From: an uncultured Hyphomicrobiales bacterium
GTDB taxonomy: Bacteria; Pseudomonadota; Alphaproteobacteria; Reyranellales; JAQSWP01
Assembly: GCA_964388115.1 (NCBI GenBank)
Contig: CAYLYK010000002.1
Span: forward strand, 47,255-111,254
Length of the DNA: 64,000 nucleotides
Reading direction: 5' to 3'
Made by a program: the position numbers and the translations under genes. The notes under the pieces are model-generated. The model had not been told where the DNA came from and did not search any database. It worked only from the letters and a program-made list of their open reading frames with translations. Positions 1 through 64,000 of this stretch are shown piece after piece. Each line of letters opens with the position of its first letter. The stretch's first letter is position 1.

Positions 1-291
1 GACCTCGACATCGGTCAGCCCGTTGGGCGTCTTGCGCATGATGCAGACCACCGAATTCTGGGTCTGATCATTGGCCGTCGCGCTGGTCAGCAAGGCCACG
101 CCGTAACTGGCCGTGCCCTCCGGCGCCACTACAATTTTGGGATTCTCCAGCCTGGCGGCCTTGGCGCAGCCCTGAACCAGCTCGGCGCGAAACTTATCCC
201 AGGAATCGGGCGACGAAGCCTGCGCCAGCACCGCCAAAGCGACAGCGCTGACGACAGCAAATCCCATTAGAATTCGTACGGTTTTCACCAT
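1..291 (-). CDS. Secreted hypothetical protein (3' end runs off the window)
   Basis: Hand-translated: MVKTVRILMGFAVVSAVALAVLAQASSPDSWDKFRAELVQGCAKAARL..., open to base 1. Sec-type signal peptide (AxA site) and a GAAGGAGG RBS upstream of the ATG at 291. Confidence 0.7.
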   Translation of the reverse strand, partial: MVKTVRILMGFAVVSAVALAVLAQASSPDSWDKFRAELVQGCAKAARLENPKIVVAPEGTASYGVALLTSATANDQTQNSVVCIMRKTPNGLTDVEV

Positions 292-471
292 GTCGCCCTC
301 CTTCTCTGTTGAGTGGATAGCGGCACAAAACCTGGAAAGTTCCCGAAATTCGCTGCTTGCGGGAACCAAATCGCCCCAACCAAAGTTTTACCACGCCGCC
401 GGCTTGTGCCGGGCCCTGCCGCATAGGCAAAATCGCCTCCCCGCAACAATCGTCAGTTTTTCCACCGCGCC

Positions 472-1497
472 ATGCCCCGCCGCTATCCCTGGACATCGTT
501 GCCCGACGAGGAATTGCTGCAGCTCCGCCTGCGCGATCTGAAGGTCACTGTCGAGGGCTCGCCGCTGCAACGGCGGATGAAGGAGCTCTATCGCGAACTG
601 GCCAGACGCAAGCTGATGATCAGGCCGCGCGCGTGGATTTCCGACGAGTGGTTCAGCCCCGACGACGCGCCCGGCATCGCCATCCCCTTCTATCTCGCCC
701 ACCCGCGCCTGACGCGGCTGGAGCGCAAGAAGATGATCGACGTCGAAGGCGGCAGCGTGTCGGAGTGCATGCGCATCCTGCGTCACGAAACCGGGCATGT
801 GATCCAGAACGCCTTCCAGCTGCATCGTCGCCGGCGCTGGCAGCAACTGTTCGGAGCAGCCTCGCAGCGCTATCCCCGCTACTACCGGCCCAACCCGTCC
901 AGCCGCAATTACGTCCAGCATCTGCCGCTGTGGTATGCGCAAAGCCATCCGGCCGAGGATTTCGCTGAGACCTTCGCCGTCTGGCTGCGTCCGCGCAGCG
1001 ATTGGCGGCGGCGCTATGCCGGCTGGCCGGCGTTGAAGAAGCTCGAATACGTCGATGAGCTGATGCGCGAGATCGCCGGCAAGAAGCCGGTGAAGACCAG
1101 TCTCAAGAAGATCGAGCCGTTGCGCGTCTTGTCGATGACATTGCAGGAGCACTACGAGAGGAAGCAGGCTTCCTATGCCGTCAACTTCCCCAAGACCTAC
1201 GATCACGATTTGATGCGCCTGTTCGCCAGCAACGAGCGCCATCCGCATGCGCCGGCGGCATCGACCTTCCTGCGCAAGAATCGCGCTCGCATTCGCAAAG
1301 CGGTGTCGCGCTGGACCGGCGAACATCAGCTGACGCTCGACACGCTGATGGACGAGATGATCGGACGCTGCCGCGAATTGAAGCTGCGCGCCGTGGGGCC
1401 GGAGCGCAGGCTGCGCATGGATTTCACGCTGCTGCTGACCGCCAAGACGGTTCATGCTATATATAGCCACTCGCGGCGGAAATGGTTCGCGTTATGA
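472..1497 (+). CDS. Putative zinc-binding metallopeptidase (zincin, Peptidase_Mx-like)
   Basis: HETGH (HExxH) motif plus downstream EDFAETF glutamate motif. Its stop overlaps the next start (ATGA at 1494-1497). Confidence 0.8.
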   Translation: MPRRYPWTSLPDEELLQLRLRDLKVTVEGSPLQRRMKELYRELARRKLMIRPRAWISDEWFSPDDAPGIAIPFYLAHPRLTRLERKKMIDVEGGSVSECMRILRHETGHVIQNAFQLHRRRRWQQLFGAASQRYPRYYRPNPSSRNYVQHLPLWYAQSHPAEDFAETFAVWLRPRSDWRRRYAGWPALKKLEYVDELMREIAGKKPVKTSLKKIEPLRVLSMTLQEHYERKQASYAVNFPKTYDHDLMRLFASNERHPHAPAASTFLRKNRARIRKAVSRWTGEHQLTLDTLMDEMIGRCRELKLRAVGPERRLRMDFTLLLTAKTVHAIYSHSRRKWFAL

Positions 1498-2525
1498 AGA
1501 AGCAACGCGTCCTCGTGCTGATGCACCCCGACCTGCTGCCGCCCGACAATGCGGAAAGCCTCAACGCGCGCGAGCGCAACGACTGGAAAACCGAATACGA
1601 CGTCGTCAGCACCTTGCGCGCGCGCGGCCACGACGTGCGACCGCTGGGCGTGCAGCACGAGTTGCGGCCGATCCGCGAGGCGGTCGAGGAATTCAAGCCG
1701 CACGTCGTCTTCAACCTGCTCGAGCAGTTCCACGGCGAGACCGCTTACGACCAGAACGTCGCGTCCTATCTGGAATTGCTGCGTATCCCCTATACCGGCT
1801 GCAATCCGCGCGGGCTGATGCTGGCGCGCGGCAAGGATCTGTCGAAAAAGCTTCTGACCTATCACCGCATCCCGGTGCCGGACTTTGTGGTCTTTCCGCT
1901 CAATCGCAAGGTGAAACGGCCGGCGCGGCTGAATTTTCCGCTGATTGTCAAAAGCCTCAGCGAGGATGCCTCGGTCGGCATCGCCCAGGCCTCGCTCGTC
2001 GACAGCGACGAAAAGCTGGTCGAGCGCGTGGCCTTTATCCACGAACGCATCGGCACGCACGCCATTGCCGAGCAGTATATCGACGGGCGCGAAATCTATG
2101 TCGGCGTGCTGGGCAACGATCGCTTACGCGTGCTGCCGATTTGGGAGCTGGATTTCGGCCGCATGGCGCCGGGCTCAAGCCGCATCGCCACGTTGCGGGT
2201 CAAGCACGACATCGATTACCAGGAACGGCGCGGCATATTGCAGGGCCCGGCCGCAGGCCTCTCGCCGGAGTTGCGCGCGCGCATGGTGCGCATGGTCAAG
2301 CGCATCTGTCGCACGCTGGAAATCGACGGCTATGCGCGCATCGATTTCCGCCTGTCGGCGGACGGCATTCCCTATTTCCTCGAAGCCAATCCCAATCCCG
2401 AAATCGCCCACGACCAGGAATTCGCCGAGGCCGCCAAGCACGACGGGCTTCCCTACCCCGAGCTGCTGGAGCGGCTTCTGCAACTGGGCATCAGCCGCGC
2501 CCGGGCGCTCGATTGGGCGGCCTGA
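1494..2525 (+). CDS. ATP-grasp ligase, D-Ala-D-Ala-ligase-like family
   Basis: VFNLLE, IPYTGC, IVKSLSEDASVGI, EQYIDGREIYV, ARIDFR and LEANPNP motifs. Start placed at the ATGA overlap. The canonical Ddl YDY/KY loop is not seen. Confidence 0.85.
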   Translation: MKKQRVLVLMHPDLLPPDNAESLNARERNDWKTEYDVVSTLRARGHDVRPLGVQHELRPIREAVEEFKPHVVFNLLEQFHGETAYDQNVASYLELLRIPYTGCNPRGLMLARGKDLSKKLLTYHRIPVPDFVVFPLNRKVKRPARLNFPLIVKSLSEDASVGIAQASLVDSDEKLVERVAFIHERIGTHAIAEQYIDGREIYVGVLGNDRLRVLPIWELDFGRMAPGSSRIATLRVKHDIDYQERRGILQGPAAGLSPELRARMVRMVKRICRTLEIDGYARIDFRLSADGIPYFLEANPNPEIAHDQEFAEAAKHDGLPYPELLERLLQLGISRARALDWAA

Positions 2526-2531
2526 CCTGAC

Positions 2532-3704
2532 CTAATAGGCCAATTCGAGGATTTCCTTCACTTCGGCCGGCGTTGGAATGGGCCGCGGGTTGCGCGGAAT
2601 CCAGGGCGTGCCCATCGCCTGGGTCGAGATGCGGTCGAAATGCTCCTTGCCGACTTTCACTTCCCGCAAACTGCGCGGCATCCCCAGGCCACGGATGAAA
2701 TCGTCCAGCACGTCGCCGGCATCGCGATTGGGCTGGCCCATGGCGGCGGCGATCAGTTTCTGCCGCTCGGCATTAGCCGATTTGTTCCAGCGCATCGCCG
2801 CCGGCAGCATGATGCACGAGGTGTGGCCGTGCGGGATGTCGAACACCGCGCCCAGCACGTATCCGATGCCATGGCTGGCGCCCATCGGCACGCCGGCGGC
2901 CAGCGGCGCCATCGATAGCCACGAGCCGATCTGGCAGTCGAGCCGCGCCTGCATGTCGTTGGGATCGGCTTTCACCCGCGGCAGGCCGCGCGTCAGCAGC
3001 GACAAGCCATGCAGCGCAGAGGCATCGCCATAGGGATTTGCCTCGCCGGAGCACACGCCTTCGACGCAATGGTCGACGGCGCGAATGCCGGTCGACAGCC
3101 ACAGCCACATGGGCGTGTGCACGGTGACCGCCGGGTCGAGCACCACGGCTTGCGGAATGACCCCGGGATGGCGGAACAGCTCCTTGACCTTGGTGCGCTC
3201 GTCGGTGACGCCGGAGATAGCAGAGAACTCGCCAGCCGAGAGCGTGGTCGGCACCGAGATCTGGCGCACCGTTGGCGGGTTCATCGGCGGCGGGCCCATG
3301 CTGCCATCGGCCTGCTTCACCGACCGCACCTTGTCGAGGTCTTCGGGCGTGCGAATGTCGTTGGCCAGGCACAGCTGAACCGCCTTGGCGCCGTCGGTGA
3401 TCGAGCCGCCCCCAAGCGTTACGATCAGATCGGCCTTGGCTTCGCGCGCCATCTCCGCCGCCTCGATCACGGCCGTGCGTGGTGTGTGCGGCGGCATACG
3501 ATCGAACACGCCGACGCAGTGGTTGCCCAGCGCCCGGCGCAGCTTCGCGATCTCGTCGGTTTCGCGATTGAGCGTGCCGCTGACCATCAGGAAGACGCGC
3601 TGCGCATCGAGGCTCTTGACCAGGGCCGCCACGGCTTCGGCCGCCGGCTTGCCGAACTGCACCTCGTCCATCTTGCTCAACACCACGCGACCCGACTGCA
3701 CCAT
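2532..3704 (-). CDS. Iron-containing alcohol dehydrogenase / maleylacetate reductase-like
   Basis: GGGSITDGAK, VPTTLSAGEFS, DHCVEG, SHGIGY and PHGHTSC motifs. CAGGAGG RBS before the ATG at 3704. Confidence 0.9.
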   Translation of the reverse strand: MVQSGRVVLSKMDEVQFGKPAAEAVAALVKSLDAQRVFLMVSGTLNRETDEIAKLRRALGNHCVGVFDRMPPHTPRTAVIEAAEMAREAKADLIVTLGGGSITDGAKAVQLCLANDIRTPEDLDKVRSVKQADGSMGPPPMNPPTVRQISVPTTLSAGEFSAISGVTDERTKVKELFRHPGVIPQAVVLDPAVTVHTPMWLWLSTGIRAVDHCVEGVCSGEANPYGDASALHGLSLLTRGLPRVKADPNDMQARLDCQIGSWLSMAPLAAGVPMGASHGIGYVLGAVFDIPHGHTSCIMLPAAMRWNKSANAERQKLIAAAMGQPNRDAGDVLDDFIRGLGMPRSLREVKVGKEHFDRISTQAMGTPWIPRNPRPIPTPAEVKEILELAY

Positions 3705-4029
3705 GACTTCCTCCTGACGCTTGTTGTTGGAACAAGCTTGGCTAGCTTCCAGGCGAGGCGCAATATGTTGCAGGAGAAACCTTTCTAGCAGGTCAAAATA
3801 ACAAAGAACTGTAGAAACCGTTTTGTGTCCGGGCTCTGCTCCGTCCCAAGCGGTCCAGCGGCGCAAATTTGGTATATTCGATTACCGACGACCGTCGCGT
3901 GGCAAATCACGGAGCGGATGCCTCCAACAACAACAAATTCTCGCCCTTGATGACCGGCAATCAAAAGCCTGCGGTGTAAATTGAGCTTATGCCCATCTGA
4001 AGAGCCAGTCACAATGCCATCAAGCGCCG

Positions 4030-4275
4030 GCCCGCCGAGCAGTTTGAACTTGCCCAGATCGGTGACTAGCCATCGGGATCGAAACCAGTCTCCTCGCCGA
4101 ACTCACGCCTGGCAGCGACAAGCGGATCTTCGTCCGGATCGATCAGGCCTTTCGGCAAGGACCAGGCGGCTTCATCTCTCTTTGCCCAGAACGGACCACC
4201 AGGATGGACCAGAAAAACCTCGAGCGTTCCAGCATGCCGCCTATACAGCAGGATGCCGGCACTGAGCTTCGGCAT
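4030..4275 (-). pseudogene. NUDIX hydrolase, truncated/frameshifted just after the Nudix box
   Basis: PKGLIDPDEDPLVAARREFGEETGF Nudix box, then TAG at 4066-4068. A shifted frame reads VTDLGKFKLLGG, resembling the expected continuation. Confidence 0.65.
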
Positions 4276-5777
4276 CAGCCGTAGACGAAGGCCTTATCGT
4301 CGAGATCGATCTTGGGGAAGATGTCCTTCTCGTTCCAGTAATCCTGGGTGTGCTGCCATTCCGGCTTCTCGCCGCGTTTGGGCAGCAAATGCATGCCGCG
4401 CAGCACATAGCCGGGATTGAAGTTCTCGGTGTCGATCCAGGGCAGCAGCTTCATGTCCTTGTCTTCGGGCCGCAATGCCACCTCGACCTTCCTGGCCTGC
4501 TTGTCTGCCATATGTGCCAGCAGGCGGCAGACGAAGTCGCTGACCAGATCGGCGCGCAAGGTCCACGAGGCGCGGAAATAGCCGAACACCCAGACCATGT
4601 TGGGCACGCCGGTAAACATCATGCCGCGATAGGTGACGGTGTCGGCAAAGTTCAGCTTCTTGCCGTCGATTTCGAAATCGATGTCGCCCAGCACGTTGAG
4701 ATCGAAACCGGTCGCCGTGACGATGATGTCCGCTTCCAGCTCTTGCCCGGATTTCAGCAAAATGCCCTTCTCGGTGAAGCGCTCGATCTCGTCGGTGACG
4801 ACCGACGCCTTGCCCGAGCGGATGCCGCGGAACAGATCGCCGTCGGGCACGAAGGCGATGCGCTGGCGCCACGGCCGATAGGTCGGGTTGAAGTGCTTGT
4901 CGATGTCGTAGTCGTTGCCCAGGAACAGGCGCACGGCCCCCATCAACTCTTCGCGCACCTTCTCCGGCTCCTCGAAGGAGCGGCGGGTGAAATTGGCCTG
5001 GTCGAAGAGAATCCGGCGACGCACGATCTCGTGGATCCAGCTTTCGTCGACCTGCAACTGGCGCAGCTCGTCGGCCAGGGTATTGGCGTTGCGCGCGGGA
5101 ATGAAATAGGTCGGCGAGCGCTGCAGCATGGTGACATGCTCGACATCCTCGCAGACGTTGGGGATCAGCGTCGCCGCCGTGGCACCCGAGCCGATCACGA
5201 TCATCTTCTTGCCCTTGTAGTCGAGGTCTTCCGGCCAGCGCTGCGGATGGACGATGCGGCCCTTGAACTTGTCCATGTCAGGCCACTCGGGCGTGTAGCC
5301 TTGCGAGTGCCGGTAATAGCCCTGGCACATCCACAGGAAGTTGGAGGTGAAGCGCAAGGTCTCGCCCGTCGCCAGATTGGCGACGTCCAGAGTCCAGAGT
5401 TTCTCCGTGCTGGACCACGAGGCCGACAGGATGCGGTGGCGATAGCGGATATGCGGCGCCAGATCGTTTTCGGCGATGACCTCGCCCATGTAGTCGAGGA
5501 TTTCCTGCGCCTTGGCGATCGGCTTGCCGGTCCACGGCTTGAAGCGATAGCCGAAAGTGTAGAGATCACTGTCGGAGCGGATGCCGGGATATTTATGCGT
5601 GATCCAAGTGCCGCCGAAGCTCTCCTGCTCTTCCAGCACCAGGAAGCGGGTGCCCGGGCGTTGCTTGGTCAGGTGATAGGCGCCGCCAATGCCGGAAATC
5701 CCGGCGCCGACGATCAGCACGTCGACGTGTTCGGCTTTCAGCGGCGCTGATTTGCTAGCCAGGGCAGTGTCGGGCAT
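4275..5777 (-). CDS. Flavin-containing monooxygenase, type I Baeyer-Villiger (EthA-like)
   Basis: GAGISG and GSGATA Rossmann motifs, GGTW, and FKGRIVHPQRWP BVMO fingerprint (FxGxxxHxxxW). Confidence 0.9.
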   Translation of the reverse strand: MPDTALASKSAPLKAEHVDVLIVGAGISGIGGAYHLTKQRPGTRFLVLEEQESFGGTWITHKYPGIRSDSDLYTFGYRFKPWTGKPIAKAQEILDYMGEVIAENDLAPHIRYRHRILSASWSSTEKLWTLDVANLATGETLRFTSNFLWMCQGYYRHSQGYTPEWPDMDKFKGRIVHPQRWPEDLDYKGKKMIVIGSGATAATLIPNVCEDVEHVTMLQRSPTYFIPARNANTLADELRQLQVDESWIHEIVRRRILFDQANFTRRSFEEPEKVREELMGAVRLFLGNDYDIDKHFNPTYRPWRQRIAFVPDGDLFRGIRSGKASVVTDEIERFTEKGILLKSGQELEADIIVTATGFDLNVLGDIDFEIDGKKLNFADTVTYRGMMFTGVPNMVWVFGYFRASWTLRADLVSDFVCRLLAHMADKQARKVEVALRPEDKDMKLLPWIDTENFNPGYVLRGMHLLPKRGEKPEWQHTQDYWNEKDIFPKIDLDDKAFVYG

Positions 5778-5934
5778 GGACCAACCTCTCGAAAGACGAA
5801 AGCCGCAGGATCACATATCCCCGGCGGCATTGAGCGTCGTGCAAATACTAGGGCATTCGGACGGAGGCGGCCTATGCCGATCATCGTCCTTCTATCGTCA
5901 CGCGAAACGCCAGAAGGTCGGTCAGCGTCCGGGA

Positions 5935-6804
5935 TCAATCTTCGCGGCCGATCGTGCGCCGGGGTGGCCGCTGAAAATTGCGATAGTAGAACCGGCGCAA
6001 GCCGCCCATCTGCGGCGCCTTGAAAGCGCGATCGGGCAATTCCGCAATCATGTTGATGTAGCGCCGTGGCACCGATGACGGGGTGCGGGGCTCAACCGCA
6101 TGCACGGATTGCACCGAATTGACGAAGCCCACCAGGCGATTGGCGGCGAAGTCGATGCGGCCGGCGCGTTCGACGCTGCTCCAGGGCGTTTCGTGCTTGT
6201 CGAATATGGGAGCGCCGCGATGGCGGTAGAGTTCCAGTCCTGCACCCTGCGAATCATCATCGGGACGGCGCATATAGAACAGACCGGCGAATATCTTGTC
6301 CGAGCGATCGATGTGGGCCGGCTTGACGCTGGTTGTAGCCTTGGTCGGTGTATTGACGACAAACTGACAGGCGAGCGCCACATCCGCCTCTTCAGGCGCA
6401 CCTCGCTGTTTTACCCGCCATTCTTCGAGCGGTCGGCCGACCCGCTCTTCGATGTTCGGATGCGCTTGTCGCAACAGCGGCCCGAAGACCCGCACAACAT
6501 CGCGCCAAAAATCCTGCGATACATGGTAGGCAAAAAACTTGCGCCATGCTTCCGTCGCCACTCCAGCAGTTTCCGCCTGGCGCAGCTCGAGGCGGACGGC
6601 ATAATTGTCAGGGACTTCCGACAATTCCCCGACAAAGGCCTCTAGAGGGGGGAAATCCCGCGCCAGGACCGCATAGTTGTCTTCGGGCAAAGCCTGGTCG
6701 AGCACGATATGGGCAAAGGGCTCCGCATCGACATCATCGCGTGAGGCCCGGCCAAGCACCGAAAGCGAGTTCTCCAAAACCGGATTTTCGGCCGCCACGA
6801 TCAT
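5935..6804 (-). CDS. 2OG-Fe(II) oxygenase superfamily protein
   Basis: HID (HxD), then LFY, distal SVHAV (His) and RRYIN (2OG-binding Arg). Spacing fits a DSBH oxygenase. Confidence 0.7.
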   Translation of the reverse strand: MIVAAENPVLENSLSVLGRASRDDVDAEPFAHIVLDQALPEDNYAVLARDFPPLEAFVGELSEVPDNYAVRLELRQAETAGVATEAWRKFFAYHVSQDFWRDVVRVFGPLLRQAHPNIEERVGRPLEEWRVKQRGAPEEADVALACQFVVNTPTKATTSVKPAHIDRSDKIFAGLFYMRRPDDDSQGAGLELYRHRGAPIFDKHETPWSSVERAGRIDFAANRLVGFVNSVQSVHAVEPRTPSSVPRRYINMIAELPDRAFKAPQMGGLRRFYYRNFQRPPRRTIGRED

Positions 6805-6876
6805 CTCCAGTACGAGCAGGTTACTAGTTGAAATATAGTACAGAACATTCGTGCAAAAATTGAGCTGCCACTCACA

Positions 6877-6890
6877 TTTTCATATGAAAA
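6877..6890. promoter_or_regulatory. Perfect 14-bp palindrome, candidate operator
   Basis: TTTTCATATGAAAA in the AT-rich spacer between divergent genes. Confidence 0.35.
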
Positions 6891-7071
6891 ATTGTCGCAG
6901 AGCCAGTGGCAGTCTCTGCTTTTTCCAGCTTCCGCTGTCGGAAAATCCATGGCGGGAAGCACGTTATGAGATTTTCCAACAGCCGCTGCGGCAATCGCCC
7001 CGCAAGTCCGCTTTCCACGCCAGCGTTCCATATCGGCTAGACTAGGATAGCAAAAACGAGGAGGCCATAGG

Positions 7072-7410
7072 ATGCCTTTTGCACGAGGGGGACAGGCGCT
7101 GGTCGCCGGCACGTTGGTGGCGATCATCGCATTCCACAACCCGCCCGCCGCCGCGGCGGATGCCGAGCGTGGACATCAGATCGCCAAATCATGGTGCGTT
7201 TCCTGCCACGTAATCGACAAGGCGGGGACGGGGACGAGAATTGATACGGCACCAAGCTTCCCGACGATCGCTGCCGATGCCGGGCGGTCCGACGCCCGCC
7301 GCCTTACCGCCTGGCTGTCGACGTCACACCCGACGATGCCCGATTTCAGCCTGGCGAGGGACGAGATCGCCGATCTCGTAGCTTACATCCGCACGCTTGG
7401 ACCACGTTGA
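7072..7410 (+). CDS. Small periplasmic monohaem cytochrome c
   Basis: Signal peptide, CVSCH haem motif, and HPTMP distal Met ligand. Confidence 0.85.
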   Translation: MPFARGGQALVAGTLVAIIAFHNPPAAAADAERGHQIAKSWCVSCHVIDKAGTGTRIDTAPSFPTIAADAGRSDARRLTAWLSTSHPTMPDFSLARDEIADLVAYIRTLGPR

Positions 7411-7560
7411 TCGACACGCGTATTCCGGCATAAGGCCACGAATTCCGCAAAGACGCGGGGGCGGACTCCATTTGGAGCCGTTCAACGTCGTACTCAAAGC
7501 GGCCGCGAACGAAAGATTGTTCAGCGTTCCGGAGGGCCCTCGAACCAACCGCGCCTGCGA

Positions 7561-8955
7561 TTACGACCTAAACTGCGCTGCCGATTCCCCGGCGATGCGA
7601 CCGAGCACGATCGCGGTTAGCAATCCGTTGCCCGACAGATAACCATCGACCGTCGAACCCGACAGGCCGCAAGCGGCTCCACCGCCAGCGAAAAGATTCG
7701 GTACGGCTCCGCCATCGGCACGCAATACGCGGGCCTGCGTATCTATCAGCAGTCCGCCCTGGGTGTGAAATAACGCGCCGGTTACCTTGACTGCGTAGTA
7801 CGGCGGCTGCAGTTGCGCCTTGCCGGTGAAGTTGCGCCCGAAGCGATCCTGCCCCCTGTCCAACGCCAGATCGCCTACGTGCTCGAGCGTGGCAGCGAGA
7901 GAATCCGGCGGCAGGCCGCACAGGCGGGCTAGCTCCGCAATCGTATCGGCATGGCGCATGGCACCTGCGGCGCAGGCGTTGCGATAGTCTTCGAATGTCA
8001 TGCCCAGCGCATGCAGGCGCTGGTCGTAGATGTTCCATGCCAGACCATCGGGTTGCGACAGCACAGACACCGCCTGCTCGGAATAGCCGCTGTGCTCGTT
8101 GGAAAACCGTTCGCCTTTGGCGTTGACCTGAAATCCGCCTTCCATCATCAGAGCCCAGGTGATCAACGCCTCCTGCGGCACGGCGACGGAACCGTGACCC
8201 TGATAAGCGCCCATGTGTTTGACGGCCGCACCCAGCGCCTGGCCCCAGCGCACGGCATCGCCCTGGTTGCCGATATGGCCGAAATATTTGGCGCCTGCCA
8301 TTTCGGGGATGAACTGCGCCACCATGGCTTTGTTGCCGCCGAAGCCGCTGCAGGCAAGAATCAACGCCGCGCAGCCGATGCTTTCCGAGCCGCCATCCGG
8401 CCGTTCGAGGCGCAGTCCGCGCACCGCGCTTCTCTCGTCGGCGACAAGATTGGTTACGTGGGCATCGGTAACGATGTCGATACCGACGGCTTCAATCGCT
8501 GCCAGTAAAGCTCCCATCAAGGCCGCCCCAGTGCGGGCGGGGACAGCATGCATGCGCGCCAGACCATGGCCAGGGTAGAGAAAGCCCTCGACCAGTTCGA
8601 AAGGCACGTTGTGCCTGCTTGCAAGCCAATCGATCGTCGGACCGGAGGCGAGACACACGGCATCGACCAGCGCCTGATCGTTCCGGCCTTTTGCCTTGTG
8701 CTGGATGTCCGACGCCATCAAGGCCGGCGTATCGGCTACGCCGCGCGCCCGCTGCATGGAGGTGCCGCTGGCAGGCACCATGCCCGAAGACAGCGCCGTC
8801 GACCCGCTCGGCATGGCATCGCGTTCGAACACCACCACCTGCGCTCCGGCATCATGCGCCGCCAATGCCGCCACCAAACCACAGGCGCCGCCGCCGACCA
8901 CCGCAATATCGACGCTGGCATCGAATCTGGTCGTGGCGGCCGGCAGGATGCTCAT
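7561..8955 (-). CDS. FAD-dependent oxidoreductase (fumarate reductase/TcuA/KstD flavoprotein family)
   Basis: GGGACG Rossmann motif, SGSTALSSG, ILACSGFGGN, TQGGL and YLSGNGLLTAIVLGRIAG. Start at the ATGA overlap with the upstream gene. Confidence 0.85.
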   Translation of the reverse strand: MSILPAATTRFDASVDIAVVGGGACGLVAALAAHDAGAQVVVFERDAMPSGSTALSSGMVPASGTSMQRARGVADTPALMASDIQHKAKGRNDQALVDAVCLASGPTIDWLASRHNVPFELVEGFLYPGHGLARMHAVPARTGAALMGALLAAIEAVGIDIVTDAHVTNLVADERSAVRGLRLERPDGGSESIGCAALILACSGFGGNKAMVAQFIPEMAGAKYFGHIGNQGDAVRWGQALGAAVKHMGAYQGHGSVAVPQEALITWALMMEGGFQVNAKGERFSNEHSGYSEQAVSVLSQPDGLAWNIYDQRLHALGMTFEDYRNACAAGAMRHADTIAELARLCGLPPDSLAATLEHVGDLALDRGQDRFGRNFTGKAQLQPPYYAVKVTGALFHTQGGLLIDTQARVLRADGGAVPNLFAGGGAACGLSGSTVDGYLSGNGLLTAIVLGRIAGESAAQFRS

Positions 8956-19420: not shown

Positions 19421-20659
19421 TCAGCCGCGCGCGGGCATCGGGAACACCGGCTTGGCGTCGGCGAACGCAGCCGGGAAGATCACCTTGATGTCCTTGCCGA
19501 CGATCTGCGTGTTGACCGGCGCGGCGCCCTGGTTCTGGCCATCGACAAACTTGGTCGGGCCGTAGGGCATCATGTGGTTTGCCCAGGCGCTGGCGGCCAG
19601 CGCGTCGATCACCGCCTCGCGCTTGGACGACTTGGCGCGCTCCAGCGCATCGGCCAGCAGGCGCACGCATTCGTGATTGAGGAACACCTCGTAGGTGAAG
19701 AACAGCTTCTGATCCTCGACCTTCTTGCGCAGCGCGGCGGCTTCGGGCTTGCGCGGATCGACCCAGTGGTTGCAGTCGATGATGTACTGGGCCGCATCCT
19801 CGAACTCGTTGACGAAGCGGAAATTGGACGCAGCGCCGCCGAGGATGGAGTAGATCGCCTTGGCTTCCACTTTCTGCTGCCGCAAGGTGCGGGCCAGCAG
19901 CACGAACTCGCCGTAGTAATTGGACGGAATGATCAGGTCCGGCTTGCGGGCCTTGATCTTGAGCGCGATGTTGTCGAAGTCGCGCGTCGGATTGGGATGC
20001 GAAATGGTCTCGAGGATCTCGAAACCCTTTTGCGGCAGCTGCTCGTTCAGCGTCTTGGCCATGCCGCTGCCGAAGGCCGATTCCTCGTGCACGATCATCA
20101 CGGTCTTGGCCTTGATGGCGCTGGCGGCGTTGAGCGCCACGAGATTGGCGATGGCCGTATCGACAACCTTCGCCAGGCCGGGGCCGAAACGGAACGTGTT
20201 CTTCAGCCCGCGCGTCACCACCTGATCGACCACGCCGACATCGACGATATGCGCGATATTGTGCTTGGCCGCCGCTTGCGTCGTCGCCAGCGCGATGCCC
20301 GAGGCGAACGGGCCGACAATGGCGGAGACGCCCGCCTCGTTCATCTTCTCGACTTCGGCGGCGCCGACATCGGGCTTGGACTGCGCGTCGCCGAGCACGG
20401 CTTCGAGCTTGGCGCCGCCCATCGACTTGATGCCGCCGGCCGCGTTGATCGCCTCGATCGCCATCACCGCGCCCGCGCGCGCCTGGGTGCCGGAATAGGC
20501 CAGCGGGCCGGTCACCGGATGCAGGATGCCGACCTTGATGGCAGGCGCCTGCGCCTTGAGGATGGCGGGAAAGCCCGTGACGCCAACCATGGCTGCGGTC
20601 GAGCCTGCGACGACGAACTGACGACGGCCGATCCCCCGGCTTGTCTTCTTCTCGGTCAT
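19421..20659 (-). CDS. ABC transporter substrate-binding protein (LivJ/PBP1 family), Tat signal
   Basis: GRRQFV twin-arginine leader, and KVGILHPVTGPLA, AINAAGGI and GPFASG motifs. Confidence 0.9.
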   Translation of the reverse strand: MTEKKTSRGIGRRQFVVAGSTAAMVGVTGFPAILKAQAPAIKVGILHPVTGPLAYSGTQARAGAVMAIEAINAAGGIKSMGGAKLEAVLGDAQSKPDVGAAEVEKMNEAGVSAIVGPFASGIALATTQAAAKHNIAHIVDVGVVDQVVTRGLKNTFRFGPGLAKVVDTAIANLVALNAASAIKAKTVMIVHEESAFGSGMAKTLNEQLPQKGFEILETISHPNPTRDFDNIALKIKARKPDLIIPSNYYGEFVLLARTLRQQKVEAKAIYSILGGAASNFRFVNEFEDAAQYIIDCNHWVDPRKPEAAALRKKVEDQKLFFTYEVFLNHECVRLLADALERAKSSKREAVIDALAASAWANHMMPYGPTKFVDGQNQGAAPVNTQIVGKDIKVIFPAAFADAKPVFPMPARG

Positions 20660-20714
20660 GTCTTCAATCTCCCTGTCGCTCCGATGGAATTTGCTTGCGG
20701 TCGTGGCCCGGAGC

Positions 20715-21530
20715 TCAGGCGGCCGGCGACCAGCTGTTGCGGTTACGCTCCTGAACGCGGTCGAGCTTCATGCGGTACTGGTAGCGGTCGGGCCGATAGA
20801 GGCCGACGATGTACTCCACCGGCCGTGAGTTCTGGTCGAGCACGATGCGCGTGATGCGCAGCAGCGGCGATGCAACCTCGACTTCAAGTGCGGCAGCCAT
20901 TTGGGGATCGGCAAGCGTGGCCGAGATCACTTGCTCGGCCGAGCCGATGCGCACGCCCGAGCGTTCGAGAAGGGTTAGCAGTGGCCGATTGGCCAGATCG
21001 CGCCGCGAATAGGTGCGACCGATCTTTTCCGGCACGTAAGTGGTAAGGTACGAAAACGGCTTGCCTTCGATGGACCGACTGCGGATGGCGTGCTGCACGA
21101 TAGCGCCGGGCGACAGCTGCAGCGCACGGGCGACATCGGGCGAGGCAGGTGCATATTCGAAGGCCAGAAGCGATACTTCCGTCTTCAGCCCCATCTCGAT
21201 GAGGTTTTCCAGGAGACCTTCGACGCCGGCACGCACCGGCTCGACCTGCGGCCGGCCGGCAACGCGCGTGCCGCGACCGCGTTCGCGCACCACGAGACCG
21301 TCGGCGGCCAACTCGTCGAGCGCCCGCCTTGCAGTGATGCGCGAAACGCCGAACTGGCGAACCACCTCCTGCTCACCGGGAACGATGTCGTTGGCGGCGA
21401 ACACGCCGTCCCTGATCTTGTCGCGCAGCACGAGATAAATCTGATGATAAAGCGGCGTCGGCAATCGCTCGTCGATTGGCGGCAACACGCGCGCCGCCCT
21501 GCCATTGTGAGATTTGCCGCGTGATGCCAT
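20715..21530 (-). CDS. GntR family regulator, HutC/UTRA subfamily
   Basis: PLYHQI, GEQEVVRQFGVSRITARRAL wHTH, RGRGT, and a C-terminal UTRA ending LYRPDRYQY. Confidence 0.9.
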   Translation of the reverse strand: MASRGKSHNGRAARVLPPIDERLPTPLYHQIYLVLRDKIRDGVFAANDIVPGEQEVVRQFGVSRITARRALDELAADGLVVRERGRGTRVAGRPQVEPVRAGVEGLLENLIEMGLKTEVSLLAFEYAPASPDVARALQLSPGAIVQHAIRSRSIEGKPFSYLTTYVPEKIGRTYSRRDLANRPLLTLLERSGVRIGSAEQVISATLADPQMAAALEVEVASPLLRITRIVLDQNSRPVEYIVGLYRPDRYQYRMKLDRVQERNRNSWSPAA

Positions 21531-21556
21531 GCCCGTTCCCGTCGCGCTTCTTCTAT

Positions 21557-21574
21557 TGGTATATTCATATAACA
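21557..21574. promoter_or_regulatory. Candidate GntR/HutC operator
   Basis: TGGTATAT-TC-ATATAACA, a 7/8 inverted repeat about 27 bp upstream of the GntR start. Confidence 0.5.
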
Positions 21575-21833
21575 TTTACGCTCCTGTCGAGCCAAAATTG
21601 CGTTGGCGCCGAGCACGACGGCGCCCGCTGCGCGACCGGGAAAAGAACCGAACGATGCCTGCGGCACAGTCGCCACGATGGGAGGGATTCAGGTCAACCC
21701 GTTCCAAAACCGGTCGAATGGGCGGTCCCTTGCCGAAGGGCGAAACGGCGCAGGCGCTCGCCGCAACCATCCCGATCGCTCACCCGAGGCGGACGCAAGG
21801 CAACTCGGACCATAAGGAACAGGGTGACCCGAT

Positions 21834-22385
21834 TCAGTCGACCAAAGCCGTACGCTTTGCGACACAATTCCCGAACCTGGTCATGCGGGGCAAGAGCCGC
21901 AGCACGAAGTCGCAGATCGCGCCTACGTCATTGCGTCGAAATACAGGCCGATCGAAATCGTCCGCCACAGGGCAGTCCGTAATCAAAGCTGCGATTTCGC
22001 CATCCTCTGCCGCACGTGGTGGGCGATTGGCGGTGGCATCCCACACTTCCAGCCGCTTGAAGGGATAGTCGCGAAATCCTTCGACCAGCATCAGATCAAC
22101 ATCCGATAGCGCGGCCAGCGCCAACTCCAGCGAAGGCGGCGAGCGCCGTGCGCGCTCCACGACCAGCGTTCCGGTCGACGATATGAGCATGGTTTGAACC
22201 GCACCCGCCTGCTGATGGCGGTCGGAATCCTTGCCCGGCGCATCGAGCGTCAGCGCATGATGGCAGTGCTTGACGGTCGAGACCTGCAGACCGCGCGCCG
22301 CGAAAGCTGGGATCAGGCGCTCGATCAAGGTTGTCTTGCCGACCCCGGACCAGCCGACAATGCCTATGGCCCGATCAAGCTCCAC
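21834..22385 (-). CDS. mobB: Molybdopterin-guanine dinucleotide biosynthesis protein B
   Basis: IVGWSGVGKTTLIERL, VKHCHH, DAPGKDSDRH and VEGF motifs. Lies downstream of the nar operon. Confidence 0.85.
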   Translation of the reverse strand: MELDRAIGIVGWSGVGKTTLIERLIPAFAARGLQVSTVKHCHHALTLDAPGKDSDRHQQAGAVQTMLISSTGTLVVERARRSPPSLELALAALSDVDLMLVEGFRDYPFKRLEVWDATANRPPRAAEDGEIAALITDCPVADDFDRPVFRRNDVGAICDFVLRLLPRMTRFGNCVAKRTALVD

Positions 22386-22565
22386 AGGCGTCTCCGCTGC
22401 CGCGATGGCACGCCGAGTTGTCGGCGGTATCGAGGATAACGTTCATACAACCCGGGATACCCGCATTCGGCCGCAATCGAAAGACGCACATGGCAGCATC
22501 GCGCTCCCGCCAATCCCGTTGCTGCATAGGAAGTTCACGCTGACACATGGCCGGCCCCTGCTTCG

Positions 22566-23357
22566 TTACTGCACGAGCGGCGTCTGCGCGCCCGCGATTT
22601 CCAGCCCGTCGATCCGCGCCTGGCCGACAAGAAGCTGCAGGTATTGCCGCACGCCATTGCGCCATGCTGTCTGGCGCAGAAGCGCTGCGACATTTTCCTG
22701 CACCGATTCGAAGGGCAACTCGCGGCCCTGTTCGCGCTGGTCGACGAGTACGACATGGACGCCGTAACGCGATTCGACCGGCAGATGACAGAGCTGGCCC
22801 GCATCAAGATTGAACAGAAAAGTCTCGAGTTCGGGCACGGTATCGCCACGCGTCACCTGACCCAGCGAACCGCCCTGGTCTTTCGACGGGCAGGCCGAAT
22901 GCTCGCGCGCCAACACGCCGAACGCCGCTAGATCGCGCTGCAGCAGCGCGATGAGCTCTTTTGCTTTCTGTTTGGCCGCCGCGCGAGCCTGCTCATCGTC
23001 CGGCGCGGCGGCGATCAGGATATGGCGCGCCTCGACCAGGTCGGGGCTGCGGAAACGGGCGCGATTGGCCTGCCAGTAGCGCCGGCAGGCCTCGGCATCG
23101 GCCTCGGGAATCGAAACAGCCTCGGACAGCAGCAGCTGGATCGCTTCCTCCTGGAGCGCAGCGTCGGCCGCGCGGAAATCCGCCGGCAGATGGCCTGCAT
23201 TGGCGGCTTGTTCCAACAGCAGCTCGCGCACGACGAGCGCCAGGGCAGCAGAATGTCGAGCCGTGGCGAAGTCGGACGACGGATGATTCTGCATTTCCCG
23301 GGCAATCTCGGCCTCGGCAAGCTGGTGCCCGTTGACGGATACTTGCGGCGCGTTCAT
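22566..23357 (-). CDS. PpiC/parvulin-type peptidyl-prolyl isomerase (nar-associated)
   Basis: EARHILI, AREHSACPSKDQGGSLG and SRYGVHVV motifs. ATGA overlap with narI. Confidence 0.85.
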   Translation of the reverse strand: MNAPQVSVNGHQLAEAEIAREMQNHPSSDFATARHSAALALVVRELLLEQAANAGHLPADFRAADAALQEEAIQLLLSEAVSIPEADAEACRRYWQANRARFRSPDLVEARHILIAAAPDDEQARAAAKQKAKELIALLQRDLAAFGVLAREHSACPSKDQGGSLGQVTRGDTVPELETFLFNLDAGQLCHLPVESRYGVHVVLVDQREQGRELPFESVQENVAALLRQTAWRNGVRQYLQLLVGQARIDGLEIAGAQTPLVQ

Positions 23358-24070
23358 CGGCGCGTTCCCAAGGCGCCTGGTCGCACGCCATCGCCGCGTC
23401 GACGCACCACCTGATAGCGGCGGAACACGTACCAAACCGGTGCGCTCCAGATATGCACCAAACGCGAAAACGGGAACACCAGAAAGACCGTCAGGCCAAG
23501 GAACATGTGCGCCTTGAACACCCAACCGACATCGGCGATCGCGTCGGCCGCGCCGCCGCGGAATGTGACGATCCGCTGCGCCCATTCCGACAATTTCAGC
23601 ATCTCGCCGCCGTCGAGATGAGCGGCCGAGAACGGGATGGTGGCCAATCCGAGCACCAACTGCAACCACAGCAGTAGCAGAATGGCGATGTCCATCGTCG
23701 AACTGGTGGTGCGGATTCGGTCGTCGAACAGACGCCGATGGATCAACAGCGACAGGCCGATGAAGCAGACGACGCCGGCAATGCCGCCCGACACCATCGC
23801 CAGGATCTGCTTGGCGCCGGCGCTGATGAAATGCTCGTAAAGCACATGCGGCGTCAGCATGCCGAAGAAGTGCCCGACGAAAAGGAACAGGATGCCGACA
23901 TGGAAAAGATTGGAGCCCCAGCGAAGCTGGCGCGCCCGCAGCAACTGGCTCGAGCCGGAACGCCAGGTGTATTGCTCGCGATCGAAGCGGATCAGGCTGC
24001 CGATCAGGAAAACGCTGGCGCAGATATAGGGATAGATGCCGAACGCGAACTGGTGAAGATAGGCCTGCAT
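23354..24070 (-). CDS. narI: Respiratory nitrate reductase gamma subunit (cytochrome b)
   Basis: RFDREQYTWRSGSSQ, FHVGIL, GHFFG, KAH and FPFSRLVHIWSAP motifs. Confidence 0.97.
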   Translation of the reverse strand: MQAYLHQFAFGIYPYICASVFLIGSLIRFDREQYTWRSGSSQLLRARQLRWGSNLFHVGILFLFVGHFFGMLTPHVLYEHFISAGAKQILAMVSGGIAGVVCFIGLSLLIHRRLFDDRIRTTSSTMDIAILLLLWLQLVLGLATIPFSAAHLDGGEMLKLSEWAQRIVTFRGGAADAIADVGWVFKAHMFLGLTVFLVFPFSRLVHIWSAPVWYVFRRYQVVRRRGDGVRPGALGTRR

Positions 24071-24074
24071 CGCA

Positions 24075-24758
24075 TCACCTCCCTGTGCCGGGCGCCTGGT
24101 TCATCCGGGCTACCATCGCGGACGCCACGCCGCATTCCTGCTGTCCGACAAGGGCGGGATTGCTCTCGGGACCGAACGTCACCGCCGCGTCTTCCCAGGC
24201 GCGGTCGAGGGCGACGAAATCCAGCTGCTCGATCGGCTCGTCGTTGGCGACCGTCTTGGCTTGCGCCAGATGGATCAAGGCAGCAAAGACATGGCGATAG
24301 GGGGATTGGCGCCGGTTCAGCCGATCGTGCAGAACGGCGAGAATGTTTCCCGCGTCGCGCAACAGTTCCTGGGCCCGGGCGGCCGGCAGAATGGACAGAA
24401 ACTCCAGGAAAAGCGGCAGATAGTCCGGCAGTTCGCGTGCCGTGACGTCGAGCCCGTGCTGTCGGTAGAGATCGACCAGGTCCAGCATCGCCGGGCCGCG
24501 GTCGCGCGAATCGCCGTGCACATGCTCGAACAGATGCAGCGACAGCGACCGCATGCGGTCGAACGTCGCCACATACGCCTCCTGCAGCGCCAGCGGATCT
24601 GTTGCCTGCATGTCGGCCATCAGCTCATCAAGAGAAGCGCGCAGCATCGCCGGCAGGGCCTGGGCAGTGTGCGCGATCTGCCTCATTTCCTCGAGCGCGC
24701 CGCAGACGCTGTCGTCGGGGTAGGACAGCAGCCGGGCCAGAACGCGATAGACCATCAT
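24075..24758 (-). CDS. narJ: Nitrate reductase Mo-cofactor assembly chaperone
   Basis: LLSYP, YVATFD, SLHLFEHVHGDSRDRGPAM and ELPDYLPLFLEF motifs. Confidence 0.96.
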   Translation of the reverse strand: MMVYRVLARLLSYPDDSVCGALEEMRQIAHTAQALPAMLRASLDELMADMQATDPLALQEAYVATFDRMRSLSLHLFEHVHGDSRDRGPAMLDLVDLYRQHGLDVTARELPDYLPLFLEFLSILPAARAQELLRDAGNILAVLHDRLNRRQSPYRHVFAALIHLAQAKTVANDEPIEQLDFVALDRAWEDAAVTFGPESNPALVGQQECGVASAMVARMNQAPGTGR

Positions 24759-26278
24759 CGTTCGATCTCCACTGGCGTGCGGGCCTTGCGCTTGGTCGAG
24801 AACAGATTGGTGTCGGTGGCGCCATCGGAACAGCCATTGCCGAAGCTGAAGCCGCAGCCGCCGCGCAAGTCGAAGGTATTCTCGGCGTACTCACGATGCG
24901 TGGTGGGAATGACGTAGCGATCCTCGTAGTTGGCGATCGCCATATAGCGATACATCTCCTCCACCTTGGCGCGATCAAGCCCCACTCGATGGAGCACCGC
25001 CTCGTCGTCGCGGCCTTCGACATGACGGCCGCGCATGAAGGCGCGCATCGCCAGCAGCCGTTCCAACCCCCGCACCACCGGCGCCTCGTCGCCTGCCGTC
25101 AGCAGGTTGGCGAGATAGCGCACCGGAATGCGCAGCGAGCGCACGTCGGGCAGATCGCCGGACATCGCGATCTTGCCGCCATCCGCGGCCGCCTGGATCG
25201 GCGACAACGGCGGCACGTACCAAACCATCGGCAAGGTGCGATACTCGGGATGCAGCGGGAAAGCCACCTGCCATTCGATGGCCATCTTGTAGGCGGGCGA
25301 ACGCTGCGCCGCCTGCAGCCAAGCCTCGGGCACGCCGTCGCAGCGCGCCTGCTCGAGCACGGCCGGGTCATTGGGGTTGAGGAAGACCGAGAGCTGCGCG
25401 GGATACAGCTCCTTCTCGTCGGCGACGCTGGCGGCTTCTTCGATGCGGTCGGCATCGTAGAGCAGCACGCCCAGATAGCGGATGCGGCCGACGCAGGTTT
25501 CCGAGCACACGGTCGGCTCGCCGGCCTCGATGCGCGGATAGCAGAAGATGCACTTCTCGGCCTTGCCGCTCTGCCAATTGTAATAGATCTTCTTGTAGGG
25601 GCAGGCGCTGACGCACATGCGCCAGCCACGGCACTTGTCCTGATCGATCAGGACGATGCCGTCTTCCTCGCGCTTGTAGATCGAGCCCGAGGGGCAGGAT
25701 GCGACGCAACTGGGATTGAGGCAGTGCTCGCACAAACGCGGCAGGTAGAACATGAAGGTGTTCTCGAATTGCCCGTAGATCTCCTTCTGTACGCCCTCGA
25801 AATTCGCATCGCGCGAGCGCTTGGCGAACTCGGTGCCGAGAATCTCCTCCCAGTTGGGGCCCCATTCGATCTTCTTCATGCGCTGGCCGGTGATCAGCGA
25901 CACGGGCCGCGCCACCGGCATGGCCTGCGACTCCGGCGCGGTCTGCAAATGCTCGTAATCGAAGGTGAAGGGCTCGTAGTAGTCGTCGATCTCGGGCAGG
26001 TCGGGATTGGCGAATATCTTGGACAGGATGCGCCACTTGCCGCCCATGCGCGGCTGGATCTTGCCGTTCTTCAGACGCACCCACCCGCCTTTCCAGCGAT
26101 TCTGGTTCTCCCAATCCTTGGGATAGCCGATGCCGGGCTTGGTCTCGACATTGTTGAACCAGGCGTATTCCACGCCCTCGCGCGAGGTCCACACGTTCTT
26201 GCAGGTAACCGAACAGGTATGGCAGCCGATGCACTTGTCGAGGTTGAGAACCATCGCGATCTGAGCGCGGACTTTCAT
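24755..26278 (-). CDS. narH: Respiratory nitrate reductase beta subunit
   Basis: MKVRAQIAMVLNLDKCIGCHTCSVTCKNVW plus further Fe-S Cys clusters. Confidence 0.98.
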   Translation of the reverse strand: MKVRAQIAMVLNLDKCIGCHTCSVTCKNVWTSREGVEYAWFNNVETKPGIGYPKDWENQNRWKGGWVRLKNGKIQPRMGGKWRILSKIFANPDLPEIDDYYEPFTFDYEHLQTAPESQAMPVARPVSLITGQRMKKIEWGPNWEEILGTEFAKRSRDANFEGVQKEIYGQFENTFMFYLPRLCEHCLNPSCVASCPSGSIYKREEDGIVLIDQDKCRGWRMCVSACPYKKIYYNWQSGKAEKCIFCYPRIEAGEPTVCSETCVGRIRYLGVLLYDADRIEEAASVADEKELYPAQLSVFLNPNDPAVLEQARCDGVPEAWLQAAQRSPAYKMAIEWQVAFPLHPEYRTLPMVWYVPPLSPIQAAADGGKIAMSGDLPDVRSLRIPVRYLANLLTAGDEAPVVRGLERLLAMRAFMRGRHVEGRDDEAVLHRVGLDRAKVEEMYRYMAIANYEDRYVIPTTHREYAENTFDLRGGCGFSFGNGCSDGATDTNLFSTKRKARTPVEIER

Positions 26279-26289
26279 GGCACTGCTCC

Positions 26290-29200
26290 CTATTCCGCGG
26301 CCTGGCGCGGCGGCGCCACAAGCGGGCCGTCCAGCCAGTCGACGTTCTTCATCTTGCGGACGATCACGAACTCATCGCGATTGGTGCCGATCGTGCCGTG
26401 ATAGTTGAACCCGTAGCTCTGCTGCGCGTAACCGCCGATCATATGCGTCGGCTTGGGACAGGTGCGGGTGACCGAGTTGTGAATGCCGCCGCGCGCGTGG
26501 GTGATCTCGCTGCCCGGCGTGTTCACGATCTTCTCCTGCGCGTGGTACATCATCACCATGCCCTTGGGGACGCGCTGGCTGACGACGGCGCGCGCGACCA
26601 GCGCGCCGTTGATGTTGAAGGCCTCGATCCAGTCGTTGTCCTCGATGCCCGCCGCCTTGGCGTCGATCTCGCTCAGCCACACGATGGGGCCGCCGCGCGA
26701 CAGCGTCAGCATCAGCAGATTGTCGGTATAGGTGCTGTGGATGCCCCATTTCTGGTGCGGCGTGATGAAATTGAGCACCAGCTCCTTCTCGCCGTTCGAG
26801 CGCTGTCCGAGGAGCGGCGCGACGGTCTTGGTGTCGATCGGCGGACGGTAGAGACAGAGGCCTTCGCCGAACGCCAGCATCCACTGGTGATCCTGATAGA
26901 GCTGCTGGCGGCCCGTCAGGGTTCGCCACGGAATGAGCTCGTGCACATTGGTCCACCCCGCATTGTAGGTGACGTGCTCGGACTCGATTCCGCTCCAGGT
27001 TGGCGACGAGATGATCTTGCGCGGCTGAGACTGCAGATCGCGAAAGCGGATCTTGTCGTCCTGCCGCGGCAACGCCAGGTGGGTGTGATCCCGGCCGGTG
27101 ATCTTGCTCAGCGCCGCCCACGCCTTGACCGCGACTTCGCCATTGGTCTCCGGCGCCAGCGCCAGAATGACCTCGGCGGCGTCAATGTCTGTTTCGATGC
27201 GCGGCAGGCCCTTCGCCACGCCGGCATCGTCGCTGGCGCGGTTGAGCTTGCGCAGGAAATCGACCTCGTGCTCGGTATTCCAGGCGATGCCCTTGCCGCC
27301 ATTGCCAATCTTGGCCATCAGCGGGCCAAGAGCGGTGAACTTGCGCCAGGTGTTTGGATAGTCGCGCTCGACCACGGCGACCGCCGGCATGGTCTTGCCC
27401 GGGATCGGATCGCATTCGCCTTTGCCCCAGTCACGCGGCGCAAAAGGTTGCGCCAGCTCGCCCGGCGTATCGTGCAGGATCGGCACCAGCACCACATCCT
27501 TCTCGACGCCCAGATGGCCGACGCAGACCTCGGAGAACTTGGCGGCAATGCCCTTGAATATCTCCCAGTCGCTGCGCGACTGCCACGCCGGGTCGACCGC
27601 CGCCGACAGCGGATGGATGAAGGGATGCATGTCGGAGGTATTGAGATCGTGTTTTTCGTACCAGGTGGCGGTCGGCAGCACGATGTCGGAGTACATGCAG
27701 GTGGTCGACATGCGGAAGTCGAGCGTCACAAGGAGGTCGAGCTTACCCTCGGGCGCCTGCTCGCGCCAGGCAACGTCCTGCGGCCGCGCGCCGCCCTCGG
27801 CGCCCAGATCCTTGCCTTGCACACCGTGCTGCGTGCCAAGCAAATGCTTGAGAAAGTATTCGTGGCCCTTGCCGCTGGAGCCCAACAGGTTGGACCGCCA
27901 TACGAACATGTTGCGCGGAAAATTGGCCGGATTGTCCGGATCGAAGCAGGACAGGCGCAGCCCGCCGCTCTTCAGCTGCTGCGCCACATAGGCGGGCGCT
28001 TCCATTCCGGCGGCCGCGGCTTGCGCCGCGATACCAAGCGGATTCTGCTCAAGCTGCGGCGCCGAGGGCAGCCAGCCCATGCGTTCGGCCCGTGCGTTCA
28101 GATCGATCAGGCTGCCGCTGAGCTGGACCGGAGAGGTCGGCGACAGGATGTCCTCGACGGCAAGCTTCTCGTAACGCCACTGATCGCTGTGGGCATAGAA
28201 GAAAGAGGTCGAATTCATGTGCCGCGGCGGGCGATGCCAGTCGAGCGCGAAGGCCACCGGCGTCCAGCCGGTCTGGGGACGCAATTTCTCCTGGCCAACA
28301 TAGTGTGACCAGCCGCCGCCAGGCTGGCCGATGCAGCCGCACATCACCAGCATGTTGATGATCGAGCGGTAGTTCATGTCGGCGTGGTACCAGTGGTTCA
28401 CCGCCGCACCGAGAATCACCATCGAGCGACCCTTGGTCTTGTCGGCGTTATCAGCGAAGGCGCGCGCGACTGCGATCACTTGTTCCCGCGGCACGCCGGT
28501 GATGCGTTCCTGCCAGGCCGGCGTGTAGGGAATGTCGTCGTCGAAGGACGCCGCCACGTTGCCGCCACCTAGGCCGCGGTCGATGCCGTAATTGGCGCAG
28601 AGCAGATCGAACACGGTGGCGACCTTCGCCTCGCCGTCCTTCAACTGCAGCGTCTTGACCGGCACGTTGCGCACCAGCACGTCGGCATGGTCGCTGTGCT
28701 GGAAATGCGCATGCTGGCGCGCGCCGAAATAGGGAAACCCGACGCCCAACACCTCGTCGCACACATCCTCAAGCGACAGATGCGGCTTGATCTCCGCGCC
28801 CGAGGCGCCGTCGCGGCTCTCCAGGTTCCACTTGCCGCTTTCGCCCCAGCGGAAGCCGATCGAGCCGGTCGGCGCCACCGGCTTGCCACTGGAGTCGAGG
28901 GCGACGGTCTTCCAGTCCGCATTGTTGCTCTGGCCCAGCCCGTCGGCGAAATCGGACGCCCGCAACAGTCGGTCGGCGACATACGAATCGCCCTTGCGCA
29001 CCAGCTTCACCAGGAAAGGCATGTCGGTGTAGCGCCGGCAGTAATCCTCGAAATAGGCGCTTTTACGCGCCAGGTGAAACTCCTTGAGGATGACGTGGCC
29101 CATCGCCATCGCCAGCGCCGCATCGGTGCCCTGCTTGGGCGCCAGCCAGATATCGCCGAACTTCGACGCCTCGGAGTAGTCCGGCGTCACGGTGACGATC

Positions 29201-30030
29201 TTGGCGCCCTTGTAGCGCACCTCGGTCATGAAATGGGCGTCAGGCGTGCGCGTCTGCGGCACGTTCGAGCCCCACATCATGATGAAGGTGGAGTTGTACC
29301 AGTCGGCGCTCTCGGGCACGTCGGTCTGCTCGCCCCAGGTTTGCGGCGAGGACGGCGGCAGATCGCAGTACCAATCGTAGAAGCTCATGCAGACGCCGCC
29401 GATCAGCGACAGGTAACGCGAGCCTGCGGCATAGGACACCATCGACATGGCGGGAATCGGCGAAAAGCCGATGATGCGATCGGGGCCGTGGCGCTTGGCG
29501 GTATAGACGTTGGCAGCGGCGATCAGCTCGTTGGCTTCATTCCAGTCGACGCGAACGAAGCCGCCCAATCCGCGCACCTTTTTGTAGCTGCCGGCCTTGT
29601 GCGCATCCTCGACGATCGAGGCCCAGGCGGCGACGGGGTCGGCATGCTGCGCGCGTGCCGCGCGCCACAGCTCGACCAGGCGGCGGCGCATCATCGGGTG
29701 CTTCACCCGATTGGCGCTATAGAGATACCAGGAGTAGCTGGCGCCGCGCGAACAGCCGCGCGGCTCGTGATTGGGCAGATCGGGTCGGGTGCGCGGATAG
29801 TCGGTCTGCTGCGTCTCCCAGGTCACGATGCCGCCCTTGACGTAGATCTTCCAGGAGCACGAGCCGGTGCAGTTGGTTCCATGAGTCGACCGCACGATGC
29901 GGTCGTGCGCCCAGCGGCTGCGATAGGCGTCTTCCCAGCGACGGTCCTCGTTGGTAACGACACCGTGGTCGCCGGCGAACGTGTCGACGTTCTTGCGGAA
30001 GAACATCAGTCGATCGAGAAAATGGCTCAT
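26290..30030 (-). CDS. narG: Respiratory nitrate reductase alpha subunit
   Basis: MSHFLDRLMFF start, STHGTNCTGSCSW, DWYCDLPP and TPHQKWGIHSTY motifs; 1246 aa from the ATG at 30030. Confidence 0.98.
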   Translation of the reverse strand: MSHFLDRLMFFRKNVDTFAGDHGVVTNEDRRWEDAYRSRWAHDRIVRSTHGTNCTGSCSWKIYVKGGIVTWETQQTDYPRTRPDLPNHEPRGCSRGASYSWYLYSANRVKHPMMRRRLVELWRAARAQHADPVAAWASIVEDAHKAGSYKKVRGLGGFVRVDWNEANELIAAANVYTAKRHGPDRIIGFSPIPAMSMVSYAAGSRYLSLIGGVCMSFYDWYCDLPPSSPQTWGEQTDVPESADWYNSTFIMMWGSNVPQTRTPDAHFMTEVRYKGAKIVTVTPDYSEASKFGDIWLAPKQGTDAALAMAMGHVILKEFHLARKSAYFEDYCRRYTDMPFLVKLVRKGDSYVADRLLRASDFADGLGQSNNADWKTVALDSSGKPVAPTGSIGFRWGESGKWNLESRDGASGAEIKPHLSLEDVCDEVLGVGFPYFGARQHAHFQHSDHADVLVRNVPVKTLQLKDGEAKVATVFDLLCANYGIDRGLGGGNVAASFDDDIPYTPAWQERITGVPREQVIAVARAFADNADKTKGRSMVILGAAVNHWYHADMNYRSIINMLVMCGCIGQPGGGWSHYVGQEKLRPQTGWTPVAFALDWHRPPRHMNSTSFFYAHSDQWRYEKLAVEDILSPTSPVQLSGSLIDLNARAERMGWLPSAPQLEQNPLGIAAQAAAAGMEAPAYVAQQLKSGGLRLSCFDPDNPANFPRNMFVWRSNLLGSSGKGHEYFLKHLLGTQHGVQGKDLGAEGGARPQDVAWREQAPEGKLDLLVTLDFRMSTTCMYSDIVLPTATWYEKHDLNTSDMHPFIHPLSAAVDPAWQSRSDWEIFKGIAAKFSEVCVGHLGVEKDVVLVPILHDTPGELAQPFAPRDWGKGECDPIPGKTMPAVAVVERDYPNTWRKFTALGPLMAKIGNGGKGIAWNTEHEVDFLRKLNRASDDAGVAKGLPRIETDIDAAEVILALAPETNGEVAVKAWAALSKITGRDHTHLALPRQDDKIRFRDLQSQPRKIISSPTWSGIESEHVTYNAGWTNVHELIPWRTLTGRQQLYQDHQWMLAFGEGLCLYRPPIDTKTVAPLLGQRSNGEKELVLNFITPHQKWGIHSTYTDNLLMLTLSRGGPIVWLSEIDAKAAGIEDNDWIEAFNINGALVARAVVSQRVPKGMVMMYHAQEKIVNTPGSEITHARGGIHNSVTRTCPKPTHMIGGYAQQSYGFNYHGTIGTNRDEFVIVRKMKNVDWLDGPLVAPPRQAAE

Positions 30031-30053
30031 CTTTACTGCTCCTTGATCGCTGC

Positions 30054-32795
30054 TCAGGCGGCCGGCTGCAGCGCGGTGCGACTGCGTTCGATGGCGTGCA
30101 GAATTCCACCCCGCCTTGTGTAGACCCACCAGGTGATGGCGATGCAGCTCAGGTAGAAGACGAAGAAGCCCCACAACGCCATTTCCGGACTGCCGGTGGC
30201 GGCAATCGAGCTGCCGTAGCTCTTGGGGATGAAGAAGGCGCCGTAGGCTGCGATTGCCGAGGTGAAGCCTATGATCGCTGCCGATTCCTTCTCGGCCTGT
30301 TTCCGCCTCTGCTCGGCATCGACTCCAGGCATCAGCCGGTCCATCTCGCTGCGCATGATCGCGGGGATCATCTGAAAGGTGGACGCGTTGCCCACGCCGC
30401 TGGCGAAGAACAGCAGCACGAACATGGCGAAGAAGCCATAGAAGTCGCGGGCGTTGAGGAAATAGACGACGCCTGCCACGCCCACCGCCATGGCCACGAA
30501 CACCCAGAACGTCACGCGTCCGCCGCCCCAGCGGTCCGACAGCCATCCTGTCATGGAGCGGGAGAGCGCGCCGACCAGCGGCCCGATAAACGCCAGCTGC
30601 AAGGCGTCCACCTCCGGGAATTGCGTTCGCGCCAGCAGGGGGAAGCCCGCCGAATAGCCGATGAAGGAACCGAAGGTGCCGGTGTAGAGCCAGCACATGA
30701 TCCAGTTGTGCCGGCGGGTGAAGATCACCGATTGTTCGGCGAAGGATGCCTTGGCCGTCGCCAGATCGTTCATGCCGAACCAGGCGGCGAAGGCGGCGAC
30801 GACGATGAAAGGCACCCAGATGAAGCCGGCATTCTGCAGCCACAGCGGCGCCTGCCCGGCGCCGGCCTTGACCATGACGGGATCGCCACCCAGCGCACCG
30901 AATACGCCGGCGGTAATGACCAGCGGCACCACGAACTGCACGACGCTGACGCCCAGATTGCCGAGCCCGGCATTAAGAGCCAGGGCATTGCCCTTCTCCG
31001 AGCGCGGGAAGAAGAAGGAAATGTTCGACATCGAGGAGGCGAAGTTGCCGCCGCCGAAGCCGCACAGCAGCGCCAAGAGCAGGAAAAGCCAATACGGTGT
31101 CGTCGGATCCTGCACGGCGAAACCGATGCCGAGTGCCGGTATCGCCAGCGACCAGGTCGCAAGCGTGGTCCACAGCCGCCCGCCGAAGATCGGCACCACG
31201 AAGGAATAGAAGATGCGCAAAGTGGCGCCCGACAGGCCTGGCAGCGCCGCCAGCCAGAAGAGCTGATCTGTGCTGTAGGTGAAGCCGATCAGCGGCAGCT
31301 TAGCGACCACCACCGACCACACCATCCACACGGCGAAGGACAGCAGCAGGGCGGGAATCGAAAGCAGCAGATTGCGGCGCGCGATCTTCCGTCCCGTCTC
31401 GTTCCAGAATTTGGCATCGTCGGGGCGCCAGTCGGCAATCAGCTTGCCCGACAGCGCGCCGGCATGCTCGGGCCCGTGAATCGGCTGCATTTCCGGCAAT
31501 TGCGGCAGCTTGTCGAGCGCCGTGCCGACGGCGGCTCTCTCCATCGCCCGGATCGAGAAATGCATCCAAGCGAGCGAGGCGACCGCGATCAGGAACAACA
31601 GCATGAAACAGCTGGTCCACACGCCCGTGAGATCGTTCATGACGCCAAAGGCGATCGGCAGCACGAAGCCACCCAGGCCGCCGACCAGGCCAACAATGCC
31701 GCCTACAGCGCCGACATGCTTTGGATAGTAGACCGGGATGTGCTTGTAGACGGCGGCCTTGCCCAGGCTCATGAAGAAGCCCAGCACGAAGGTGAGGACG
31801 GTGAAGGCCACCAGCCCGATCTCGATGCGGAAGCTGATTGGCCCCTTGATGCCGGTGACGAGATATTGAGTCGGCGGATAGGACAGCAGAAAGCAGACGG
31901 CTACGGCCACGCCAAAGGTCCAGTACATCACCCGTCGCGCGCCATACTTGTCCGAGAGATGACCGCCATAGACGCGGAAGATGCTGGCCGGCACCGAATA
32001 GGCGGCCCCGATCATGCCGGCGACGGCGATGTCCACGCCATAGGCGCCAATGAGATAGCGCGGCAGCCACAGTGCCAGAGCGACGAAACCGCCGAAGACG
32101 AAGAAATAATAGAGGGCGAAACGCCAGACCTGCAGATTGCGCAGCGGCTCCAGCATGGCGCTGAGGCTTTCCGGCTTGGCGCCGGAGCGACGGCGGGCCT
32201 CGAGCTGCGGATCGTCCTTGGTGCCGAACCAGAATATGGCGGCGGTCAACACCAGCGCAGCGGCCCAGATATTGGCCACCATCTGCCAGCCGAACGCCAC
32301 CATGACGAAGGGGGCTATGAACTTCGTCACGGCCGCGCCGACATTGCCGGCGCCGAATATGCCGAGTGCCGTGCCCTGCTTGCCGGCGGGATACCAGCGC
32401 GAGACATAGGCGATGCCAACGGCGAAAGAGCCACCTGCCACGCCTACCCCGAGCGCCGCCAGCAGGAACATCTCGTAGCTCTGGGCGAAAGTCAGCAGCC
32501 AGGTGGCCAGCGCCGAGGCCAGCATCACCGGCACGAACATCAGCCTGCCGCCGTACTGGTCAGTCCAGACACCCAGCACCAGGCGCACCAGCGAGCCGGT
32601 CAGAATCGGCGTGCCGACCAGAAGACCGAACTGCGTATCGTTAAGCCCGAGCTGCTGCTTGATCTGTATGCCGATGATGGAAAAGATCGTCCATACCGCA
32701 AAGCACACGGTGAAGGCGAAAGTAGAGAACCACAGCGCACGCTGCGCATTGCCTCTTTCCCGGTCCCCGCCCACTTGCGCATCGGCTAAGCTCAT
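30054..32795 (-). CDS. narK: Fused NarK1-NarK2 nitrate/nitrite transporter
   Basis: 913 aa with two tandem nitrate-porter MFS domains (GAGNVGAA; GGGNFASSM...GLGNLG), directly upstream of narG. Confidence 0.95.
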   Translation of the reverse strand: MSLADAQVGGDRERGNAQRALWFSTFAFTVCFAVWTIFSIIGIQIKQQLGLNDTQFGLLVGTPILTGSLVRLVLGVWTDQYGGRLMFVPVMLASALATWLLTFAQSYEMFLLAALGVGVAGGSFAVGIAYVSRWYPAGKQGTALGIFGAGNVGAAVTKFIAPFVMVAFGWQMVANIWAAALVLTAAIFWFGTKDDPQLEARRRSGAKPESLSAMLEPLRNLQVWRFALYYFFVFGGFVALALWLPRYLIGAYGVDIAVAGMIGAAYSVPASIFRVYGGHLSDKYGARRVMYWTFGVAVAVCFLLSYPPTQYLVTGIKGPISFRIEIGLVAFTVLTFVLGFFMSLGKAAVYKHIPVYYPKHVGAVGGIVGLVGGLGGFVLPIAFGVMNDLTGVWTSCFMLLFLIAVASLAWMHFSIRAMERAAVGTALDKLPQLPEMQPIHGPEHAGALSGKLIADWRPDDAKFWNETGRKIARRNLLLSIPALLLSFAVWMVWSVVVAKLPLIGFTYSTDQLFWLAALPGLSGATLRIFYSFVVPIFGGRLWTTLATWSLAIPALGIGFAVQDPTTPYWLFLLLALLCGFGGGNFASSMSNISFFFPRSEKGNALALNAGLGNLGVSVVQFVVPLVITAGVFGALGGDPVMVKAGAGQAPLWLQNAGFIWVPFIVVAAFAAWFGMNDLATAKASFAEQSVIFTRRHNWIMCWLYTGTFGSFIGYSAGFPLLARTQFPEVDALQLAFIGPLVGALSRSMTGWLSDRWGGGRVTFWVFVAMAVGVAGVVYFLNARDFYGFFAMFVLLFFASGVGNASTFQMIPAIMRSEMDRLMPGVDAEQRRKQAEKESAAIIGFTSAIAAYGAFFIPKSYGSSIAATGSPEMALWGFFVFYLSCIAITWWVYTRRGGILHAIERSRTALQPAA

Positions 32796-32852
32796 TGCCC
32801 GGTCCCCCCTGTTCCGCTGGCACTACTAGATGTCGGGACAAGCAACGGGCAT

Positions 32853-32866
32853 TTGACCTCGATCAA
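32853..32866. promoter_or_regulatory. FNR-type box upstream of narK
   Basis: TTGAC-CTCG-ATCAA, 9/10 match to TTGAT-N4-ATCAA. Confidence 0.8.
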
Positions 32867-32925
32867 TCGCTGTCGAATTCGAGTGTGTAAATCTGCCCTT
32901 CACTTGATCTGTCGCCAGCAATGAA

Positions 32926-32939
32926 TTGACATTTGGCAA
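32926..32939. promoter_or_regulatory. Second, weaker FNR-like box near the regulator gene
   Basis: TTGAC-ATTT-GGCAA. Confidence 0.45.
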
Positions 32940-32972
32940 GCGAGAACCCGGTCACCCAAGGGGGAACGCAGA

Positions 32973-33650
32973 ATGAAGTCAGGCGATTTGCTACTCTTAC
33001 GACGCACGCGGCTGCTGTCTGGCGTCGCCGAAACGACGATGGCTCGCATCGAGGAGGAGGCGTCGGTGCAAGTGCTGAGCGCCGGCAGCCTGCTGTTCGA
33101 GCAGGGCGAGCGGCCGCGTCATGCGCAGATTGTGCTGCATGGCGGGGTAGCGCTGGTCGGCAGCCTGGATAGATCCGAGATTGTGGTGGAATTCTTCGGC
33201 AGCGGCGAGATCCTGCTCGCCGCCGCTGTGATCCTCGACCTGCCCTATCTGGTCGGCGCGCGCACCACGGAGGAAAGCCGCATAGCCACCATACCGGCCG
33301 CCACCTTCCGCACGCTGCTACATGGCGATCGCCGCCTCGCGGTGGCGATGACGGAGGAAATGGCGCGCCACTGGCGTACGCTGGTGCGGCAGATCAAGGA
33401 TCTCAAGCTGCGCTCAGCGCCGCAGCGGCTGGCAGCGTATCTGCTGGCCAATGGCGCACCGGGCCGGGCCGCGGTCAAGATCACGATCGAAAAGCAGGTT
33501 CTGGCCAGCCGGCTGGGCATGACACCAGCCAGCCTGTCGCGCGCTTTTCGCGAGTTGAAGACGTTCGGTGTGCAGGCGAGCGGCAATCAGATCACTTTGG
33601 GAAACACCGAAGCATTGCGCAGCTTTTGCCAGTACGACGCCATTCGCTAA
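32973..33650 (+). CDS. Crp/Fnr family regulator (NarR-like, no Fe-S Cys cluster)
   Basis: cNMP-binding fold (LFEQGE), RSAPQRLAAYLL, HTH LASRLGMTPASLSRAF; only one Cys; divergent from narK. Confidence 0.85.
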   Translation: MKSGDLLLLRRTRLLSGVAETTMARIEEEASVQVLSAGSLLFEQGERPRHAQIVLHGGVALVGSLDRSEIVVEFFGSGEILLAAAVILDLPYLVGARTTEESRIATIPAATFRTLLHGDRRLAVAMTEEMARHWRTLVRQIKDLKLRSAPQRLAAYLLANGAPGRAAVKITIEKQVLASRLGMTPASLSRAFRELKTFGVQASGNQITLGNTEALRSFCQYDAIR

Positions 33651-33805
33651 TACACGCCGCTCTTGCATTAATCGCCTCGCAACCCCCGCATCGCCGAGAG
33701 GATAACGCGCCCACCCGCACCAGCGGATAATCGATCATATGCGTGCTTGGCGGATTCATCCGCAGACACCCGACCATGCAGCTGAGGTCCTTGCTCGGCG
33801 GCTAT

Positions 33806-34876
33806 TCAAAGAAACTTCTCGGCAATATCGACGGTCGAGCGCTGCCCAATATGCTCGAAGGCGGATTCCAGCCACAGTTCGGCGTGCCTGCGTCCGGTAT
33901 CGCGCATATGAGTGAGGAAGCCCCATTCGGCGTTGAGCTTGCTCGCCACGCCCAAGCCGGTCATCACATCGTCGGCAGCGATCGAATGAATCAGCATCCG
34001 CTTGAAACCTTTCAGATGCTGGTCTTCGATCAGTCGCGTGACGAACTCAATAGCCCGCATCTCGCGCACCAGCGATGAATTGAAGCTGATCTCATTGATT
34101 CGATTGAGAATGTCGGTTGCAGTCGTCGGCACCACGTCCCGATGCAGCGGATTGATGTGCACCACAACCACGTCCGGACTGTCGCAACCGTAAATGAGCG
34201 GGAAGATCGCCGGGTTGCCCATGTAGCCGCCGTCCCAGTAGTGCTCGCCCTCGATCTCGACGGCCTGATAAAGGAACGGCAGGCAGCACGAGGCCAGCAC
34301 CGCATCCGGCGTGATCTCCTCGTTGCCGAACACCTTGACCTTGCCGCTCCTGACGTTGGTCGCCGACAGGAACAGCTTGACCGGGCAGGTCTTGCGCGAC
34401 AGCGCCTCGAAATCGACGGTATCGAGCAGCACGCGGCGCAGCGGATTGACGTTGAGCGGATTGAACTGGTACGGCGACATCAGCCGGGTCATCAGGTCGA
34501 GCATGACGAAGGCCGGTGAGGTCGAGAGGCTGTGGTCGTGCCGCAAACGGTCGATCGGCGAGGGCTGCAGCGGGCCGAACGAGGCGGCGTGGCTGACGCG
34601 GCGCCAGAAATTTGTAAGCGCCTTCTTGGCGCCCTCGCGGCCGCCGACCGCCAGGCCATACGACATTACTGTCGCATTCATTGCGCCGGCGCTGGTGGCG
34701 CTGATGCCGTCGAAAGCCAGCCGCTCGTCTTCGAGCAGGCGATCGAGCACGCCCCATGTGAACGCCCCATGCGCCCCGCCGCCCTGCAGGGCGAGATTGA
34801 TGCTCTTCATGCCCGGGCCGGCCATGCAGGCGGTATGTTCGCCCATTGCCGGCATGTGGTGGATCATCGTGTCCAT
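33806..34876 (-). CDS. Patatin-like phospholipase (possible intracellular PHB depolymerase/oligomer hydrolase)
   Basis: QGGGAHGAF, ATSAGAMNA (GxSxG variant) and WDGGY motifs. AAGGAGAGG RBS. Confidence 0.85.
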   Translation of the reverse strand: MDTMIHHMPAMGEHTACMAGPGMKSINLALQGGGAHGAFTWGVLDRLLEDERLAFDGISATSAGAMNATVMSYGLAVGGREGAKKALTNFWRRVSHAASFGPLQPSPIDRLRHDHSLSTSPAFVMLDLMTRLMSPYQFNPLNVNPLRRVLLDTVDFEALSRKTCPVKLFLSATNVRSGKVKVFGNEEITPDAVLASCCLPFLYQAVEIEGEHYWDGGYMGNPAIFPLIYGCDSPDVVVVHINPLHRDVVPTTATDILNRINEISFNSSLVREMRAIEFVTRLIEDQHLKGFKRMLIHSIAADDVMTGLGVASKLNAEWGFLTHMRDTGRRHAELWLESAFEHIGQRSTVDIAEKFL

Positions 34877-34893
34877 TGTTCCCTCTCCTTCGC

Positions 34894-35724
34894 CTATTGC
34901 GCGGTCCAGCCGCCATCGACCGGCAGCGCGGCGCCGGTGATCGATGCCGCGTGCGGGCCGGCCAGAAACGCCACCAGCTCGCCGATCTCGTCGACGGTGG
35001 AGAAACGCTTGTTGGGTTGCTTGGCCAGGAACACGTCGCGAATGACGCGCTCGCGGGGAATGCCGTGGCTGGCGGCCTGGCCGTCGATCTGCTTCTCGAC
35101 CAGCGGCGTCCAGACATAGCCCGGGCAGATCGAGTTGCACGTGATGCCGCTTTCCGCCGCTTCCAGCGCCACGACCTTGGTCAGCCCGACGATGCCGTGC
35201 TTGGCCGCGACATAGGCCGACTTGAAGGGCGAGCCGATCAGCCCGTGCGCAGAGGCGATATTGACAATTCGCCCCCAGCCACGCTGCCGCATGCCCGGCA
35301 ACGCCTCCTTGATCGCGTAGAAGGCGGAGGACAGGTTGATCGACAGGATCGCTTCCCAGCGATCGTCGGGAAATTCCTCGACCGGCGCCACATGCTGGAT
35401 ACCGGCGTTATTGACCAGGATGTCGACCTTGCCGAGCTCCCAGTTGGCGCGCCGCATCAGTGCCGCGACAGCCTCGCGGCGGGAGAGGTCGGCGCCATCG
35501 AAAAGCACGGGCACGCCATGGGTCGCCGCCAGCTCGGCGCGCAGACTTTCGATCTGCTGCGCCTCGCCGAAGCCGTTGAGCACGACGGCGGCGCCCTGTT
35601 CGGCCAGGATCTTGGCGATGCCCAGGCCTATGCCGCTGGTCGAACCGGTGACAACAGCAACCTTGTCCGTCAGTGGACGCGGGGTCGGTTGCATATAGCT
35701 GCGGAGATTGCTGGCGGTCTGCAC
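34894..35724 (-). CDS. bdhA: D-3-hydroxybutyrate dehydrogenase (SDR)
   Basis: TGSTSGIGLG, NNAGIQHV, YVAAKHG and CPGYVWTPLVEKQI motifs. AAGGAG RBS before the GTG. Confidence 0.9.
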   Translation of the reverse strand: MQTASNLRSYMQPTPRPLTDKVAVVTGSTSGIGLGIAKILAEQGAAVVLNGFGEAQQIESLRAELAATHGVPVLFDGADLSRREAVAALMRRANWELGKVDILVNNAGIQHVAPVEEFPDDRWEAILSINLSSAFYAIKEALPGMRQRGWGRIVNIASAHGLIGSPFKSAYVAAKHGIVGLTKVVALEAAESGITCNSICPGYVWTPLVEKQIDGQAASHGIPRERVIRDVFLAKQPNKRFSTVDEIGELVAFLAGPHAASITGAALPVDGGWTAQ

Positions 35725-35855
35725 GATTGCTCCTTTGCCGTCGAACGGCGTTGTGAATTTCTCGGGAGCAATCTGAAGCGGCGATACGCCTTGTAGAAAT
35801 GCCGCTTTGCTATGAAGATGATGCCTCCTGCTTATTGGCTTCAGGAGCCGCGTCT

Positions 35856-36734
35856 ATGGAAATGCACCAGATCCGGTATTTCCTGGCCCTCAGCGAGACA
35901 TTGAACTTCACCCGCAGTGCCGAGATGTGCAACGTCACCCAGCCGGCGCTGTCGCGCGCCATTCAGGCGCTGGAGGAGGAGTTGGGCGGGCAGCTTTTCC
36001 GGCGTGAGCGCAACCAGACCCATATGACCGATCTGGGCCGCCTGCTGCGGCCGCAGCTGGAAGCCATCTACAACAACGCCCAGGCGGCCCGCACCACCGC
36101 GCAAAGTTTCCTGAAGATGAAGCAGGCGGACGTGAAGCTGGGCGTGATGTGCACCATCGGGCCGCTGCGTTTTTCCGGCTTTCTGTCGAATTTCCAGGCC
36201 GCCAACGAGGGCATTCGCCTCACCATGCTGGAGGGCGTGCCCGGTCGATTGAGCGAATTGCTGATGCAGGGCGAGATCGACGTGGCGATCTTCGCCCAGC
36301 CCGGCCCGCTGCCCGAGCGCTTCGACGCGCACCCGCTCTACAAGGAAAGCTTCGTCATCGCCTTCCCGCCCGGCCATCGCTTCGCGAGCATGAACAGCGT
36401 TGCGGTCAAGGAACTGGACGGCGAGAGCTATCTGTCGCGGATCAATTGCGAGTACTACGACCATCTCAAGGAATGCTGCCAGTCGCAGGGTGTGCGCATG
36501 CAGGATGCTTTCCGCAGCGAGCGCGAGGACTGGGTGCAGAGCCTGGTGCTGGCCGGCATGGGCGTCTGCTTCATTCCGGAGTATTCGCCGGTGCTGCCCG
36601 GGCTGCAGCAGCGACGCGTCGCCGACCCGGAAATCATGCGCGAGATCCTGCTGGTCACCGTCGCCGGCCGGCGCTTCTCGCCCGCGGTCATGACGTTCGT
36701 CAAAGCGGCCAAAGCCTTTCCCTGGCGCCAGTAG
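35856..36734 (+). CDS. LysR family transcriptional regulator
   Basis: MEMHQIRYF...LNFTRSAEMCNVTQPALSRAIQALEEELGG HTH. CAGGAG RBS. Confidence 0.93.
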   Translation: MEMHQIRYFLALSETLNFTRSAEMCNVTQPALSRAIQALEEELGGQLFRRERNQTHMTDLGRLLRPQLEAIYNNAQAARTTAQSFLKMKQADVKLGVMCTIGPLRFSGFLSNFQAANEGIRLTMLEGVPGRLSELLMQGEIDVAIFAQPGPLPERFDAHPLYKESFVIAFPPGHRFASMNSVAVKELDGESYLSRINCEYYDHLKECCQSQGVRMQDAFRSEREDWVQSLVLAGMGVCFIPEYSPVLPGLQQRRVADPEIMREILLVTVAGRRFSPAVMTFVKAAKAFPWRQ

Positions 36735-36931
36735 GCGCGCATCTCACCTGCGCCAGAAGGCGCACAGGTCAATGGCGCCGACAGGCATGGCCGCCACCGG
36801 CAGCCAATAGCTCTCGTGCATCGACACCATAGGGAGACGGCATTTCCGATCGCTCCGGAAAGCGGCGATTTTCGCCGCCAGGAAGACGCCGACCGTCGGC
36901 GGATCCGCTGCAACCAACCAGGAGAACGGAA

Positions 36932-37186
36932 ATGAAGTCCAACACTGTGATTATCTCGGCGTTTGCCGCCGCCATGGCGCTGACCGCGGTCGGCCAGGTG
37001 GCTGCCCAACAGCAGCCGGCCAACGGCGAGAAGTGCTACGGCGTGGTGAAGGCCGGGCTGAACGATTGCCAGACGGCAACCTCGTCCTGCGCCGGCACCT
37101 CGACCCGCGACCGCCAGGCCGATGCCTGGATCTACGTCCCGGCCGGCACGTGCAAGAAGATCGCCGGCGGCGTCGTCAAGTCCTGA
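36932..37186 (+). CDS. DUF2282 / BufA1-type bufferin RiPP precursor
   Basis: Signal peptide, EKCYGVVKAGLNDC...SCAG...W.YVPAGTCKKIAGG with four Cys. CAGGAG RBS. Confidence 0.92.
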   Translation: MKSNTVIISAFAAAMALTAVGQVAAQQQPANGEKCYGVVKAGLNDCQTATSSCAGTSTRDRQADAWIYVPAGTCKKIAGGVVKS

Positions 37187-37203
37187 GGCCAGTCGGTCAA
37201 CCA

Positions 37204-37237
37204 GCCCTCGCCCGGCCTGCATGGCTGGGGCGAGGGC
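37204..37237 (+). other. Stem-loop between precursor and MNIO genes (mRNA stabiliser/attenuator)
   Basis: 10-bp stem GCCCTCGCCC / GGGCGAGGGC plus an imperfect inner stem. Confidence 0.5.
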
Positions 37238-37257
37238 GATCAGGCGAGGGCATCTCC

Positions 37258-38118
37258 ATGTTCGACACAGCACCATCGACATCGCTTGCCAGCACGGCCG
37301 GCATCGGCCTGCGCAGCCCGCATATGGGCGAAGTCATGCAGCGCCAGCCGAAGATCGGCTGGCTGGAAGTGCACACGGAGAATTTTCTGCACGGCGGCGA
37401 AGCGCGCCGCTCGCTTGAGACTATTCGCCAGTCCTATCCCGTCTCGCTGCACGGCGTCGGCCTGTCGCTGGGCAGCGCCGGCGGACTCGATCTTTCCCAT
37501 CTGCGGCGCGTCAAGCAGCTGGTCGACGAACTGCAGCCCCTGCTGGTCTCCGACCACCTGTCGTGGAGCGCCTGCGAGGGCGTGTTTCTCAACGATCTGC
37601 TGCCGCTGCCTTATGTCAGCGAAAGCCTTGAGGTGATGAAGGCCAATATCTTCCGCGCCCAGGATGCGCTCTGCCGGCCGCTGCTGATCGAGAATCCCTC
37701 CGCCTATCTGAGATTCGACCGGGCCGACATGAGCGAGGCGCAGTTCCTTGGCGAGCTGGCGCGCAGCACCGGCTGCGGCATCCTGCTCGATCTCAACAAT
37801 CTCTTCGTCTCCGCCACCAATCTCGGCTTCGATGCGCTGGCCTATCTCGACGAGCTGCCGGCTGGCGCCATCGGCGAGTTCCATGTCGCCGGCCATCACC
37901 GCGCCGTCACCGACGAAGGCGTGGTTCTGATCGACGATCACGGCTCTTCGGTGGGCTGCGACGTCTGGCATCTCTACGGCGCGGCGGTGCGCCGCTTCGG
38001 ACCGCAACCCACTCTCATCGAACGCGACAGCAATCTGCCGGCGCTGGACGAACTTATCGCCGAGGCCGCACTGGCGCAGAAAATCAGCAGCCGCAACTTG
38101 AAGGCCCGCGCCCAATGA
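37258..38118 (+). CDS. DUF692 multinuclear non-haem iron oxidase (MNIO, BufB-like)
   Basis: GIGLR, EVHTENF, SLHGVGLSLGS, SDHLSWS, NDLLPLP, LIENPS, LLDLNN, EFHVAGH, IDDH and IERD motifs. Confidence 0.93.
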   Translation: MFDTAPSTSLASTAGIGLRSPHMGEVMQRQPKIGWLEVHTENFLHGGEARRSLETIRQSYPVSLHGVGLSLGSAGGLDLSHLRRVKQLVDELQPLLVSDHLSWSACEGVFLNDLLPLPYVSESLEVMKANIFRAQDALCRPLLIENPSAYLRFDRADMSEAQFLGELARSTGCGILLDLNNLFVSATNLGFDALAYLDELPAGAIGEFHVAGHHRAVTDEGVVLIDDHGSSVGCDVWHLYGAAVRRFGPQPTLIERDSNLPALDELIAEAALAQKISSRNLKARAQ

Positions 38119-38894
38119 GCACCCTCCATCACCTGCAGCAGGCGCTCTGTGCTGCGCTGCTGAACCAACAGGCCGATACTGCCGCCGTGCCGTTGCTCGA
38201 CAACGGCGCGCAGCGGCGGCTGGCGATCTATCGCAACAACATCGTCGCCAGCCTGAGCGATGCTCTGGCCAAGACGTTTCCCGTCGTCTGCCGGCTGGTG
38301 GATCGCCGCTACTTCGACCATGCGGCGACCGCCTTTATCCGCATCTCGCCGCCCAGTGAGCCGCGACTGTCGCATTACGGCGCCGGCTTCGCCGATTTCC
38401 TGACGCGATTCTGTCCGTCATTGCCCTACCTGGCCGATGTCGCCCGTCTGGAATGGCTGGTCAACGAGATCGTCCACGAGAGCCGGCTGCCGTCCATCAC
38501 CCTGGCGCAAGCCAGTCTCGGCGCCCGCTCGGGCGATATCTTCCTGCGGCTGCAGCCTTCGATTCGCCTGTTCGAATCCACGTGGCCGGCGCTGGAGATC
38601 TGGCAGGCGAATCAGCCGGAAATCGCCGATCCGCCGGCGCTCGACATCGTCGAGGGCGAGGAAACGCTGCTGATCCATCGTCGGCGCGATCAGATCGTGT
38701 TCACCCGCATCGACGCTGCGACGGCGGCTTTCATCGCGCTGCTGCGCCAGAACGCCAGCCTGAAGGACGCCGCCGTCTCCGCCCTCGGTCTCGACCCTCT
38801 GTTCGATCTCGCCAAGGCGCTGGCGCTGCTGTTCTCCGGCGAGCTGGTGGTCGACCAGACGCATGCCACGCCATTTACCGCAACCGTCCAATAG
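38115..38894 (+). CDS. DUF2063 MNIO partner protein (BufC/HvfC-like)
   Basis: RLAIYRNN...L..TFPVVCRLV, YGAGFADFL and YLADVARLEW motifs. ATGA overlap. Confidence 0.9.
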   Translation: MSTLHHLQQALCAALLNQQADTAAVPLLDNGAQRRLAIYRNNIVASLSDALAKTFPVVCRLVDRRYFDHAATAFIRISPPSEPRLSHYGAGFADFLTRFCPSLPYLADVARLEWLVNEIVHESRLPSITLAQASLGARSGDIFLRLQPSIRLFESTWPALEIWQANQPEIADPPALDIVEGEETLLIHRRRDQIVFTRIDAATAAFIALLRQNASLKDAAVSALGLDPLFDLAKALALLFSGELVVDQTHATPFTATVQ

Positions 38895-38907
38895 AAGGAG
38901 CCAACCC

Positions 38908-39393
38908 ATGTCCCTGCTGTCTTCCAACCCGCCGTCGCGGGCGGAGTTTTTCGTTTCCGCCTTCGAGCGCGCCACTACGACGGCGCGGCGCTTTCCCGAC
39001 TGGATCCTGCTGGCGATGGGCCGCGTCGCCATCGCCGGCGTGTTCTGGAACTCGGCCATGTCCAAGCTCGCCAGCTGGGAAACCACGCTGATGCTGTTCA
39101 AGGACGAGTATCGCGTGCCGCTGCTGCCGACCGAACTGGCGGCCTATATGGCCACCGGCGCGGAACTGATCGGTGCGGTGCTGCTGTTCTTCGGCCTTGC
39201 CGCGCGCTGCGGCGCCTTCATGCTGCTGGGCGTCACCGCCGTCATCCAGATCTTCGTCTATCCCGAAAGCTGGGTGCATCACCTGGAATGGGCGACCATT
39301 CTTCTCATGGTGCTGGTCAAGGGCGCCGGCCGCGTGTCGATCGATCATCTGATCCTGGCGATCTTCCGTCGCCAGTTCAGGGCGGGCCGGTGA
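38908..39393 (+). CDS. DoxX family membrane protein (BufD-like)
   Basis: LAMGRV...FW.SAMSK, LFKDEY.VP, ELIGAVLLFFGLAAR and KGAGRVSID motifs. GAAGGAG RBS. Confidence 0.9.
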   Translation: MSLLSSNPPSRAEFFVSAFERATTTARRFPDWILLAMGRVAIAGVFWNSAMSKLASWETTLMLFKDEYRVPLLPTELAAYMATGAELIGAVLLFFGLAARCGAFMLLGVTAVIQIFVYPESWVHHLEWATILLMVLVKGAGRVSIDHLILAIFRRQFRAGR

Positions 39394-40670
39394 TGGCCGG
39401 CGCGAACAAGACCAACGCCGAGGCACGGCCGCATGTCGTGATCGTCGGCGCCGGCTTCGGCGGGCTGACTGCGGCTTTGGCGCTGCGCAAGGCGCCGGTC
39501 GACGTCACCCTGATCGATCGGCGCAACTATCACCTGTTCCAGCCGTTGCTCTATCAAGTGGCGACCGCGGGACTGGCGCCGTCGGACGTGGCCTCGCCCA
39601 TCCGCGCCATCGTCAAGCGGTACCGCAACATCAAGGTGCTGCTCGATCGCGTTACCGGCGTGGATCTCGACGCGCGTCAGGTGCTGATGGCGCAGCGACG
39701 GCTGTCCTACGATTATCTGGTGATCGCCACCGGAGCGCGTCACAGCTATTTCGGCAACGACGCCTGGGAACCGCATGCGCCGGGCCTCAAGAAGATCGAG
39801 GACGCGACCGAGATCAGACGGCGCGTGCTGCTGGCGTTCGAGAAAGCGGAGAACGCCGAAGATGCCGCCGAACGTCAGGCGCTGTTGACCTTCGCCGTCA
39901 TCGGCGGCGGACCGACCGGCGTAGAGATGGCGGGCGCCATCGCCGAACTGGCGCGCAAGGCGCTGGCCAAGGATTTCCGCAACGTAAATCCCGCCGCCGC
40001 CCGCGTCGTGCTGCTGGAAGCTGGCCCACGCCTGCTGGCAGCTTTCCGCCCGCGCCTGTCGGAAATCGCCCGCCGCTCGCTCGAGCAGCTGGGCGTCGAG
40101 GTGCGCACCGGCAGCGCGGTGACGGTTTGCGACCATGGTGGCGTGTCGCTGGCCGGTGGCGAACGCCTCGCCGCGCGCACCATCGTCTGGGGCGCCGGCG
40201 TTGCCGCGTCAGCCGCCGCGAAATGGCTCGGCGCCGCCAAGGACAAGGTCGGCCGCGTCATCGTCGAGCCCGATCTCAGCCTCAGTGGCCATCGCGACGT
40301 GTTCGTGATTGGCGATACCGCCAGCATCGCCCAGCCTGACGGCAAGACCGTTCCCGGTCTGGCGCCGGCGGCCAAACAGGCTGGCCGCTATGTCGCCGAT
40401 ATCATCGCCAGTTCCGTCGCCGGTATCCGCCGCCGCAGTCCCTTCGTCTACGCGCACAAAGGCGATCTCGCCACCATCGGCCGTGGCGCCGCAGTAGCGG
40501 ATTTCGGCTGGATCACCTTGAGCGGCCGGCTCGCCTGGTTCACCTGGGGCATGGCGCATCTGTATTTCCTGATCGGCTTCCGCAACCGCCTTGCCGTGCT
40601 GCTCGACTGGCTGTGGGCCTATCTGCTGTTTCATCGCGGCGCGCGCCTGATCACCGGCAGAACCGACTGA
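39393..40670 (+). CDS. ndh: Type II NADH dehydrogenase (NDH-2) family flavoprotein
   Basis: GAGFGG, HLFQPLLYQVATAGL, GGGPTGVEMAG, PGLAPAAKQAG and KGDLATIGR motifs. TGATG coupling to DoxX. Confidence 0.9.
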   Translation: MAGANKTNAEARPHVVIVGAGFGGLTAALALRKAPVDVTLIDRRNYHLFQPLLYQVATAGLAPSDVASPIRAIVKRYRNIKVLLDRVTGVDLDARQVLMAQRRLSYDYLVIATGARHSYFGNDAWEPHAPGLKKIEDATEIRRRVLLAFEKAENAEDAAERQALLTFAVIGGGPTGVEMAGAIAELARKALAKDFRNVNPAAARVVLLEAGPRLLAAFRPRLSEIARRSLEQLGVEVRTGSAVTVCDHGGVSLAGGERLAARTIVWGAGVAASAAAKWLGAAKDKVGRVIVEPDLSLSGHRDVFVIGDTASIAQPDGKTVPGLAPAAKQAGRYVADIIASSVAGIRRRSPFVYAHKGDLATIGRGAAVADFGWITLSGRLAWFTWGMAHLYFLIGFRNRLAVLLDWLWAYLLFHRGARLITGRTD

Positions 40671-40700
40671 CCCTTTCCCCCGTCAGCGTCGGCTCTGCGC

Positions 40701-40736
40701 AGCCCCGGCCGCACCCCTCGGCCGGGGCTTTTCTTT
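40701..40736 (+). terminator. Rho-independent terminator
   Basis: 11-bp stem AGCCCCGGCCG / CGGCCGGGGCT, 7-nt loop, then TTTCTTT. Confidence 0.8.
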
Positions 40737-40878
40737 GTCGGCATCGCAATCGGCGCGGCGATTACCGGCCGCTATGGATTCGAGAATGAACCGGCATTTC
40801 TGCTCGACCGGGCGAGCTGGAATTATCCGCACATCACTCCTGCCATCCCGGCCGGAGTCAACGCAAGGAAGCATCCTA

Positions 40879-41367
40879 ATGTTCGACATCACTCGTCGCG
40901 GCTCGTTCCGCTCTTTGCTCGGCGCCTCCGTCGTGGCCGCCGCGCTCGCCTTCTCAGCCGGCGTCGCCAATGCCGGCGAATGCCCAGCCAACCAGGTCAG
41001 CCCGGGCGCCCTCAGCTCCGGCGCCACCGCCCCGGTCGACGTCACCGACCGTGTTCTCGGTTCGATCGATCTGGGAAGCGAGAAGACGGCGCTCAAGAAT
41101 CATCTCTTCCGCATGCGCCAGCTGGAAATCAAGCCCGGCGGCGTCGTGCCTTGGCACAGCCATGGCGAGCGGCCGGCGCTGATCTACATCGTCAAGGGTG
41201 AAATCCAGGAATACTCCAGCAACTGCAAAGTGCCGATCGTGCACAAGGCGGGCGACGTCTCGATCGAGAAGGCCGGCGTCGCGCATTGGTGGAAGAACGT
41301 CGGCACCGAGACGGTCGTTCTGATCTCGGCCGACATCCTGCGCGATCCCGCCGATCACAACATGTAA
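40879..41367 (+). CDS. Exported cupin-domain protein
   Basis: TRRGSF leader plus hydrophobic signal; PGGVVPWHSH...KGEI...AGD...HWW cupin motifs. Confidence 0.85.
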   Translation: MFDITRRGSFRSLLGASVVAAALAFSAGVANAGECPANQVSPGALSSGATAPVDVTDRVLGSIDLGSEKTALKNHLFRMRQLEIKPGGVVPWHSHGERPALIYIVKGEIQEYSSNCKVPIVHKAGDVSIEKAGVAHWWKNVGTETVVLISADILRDPADHNM

Positions 41368-41436
41368 AGCGCATGCAAGAGGCTTCGAATGGTCGAAGCC
41401 TCTTGCTCTTTCCCGTTCCATTCACGGATTCTCGCC

Positions 41437-42654
41437 ATGACCAGTTACGCAGAAGAGCCGCGCCAGACGCTGCCGCATCTGTTCCGCCTCGCCGTCGTCG
41501 CTCTCACGGCATTTCTGACGCTGGTCGATCTCTTCGCCACCCAGGCCATTCTGCCAAGCCTGAAGCAGGCCTATGGCGCCAGCAGTGCGCAGATCGGCTT
41601 CGCCGTCAACGCCTGCACCATCGGCATGGCGGTGGCCGGCATCGCCATGGCGGTGTTCAGCAGCCGCATCGACCGGCGCTTCGGCGTCTTGCTGTCGCTG
41701 GCGCTGCTGGCGGTGCCCACAGCACTGCTTGCCTTCACCACCGATCTCGCGGTGTTCACCGCGCTGCGCATCCTGCAGGGGCTGTTCATGTCGAGCGCAT
41801 TCACTCTAATGCTGGCCTATCTCGGCGAGCACAGCAGCGCCCGCGACAGCGCCGCCCTGTTTGCCGCCTACATCACCGGCAACGTCGCCAGCAATCTGTT
41901 CGGCCGCATGCTGGCCGCCGGCCTGGTCGACAGTTTCGGGCTGGCGCCCAACTTCCTGGTGTTCTCCGGCCTCAATCTGTGCGGCGCGGTGCTGGTCTAT
42001 TTCAGCCTGCAAGGCACCACGCCGATGGCATCGGAGAGCGCGCACGCGCGGCCGATGAGCGCGGCCTGGAGCAACCACCTGCGCAATCCGCGCCTGCGCC
42101 TGGGTTTCGTCATCGGCTTTCTGATCCTGTTCGCCTTTGTCGGCACGTTCACCTTCGTGAACTTCGCTCTGGCAGCGCAGCCTTTCGCGCTCGGCCAGAT
42201 GAGCCTGGGCATCGTCTATCTGGTTTTCCTGCCGTCGCTGCTGACCACGCCGCTCGCCGCCGCCTTCGCCCGCCGTTTCGGCATTCTGCGCGGCATGCAA
42301 GTCGGCCTGCTCGCTGCCGCCTTCAGCCTGCCGTTGCTGGTCGCGAGCGATCTGCCCGCCGTCCTCGCCGGCATGGCGCTGATGGCGATCGGCACCTTCA
42401 TGGCGCAGGCCATCGCCACGTCTTTCGTCGGACAGACCGCCGAAGGCGATCGCGGCTCGGCCAGCGGCCTCTATCTCGCCAGCTATTTCCTCGGCGGTCT
42501 CGTGGGCAGCGCCGTGCTGGGACAGGTTTACGATCGCTGGGGCTGGGCGGCTTGCGTGCTGGGCATCGGTCTGGCCCTGGGCGTTGCCCTGCTACTTGCC
42601 CTTCGCCTTGCCATGGCTCAACCGCGCGGCATTCAACCGGCAGGGCAGGGCTAA
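41437..42654 (+). CDS. MFS transporter (YnfM-like)
   Basis: 12 hydrophobic segments; DLFATQAILP and ASGLYLASYFLGG motifs. Start uncertain (41389 or 41437). Confidence 0.85.
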   Translation: MTSYAEEPRQTLPHLFRLAVVALTAFLTLVDLFATQAILPSLKQAYGASSAQIGFAVNACTIGMAVAGIAMAVFSSRIDRRFGVLLSLALLAVPTALLAFTTDLAVFTALRILQGLFMSSAFTLMLAYLGEHSSARDSAALFAAYITGNVASNLFGRMLAAGLVDSFGLAPNFLVFSGLNLCGAVLVYFSLQGTTPMASESAHARPMSAAWSNHLRNPRLRLGFVIGFLILFAFVGTFTFVNFALAAQPFALGQMSLGIVYLVFLPSLLTTPLAAAFARRFGILRGMQVGLLAAAFSLPLLVASDLPAVLAGMALMAIGTFMAQAIATSFVGQTAEGDRGSASGLYLASYFLGGLVGSAVLGQVYDRWGWAACVLGIGLALGVALLLALRLAMAQPRGIQPAGQG

Positions 42655-42665
42655 GCGAGTGATGT

Positions 42666-42742
42666 TGGCGGACCCGACACGATTCGAACGTGCGACCTTT
42701 GCCTTCGGAGGGCAACGCTCTATCCAGCTGAGCTACGGGTCC
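42666..42742 (-). tRNA. tRNA-Arg (anticodon CCG)
   Basis: GGACCCGTAGCTCAGCTGGATAGAGCGTTGCCCTCCGAAGGCAAAGGTCGCACGTTCGAATCGTGTCGGGTCCGCCA: 77 nt, stems pair, GTTCGAA T-loop, encoded CCA. Confidence 0.97.
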
Positions 42743-42892
42743 AATGCGCGCGGACAATAAGCTAATCGGCGCGTTTTCGCAAACCGGCCGCCCAGCCCCT
42801 CAACCCTTTGCCAGAATTCGGTTTTCCGCTTTGCCTGACAGCCGGGTTTCATTGCTATAGTCGGGCGCCAAAACCTGGAAGCGGAACCGCCA

Positions 42893-43864
42893 ATGACCTC
42901 CACAACCAAAGTCGCCGTCGTCCAGGCAGCCTCCGTCGCCTTCGATCTCGGGCGCTGCCTGAAGAAGACCGCCGATCTCGCCGCCGATGCCGCACGCAAG
43001 GGCGCGAAGATCGTGGTGTTCCCCGAAGCCTTTCTGTCGGGTTATCCCAAAGGCTCCAGTTTCGGCGCCGTAGTCGGCGCCCGAACCGATGCCGGTCGCG
43101 AGGAATATCGACTTTACTGGGAGAGCGCCGTCGACGTGCCCGGTCCCGGCGTCGAACGCCTGTCGCGCATCGCGCGCGAGAACGCGATCTATCTGGTCAT
43201 CGGCGTCATCGAGCGCGATCGCGGCACACTCTATTGCACGGTGCTGCATTTCGCGCCGGACGGCAGTTTCCTCGGCAAGCATCGCAAGCTGATGCCGACC
43301 GCGGCCGAGCGGTTGATCTGGGGCTTCGGCGACGGCTCGACCCTGCCGGTCTACGACACGCCGCATGGCGTTCTGGGGTCGGTGATCTGCTGGGAAAACT
43401 ACATGCCGCTGCTGCGCACGGCGATGTACGCCAAGGGCATCGAGATCTGGTGCGCGCCAACCGCTGATGGCCGCGACAGCTGGATTCCGTCCATGCAGCA
43501 CATCGCCTTCGAGGGGCGCTGCTTTGTGCTGTCATGCAACCAGTTCTCGCGCCGCTCCGATTTCCCGGCCGATTTCCCCTGCAGCCTGGGCGACGATCCT
43601 GCAACCATCATCTCGCGCGGCGGCTCCTGCATCGTCGATCCGTTCGGCGCGATCCTTGCCGGCCCGCACTACGAGGGCGAAACCATCCTCACGGCCGAGA
43701 TCGACCGCGGCCAGATCGCGCGCGGCAAATACGATTTCGACGTGGTCGGCCACTATGCGCGACCCGACGTGTTCCAACTCACCGTCGACGAGCGGCCGAA
43801 ATCGCCGGTCGTGACCTTGCGCAATGCCGTGGGGCCCGAGCGACTGGCAGGCGAGGAGACCTAG
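42893..43864 (+). CDS. Nitrilase (carbon-nitrogen hydrolase branch 1)
   Basis: FPEAF, HRKLMPT and ICWENYMP give the E-K-C triad; FDVVGHYARPDVF. Confidence 0.92.
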   Translation: MTSTTKVAVVQAASVAFDLGRCLKKTADLAADAARKGAKIVVFPEAFLSGYPKGSSFGAVVGARTDAGREEYRLYWESAVDVPGPGVERLSRIARENAIYLVIGVIERDRGTLYCTVLHFAPDGSFLGKHRKLMPTAAERLIWGFGDGSTLPVYDTPHGVLGSVICWENYMPLLRTAMYAKGIEIWCAPTADGRDSWIPSMQHIAFEGRCFVLSCNQFSRRSDFPADFPCSLGDDPATIISRGGSCIVDPFGAILAGPHYEGETILTAEIDRGQIARGKYDFDVVGHYARPDVFQLTVDERPKSPVVTLRNAVGPERLAGEET

Positions 43865-44445
43865 TCGGCAGCGACGCCGAGCGCCTTTCTGAAGCGCTCG
43901 CGCAAGATGACGCCATCCTTGGGCGGCAGCACCAGCGGCAATTCCTCGAATTGCACCTTGGCGACGCAGAACAGCGGGCCCTTGTCGCTGCGCAATCGCT
44001 GCAAGGCCGGCTCGACATCGTTGGACCTGGTCAGCGTCCAGCTTTGTGCAATTCCGGCCGCGCGCGCCATGGCGGCAAGATCGGTGCCTCTTGCCGTGTT
44101 GGTCTGCTGACCGCCCGTCTCGCCATAGGTTTCGTTGTCCAGCACCAGCACGCCGAGATTGTTCGGCGCCATGGCGGCGATGGTGGTCAGTGCGGTCAAG
44201 CCCATCAGCATTTCGCCATCGCCCGTCACCACCAGGATGCGCCTTGTCGGTTGCGCCAGCGCGATGCCCAGCCCCACAGACACCGCGCCGCCCATCGCGC
44301 CCCAAAGCGGAAAGTTCAGATCGCGGTCGCCGGCAGCGGTGATGTCCCAGGCAGATGAACCAAGCCCCGCGACCACGACGAGGTCGGGAGCGTCGCGCAA
44401 GAGCGCGGTAACCAAAGGTCGACGGTGTAGCATGAGATCGTTCAT
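43861..44445 (-). CDS. TPP-binding C-terminal subunit of sulfopyruvate/phosphonopyruvate decarboxylase family (ComE-like)
   Basis: WGAMGGAVSVGLGIALAQP, and TGDGEMLM...DNETYGETGGQ TPP motif. Confidence 0.85.
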   Translation of the reverse strand: MNDLMLHRRPLVTALLRDAPDLVVVAGLGSSAWDITAAGDRDLNFPLWGAMGGAVSVGLGIALAQPTRRILVVTGDGEMLMGLTALTTIAAMAPNNLGVLVLDNETYGETGGQQTNTARGTDLAAMARAAGIAQSWTLTRSNDVEPALQRLRSDKGPLFCVAKVQFEELPLVLPPKDGVILRERFRKALGVAAD

Positions 44446-44830
44446 GGCCCGTAACCTACCCTCAAACACCCATTCAAGGCGATGGTCCGCCGGACGGATG
44501 TTTGCCGAACCTGCATTTTCGCGTTGCAGCACGGAAAAAATTTTCACCGCTGGAATAAAGCCTGATCGATCGAATCCATATCGCGCCAATATAGATGCCG
44601 CCTGCATTTCTCGACGCGTCGACGTTTCCGGCCGGTAACTTCGACGCGAGCAAATCCCATGTTGCTCTGCATGATGAGGAGAAAGAATACAGCAAACTCA
44701 GGCGCGCACGTTGCGAGGCCTGCTTGCCGATGCAATAGTTTCTCAACCCCGGGCTCCAAAAAAGCCGGAAACCTAAGACGCCAGCAAGGCGCCCAACGAC
44801 CAAAATGATCCAAGGGAGGATCCTTACGCC

Positions 44831-45985
44831 ATGACCAAAGCAGAGAAGGGCAGCAAGAAGTCCGGCGCAACCAATGCCGGCCGTCGTCGTTTCCTGGGCG
44901 TTGCCGGTCTTGCCGCCGGCGCCGGCGTCGCGACGCTGGCAATGCCCAACGTGTCGCGCGCCCAGACAGTGGCGCTAAAGATGCAAGGCTCGTGGGGCGC
45001 CAAGGACGTCTTCAACGAGATGGCCCTGGATTACGTCCAGCGCGTCAACGATCTGGGCGGCGGCCGCCTGAAGATCGACTACCTGGTCGGCGGCGCGGTG
45101 GTGCATCCCTTCCAGGTGCTGGACGGCGTGCATGGCGGGCAGATCGACGCCGCCCACACCGTCACCGTCTACTGGTATGGCAAGCACAAGGCGGCATCGC
45201 TGTTCGGCACCGGTCCGGTGTTTGGCTTCAACGCCAACGAGGGCCTGGGCTGGATTCACAACGGCGGCGGCAAGGAGCTGTTCGAAGAGCTGCAGACGCA
45301 GATCATGAAGATCGACGTCAAAAGCTTCTTCGCCATGCCAATGCCGACCCAGCCGCTGGGCTGGTTCAAGAAGCCGGTCAACTCGATGGCCGACATGAAG
45401 GGCCTCAAGTACCGCACCGTCGGCCTGGCGGCCGATCTGATGCAGGCGATGGGTCTGGCGGTCGCCCAGCTTCCCGGCGGCGAAATCGTGCCGGCCATGG
45501 AACGCGGCGTGATCGACGCCTTCGAGTTCAACAACCCGACCTCGGATCGCCGCTTCGGCGCCCAGGACGTGGCCAAGAACTACATGATGGGCAGCCACCA
45601 CCAGGCCACCGAATATTTCGAGATCATGTTCAACCGTACCAAGTTCAACGGTCTCGCCAAGGAGCAGCAGGCCATTCTGCAGACTTGTGCCGAGGCAGTG
45701 TCTTCCGCCAACGAGTGGAAGGCGATGGACTACTACTCGAAGGACCTTGCCGAGTTGGTCGAGAAAGACAAGGTCAACGTCATCCGCACACCCAAGGATG
45801 TGTTCGACGCCCAGATCAAGGCGTGGGACGGACTGATCGCCGATCTCGCCAAGGATCCGTTCATGAAAAAGGTGATGGATTCGCAAAAGGCCTGGGCGCG
45901 GCGCGTGGTTTACTACGGCATGAACAACGCCACCGACTATCGCGGCGCGTTCAACCACCACTTCCCCAACGTGCTCAAGGGCTAG
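44831..45985 (+). CDS. TRAP solute-binding protein DctP (TakP/alpha-keto acid family), Tat signal
   Basis: GRRRFLG leader; YWYGK, GWFKKP, GLKYR, GGEIVPAMERGVIDAFEF motifs. Confidence 0.9.
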   Translation: MTKAEKGSKKSGATNAGRRRFLGVAGLAAGAGVATLAMPNVSRAQTVALKMQGSWGAKDVFNEMALDYVQRVNDLGGGRLKIDYLVGGAVVHPFQVLDGVHGGQIDAAHTVTVYWYGKHKAASLFGTGPVFGFNANEGLGWIHNGGGKELFEELQTQIMKIDVKSFFAMPMPTQPLGWFKKPVNSMADMKGLKYRTVGLAADLMQAMGLAVAQLPGGEIVPAMERGVIDAFEFNNPTSDRRFGAQDVAKNYMMGSHHQATEYFEIMFNRTKFNGLAKEQQAILQTCAEAVSSANEWKAMDYYSKDLAELVEKDKVNVIRTPKDVFDAQIKAWDGLIADLAKDPFMKKVMDSQKAWARRVVYYGMNNATDYRGAFNHHFPNVLKG

Positions 45986-46011
45986 GCCCGGCAGGATTGG
46001 GCAGAGAACCG

Positions 46012-46046
46012 GAAGGCGGCGTGCGATCCACGCCGCCTTCTCTTTC
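46012..46046 (+). terminator. Stem-loop after dctP
   Basis: 12-bp stem GAAGGCGGCGTG / CACGCCGCCTTC, then TCTTTC. Confidence 0.65.
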
Positions 46047-46084
46047 GCGTATTATCGTTTGGTCCTTTCGGTCGGAATCCTTCA

Positions 46085-46696
46085 ATGACCAAATTTCTCT
46101 ATTTCATCGATTCGATCAGCACCTGGGTGGGCAAAGCTTTCGCCTGGATGATCATGGTCCTGTGCCTGGCCGTTACCTATGAGGTCATGGTGCGCTACCT
46201 GTTCCGCTCTCCCACCACATGGGCCTTCGACATCAGCTACATCAGCTACGGCGCTTTGTTCCTGATGGCCGGCTCCTATGCGCTCGTGCGCAACGGCCAT
46301 GTGCGCGCCGACGTGTTCTACCGCTTCTGGCGGCCGCGCACGCAGGCGACGATGGACCTGATCCTGTACATCATCTTCTTCCTGCCCGGCGTTTCGGCGC
46401 TGATCTATTCCGGCTGGACATATGCCGCGCGCTCGGTGCGCTTCAATGAAGTCTCCATCTTCAGTCCCGCTGGCATTCCCATCTATCCGCTGAAGGTGCT
46501 GATCCCGCTGACCGGCTTCTTCCTGCTGCTGCAAGGCATGGCGGAGATCATACGCTGCGTTATCTGCATTCGCACGGGAGACTGGCCGCAACGGCTGCAT
46601 GACGTGGAGGAAACCGAAAGCATCATTCTGCGGGAACAGGAACTTCACAAGGACGCTCCGGAGATGCATGCCAGCGGGAAAGGAGCCGGCCAATGA
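46085..46696 (+). CDS. TRAP small permease DctQ
   Basis: YEVMVRYLFRSPTTWAFD, NGHVRADVFY and four TM segments. Confidence 0.9.
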   Translation: MTKFLYFIDSISTWVGKAFAWMIMVLCLAVTYEVMVRYLFRSPTTWAFDISYISYGALFLMAGSYALVRNGHVRADVFYRFWRPRTQATMDLILYIIFFLPGVSALIYSGWTYAARSVRFNEVSIFSPAGIPIYPLKVLIPLTGFFLLLQGMAEIIRCVICIRTGDWPQRLHDVEETESIILREQELHKDAPEMHASGKGAGQ

Positions 46697-48039
46697 GCGA
46701 TCCCGCAGTCGGCATGCTGATGCTGGGGTTGTTCCTCTTCGTCATCATGCTGGGTTTTCCGATCGCCTTCTCGCTGATCGCGATGGGTGTCGGTTTCGGC
46801 TTCTATGCGTATTACACGCCCGGCCAGGCCATATTCGAAAATCGCGTCTTCACCCTGCTGGTGCAGAAAGCCTTCGAGGTGTCGTCCAGCGACACGCTGG
46901 TGGCTGTGCCCCTCTTCCTCTTCATGGGCTATCTGGTCGAACGCGCCAGTATTCTCGATCGACTGTTCCATTCGCTGCAAATCTCCATGAAGAACGTCCC
47001 GGGCTCGCTGGCCGTGGCGACCTTGGCGACCTGCGCCATGTTCGCCACTGCCACCGGCATCGTCGGCGCAGTCGTCACCTTGATGGGGCTGCTGGCGTTT
47101 CCCGCCATGTTGCGTGCGGGCTACGACGTGAAGCTGTCGGCCGGCGTGGTCTGTGCCGGCGGCTGCCTGGGCATTCTCATCCCTCCCAGCGTGCTGCTGA
47201 TCGTCTATGCCGCCACGGCTGGCGTCTCGGCGGTCAAGCTCTACGCCGCAGCCTTCATCCCGGGTCTGATGCTGGCGTGCTTCTACATCGTCTACGTTAT
47301 CGTCCGCGCCATGCTCAATCCGTCTTTGGCGCCGAAGCTGCCGCCGGAACAGACCGACGTTCCGATCGGTGAAGTCATCAAGGCATTGGCGACCTCGTTC
47401 CTGCCGCTGGCGCTACTGATCGTCTCAGTGCTGGGCGCCATTCTGTTCGGCCTCGCCACGCCCTCGGAAGCGGCCGCTGCCGGCGCCTTCGCATCCATCC
47501 TGCTGGCAGCAGCTTACCGGGCACTGAACTTCCAGATGCTGAAGGAATCGGTCTACCTCACCGCGCGCGCCTCGGCGATGGTGTGTTGGCTGTTCATCGG
47601 CTCGTGGACCTTCTCGTCGGTATTCGCGCTCCTGGGCGGCCAGAAGCTGATCGAAGATTTCTTCATCGGTCTCGACCTGTCGCCGGTCGCATTCCTGCTG
47701 CTGACCCAACTCCTGATCTTCCTGCTCGGCTGGCCGCTGGAATGGACGGAGATCATCGTCATTTTCGTGCCGATCTTCCTGCCGCTGCTCGACGATTTCC
47801 ACATCGATCCGATCTTCTTCGGCATACTGGTGGCGCTGAACACACAGACCGCATTCAATACGCCGCCGGTGGCGATGGCGGCCTTTTACCTGAAAGGCGT
47901 GGCGCCGCCTTGGGTGAAGCTCTCCGACATCTTCAGCGGGTCGCTGCCCTTCGTGGGCATGGTGTTCCTGACCATGCTGCTGGTCTATGTCTTCCCCGAC
48001 CTGGCGCTTTGGCTGCCGCGATATCTCTATAGCAACTGA
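46693..48039 (+). CDS. TRAP large permease DctM
   Basis: VPLFLFMG, ATGIVGA, GCLGILIPPS and NTPPVA motifs; highly hydrophobic. Confidence 0.92.
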   Translation: MSDPAVGMLMLGLFLFVIMLGFPIAFSLIAMGVGFGFYAYYTPGQAIFENRVFTLLVQKAFEVSSSDTLVAVPLFLFMGYLVERASILDRLFHSLQISMKNVPGSLAVATLATCAMFATATGIVGAVVTLMGLLAFPAMLRAGYDVKLSAGVVCAGGCLGILIPPSVLLIVYAATAGVSAVKLYAAAFIPGLMLACFYIVYVIVRAMLNPSLAPKLPPEQTDVPIGEVIKALATSFLPLALLIVSVLGAILFGLATPSEAAAAGAFASILLAAAYRALNFQMLKESVYLTARASAMVCWLFIGSWTFSSVFALLGGQKLIEDFFIGLDLSPVAFLLLTQLLIFLLGWPLEWTEIIVIFVPIFLPLLDDFHIDPIFFGILVALNTQTAFNTPPVAMAAFYLKGVAPPWVKLSDIFSGSLPFVGMVFLTMLLVYVFPDLALWLPRYLYSN

Positions 48040-48041
48040 CC

Positions 48042-49403
48042 ATGGCGGCGCATGAGTTGTCGCTGGCGCAGGCGGCGCTGGAGGTCAGGGAAGGCAGGCT
48101 GAGCGCGGTGGAACTGGCGCAGGCCTGCCTCGAGCGGGTCGCCGCAGTCGACGCCGAGGTTCAGGCCTGGACCTTTCTCGACCCGCAGCACGTGCTTGCC
48201 CAGGCCGAACGCGCCGACGACTGGCGGCGTCACGGCAAGCCGCTGGCACCGCTGCACGGCGTACCCGTCGGCATCAAGGATATCTTCGATACATCCGACA
48301 TGCCGACCGAGTTCGGCTCGCCGATCCATGCCGGACGCACCCCGCGACGCGATGCGGCCTGCGTCGCCCGGCTGCGGGCGGCGGGTGCGGTGATCATGGG
48401 CAAGACGGTGACGACCGAATTCGCCTATTTCCACCCCGGCAAGACGCGCAATCCGCACGACCCCGAACGCACGCCCGGCGGCTCGTCCAGCGGCTCCGCC
48501 GCAGCCGTCGCCGCCGCCATGGTGCCGGGCGCGATCGGCAGCCAGACCAACGGCTCGGTCATCCGCCCCGCTTCCTTCTGCGGCGTGGTCGGCTTCAAGC
48601 CAAGCCATGGGTTGATCCCGCGCAGCGGCGCACTTTTGCTGAGCCGGGCGCTGGATCATGTCGGCGTCTTTGGCCGCACCATCGAGGATGCGGCGCTGCT
48701 GGCGCAATGCATGGCGGGCTACGACGAGGGCGATGCCGACACCCGCATGATCGCAGCCCCGCCGCTGCTCGAGATCGCCCGACAGGAGCCGCCATTGCCG
48801 CCGCGCTTCGCCCTCGTGAAGACGGCGGTGTGGGACCAGGCCGACGCCGATACAAAGACGGCGTTTGCCGCGTTGCTGGAGCGACTGGGCGAGATCGCCG
48901 AGGAAGTGGACCTTGCCGCCTCGACCGCTCCCGCGCATGAGCTGCACGCCATTCTCATGCAGGTGGAAATGGCGGAGAATCTGCGGCCCGAGTTGACGCG
49001 CGCGCGTGAGAAGCTCTCGGCGCCGCTGCTGGAGCTGCTAGATAACGGGCGCGCGCGCCTGGCGGTCGACTACCGGCGAGCTTTGGACCTGGCCGCACCG
49101 ATGGCCGAACAGGTCGAGACGGTATTCGACGAATTCGATGCCATCATCACCCCCGCCGCGATCGGCGAGGCTCCCATAGGCCTGCAGGCGACTGGCAGCC
49201 CCGTTTTCTGCACCATCTGGAGCTATCTCGGCATGCCGGCAATCACCTTGCCGCTGCTGCAGGGCAGCAACGGCCTGCCGATCGGCGTGCAGCTTGTCGG
49301 CAAACGGGGCAACGACGCGCGCCTGTTGCGCACTGCGCGCTGGCTGGTGCAACATCTCAATCCGCGCGGCCGCAAAGGCGCCGCCAAGGGGAAGAAGCGA
49401 TGA
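48042..49403 (+). CDS. Amidase signature family enzyme
   Basis: GIKDIFDT, GKTVTTEFA, PGGSSSGSAAAV and GSQTNGSVIRPASFCG motifs. Confidence 0.92.
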   Translation: MAAHELSLAQAALEVREGRLSAVELAQACLERVAAVDAEVQAWTFLDPQHVLAQAERADDWRRHGKPLAPLHGVPVGIKDIFDTSDMPTEFGSPIHAGRTPRRDAACVARLRAAGAVIMGKTVTTEFAYFHPGKTRNPHDPERTPGGSSSGSAAAVAAAMVPGAIGSQTNGSVIRPASFCGVVGFKPSHGLIPRSGALLLSRALDHVGVFGRTIEDAALLAQCMAGYDEGDADTRMIAAPPLLEIARQEPPLPPRFALVKTAVWDQADADTKTAFAALLERLGEIAEEVDLAASTAPAHELHAILMQVEMAENLRPELTRAREKLSAPLLELLDNGRARLAVDYRRALDLAAPMAEQVETVFDEFDAIITPAAIGEAPIGLQATGSPVFCTIWSYLGMPAITLPLLQGSNGLPIGVQLVGKRGNDARLLRTARWLVQHLNPRGRKGAAKGKKR

Positions 49404-49576
49404 CCAACCTTCTGCTTCCGGGCCTGCTGGGAATTGCGATCCTGGTGACTTTCCTGGCCGTCATGCTGGGCAAGATCCTGGCTATTCCGCTGATCGTCAT
49501 CGCGGTCGTCGTCATCGCCATGCTGCTTTACGATTTCTATCTCGAGATCAAGGCCGCGCGCAGCGGCGGCAAATAG
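49400..49576 (+). CDS. 58-aa small membrane protein (below the ORF-track cutoff)
   Basis: MTNLLLPGLLGIAILVTFLAVMLGKILAIPLIVIAVVVIAMLLYDFYLEIKAARSGGK. ATGA-coupled to the amidase; two hydrophobic helices; fills the gap to the convergent gene. Confidence 0.75.
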   Translation: MTNLLLPGLLGIAILVTFLAVMLGKILAIPLIVIAVVVIAMLLYDFYLEIKAARSGGK

Positions 49577-49578
49577 AC

Positions 49579-50097
49579 CTACTTCGCGAAGCTTTTCGAT
49601 CCGATCAGACGCTGCCCCAGCAGCAGCGCCACCGCATTCGGCCCCTCAAAGGCAAGGCGCGCCGCCGACTCTACTGACGCCGCCACGTCTTCCGCCTTGT
49701 CCACGCGCTGCACGATGACGCCCACCGCCTTCAGCGTCTCTTCCGTCGCCTGCCCCATCGAAACCTGCCACGGATTGAACTCGCCCCATTCGCCGCGCAT
49801 GGTGATCAGCATCAGCAGCGGCAGGCGGCAGATGCGCGGCAGGCCCAGCATGTTGATGCAATTGCCGACGCCGGAGGACTGCATCAGCAGCGTCCCGCGC
49901 AAGCCGCCCAGCGAGCCGCCGGCCAGCAGCGCCACGCCGTCCTCTTCCGTCGCCAGCGGCGCGACACGCATGTCATTGTCGGCCTGGCACATCTCGATCA
50001 GCCGCTTGTGGCCGGCATCGGGCACATGCGCCACCAGGCCCACATTCCAGCGCTTCAACGCCGCGAAGAGATCGTTTGGCCAGGCAGCATCGCTCAT
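49579..50097 (-). CDS. TPP-dependent decarboxylase N-terminal subunit (ComD-like)
   Basis: HVPDAGH, TEEDGVALLAG, LMQSSGVGNCIN and TMRGEWGEFNPWQV motifs. ATGA overlap with the upstream dehydrogenase. Confidence 0.85.
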   Translation of the reverse strand: MSDAAWPNDLFAALKRWNVGLVAHVPDAGHKRLIEMCQADNDMRVAPLATEEDGVALLAGGSLGGLRGTLLMQSSGVGNCINMLGLPRICRLPLLMLITMRGEWGEFNPWQVSMGQATEETLKAVGVIVQRVDKAEDVAASVESAARLAFEGPNAVALLLGQRLIGSKSFAK

Positions 50098-51008
50098 TTG
50101 ACGCGCACCTTGGCAACACCCGCCTGCTCGCAGGCGAGATCGAGCAAGGCCGAGAAATCGCGCCCGCCGTAGTCGCCGCTCTTCTTGGCCAGCGACAGCG
50201 CCTCGCGCGCCGCCGCCCCCATGAAGGCCGGCACGCCGAAATCCGATGCCGCCTGCATCGCCAGCGCCAGGTCCTTGTGCGCGAGCGCAATGCGGAAGCC
50301 AGGCGCCGTGTCGCCCGACAGCACCTTGATCGGCCACATGATCTTCAGATGCCCGTTGGTCGCGGTGGTGCCGTTGACGACGTCGAGCGTGGTCCTGGGA
50401 TCGAGCCCGAAAGCCTGCGCCAGCGCCATCGCTTCGGCCGATAGCTGGCAGGTGGCAATCGCGAGGAAGTTGTTTACAAGCTTGGTGCGGATGCCAGCGC
50501 CTGGCGCGCCGCAATGATGGATGGTGGTGCCCATGGCTTCCAGCACGCCGCGCACGCGGCCCAGATCGTTGTCGCGCGCGCCGACCATGAACAGGCTCTC
50601 GCCTTTCTCCGCCTGCGTCACCGTGCGGCCGACCGGCGCATCGACGAAGCCCAGCCCGCGATCGCGCAACGCCGCCGCCAGCCTGTCGGTCGCCGCCGGA
50701 TCGATGGTGCTCATGTCGACCACCAGCGTGTCACGCCGCGCATGGTCGGCAATGCCGCCCTTGCCCAGCACGACTTCGTCGACGTCAGGCGAATTGGGCA
50801 GCATGGTGAAAATGATGTCGCACTCGCGCGCCAGGTCCGCGAGCGACGCCGCGGCGCGAGCGCCGGCCTGGATCAGCGGCGCCATCGCCTCAGTTCGCAC
50901 GTCGAACACCGTCAGATCGTGCCCCTTGGCCGCGATGTTGCGCGCCATGGGCCGCCCCATCGCGCCCAAACCGACGAAGCCGATCTTTTCCTTACCGCCT
51001 GCAGTCAT
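50094..51008 (-). CDS. Beta-hydroxyacid dehydrogenase, YihU/sulfolactaldehyde reductase-like
   Basis: GFVGLGAMG, DAPVGRTxxxAxxG (instead of the usual DAPVSGG), GIRTKLVNN and WPIKVLSGD...LAHKDL, closely recalling E. coli YihU. Confidence 0.8.
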   Translation of the reverse strand: MTAGGKEKIGFVGLGAMGRPMARNIAAKGHDLTVFDVRTEAMAPLIQAGARAAASLADLARECDIIFTMLPNSPDVDEVVLGKGGIADHARRDTLVVDMSTIDPAATDRLAAALRDRGLGFVDAPVGRTVTQAEKGESLFMVGARDNDLGRVRGVLEAMGTTIHHCGAPGAGIRTKLVNNFLAIATCQLSAEAMALAQAFGLDPRTTLDVVNGTTATNGHLKIMWPIKVLSGDTAPGFRIALAHKDLALAMQAASDFGVPAFMGAAAREALSLAKKSGDYGGRDFSALLDLACEQAGVAKVRVK

Positions 51009-51223
51009 TCTGTTTCCTCCGCTGCGGCAGTCTCCCGGCTGACGCCGTCAACGTCAATTGCGCCATGCCATTCGTCCGATGATTTTATCCGGTGGGCCTG
51101 CTGCCCTTGCCGCAGCGCGGCACGTCATCCACAACGAAAGCCGCAAATGTGAGCGTCACGCTCGCCTCGTCCGTGACAGAATCGAAACCGGTGCCCGGCA
51201 CCAAACAACTGGGAGAAACGACC

Positions 51224-51613
51224 ATGGGATCCGAACTTGCCTTGCTCGCTTGGAGCGCGGCGTTGTGCCTTGTATTGATACTGCCCTACGCGACCGCCCT
51301 GACCTTGAAGCTTGGCCTGCCGGTGATGGCCGGCAATCGCGAAGGCCTGCCCGAGCCGACCGGCTGGATCGGCCGCGCCAAGCGGGCGCATATGAACATG
51401 CTCGAGAATCTCGTGCCGTTTGCGGCACTGGTGCTGGCGGCGCATGGCATGGGCAAGCTGGGGGCGCTGACCATGTTGGGCGCGCAGCTCTTCTTCTGGG
51501 GCCGCGTCGCGCATGCCGTCATCTATATCGCCGGCATTCCCTATCTGCGCACAGCGGCCTTCTTCGCCGGCTATGTCGGCATGTTCATGATCTTCGTTAG
51601 CATCGTCCGTTAG
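51224..51613 (+). CDS. MAPEG family membrane protein
   Basis: RAKRAHMNMLENLVPF and FFWGRVAHAVIY motifs. GGGAGA RBS. Confidence 0.85.
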   Translation: MGSELALLAWSAALCLVLILPYATALTLKLGLPVMAGNREGLPEPTGWIGRAKRAHMNMLENLVPFAALVLAAHGMGKLGALTMLGAQLFFWGRVAHAVIYIAGIPYLRTAAFFAGYVGMFMIFVSIVR

Positions 51614-51619
51614 TCTTGG

Positions 51620-51640
51620 AGGGGCGGCCAGCCCGCCCCT
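51620..51640. terminator. Hairpin between convergent genes
   Basis: 8-bp stem AGGGGCGG / CCGCCCCT. Confidence 0.4.
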
Positions 51641-52546
51641 TCACTGCCGCAACAGGCACCAGGTCAGTTCGTGCTTGTTGTGGTGCAGGTGAAAAAGCTG
51701 CGATCCGGGAATGGCGGCGAAACCACGCGCCGTGTCGTGATCGGTCTTGCCCTGGAATTTCAGGGTGCAGACGAAGTTCCGTACGCTGCCCTGCTCGAGC
51801 CAGCGCTGCACCATCTTCAATAGCCGGGCCGGATAGCAGATCACATCGCAGCACAGCCAGTCGATCCGGCCGAACGATGCCGGCTCCAGCGCAAAAGCGC
51901 TGTCCTGCCGCCACTCGACGCCCGGCATCGCCGCGATACGCGGATCGAGCGGCGATTTGTCGATGGCGATGACGTTCGCGCCCAGCTTCGCCAGCACCCA
52001 GGTCCAGCCGCCCGGGCTGGCGCCCAGATCGAGACAGGTTTCGCCCGCCTGCGGATAGGCGCGCAGCCGCGTCAGCGCTTCCCACAGCTTCAGATAGGCG
52101 CGATTGGGCGGACCCTCGCGGTCCTCGACGAACTCGACTTCGCCATTGGGAAACGGGCTGGAGCATTGCGCCGAGACCAGCAGCCGATCCGGCGCCAGCA
52201 AGGTCCATGAGCCCAGCGGTGCGGCGGGCGCAGGCTGCGGGAAGACGATCGGCTTGGCCGAAACATGCGGCAGTTTCTCGGCAATGAGCCTGGCGCGTCG
52301 GAAATGCTCGGGGGCATAAAGCGACCAGTTGCGCTGGATCGCCCGCAGCTTCGACGCAGCATCGCCGATGGACGCGATCTCGATCTCTTGCGGCGCCTGC
52401 CAGATATTGGCGGCCCAGGCCGCAGGCATTGCATCGCCTTGGCAGATCATCAACCGCCCATGCTCGGCCACGATCCGCTCGCCCAGCTCGACGCGCAGCT
52501 GCGCCTCGAAGCCTTCCGTGGCGAGATAGGCGCTGCCCATCGTCAT
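51641..52546 (-). CDS. FtsJ/RlmM-like SAM-dependent RNA 2'-O-methyltransferase
   Basis: PNRAYLKLWEA, CLDLGASPGGWT, WLCCDV, TLKF and HNKHELT give the K-D-K-E tetrad. Confidence 0.8.
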   Translation of the reverse strand: MTMGSAYLATEGFEAQLRVELGERIVAEHGRLMICQGDAMPAAWAANIWQAPQEIEIASIGDAASKLRAIQRNWSLYAPEHFRRARLIAEKLPHVSAKPIVFPQPAPAAPLGSWTLLAPDRLLVSAQCSSPFPNGEVEFVEDREGPPNRAYLKLWEALTRLRAYPQAGETCLDLGASPGGWTWVLAKLGANVIAIDKSPLDPRIAAMPGVEWRQDSAFALEPASFGRIDWLCCDVICYPARLLKMVQRWLEQGSVRNFVCTLKFQGKTDHDTARGFAAIPGSQLFHLHHNKHELTWCLLRQ

Positions 52547-53523
52547 TCCTTCTCGGCGAAGAATGCGGTCGCGCGCTTGTCGGCGCCCGATGGCAGCGGC
52601 GCTTGCGGATCGAGCATCCAGGCCAGCACATCCTCCTGCACCCGACCTGCCTGCAGATCGCGCAGCAGCAAGTGATAGCCTTCGTCGTAGACTGCCAGCT
52701 TGATGCCGGCATCGGCCGGGAAATCCCTGGCCATGTTGCGCATGACGTCGGGCGGCACGACGCGATCGCGCGCGCCGTACGCCACCAGCATGGGGCCTTT
52801 CAGCTTCGGCGCCGCTTCCAGCGCCGCATCCATGGCATCGACCAGACCCCATACAAGATCGACGCGCGGCGACTTGATCACCAGCGGATCGCGCGACAGC
52901 TCGCGCAGCATCTCGATATTGTCGGACGGGCTGTAGTTCATGCCGACCGTCGACACCGGCCACCAAGGGATGGAATGCGCAATCAGCCACAGCCCGTTAC
53001 GCCCCATGATCCCAAGCGTTTCGCGCCCGCGCGCCGCAGGCCCCAGCAGCACCGTGGCGTCGGGATAGGGCACGCGCCCTTGCGCCAGCGCGGCCATGAT
53101 CAGCGCCGAGCCCATGCTTTCGCCCATCAGCACGAATCTCGCGCCGGCGTGGCGGCGGCGGATCAACGACTGCGCCATGGCGAGATCGTCGATCATCGCC
53201 TCAACGCCGGCCCAGCGCCGCGCCGTCGCGGTGGCGCCGAAACCGCGCTGATCGTAGGCATAGGTGGCGACACCCTTTTCGCGCCAGATCAGCGCCGCCT
53301 TCTCGAAGGCCTTGGAATAGTCGCCAAAGCCATGCAGCCCTAGCACGACGATCTTGACCTCGCCGTCCGGTATCCAGCGCCGCAACGGCAGGCGATAGCC
53401 ATCGGCGGCGATCAGCGCATCGTCCTGTAGCGACGGCGTGACAGTCGCCGGCCCCGCCGGCTGCATCACCGGCGCGCACGCAACCAGCAACGCCAGTAGA
53501 AGCGCCGCGGCGAGTGGCTTCAT
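52543..53523 (-). CDS. Alpha/beta hydrolase (lysophospholipase-like), lipoprotein
   Basis: LLVAC lipobox; LHGFGDY, DQRGFG, GESMG, D..V and YHLL motifs. Confidence 0.88.
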   Translation of the reverse strand: MKPLAAALLLALLVACAPVMQPAGPATVTPSLQDDALIAADGYRLPLRRWIPDGEVKIVVLGLHGFGDYSKAFEKAALIWREKGVATYAYDQRGFGATATARRWAGVEAMIDDLAMAQSLIRRRHAGARFVLMGESMGSALIMAALAQGRVPYPDATVLLGPAARGRETLGIMGRNGLWLIAHSIPWWPVSTVGMNYSPSDNIEMLRELSRDPLVIKSPRVDLVWGLVDAMDAALEAAPKLKGPMLVAYGARDRVVPPDVMRNMARDFPADAGIKLAVYDEGYHLLLRDLQAGRVQEDVLAWMLDPQAPLPSGADKRATAFFAEKE

Positions 53524-54494
53524 TTGCCCTGCGTCAAAGCGACGAACGCGTCTTCCAGATCGCTCTCTTCCGTCGTCAGGTCAACGACGTCGAGCCCCGC
53601 CGCCTGCGCCGCCGCAATGATCTGCAGCACGTTGGTAGCGCTGGGGCGGTAGCCGACATCGATGCGCTGTGGCTCCTTCAGGCTGGCATGCCATTGCGCG
53701 AAGGAAGGCGGCAGCGCCTCGATAGCTCGCGCCAGTCGCAGAATCACCTTCTTGCTGTCCAGCCGCGTCAGCAGCGCTTCGGTGGTGTCATTGGCCATCA
53801 CCTGACCGCGATGGATGATGGCGATGCGATCGCACAACTCCTGTGCTTCTTCCAAATAATGCGTCGTCAGCAGCACCGTGGTGCCGGCAGCATTGAGCTG
53901 GCGGACATAGGCCCAGAGCTGCTGGCGCAATTCGATGTCGACGCCGGCGGTCGGCTCGTCGAGCACAAGAACCGGCGGGTTATGCACCAACGCCTTAGCG
54001 ACCAGCAGACGCCGGCGCATGCCGCCCGACAGCGTGCGGGCATAGGCATCCGCCTTGTCGGTGAGCCGCACCGCTTCCAGGATTTCCATCGTCCGCCGCT
54101 TAGACGGCGGCACGCCATAAAGCCCGGCCTGCAGCTCCAGCGCCTGGCGCGGGGTGAAGAACGGATCGAGGTTGAGCTCCTGCGGCACCACGCCGATCGC
54201 CGCGCGTGCATTGCGCGGCTGCTCTTCGATGTCGATGTCCCAGATGCGGGCGCTGCCCGACGTTTTGACCACCAGCCCGGCCAGGATGTTGATGAGCGTC
54301 GACTTGCCGGCGCCATTGGGGCCCAGCAGGCCAAAGATCGACCCGCGCGGTATCGCCAGATCGACATTGTCCAGGGCGGCGCGGGGGACGCCGCCGCTGC
54401 GCGGCTTGTAGATCTTGGTCAGCCCGCACACCTCCACGGCCAGCGCGGGCAATAAACCTTCAGGCTTGTCGTTTTCGGTCACGATACTGTCCAT
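53520..54494 (-). CDS. ABC-2 type exporter ATP-binding protein (YadG-like)
   Basis: GPNGAGKST, LSGGMRRR, LDEPTAGVD and TTHYLEEA motifs. Confidence 0.92.
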   Translation of the reverse strand: MDSIVTENDKPEGLLPALAVEVCGLTKIYKPRSGGVPRAALDNVDLAIPRGSIFGLLGPNGAGKSTLINILAGLVVKTSGSARIWDIDIEEQPRNARAAIGVVPQELNLDPFFTPRQALELQAGLYGVPPSKRRTMEILEAVRLTDKADAYARTLSGGMRRRLLVAKALVHNPPVLVLDEPTAGVDIELRQQLWAYVRQLNAAGTTVLLTTHYLEEAQELCDRIAIIHRGQVMANDTTEALLTRLDSKKVILRLARAIEALPPSFAQWHASLKEPQRIDVGYRPSATNVLQIIAAAQAAGLDVVDLTTEESDLEDAFVALTQGK

Positions 54495-54619
54495 GGCCGG
54501 CAAGCTGGCCCAGCGGGGCGGCAAAAACAAGGCCGCTGGCGGGCCGCCGCGACGCTTGATCTGCCGCCATCCCCGGCTATGATCCGCGCCAATTACCCCT
54601 CAGCCGATAGGCATTTGTC

Positions 54620-54805
54620 ATGGCCGTCCCTCCTCCGCCGGAAACCATCGAAGTCGAAAAGACCGAAATCTCCTGCGATGGCGGCGGCGGCGCGCTGGGC
54701 CACCCGAGAGTCTGGCTCAATCTGGGCAAGAACGGCACCGTCGATTGTCCCTATTGCGACCGCCGCTTTGTGCTGAAGGCGGGCGCTCACGCCCACGCGC
54801 ATTAA
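54620..54805 (+). CDS. Zinc-finger protein (zf-CHCC, NDUFS6-like)
   Basis: [16 protein letters not shown]...CPYCDRRF. Confidence 0.88.
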
Positions 54806-54868
54806 CAACCCAAACTGTCCTCAGTCGCCTTGTGGCGGGCGCGCAAGCGGCCGGTGTAAACTGCCGGC

Positions 54869-57838
54869 ATGAACGCCAAAGCCACGAAATCAGCCGCAAA
54901 ACCCGACGCCAAACCAGCCGCAAAGCCTGAGCCCAAACTCGGCAACATGCGCAATCTCTATCTGGTCGACGGCTCGGGTTATATCTTCCGCGCCTTCCAT
55001 GCCCTGCCGCCGATGACGCGGTCGGACGGCACGCCGACCAATGCGGTGTTCGGCTTCTCCTCCATGCTGATGCGCCTGATGGACGATGCCGGCGCCGACC
55101 ATCTGGCCGTCATTTTCGATGCCGGCCGCGAAACCTTCCGCAACAAGATCTACGACCAGTACAAGGCGCACCGGCCGGAGCCGCCGGAAGAATTGATCCC
55201 GCAATTCGCGCTGATCCGCGAGGCGGTGCGCGCCTTCAACGTGCCCTGCATCGAACTGGCGGGTTACGAGGCGGACGACCTGATCGCCACCTACGCCGAC
55301 CAGGCGCGCGAGATGGGCGCCCAGGTCATCATCGTGTCGTCGGACAAGGATCTGATGCAGCTGGTGCGCGATGGCGTGCAGATGCTGGACCCGATCAAGA
55401 ACCGCATCATCAGCACGCCCGAGGTGCTGGAGAAATTCGGCGTCGCGCCCGAAAAGGTGGTCGACGTCCAGGCGCTGGCCGGCGATTCGACCGACAACGT
55501 GCCGGGTGTTCCCGGCATCGGCATCAAGACCGCCGCTCAGCTCATCACCGAATACGGCGATCTGGAAACGCTGCTGGCCAGCACGGCCAAGATCAAACAG
55601 CCCAAGCGCCGCGAGGCGCTGGAAGCCAATGCCGAACTCGCGCGCATTTCCAAGAAGCTGGTGCAGCTCGATCACAACGTGCCGGTGCCGCAACATGCCG
55701 ATACGTTCGACAAGACCGAGCCCGACCCCGCGATCCTGATCCCGTGGCTGGAGCATCAGGGCTTCAAGCGCATCCTGCCTCGCGCCCGCGAACGCTTTGG
55801 CGACGCGCCCGCCGGTGCGCCGGTGCCCGACCTGTCCGATGGCATCGAAAGCGAAACGCAGCGCCAGGCGCGCGTCGCCAGCTTCAATGCCGAGAAAGCC
55901 AAGAACGGCGGCGTCGCCCCGCCGGCGCCGCCCAAACCAGTGCGCCAGTACGAGGAGATCAAGGACGACCTGCCGCCCATCGGCCAGACGCCGTACGAGC
56001 TGGTGACCGATGCCGCCGTGTTGGAATCCTGGATGGCCGAAGCCATGCGGGCAGGCATCGTCACCGTCGATACCGAAACCGATTCGCTGGACGAGTTGAA
56101 AGCCAATCTGATCGGCGTCGCCCTGGCGCTGCCGGATGGCCGCGCCTGCTACGTCCCGATCGGCCATCGCAAGCCCGGCACGCAGGGCACGCTCGATTTC
56201 GACGGCGGCGGCGCGGGCGAATTGCTGCCCGGGCAGCTGCCGCTGGATAAAGTCGTCAAGATCCTGAAGCCCGTGCTGGAAAGCGACGCGGTGCTGAAGA
56301 TCGGCCAGAACGTGAAGTACGATCTGAAGGTGTTGCGCCGGCATGGCATCGACATGACACCGGTGGACGACACCATGTTGCTATCCTTCGTGCTGGAAGG
56401 CGGCAAGCACGGCCACGGCATGGACGAGCTTTCCGAACTCTTCCTCAGTCACAAGCCGATCACCTTCGACGACGTCACCGGCACCGGCCGCAACCGCGTT
56501 ACTTTCGATCAGGTGCCATTGGACAAGGCGCTGCCCTATTCCGCCGAGGACGCCGAAGTCACCTATCGGCTGTGGCGTCTGTTCAAGCCGCGCCTGGTGG
56601 CTGAGAGCATGACGGCCATGTATGAGCGCTACGAGCGGCCGCTGATCCCGGTGTTGGCCGACATGGAGCAGGCCGGCATCAAGGTCGACGAAACGGAGCT
56701 GAAGCGCCTGTCGGCCGATTTCGCCGAACGCCTGGTCGAGCTGGAGAAGCAGATCCACAAGATTGCCGGCCATCCCTTCAACATCGGCTCGCCCAAGCAG
56801 TTGGGCGAGGTGATGTTCGACGAGATGAAGCTGGGCGCTGGCTCGAAATCCTCCAAGACCGGCGCCTACACCACCGGCGCCGACATTCTCGAAGAGCTGG
56901 CCGCACAAGGCCATGAGCTGCCAGCGCGTGTGCTCGACTGGCGGCAGCTGTCGAAACTGAAAAGCACTTATACCGACGCACTGCTGCAGCAGATCGACGC
57001 CAACGACCGGCGTGTGCACACCTCCTACCACATGACCGGTGCCGCCACCGGCCGATTGGCCTCGACCGATCCCAATCTGCAGAACATCCCGATCCGCACC
57101 GAGGAAGGCCGCAAGATCCGCAAGGCCTTCATCGCCGAGCCGGGCAACGTGCTGCTGTCGGCCGACTATTCGCAGATCGAGCTTCGCCTGCTGGCGCATG
57201 TCGCCGATATCGAAACCTTGAAGGAAGCGTTCAGGAACGGCGAGGATATCCACGCCATCACCGCCAGCCAGGTCTTCGGCATTCCCGTCAAGGGCATGGA
57301 TCCGATGATCCGCCGCAAGGCCAAGGCGATCAATTTCGGCATCATCTACGGCATTTCCGGCTTCGGCCTGGCCGCCCAGCTCGGCATCCCGCAGAAGGAA
57401 GCCAGCGACTACATCAAGGCCTATTTCGAACGCTATCCCGGCATCCGCGCCTATATGGACAGCACCAAGACCTTCTGCCGCGCCAATGGCTTTGTCCAAA
57501 CGCCGTTCGGTCGCAAGGTGTTCCTCAACGGCATCAACGACAAGAACCCGGCCCGCCGCGCTTTCTCGGAACGCGCCGCCATCAACGCCCCGCTGCAGGG
57601 CGGTGCCGCCGACATCATCAAGAAGGCGATGATCAAGCTGCCGCCCGCATTGGCGACAGCAAAGCTCAAGACCAGGATGCTGCTGCAGGTGCATGACGAA
57701 TTGCTGTTCGAGGTGCCGCAGGCCGAACTCGGCAAGGCGGCGACGGCGATCAAGCAGGTGATGGAATCGGTGGCGACGCTCTCGGTGCCACTGGTGGTCG
57801 AAACCGGGCACGGCAAGAGCTGGGCCGAAGCGCATTAG
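54869..57838 (+). CDS. polA: DNA polymerase I
   Basis: LVDGSGYIFRAFHA 5'-3' exonuclease, DTET ExoI, SADYSQIELR motif A, KAINFGIIYG motif B and QVHDEL motif C. Confidence 0.98.
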   Translation: MNAKATKSAAKPDAKPAAKPEPKLGNMRNLYLVDGSGYIFRAFHALPPMTRSDGTPTNAVFGFSSMLMRLMDDAGADHLAVIFDAGRETFRNKIYDQYKAHRPEPPEELIPQFALIREAVRAFNVPCIELAGYEADDLIATYADQAREMGAQVIIVSSDKDLMQLVRDGVQMLDPIKNRIISTPEVLEKFGVAPEKVVDVQALAGDSTDNVPGVPGIGIKTAAQLITEYGDLETLLASTAKIKQPKRREALEANAELARISKKLVQLDHNVPVPQHADTFDKTEPDPAILIPWLEHQGFKRILPRARERFGDAPAGAPVPDLSDGIESETQRQARVASFNAEKAKNGGVAPPAPPKPVRQYEEIKDDLPPIGQTPYELVTDAAVLESWMAEAMRAGIVTVDTETDSLDELKANLIGVALALPDGRACYVPIGHRKPGTQGTLDFDGGGAGELLPGQLPLDKVVKILKPVLESDAVLKIGQNVKYDLKVLRRHGIDMTPVDDTMLLSFVLEGGKHGHGMDELSELFLSHKPITFDDVTGTGRNRVTFDQVPLDKALPYSAEDAEVTYRLWRLFKPRLVAESMTAMYERYERPLIPVLADMEQAGIKVDETELKRLSADFAERLVELEKQIHKIAGHPFNIGSPKQLGEVMFDEMKLGAGSKSSKTGAYTTGADILEELAAQGHELPARVLDWRQLSKLKSTYTDALLQQIDANDRRVHTSYHMTGAATGRLASTDPNLQNIPIRTEEGRKIRKAFIAEPGNVLLSADYSQIELRLLAHVADIETLKEAFRNGEDIHAITASQVFGIPVKGMDPMIRRKAKAINFGIIYGISGFGLAAQLGIPQKEASDYIKAYFERYPGIRAYMDSTKTFCRANGFVQTPFGRKVFLNGINDKNPARRAFSERAAINAPLQGGAADIIKKAMIKLPPALATAKLKTRMLLQVHDELLFEVPQAELGKAATAIKQVMESVATLSVPLVVETGHGKSWAEAH

Positions 57839-57854
57839 CCCGAGGGAGAGCATC

Positions 57855-58697
57855 ATGCGTTGGCATTCGATTCTTGGCGCCGGCCTTCTGGCGCTGGCCG
57901 CCATCGCCGGCGCCGCGACGGCGCACGCTCAACGCCCGGCCGACGAAAGCTTCCTGCCGGCGATCGTTGACCGAACGGACACGATCAGCATTACCACCAA
58001 CGAGGACCCCGATATCTTTCCAGGCCTGCGGCCCCTGCCAAACGAGCGCTTCTCCGAAGAATGCACCGATTTGAAAGACGCGCATGCCGAAGAGGCCAAG
58101 ATCATCGCCAGGCACGCCCAATCCGTCGCGCGCAAAGGCGATCCGCGCCGAAACAGCGAATTGCAGATCAAGCTGACGAAGGGGCGCACCATTCGGTTCT
58201 TCGACTATCCCTGCGGCGAGAGCTTTACTTCCTACATATTCGTCGATCTTCTGCCGCAGATCGGCTTTGCCCTGGTCGCCGAGCACATCTACGAGGACTA
58301 TTCCTACATTGCGGCGTCGCTGAACAGCGGCCGGGTCAGCAAGCTGCTCGACAAGCCGGTGCTCTCGCCCGACGGCAAGCGCTTTGCCGCCTACCGCTAC
58401 GACATGATGAACGCCGTCACGGAACTGACGCTCTACACCATCAAATCCGATCGCGTCCTGAACGAAGCGGCCTGCGAAGTTGTCATTGGCGGCTCGCAGA
58501 CCGATGCTACGCCAGTGCCGAAATGGAGTGGAGCCGAGACGTTGTCCTTCGTCGTGGCGGAGACCGGCAAGCCGTTTCCCGACGGACCAGTGCTGAGACG
58601 CCAGGGCAAGGATTGGGTGCTGGAAGGGCCGGTCACCTTCACGCTCGAAGGCAGGCAGAAGAAGCCGTTCCGGCAGGTCTGCCAGACCTTCAAGTGA
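57855..58697 (+). CDS. Secreted hypothetical protein (paralog of 59341..60264)
   Basis: Signal peptide, GGGAGAG RBS, LQIKLTKGRTIRFFD and PVLSPDGKRFAA segments. Confidence 0.75.
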   Translation: MRWHSILGAGLLALAAIAGAATAHAQRPADESFLPAIVDRTDTISITTNEDPDIFPGLRPLPNERFSEECTDLKDAHAEEAKIIARHAQSVARKGDPRRNSELQIKLTKGRTIRFFDYPCGESFTSYIFVDLLPQIGFALVAEHIYEDYSYIAASLNSGRVSKLLDKPVLSPDGKRFAAYRYDMMNAVTELTLYTIKSDRVLNEAACEVVIGGSQTDATPVPKWSGAETLSFVVAETGKPFPDGPVLRRQGKDWVLEGPVTFTLEGRQKKPFRQVCQTFK

Positions 58698-58710
58698 GCG
58701 CCAAGCCGTC

Positions 58711-59331
58711 ATGCTGAAAATCTGGGGCCGGCGCAACTCGATCAACGTGCAGAAGGTGCTGTGGACCGCCGAGTTCTGCGGCCTGCCCTACGACAGCATC
58801 GAGGTCGGCGGCGCTTTTGGTGGCACCGATACCCCACAATATCTGGCGATGAATCCCAACAAGGTCGTGCCAACCCTGCAGGATGGCGACCTCACGCTGT
58901 GGGAATCCAACAGCATCGTGCGCTACCTCGCCGCCAGATACGGCAAGGACGGATTCTATCCTGGCGATGCAGCCATCAGAAGCCGCGCCGAACGCTGGAT
59001 GGACTGGCAGCTCTCGACGCTCGGCATGCCGATGCGCGATCTGTTTTGGGGTTACGTCCGCACGCCACCCGAGAAGCGCGACTACGCGGCCCTGAAAGCA
59101 GCGTTCGAGCTTGCTTCAGCCGCGATGCGCATCCTCGACGCCAATCTTGCCGACAATGCCTTCGTCGCCGGCGATCGCTTCACCATGGGCGACGTGCCGG
59201 TAGGCTGCTTCTCCTGGCGCTGGTTCCAGCTTCCCATCCCCCGCCCCGACCTGCCGAACCTCAAGCGCTGGCACGAGGCGTTGCACGAGAAGCCCGGTTA
59301 CCGGCAGCACGTCATGGTGACAATGACATAG
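58711..59331 (+). CDS. Glutathione S-transferase
   Basis: WGRRNSINVQKVLW, MNPNKVVPTL, LWESNSIVRYL and FTMGDV motifs. Confidence 0.92.
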   Translation: MLKIWGRRNSINVQKVLWTAEFCGLPYDSIEVGGAFGGTDTPQYLAMNPNKVVPTLQDGDLTLWESNSIVRYLAARYGKDGFYPGDAAIRSRAERWMDWQLSTLGMPMRDLFWGYVRTPPEKRDYAALKAAFELASAAMRILDANLADNAFVAGDRFTMGDVPVGCFSWRWFQLPIPRPDLPNLKRWHEALHEKPGYRQHVMVTMT

Positions 59332-59340
59332 GGCGCCTAT

Positions 59341-60264
59341 ATGCTGGGTTGTAGGGCCATTTGCTCTCGCCAAACGGAAACACCGATGCTGTCCCGCGCT
59401 GTTGTCGTTCGTTCGAGGTTTTTGACCTCGACGCTGCTGGGCGTGTTTCTATGCTTAGTATCTCACATTGCGCCAGCCCAAACTGAATTTCCGCCTCTGA
59501 GCAAGGTGACGCAGCAACCGATCAATCCATTCACTTCCAAAAACACTGATACAATTCGAGGCTCTCGAGTCGACCTGTTGGCAGGAAAGAAACTGCCGCG
59601 ATGGAGGAACACGGCTGAGTTTGCAAACGCAAGCTTGCCGCATGACCTTAGAGATTGGCGTCGGGAGGGCTGGACACGCGAGGCTCCATTTATTCAATCT
59701 GAGCCAGGTTTTAGCGTCCGAAGAATGCTGGATCTGTTACAGATCAAGCTCAAGGATGGCCGCTTCGTCTACTTCACTGACAACGACGATCCAGAGCGTC
59801 TCGAGCTCCAAGTATCATTTGAGTACAGGGGTTATGACAAGCAGCGACGTTTCTATTTCGTTTCATACAGGCTGTATAACGCCGTAGGTTTCCTCGTTAT
59901 TTCATCAGACACTGGCTTGATATGGTTTCTATATAGCCCATTCTGGTCGCCTGACCGAAGCCGAGTGGCCAGTATTGGAGATAGCCTCAACTTGGCTCCC
60001 TTTGTCGTACTGCGTTTATCCAATGGACATGCAACGACGGAAATATTCGAGAGTTCTGAAAACCCTGCAGGGCGCCTGATCCTTGGACTCGGAATGGATC
60101 AAATTTCCTGGCGTGATGAACGGACTGTTGAATTGTCCAGTACGCTAGATTCTCCCAATCGATCCGACTATCGCATTACATTGCGAATGATCGATCAAAA
60201 CTGGAAGATCACATCAGTGGAGCCTGAGATGCCCCGCTTTCTAATCTTGTATCCGGAGCGCTAG
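59341..60264 (+). CDS. Low-GC secreted hypothetical protein (paralog of 57855..58697)
   Basis: Hydrophobic signal-like N-terminus (start possibly 59386); LQIKLKDGRFVYFTD and PFWSPDRSRVAS segments. Confidence 0.7.
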   Translation: MLGCRAICSRQTETPMLSRAVVVRSRFLTSTLLGVFLCLVSHIAPAQTEFPPLSKVTQQPINPFTSKNTDTIRGSRVDLLAGKKLPRWRNTAEFANASLPHDLRDWRREGWTREAPFIQSEPGFSVRRMLDLLQIKLKDGRFVYFTDNDDPERLELQVSFEYRGYDKQRRFYFVSYRLYNAVGFLVISSDTGLIWFLYSPFWSPDRSRVASIGDSLNLAPFVVLRLSNGHATTEIFESSENPAGRLILGLGMDQISWRDERTVELSSTLDSPNRSDYRITLRMIDQNWKITSVEPEMPRFLILYPER

Positions 60265-60294
60265 ATCTTCAGCAGGTAAGCTAGCTGCTGCCAA

Positions 60295-61110
60295 TCACCC
60301 CTCGCCAAAATACCGACTCGGCGGCACGCCCAGGGCTTTCCTGAACATCGACGTGAAGGCCGACGCGCTGTCGTAGCCAAGATCCATCGCCACCGACGTC
60401 ACCTTCTCGCCCGACGCCAGCAGGCGCAAAGCCGCCAGCAAACGCGCCTGCTGACGCCATTGGCCGAAGCTCATGCCGGTTTCGCTGCGAAAGAGACGCG
60501 CCAGAGTGCGGGCGCTGGCAGATGCCGATTGCGCCAGTTCCTCAAGGGTGAGATCGAGCGCGGGATTTTCCAACAGGGCATCGCAAACGCGGCGCAAGCG
60601 CGCATCGTCGGGCAAGGGCAGATGCAGCGGCAGGATCGGCAGCGCCCGCAGCTCGTCGAGCAGCAGCGCCGCAAGGCGCGCGGCGCGGCTGTCGGGCTTG
60701 TAGCTGGCCGGCAACCGCACCGCTTCGAGCACGAGCTCGCGCAACAGCGGCGTCACCGCCACGACGCGGCACATCGGCGGCAGGGATCTGGCGCTTTCAG
60801 GCGCGACGTAGATCGTGCGCATGCCGACCGCCCCATGCATGGCGATGCAGTGGCGCATGCCGGCCGGCAGCCACAGCGCGCGCTGCGGCGGCACGACGAA
60901 GGCGCCCTGTTCGGTGTCGACATGCATAACGCCCGTGACGGCGAAGGCGAGCTGAGCGCGGTAATGGCTGTGCCAACCGGTGCTGGCGCCGTCCCGATAG
61001 TCGCTGGCGAGCGCCGTTGCGGCCGGCGCGCCGCGTTTCTCGCCGGGATGGCCCGGCAGGCGGCGGAGGGCATCGATCGGCTTTGGCCGTTTTGCGACAG
61101 TCTTTGGCAT
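60295..61110 (-). CDS. AraC family regulator (NimR-like)
   Basis: WHSHYRAQL cupin, VPPQRALWLP, RTLARLFRSETGMSF and LGYDSASAFTSMFRK motifs. Confidence 0.92.
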   Translation of the reverse strand: MPKTVAKRPKPIDALRRLPGHPGEKRGAPAATALASDYRDGASTGWHSHYRAQLAFAVTGVMHVDTEQGAFVVPPQRALWLPAGMRHCIAMHGAVGMRTIYVAPESARSLPPMCRVVAVTPLLRELVLEAVRLPASYKPDSRAARLAALLLDELRALPILPLHLPLPDDARLRRVCDALLENPALDLTLEELAQSASASARTLARLFRSETGMSFGQWRQQARLLAALRLLASGEKVTSVAMDLGYDSASAFTSMFRKALGVPPSRYFGEG

Positions 61111-61165
61111 TCTATGGCAAGTCTGCCAGAGCCGGTCCTGCTAAGAAAGGGGCCGGAGGATCCGC

Positions 61166-62392
61166 ATGACCGCCACCACTGCCGCGCCCATAGCCGATGT
61201 CAGCCCGTCGACCTTGAACCGCCTGCTGAACATGGGCCATTGGCTCGATCATCTGGCGACCACGATCTTTCCGGTCGCGGTACTGGAACTGGCGCGCGTG
61301 TTCGGCATGGACTGGAATGCGCTGCTGCTGTTCGGCCTGGGCGGCACCATCGCCTTCGGCGTCTTCTCGCTGCCCGCCGGCTGGCTGGGCGATCGCTGGA
61401 GCCGGCGCGGCATGATGCTGCTGTTTTTCTTCGGCATCGGCGTGTCGCTGGTCCTGTGCGGGCTGACCTCATCGCCGATCGAACTCGCCATCGGCCTGAC
61501 CCTGGTCGGCATCTTCGCCGCCATCTATCACCCGGTGGGGCTGGCGATGCTGGCGATGGACGCCGGCAATGTCGGCCGCACCTTGGGGGTGAACGGGCTT
61601 TACGGCAATTTCGGCATCGCTTTCGCCGCTTTCATCACTGGTGGTCTGATCTGGCTGGTCAACTGGCGCGCCGCCTTCATCGCGCCCGGCCTGCTGTCGA
61701 TCGCGCTGGGCTTCCTGTTCTGGCGGCTGGTGCCTAACGAGCTCAAGGTCGGCGGACGCAAATCCGTCGCCGCCATCCCGGTCGATCGCGCGCTGGGCAA
61801 GCGCATCTTCTTTATCCTCGCCACCACCACCATCGCCGGCGGCCTGATCTTCACCTCGACCACGCAATCGATGCCCAAGGTGTTCGAGGAAAATCTCGGC
61901 GCGCTGACCGGCTCGACCTTGGGCATCGGCGTGCTGGTGGCCGGCGTCTACGTGCTGGCCGCCGTCGCGCAGCTCATCGTCGGCAACCTGATCGACCGCT
62001 TCAGCCTGCGCCGCGTCTTCCTGCCGGTGGCGCTGGTGCAGGCGCCGCTGCTGCTGGTGCTGGGCTGGGCCAGCGACTGGAGCCTGCTGGTTCTCGCCTT
62101 CGCGGTGATGTTCGCGGTGTTCGGCCAGATCCCGATCAACGACGCGATGGTGGCGCGCTACGCCCCAGCCGAGTGGCGGGCGCGTGCCTACTCGCTGCGC
62201 TACATCATGTCGTTCGGCGCCTCGGCAACGGCGGTCCCCATGATCGCCTGGCTGCACGGCCAATATGGCGGCTTCCGCGAGGTCTTCATCGTGCTGGCGA
62301 TCTTCGCCGCCGCCTCGGGCATTGCCTCGCTGTTCTTCCCCGGCCGCCAGCGTCTTTTGACGCCGACGCCGCAGCCGCAAGCCGCGGAGTAG
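61166..62392 (+). CDS. MFS transporter
   Basis: HWLDH, GWLGDRWSRR, AAIYHPVG and GQIPINDAMV motifs; about 12 TM segments. Confidence 0.88.
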   Translation: MTATTAAPIADVSPSTLNRLLNMGHWLDHLATTIFPVAVLELARVFGMDWNALLLFGLGGTIAFGVFSLPAGWLGDRWSRRGMMLLFFFGIGVSLVLCGLTSSPIELAIGLTLVGIFAAIYHPVGLAMLAMDAGNVGRTLGVNGLYGNFGIAFAAFITGGLIWLVNWRAAFIAPGLLSIALGFLFWRLVPNELKVGGRKSVAAIPVDRALGKRIFFILATTTIAGGLIFTSTTQSMPKVFEENLGALTGSTLGIGVLVAGVYVLAAVAQLIVGNLIDRFSLRRVFLPVALVQAPLLLVLGWASDWSLLVLAFAVMFAVFGQIPINDAMVARYAPAEWRARAYSLRYIMSFGASATAVPMIAWLHGQYGGFREVFIVLAIFAAASGIASLFFPGRQRLLTPTPQPQAAE

Positions 62393-63139
62393 CTAGGCCC
62401 GCCCCATCGTTTCCGTGATGAGCGCCGCAACCTGCGGCGCATGCGTCGCCAGCATGCCGTGATCGGCCCCCTCTAGCGGCGCTGAGCGGCCGTTCTTCAC
62501 TATGGCGGCCAAGCGCTCGGCCACCAGCCTGGCGACGGCAGGACTCTTGGTGCCGTAAGCAATGGTGACCGGCATCGACAATGCAGCGAGGCTCGTGCGC
62601 GAATGCTGCTCGCGGAACGTCGCCTCGACATCGCGCACATTGACCAGCATCTGGCTGCGCAGGAATCCCTGCACCGGCTCCGGCATGCGGCCGAAAGCGT
62701 CGGCGCCGAACCAGAAATCGATCATGATGCCGACCGCATTTGCCTCGCCCGCCCTGGCTTTCGCCACATAGGAATCGAACAGGGCCTTGGCTTCGTTATA
62801 GGCTGCCTCCTCGCCCAGCACCGGCAATGTCGCCAGTTCCACCGGCTCGATCAGCACCAAAGCGGCGACCTTCACCTTGCCGGCCAGCGCGATATGCAGC
62901 GCGACGTTACCGCCATATGAATGGCCGGCCAGCACGATGCCGTCGGGCTGCGGTCCCAGGGCATCGGCGATGGACGCCGCCATCTCAGCCGTCTCGCGGC
63001 GTTGCGGCGGAGTGGGCTGGTTGTGGTCCGGCAGTCCCGGCGTGATCGCCGTCACGTTCTCGCCCAGCGCCTTGATGACACCCTTCCAGGCGTTGGGCGC
63101 GCCCGGCGAGCCGTGGATGAGAACGATCGGTCGCGCCAT
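62393..63139 (-). CDS. Alpha/beta hydrolase
   Basis: IHGSPG, GHSYG nucleophile elbow and a C-terminal DHG His. Confidence 0.85.
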   Translation of the reverse strand: MARPIVLIHGSPGAPNAWKGVIKALGENVTAITPGLPDHNQPTPPQRRETAEMAASIADALGPQPDGIVLAGHSYGGNVALHIALAGKVKVAALVLIEPVELATLPVLGEEAAYNEAKALFDSYVAKARAGEANAVGIMIDFWFGADAFGRMPEPVQGFLRSQMLVNVRDVEATFREQHSRTSLAALSMPVTIAYGTKSPAVARLVAERLAAIVKNGRSAPLEGADHGMLATHAPQVAALITETMGRA

Positions 63140-63148
63140 GGGATGCTC

Positions 63149-63634
63149 CTAACGAAAGATCATGCAGGTGGTGGAAGCATAGGCGCAGAGCTTGCCGGCG
63201 GCATCATGCACGCGCGCTTCGGCGGCGCCGCTCCTCTGGCCGACGCTGATCGGCGTGGCGACGCAGACCAGCCGGCCGGACTCCTTGGTCACGGTGCGCA
63301 CCAGGCCCAGTTTCAGTTCCATCGTGGTCCAGCCGGTACGCGGCGGCAGCAAGGTCCAGATGGCGCAGGACATGGCCGAATCGACGATGGTCGCCATCAC
63401 CCCGCCGTGCAACGTGCCGGCAGGATTGAAATGGAATTCCTGCGGCGTGAGCTGGTACTCGACCCGGCCTTCTTCGGCCTTGGTCAGATCCATCTCCAGC
63501 GTGTCCTGAATCGGCGCGCGCAATTCGCCGCGCGCCACCGCCTGCAGGAACTCCAGGCCGGACTTCTCGCCCATCGCCTTGGTCATCTCGTTGGGATCGC
63601 GCCAGGAATAGCTGCGCGTGCGGGCTTGGTTCAT
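63149..63634 (-). CDS. PaaI family thioesterase (hotdog fold)
   Basis: FNPAGTLHGGVMATIVDSAMSCA motif. Confidence 0.9.
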   Translation of the reverse strand: MNQARTRSYSWRDPNEMTKAMGEKSGLEFLQAVARGELRAPIQDTLEMDLTKAEEGRVEYQLTPQEFHFNPAGTLHGGVMATIVDSAMSCAIWTLLPPRTGWTTMELKLGLVRTVTKESGRLVCVATPISVGQRSGAAEARVHDAAGKLCAYASTTCMIFR

Positions 63635-63771
63635 CTTTCTCCCCTAACCGGACAATTGGTTACGCGTTCGTTGCCCAGTGTCGCCCTTGGCCTGCCAGCC
63701 GTCTTTGCTCCAGACCCGCACAAACTTATCCGATCGTCCAGCATGAGCGGTGGTTGTGCTATAAAGTAGGC

Positions 63772-64000
63772 ATGGATGTATTGAGCGATGTCCTGGGCAC
63801 TTTGCGGCTGCATTCGAGCCTGTACTTCCGCGCCGAGTTCGGCGGCGCCTGGTCCGCGCGCGTGCCGCGCGATCCCAACACGGTGCGGTTTCATTTGCTG
63901 TTGCAGGGCGATTGCTGGGTCGAAGTTCCCGGCAGCTTGAAGCCGACGCTGCTCTCGGCCGGGGATGTGGTGCTTATCCCTCATGGGGCCGAACAGATCC
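63772..64000 (+). CDS. AraC family regulator with Cupin_6 N-terminus (partial)
   Basis: Hand-translated: MDVLSDVLGTLRLHSSLYFRAEFGGAWS...FHLLLQGDCWV...AGDVVLIPHG, open at the window end. Confidence 0.85.
   Translation, partial: MDVLSDVLGTLRLHSSLYFRAEFGGAWSARVPRDPNTVRFHLLLQGDCWVEVPGSLKPTLLSAGDVVLIPHGAEQI

Follow-up and report, generated by a model that had tools for sequence, protein, structure and literature searches.

Does a YihU-like dehydrogenase gene that runs directly into a ComD-like gene mark a pathway for C3 sulfonates, or does it belong to another kind of catabolism? Both genes lie in a 64-kb stretch of DNA, hereafter the window, in which a first-pass annotation had proposed a sulfonate route, with a phosphonate analogue as the main alternative. 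Here, we consider the two enzymes, the genes that surround them and the distribution of the pair in other genomes, and weigh the substrates that would fit.

The dehydrogenase and its kinship with YihU

The dehydrogenase gene (50094-51008, minus strand) encodes 304 aa with the domains NAD_binding_2 and NAD_binding_11 (Pfam), and its Pfam, NCBIfam and PDB matches predict an NAD-type oxidoreductase of beta/gamma-hydroxyacids and aldehydes. The top NCBIfam family is sulfolactaldehyde 3-reductase NF012005 (304.5 bits, below the cut-off of 348), and the top PDB match is E. coli YihU (6sm7, E 2.2e-71, alignment over the full length), which at 44.3% identity over 296 aa is the closest solved and curated relative. 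The Rossmann GxGxxG fold of beta-hydroxyacid dehydrogenases, the catalytic Lys and the Asn-Asn pair are all present, K176 and N179-N180 aligning with K171 and N174-N175 of YihU, and dN/dS was 0.12 in comparison with locus L008. Asp36, within 'VFDV' after the Rossmann strand, is placed as in YihU; an Asp at this position in beta-hydroxyacid dehydrogenases denotes NAD rather than NADP, and the cofactor is therefore read as NAD. Thus the protein shares with YihU, an NADH-dependent 3-sulfolactaldehyde reductase (PDB 6SM7/6SMY/6SMZ), the fold, length, GRT loop, catalytic Lys, Asn-Asn pair and NAD-type Asp, but has Ala for Ser178 and Cys for Asn182. Unlike the genes of YihU and DhpA, its gene lies outside a sulfoglycolysis cluster and outside a SlaB/SuyAB cluster; among YihV, YihU, YihS, YihR, YihQ and CsqR only YihU matched the 64-kb window in tblastn, in agreement with the first-pass annotation.

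The loop motif DAPVGRTVTQAEKG (50601-50642, minus strand), which that annotation had singled out, is read exactly in the translation, and the YihU alignment and a motif table of 96 homologues set its Arg128 against YihU Arg123; generic family members in the homologue sample do carry DAPVSGG at this position. In the tree, a GR-loop superclade including YihU and the window dehydrogenase was recovered in 100 of 100 bootstraps, and with the PDB match and the motif table this bears out the placement of the enzyme with YihU. The motif is homologous and common to the whole GR superclade, and is therefore no chance match. Most members of the clade to which the dehydrogenase belongs have GRL rather than GRT. 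A secondary gain of GRT inside the GRL clade was considered and rejected, as the tree puts the group with GRT and Ala183 in a basal position, so that GRT probably goes back to the ancestor of the superclade.

According to PMC8006165, YihU holds the sulfonate in a pocket made up of Asn174, Ser178 and, by its backbone NH, Arg123. The earlier statement had the G-R-T loop forming this pocket; the loop contributes to it a backbone NH and nothing more. Arg128 and Asn179 of the pocket are kept in the window dehydrogenase, whereas Ser178, whose side chain is one of two through which YihU contacts the sulfonate, is replaced by Ala183, a residue invariant in 27 clade members, and the YihU pocket is to this extent incomplete. 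Taken together, these sequence features indicate that the dehydrogenase is an NAD-type aldehyde/hydroxyacid oxidoreductase of an uncharacterised sister clade of YihU.

A split decarboxylase around a transporter and an amidase

The dehydrogenase stop codon and the ComD-like start codon share an ATGA (50094-50097, minus strand; 'gtc aaA TGA gcg'), as had been noted before, and because of this 4-base overlap the two genes are taken to be co-transcribed. The ComD-like gene (49579-50097, minus strand; 172 aa; TIGR03845) encodes the predicted alpha, or pyrimidine-binding, subunit of a split 2-oxoacid decarboxylase that uses thiamine diphosphate. The ComE-like beta, or diphosphate-binding, subunit (43861-44445, minus strand; 194 aa), recognised by Pfam TPP_enzyme_C and by a GDG...LDN cofactor motif in its translation, is encoded on the same strand, 5 kb away and non-adjacent. 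The best family of alpha is TIGR03845, sulfopyruvate decarboxylase alpha (112.9 bits, below the cut-off of 147.95), and a weak match to RhiE (9iz3_A) was found; beta has PRK06163 'hypothetical protein' as its top NCBIfam entry (141.5), scores 132 with TIGR03846 (below the cut-off of 221.5), and has RhiF (9iz3_B, E 4e-14) as its only solved relative. The architecture is of the ComDE type: alpha and beta are separate, beta is intact and keeps GDG-x26-LDN, alpha keeps the ATEEDG segment with the activating Glu, and both are under purifying selection (dN/dS 0.21 for alpha and 0.16-0.20 for beta).

The sulfopyruvate decarboxylase ComDE of Methanocaldococcus jannaschii and the phosphonopyruvate decarboxylase RhiEF of Bacillus subtilis (PDB 9IZ3; PMC12141560) are likewise thiamine-diphosphate enzymes of two subunits, each of about 170-195 aa, one of which binds the pyrimidine and the other the diphosphate. 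The window subunits differ from both in scoring far under the cut-offs for ComD, ComE and phosphonopyruvate decarboxylase, and in the contexts of their family, which are those of carboxylic-acid and CoA-ester catabolism and not of coenzyme M, Xsc or PEP mutase. Homologues of alpha at about 60% identity or higher number more than 8000, and homology places alpha in the ComDE/phosphonopyruvate-decarboxylase superfamily, as part of a two-subunit 2-oxoacid decarboxylase with thiamine diphosphate as cofactor, and within it in a very large uncharacterised subfamily.

Between the alpha and beta genes, on the opposite strand, lie a TRAP importer and an amidase. The solute-binding protein (44831-45985, plus strand; Pfam DctP and PDB matches), with a Tat-like signal, is predicted to be of the TakP (alpha-keto-acid) type, and is followed by the small permease DctQ (46085-46696, plus strand; Pfam DctQ) and the large permease DctM (46693-48039, plus strand; Pfam DctM; TIGR00786 at 278.5 bits, above the cut-off). 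Top PDB matches of the binding protein were 4pet, 4yzz, 7ug8 'ketoacid-binding protein' and 2hzk TakP; its nearest solved relatives are binders of alpha-keto acids, TakP of Rhodobacter sphaeroides (2HZK/2HZL) among them, at moderate identity (130-145 bits). Five of the six TakP ligand positions are kept: Tyr100, the salt-bridge residue Arg177 and the cation ligands Gln156 and Glu214 are unchanged, and Trp215, a cation ligand by its backbone only, is Phe; the remaining cation ligand, Glu240, is Gln. The amidase-signature amidase (48042-49403, plus strand; 453 aa; Pfam Amidase) is malonamidase-E2-like: malonamidase E2 comes first among its PDB matches (E 4e-67) and has the GS-VIRPA (SVIRPA) segment in common with it, and the Bradyrhizobium japonicum enzyme (1OBJ and others) is its nearest solved relative, at moderate identity (230 bits).

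The amidase stop codon overlaps, again by ATGA, a translated ORF of 58 hydrophobic, two-helix aa (49400-49576, plus strand), which has a counterpart among the gene calls at this site in L001, L002, L008 and L010, and which is weakly conserved (dN/dS 0.5-0.9). A NIT4-like nitrilase (42893-43864, plus strand; Pfam CN_hydrolase; plant NIT4 6i00, E 8.7e-122) flanks the beta subunit, and is present in L010 and absent in L008. Between Reyranella-like genomes the dehydrogenase, alpha, beta, transporter and amidase are all under purifying selection (dN/dS 0.07-0.28), and L008, L009 and L010 show the same nesting of genes. The island itself holds no aldehyde dehydrogenase and no regulator, and a search for an operator common to the beta/DctP intergenic region and the dehydrogenase upstream region gave no shared 10-14-mers, mismatches allowed. 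The locus was found in DNA metagenomes only (bioreactor, wastewater and soil) when RNA runs were sought.

Linkage of dehydrogenase and decarboxylase across genomes

Clade loci were taken from a pattern-seeded GTDB sample, 40 among the matches listed, and neighbours in the fetched loci were mapped by tblastn of a labelled protein set, together with annotated plasmid records. A split alpha/beta pair lies within 3 kb of the clade dehydrogenase in five of these 40 loci (L019, L022, L025, L032 and L034), and two plasmids, of Paracoccus yeei and Methylobacterium currus, also link the two. Four other loci (L020, L030, L037 and L042) have the clade dehydrogenase beside a non-homologous full-length thiamine enzyme, which looks like a non-orthologous replacement of the same step. 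Aldehyde dehydrogenases, closest to 2-oxoglutarate-semialdehyde and succinate-semialdehyde dehydrogenases, adjoin the clade dehydrogenase in 12 of the 40 listed loci. In some 30 related loci, the accompanying genes encode aldehyde dehydrogenases, CoA-transferases, acyl-CoA dehydrogenases, PrpD-family proteins and amidohydrolases, with CaiB-type CoA-transferase, MaoC and CoA-ester lyase also recurring; the taxa carrying the module belong to Alphaproteobacteria, Betaproteobacteria, Acidobacteriota and Gemmatimonadota. Two TauD-family genes (L004/L005) and a cysteine-dioxygenase-like gene (L097) were the sulfur-flavoured genes seen in related loci. A Syntrophobacterales locus (L077), with a related TRAP importer and amidase beside two dehydrogenases, was set aside, as these dehydrogenases are tartronate-semialdehyde-reductase-like and fall outside the YihU clade.

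It could be argued that the dehydrogenase landed upstream of alpha by chance and that the two serve unrelated pathways. About 80% of the listed clade members have no thiamine enzyme next to them, and L010 and L006, although syntenic in other respects, lack the dehydrogenase, which makes it a dispensable add-on; the closest homologues outside Reyranella have uninformative gene contexts. Against a chance association, however, the clade adjoins a split decarboxylase in Bosea, Methylobacterium, Microvirga, Dongiaceae, Achromobacter and Paracoccus in differing gene orders, the linked alpha subunits belong to three or more separate lineages, the five linked loci observed among 40 compare with about 0.1 expected by chance on our estimate, and the 4-base overlap implies co-transcription. 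Thus we regard the absence of a functional link as very unlikely, and the coupling of the dehydrogenase to the ComD-like gene, as put forward in the first-pass annotation, is upheld by its independent recurrence.

Candidate substrates of the island

In the sulfonate route, the YihU homologue would act oxidatively on DHPS, giving sulfolactaldehyde, or on sulfolactate, giving sulfopyruvate; sulfopyruvate would then be decarboxylated to sulfoacetaldehyde by the ComDE-like enzyme. YihU is indeed the nearest characterised relative of the dehydrogenase, and ComD/ComE are the nearest named families of alpha/beta. Sulfopyruvate is an alpha-keto acid, with which a TakP-type receptor is compatible, and the TauD-family and cysteine-dioxygenase-like neighbours in related loci also speak for a sulfonate. 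An oxidative YihU homologue would not be new, since DhpA of Desulfovibrio sp. DF1 runs in this direction together with SlaB (PMC9594981), and the dehydrogenase/aldehyde-dehydrogenase pairing in the listed clade loci resembles DhpA-SlaB. On the other hand, the dehydrogenase, alpha and beta all score below the equivalog cut-offs, and Ser178 of the YihU pocket is Ala across the whole clade. The separation of the ComE-like gene from its partner by 5 kb, and the nesting of an alpha-keto-acid-type importer and a malonamidase-like amidase in between, also count against a sulfonate. To reach sulfopyruvate from DHPS, a sulfolactaldehyde dehydrogenase and a sulfolactate dehydrogenase are required, and neither is in the island. 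Xsc, SuyAB, CuyA, a sulfite exporter and sulfolactaldehyde or sulfolactate dehydrogenase were absent from the window and from about 30 annotated or Pfam-labelled related loci, SlcD/ComC, Xsc, Pta and a coenzyme M synthesis context from the window and 17 distinct alpha/beta loci, and yihS/T/V/Q, sqv and SlaB/SuyAB from the related loci. Moreover, the carboxylate-type neighbours (PrpD family, CaiB-type CoA-transferase, acyl-CoA dehydrogenase, MaoC and CoA-ester lyase) could not use C2 sulfonate products, and the amidase and nitrilase would have no role. On this balance the sulfonate route is disfavoured and we hold it to be unlikely; were the substrate a sulfonate after all, the island would represent a new, widespread route for DHPS or sulfolactate. 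The phosphonate version, with alpha/beta as phosphonopyruvate decarboxylase and the dehydrogenase reducing phosphonoacetaldehyde or oxidising phosphonolactate, is weaker still and extremely improbable: it can appeal to the NCBI name 'phosphonopyruvate decarboxylase' of some homologues and to RhiF as the sole solved relative of beta, but TIGR03297 gives 62.4 and 102.1 bits where its cut-off is 312.5, and no phosphonate genes were found in related loci. The one PEP-mutase-superfamily ORF in the window (13365-14267), considered as a phosphonate link, was rejected as PrpB-like, that is methylisocitrate-lyase-like (284.7, with 111 for PEP mutase against a cut-off of 319.55), and the window thus contains no PEP mutase.

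The best reading of these sequences is an uncharacterised module in which a 2-oxoacid decarboxylase and an aldehyde/hydroxyacid oxidoreductase would take part in keto-acid or amide breakdown, and we give slightly better than even chances to the view that the dehydrogenase and alpha form one end of a small catabolic island, acting with the nested genes on a 2-oxoacid. In this scheme, the TRAP importer would bring in a small 2-oxo (or 2-hydroxy) carboxylic acid with a further amide or acid group, the alpha/beta enzyme would remove the C1 carboxyl to leave an aldehyde, and the YihU-like enzyme would interconvert this aldehyde and the matching primary alcohol or, less likely, act one step before the decarboxylase and produce the 2-oxoacid from a hydroxyacid. 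The amide nitrogen would be taken off by the amidase, and in relatives the neighbouring aldehyde dehydrogenase would convert the aldehyde to the acid. The best chemical fits would be 3-substituted pyruvates or 2-oxo-dicarboxylates (2-oxosuccinamate/oxaloacetate, 2-oxoglutaramate/2-oxoglutarate) rather than sulfopyruvate. The literature searched described no characterised member of the dehydrogenase or decarboxylase subfamily, and yielded only ComDE and RhiEF; the substrate class is for this reason read from context and distant homology; counting against a carboxylate or amide, the closest characterised relatives of the dehydrogenase and alpha are sulfonate or phosphonate enzymes. The scheme recalls mandelate- or Ehrlich-type logic, in which a 2-oxoacid decarboxylase is followed by an aldehyde dehydrogenase or reductase: genes for a decarboxylase, an aldehyde dehydrogenase and an alcohol/aldehyde oxidoreductase are grouped, and a 2-hydroxyacid oxidase or dehydrogenase sometimes joins them (L034, L091 and L093). 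Here, however, a split decarboxylase of the ComDE type is combined with a YihU-type oxidoreductase, and the likeness is one of working, not of family.

Within the 2-oxoacid reading, 2-oxoglutaramate might be imported and deamidated, with alpha/beta as a 2-oxoglutarate decarboxylase and the dehydrogenase as a succinic-semialdehyde reductase or 4-hydroxybutyrate dehydrogenase. This would suit the alpha-keto-acid-type receptor and omega-amide-type amidase of the island, the kinship of the adjacent aldehyde dehydrogenases in relatives, the JGI name '4-hydroxybutyrate dehydrogenase/sulfolactaldehyde 3-reductase' of many clade members, and YihU itself, which was originally described with succinic semialdehyde reductase activity. 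However, it is reached by inference throughout, ComDE and phosphonopyruvate decarboxylase use substrates with C3 skeletons, the partners found in related loci (CoA-transferase, acyl-CoA dehydrogenase and hydratase) point to acids that are branched or longer, and the island is without a succinate-semialdehyde dehydrogenase; this version is thus unlikely. We give a similarly low probability to an undescribed route for carbon derived from asparagine or beta-cyanoalanine, in which a TakP-type importer would take up 3-carbamoyl- or 3-carboxy-pyruvate (2-oxosuccinamate or oxaloacetate), the split enzyme would form malonamate or malonate semialdehyde, the YihU-like enzyme would reduce or oxidise that semialdehyde, and the malonamidase-like amidase would free ammonia. 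Pantothenate catabolism (amide, pantoate 4-dehydrogenase, aldehyde dehydrogenase, then 2-oxoisovalerate decarboxylation) was considered as well and fits the enzyme classes, but was left as speculation, as no dimethylmalate-dehydrogenase-type gene was seen; the literature searched tied no genes to that pathway.

Homologues of alpha go under the JGI name 'sulfopyruvate decarboxylase alpha subunit', and those of the dehydrogenase under '4-hydroxybutyrate dehydrogenase/sulfolactaldehyde 3-reductase'. Metagenome annotation pipelines thus place the two proteins among the enzymes of sulfonate metabolism, and a survey of organosulfonate cycling based on a tally of these names would arrive at too high a count, the family being very large. 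If the asparagine or beta-cyanoalanine route were true, it would provide the first function for more than 8000 soil-bacterial proteins annotated as 'sulfopyruvate decarboxylase' and for the YihU-sister clade, and both families would prove to be systematically mis-annotated as sulfonate enzymes. The recurrent clustering of dehydrogenase, decarboxylase and aldehyde dehydrogenase identifies a catabolic module that is widespread and as yet uncharacterised.

Recurrent linkage of the dehydrogenase and the split decarboxylase

A GRT-loop dehydrogenase overlapping a ComD-like gene, as reported by the first-pass annotation, was confirmed from the ORFs. The beta-hydroxyacid dehydrogenase (50094-51008, minus strand, 304 aa) carries the loop peptide DAPVGRTVTQAEKG (50601-50642, minus strand) and both family-typical Pfam domains, and its stop codon forms an ATGA overlap with the start of the alpha subunit gene (49579-50097, minus strand, 172 aa; TIGR03845 112.9 bits, cut-off 147.95). 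The ComE-like beta subunit (194 aa; TIGR03846 132 bits, cut-off 221.5) was located outside the region first annotated, at 43861-44445 on the same strand; it scores best on PRK06163, a family listed only as "hypothetical protein". Both subunits score far below the threshold of the phosphonopyruvate decarboxylase model. The cofactor motif GDG...LDN in beta and the Glu-containing ATEEDG segment in alpha are intact, and both genes are under purifying selection (dN/dS 0.16-0.22 between Reyranella-like genomes), thus the separated subunit genes are not decaying. The alpha/beta family is a very large one, with over 8000 homologues among the matches listed (mostly about 60% identity), and its solved relatives are only distant, namely RhiEF (E 1e-8 to 1e-14) and the unnamed 9u8r.

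The dehydrogenase clade was sampled at 40 GTDB loci (at least 44% identity, a pattern-seeded sample among the matches listed). Five of them have a split alpha/beta pair within 3 kb of the dehydrogenase, versus about 0.1 expected by chance on our estimate, given a few such loci per genome. The order is dehydrogenase-alpha-beta in Bosea sp. Leaf344, alpha-beta-dehydrogenase in Microvirga and a Dongiaceae bin, and LysR followed by binding protein-alpha-beta-aldehyde dehydrogenase-dehydrogenase in Achromobacter sp. RTa, while in Methylobacterium nonmethylotrophicum the linked genes are divergent. The same linkage was found on plasmids of Paracoccus yeei and Methylobacterium currus, and dehydrogenase-linked alphas occupy at least three separate places in the alpha-subunit tree. 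The coupling of dehydrogenase and decarboxylase is real, and the earlier proposal that the two genes belong together is borne out by its recurrence in 5 listed GTDB loci and two plasmids.

In four further loci (L020, L030, L037 and L042, from Acidobacteriota, Gemmatimonadaceae and Vicinamibacterales) the dehydrogenase clade adjoins a non-homologous full-length thiamine enzyme, together with two aldehyde dehydrogenases, an acyl-CoA dehydrogenase and a CaiB-type CoA-transferase. The best models for this enzyme are acetolactate-synthase-like, all below cut-offs, with no Xsc model among the 25 listed, and it looks like a non-orthologous replacement of the split decarboxylase. Since the clade adjoins either type of thiamine enzyme, the data suggest that the pathway requires a 2-oxoacid decarboxylation step which either can supply. 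Twelve of the 40 listed clade loci have an adjacent aldehyde dehydrogenase, which is closest to 2-oxoglutarate-semialdehyde dehydrogenases yet below their cut-offs.

Family placement of the dehydrogenase and the proposed sulfonate route

The first-pass annotation had assigned the pair to a C3-sulfonate route formed by a YihU homologue and a ComDE-like enzyme. E. coli YihU (6sm7) is indeed the best solved relative of the dehydrogenase (E 2.2e-71, 44.3% identity), the top curated family is the sulfolactaldehyde 3-reductase family NF012005 (304.5 bits, below the cut-off of 348), and a YihU homologue running oxidatively is already known as DhpA (PMC9594981). In an alignment of 96 homologues drawn from the fetched loci, a Gly-Arg loop replacing Ser-Gly-Gly marks a superclade containing YihU, and in 100 of 100 bootstrap trees the smallest clade uniting the window clade and YihU holds only Arg-loop sequences. 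The window dehydrogenase lies outside the YihU branch, in a large sister clade (50-70% identity) that spans, among the matches listed, Alpha- and Betaproteobacteria, Acidobacteriota, Gemmatimonadota and Verrucomicrobiota. The consensus loop of this clade is GRL, and retention of GRT is confined to the Reyranella group plus a single further sequence. Within the YihU pocket, Asn174 is a general family feature and Ser178 is replaced in the window dehydrogenase by Ala183, an Ala that is invariant across the 27-sequence clade alignment; thus, as judged by alignment, the sole side chain distinguishing the YihU pocket is absent. As in YihU, "VFDV" follows the first Rossmann strand, which by the established rules of this enzyme family indicates NAD and not NADP as cofactor.

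Gene context bears on the same question. Loci retrieved by way of the alpha subunit only, from Roseomonas, Sphingobium, Shinella, Deinococcus, Variovorax, Bradyrhizobium and metagenome contigs, hold aldehyde dehydrogenases, MmgE/PrpD-family proteins, CaiB/BaiF CoA-transferases, acyl-CoA dehydrogenases, MaoC dehydratases, CoA-ester lyases, PxpA-type lactamase subunits, amidohydrolases of the M20 or another type, an amino-acid dehydrogenase, an alpha-hydroxyacid oxidase, LysR regulators and carboxylate or amino-acid transporters, a vocabulary of carboxylic-acid and amide catabolism. No recognised desulfonation or sulfite-handling gene was found in the approximately 30 loci examined, the sulfur-related exceptions being two TauD-family genes (L004/L005) and a cysteine-dioxygenase-like gene (L097), nor among the window ORFs scanned. 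The sulfonate assignment, which followed the naming of the nearest characterised relative and requires two enzymes absent here, fails on curated cut-offs, the Ser178 pocket and gene context, and we consider the route improbable.

Among the ORFs scanned, the window's only PEP-mutase-superfamily protein is methylisocitrate-lyase-like and belongs to a second catabolic cluster (7561-21575, minus strand). The other members of this cluster are a GntR regulator, a Liv-type binding protein with ABC genes, both subunits (large and small) of the aconitase type (LeuD/DmdB family), hydantoinase A/B resembling caprolactamase, a hydrolase of the isochorismatase family and an FAD protein similar to flavocytochrome c, and the set recalls lactam or dimethylmalate-type acid degradation. 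Elsewhere lie a narGHJI-like respiratory nitrate reductase cluster (23354-30843; ORFs of about 1518, 508, 228 and 239 aa, called from ORF lengths, order and N-terminal sequences only) and, at 37033-38894, a RiPP-modifying enzyme of the MbnB/TglH/ChrH family with a DUF2063 protein after it, a combination characteristic of loci that modify methanobactin-like or related peptides.

Architecture and history of the island

The GC content of the window is high (about 64%), and the closest protein matches, among those listed, are metagenome bins of Reyranellaceae and other Alphaproteobacteria. Alpha and beta lie about 5 kb apart (43861-50097), separated by opposite-strand genes in the plus-strand order DctP, DctQ, DctM, amidase-signature amidase and a 58-aa hydrophobic ORF. 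This nested arrangement recurs in three related loci (L008, L009 and L010), and the dehydrogenase-alpha pair with the same neighbours is also present on two independent metagenome contigs. In L006, a 71%-identical relative, alpha and beta directly overlap, have the same MAPEG gene as neighbour and are accompanied by neither transporter nor dehydrogenase, while L010 has the transporter and amidase and lacks the dehydrogenase. The transporter-amidase cassette therefore seems to have been inserted into an alpha-beta operon, splitting it, and the dehydrogenase to have joined later, upstream of alpha.

The very hydrophobic ORF (49400-49576, plus strand; MTNLLLPGLLGIAILVTFLAVMLGK...) has an ATGA overlap with the amidase stop codon, occupies the gap to the alpha stop and is called at the same site in four related contigs, with poorly conserved sequence (48-76% identity, dN/dS 0.5-0.9); it may encode a membrane peptide accessory to TRAP transport, or be fortuitous. 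On the other flank, a nitrilase (42893-43864, plus strand) strikingly similar to plant NIT4 (E 8.7e-122), the beta-cyanoalanine nitrilase/hydratase, converges on the beta gene with a 4-base overlap at its 3' end; it is present in L010, and unrelated genes take its place in L008.

Transport, amide hydrolysis and candidate substrates

The DctP protein is predicted to be a receptor of the keto-acid type, its nearest solved relatives being the alpha-keto-acid receptors 4pet, 4yzz, 7ug8 ("ketoacid-binding protein") and TakP (2hzk). Six positions of TakP bind sodium-pyruvate (PMC1839085); by alignment, the predicted site keeps Tyr100, Gln156, Arg177 and Glu214, while Phe stands in place of Trp215, a residue used solely through its backbone, and Glu240 is Gln. 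The amidase is of the malonamidase type: the E-value of its match to malonamidase E2 is twenty orders of magnitude better than that of any other solved relative. Both share the GS-VIRPA segment, which in E2 contains Arg158, the binder of the substrate carboxylate. In L077, a Syntrophobacterales bin, one operon (2581-11399) combines TRAP genes 52-67% identical to those of the window and an amidase 45% identical with a D-2-hydroxyacid dehydrogenase, a DRL/SAF oxidoreductase and two tartronate-semialdehyde-reductase-like dehydrogenases, thus the transporter-amidase module accompanies hydroxyacid dehydrogenases in a distant phylum too.

We propose that an imported 2-oxo (or 2-hydroxy) acid, also bearing an amide or acid group, would be decarboxylated by alpha/beta to an aldehyde, which the YihU-like enzyme would interconvert with the primary alcohol, chemistry typical for its family, and which in relatives an aldehyde dehydrogenase would convert to the acid. 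Less likely than this aldehyde-alcohol step, the YihU-like enzyme would act one step earlier and form the 2-oxoacid by oxidising malate, 2-hydroxysuccinamate, sulfolactate or a similar hydroxyacid. Since ComDE and phosphonopyruvate decarboxylase use substrates of the form X-CH2-CO-COOH, candidate substrates of the split decarboxylase are oxaloacetate and 2-oxosuccinamate, their natural counterparts with a carboxylate or an amide group, followed by 2-oxoglutarate and 2-oxoglutaramate. The dehydrogenase-alpha pair is real and conserved, and public resources probably mis-annotate both the dehydrogenase and the decarboxylase as sulfonate enzymes.
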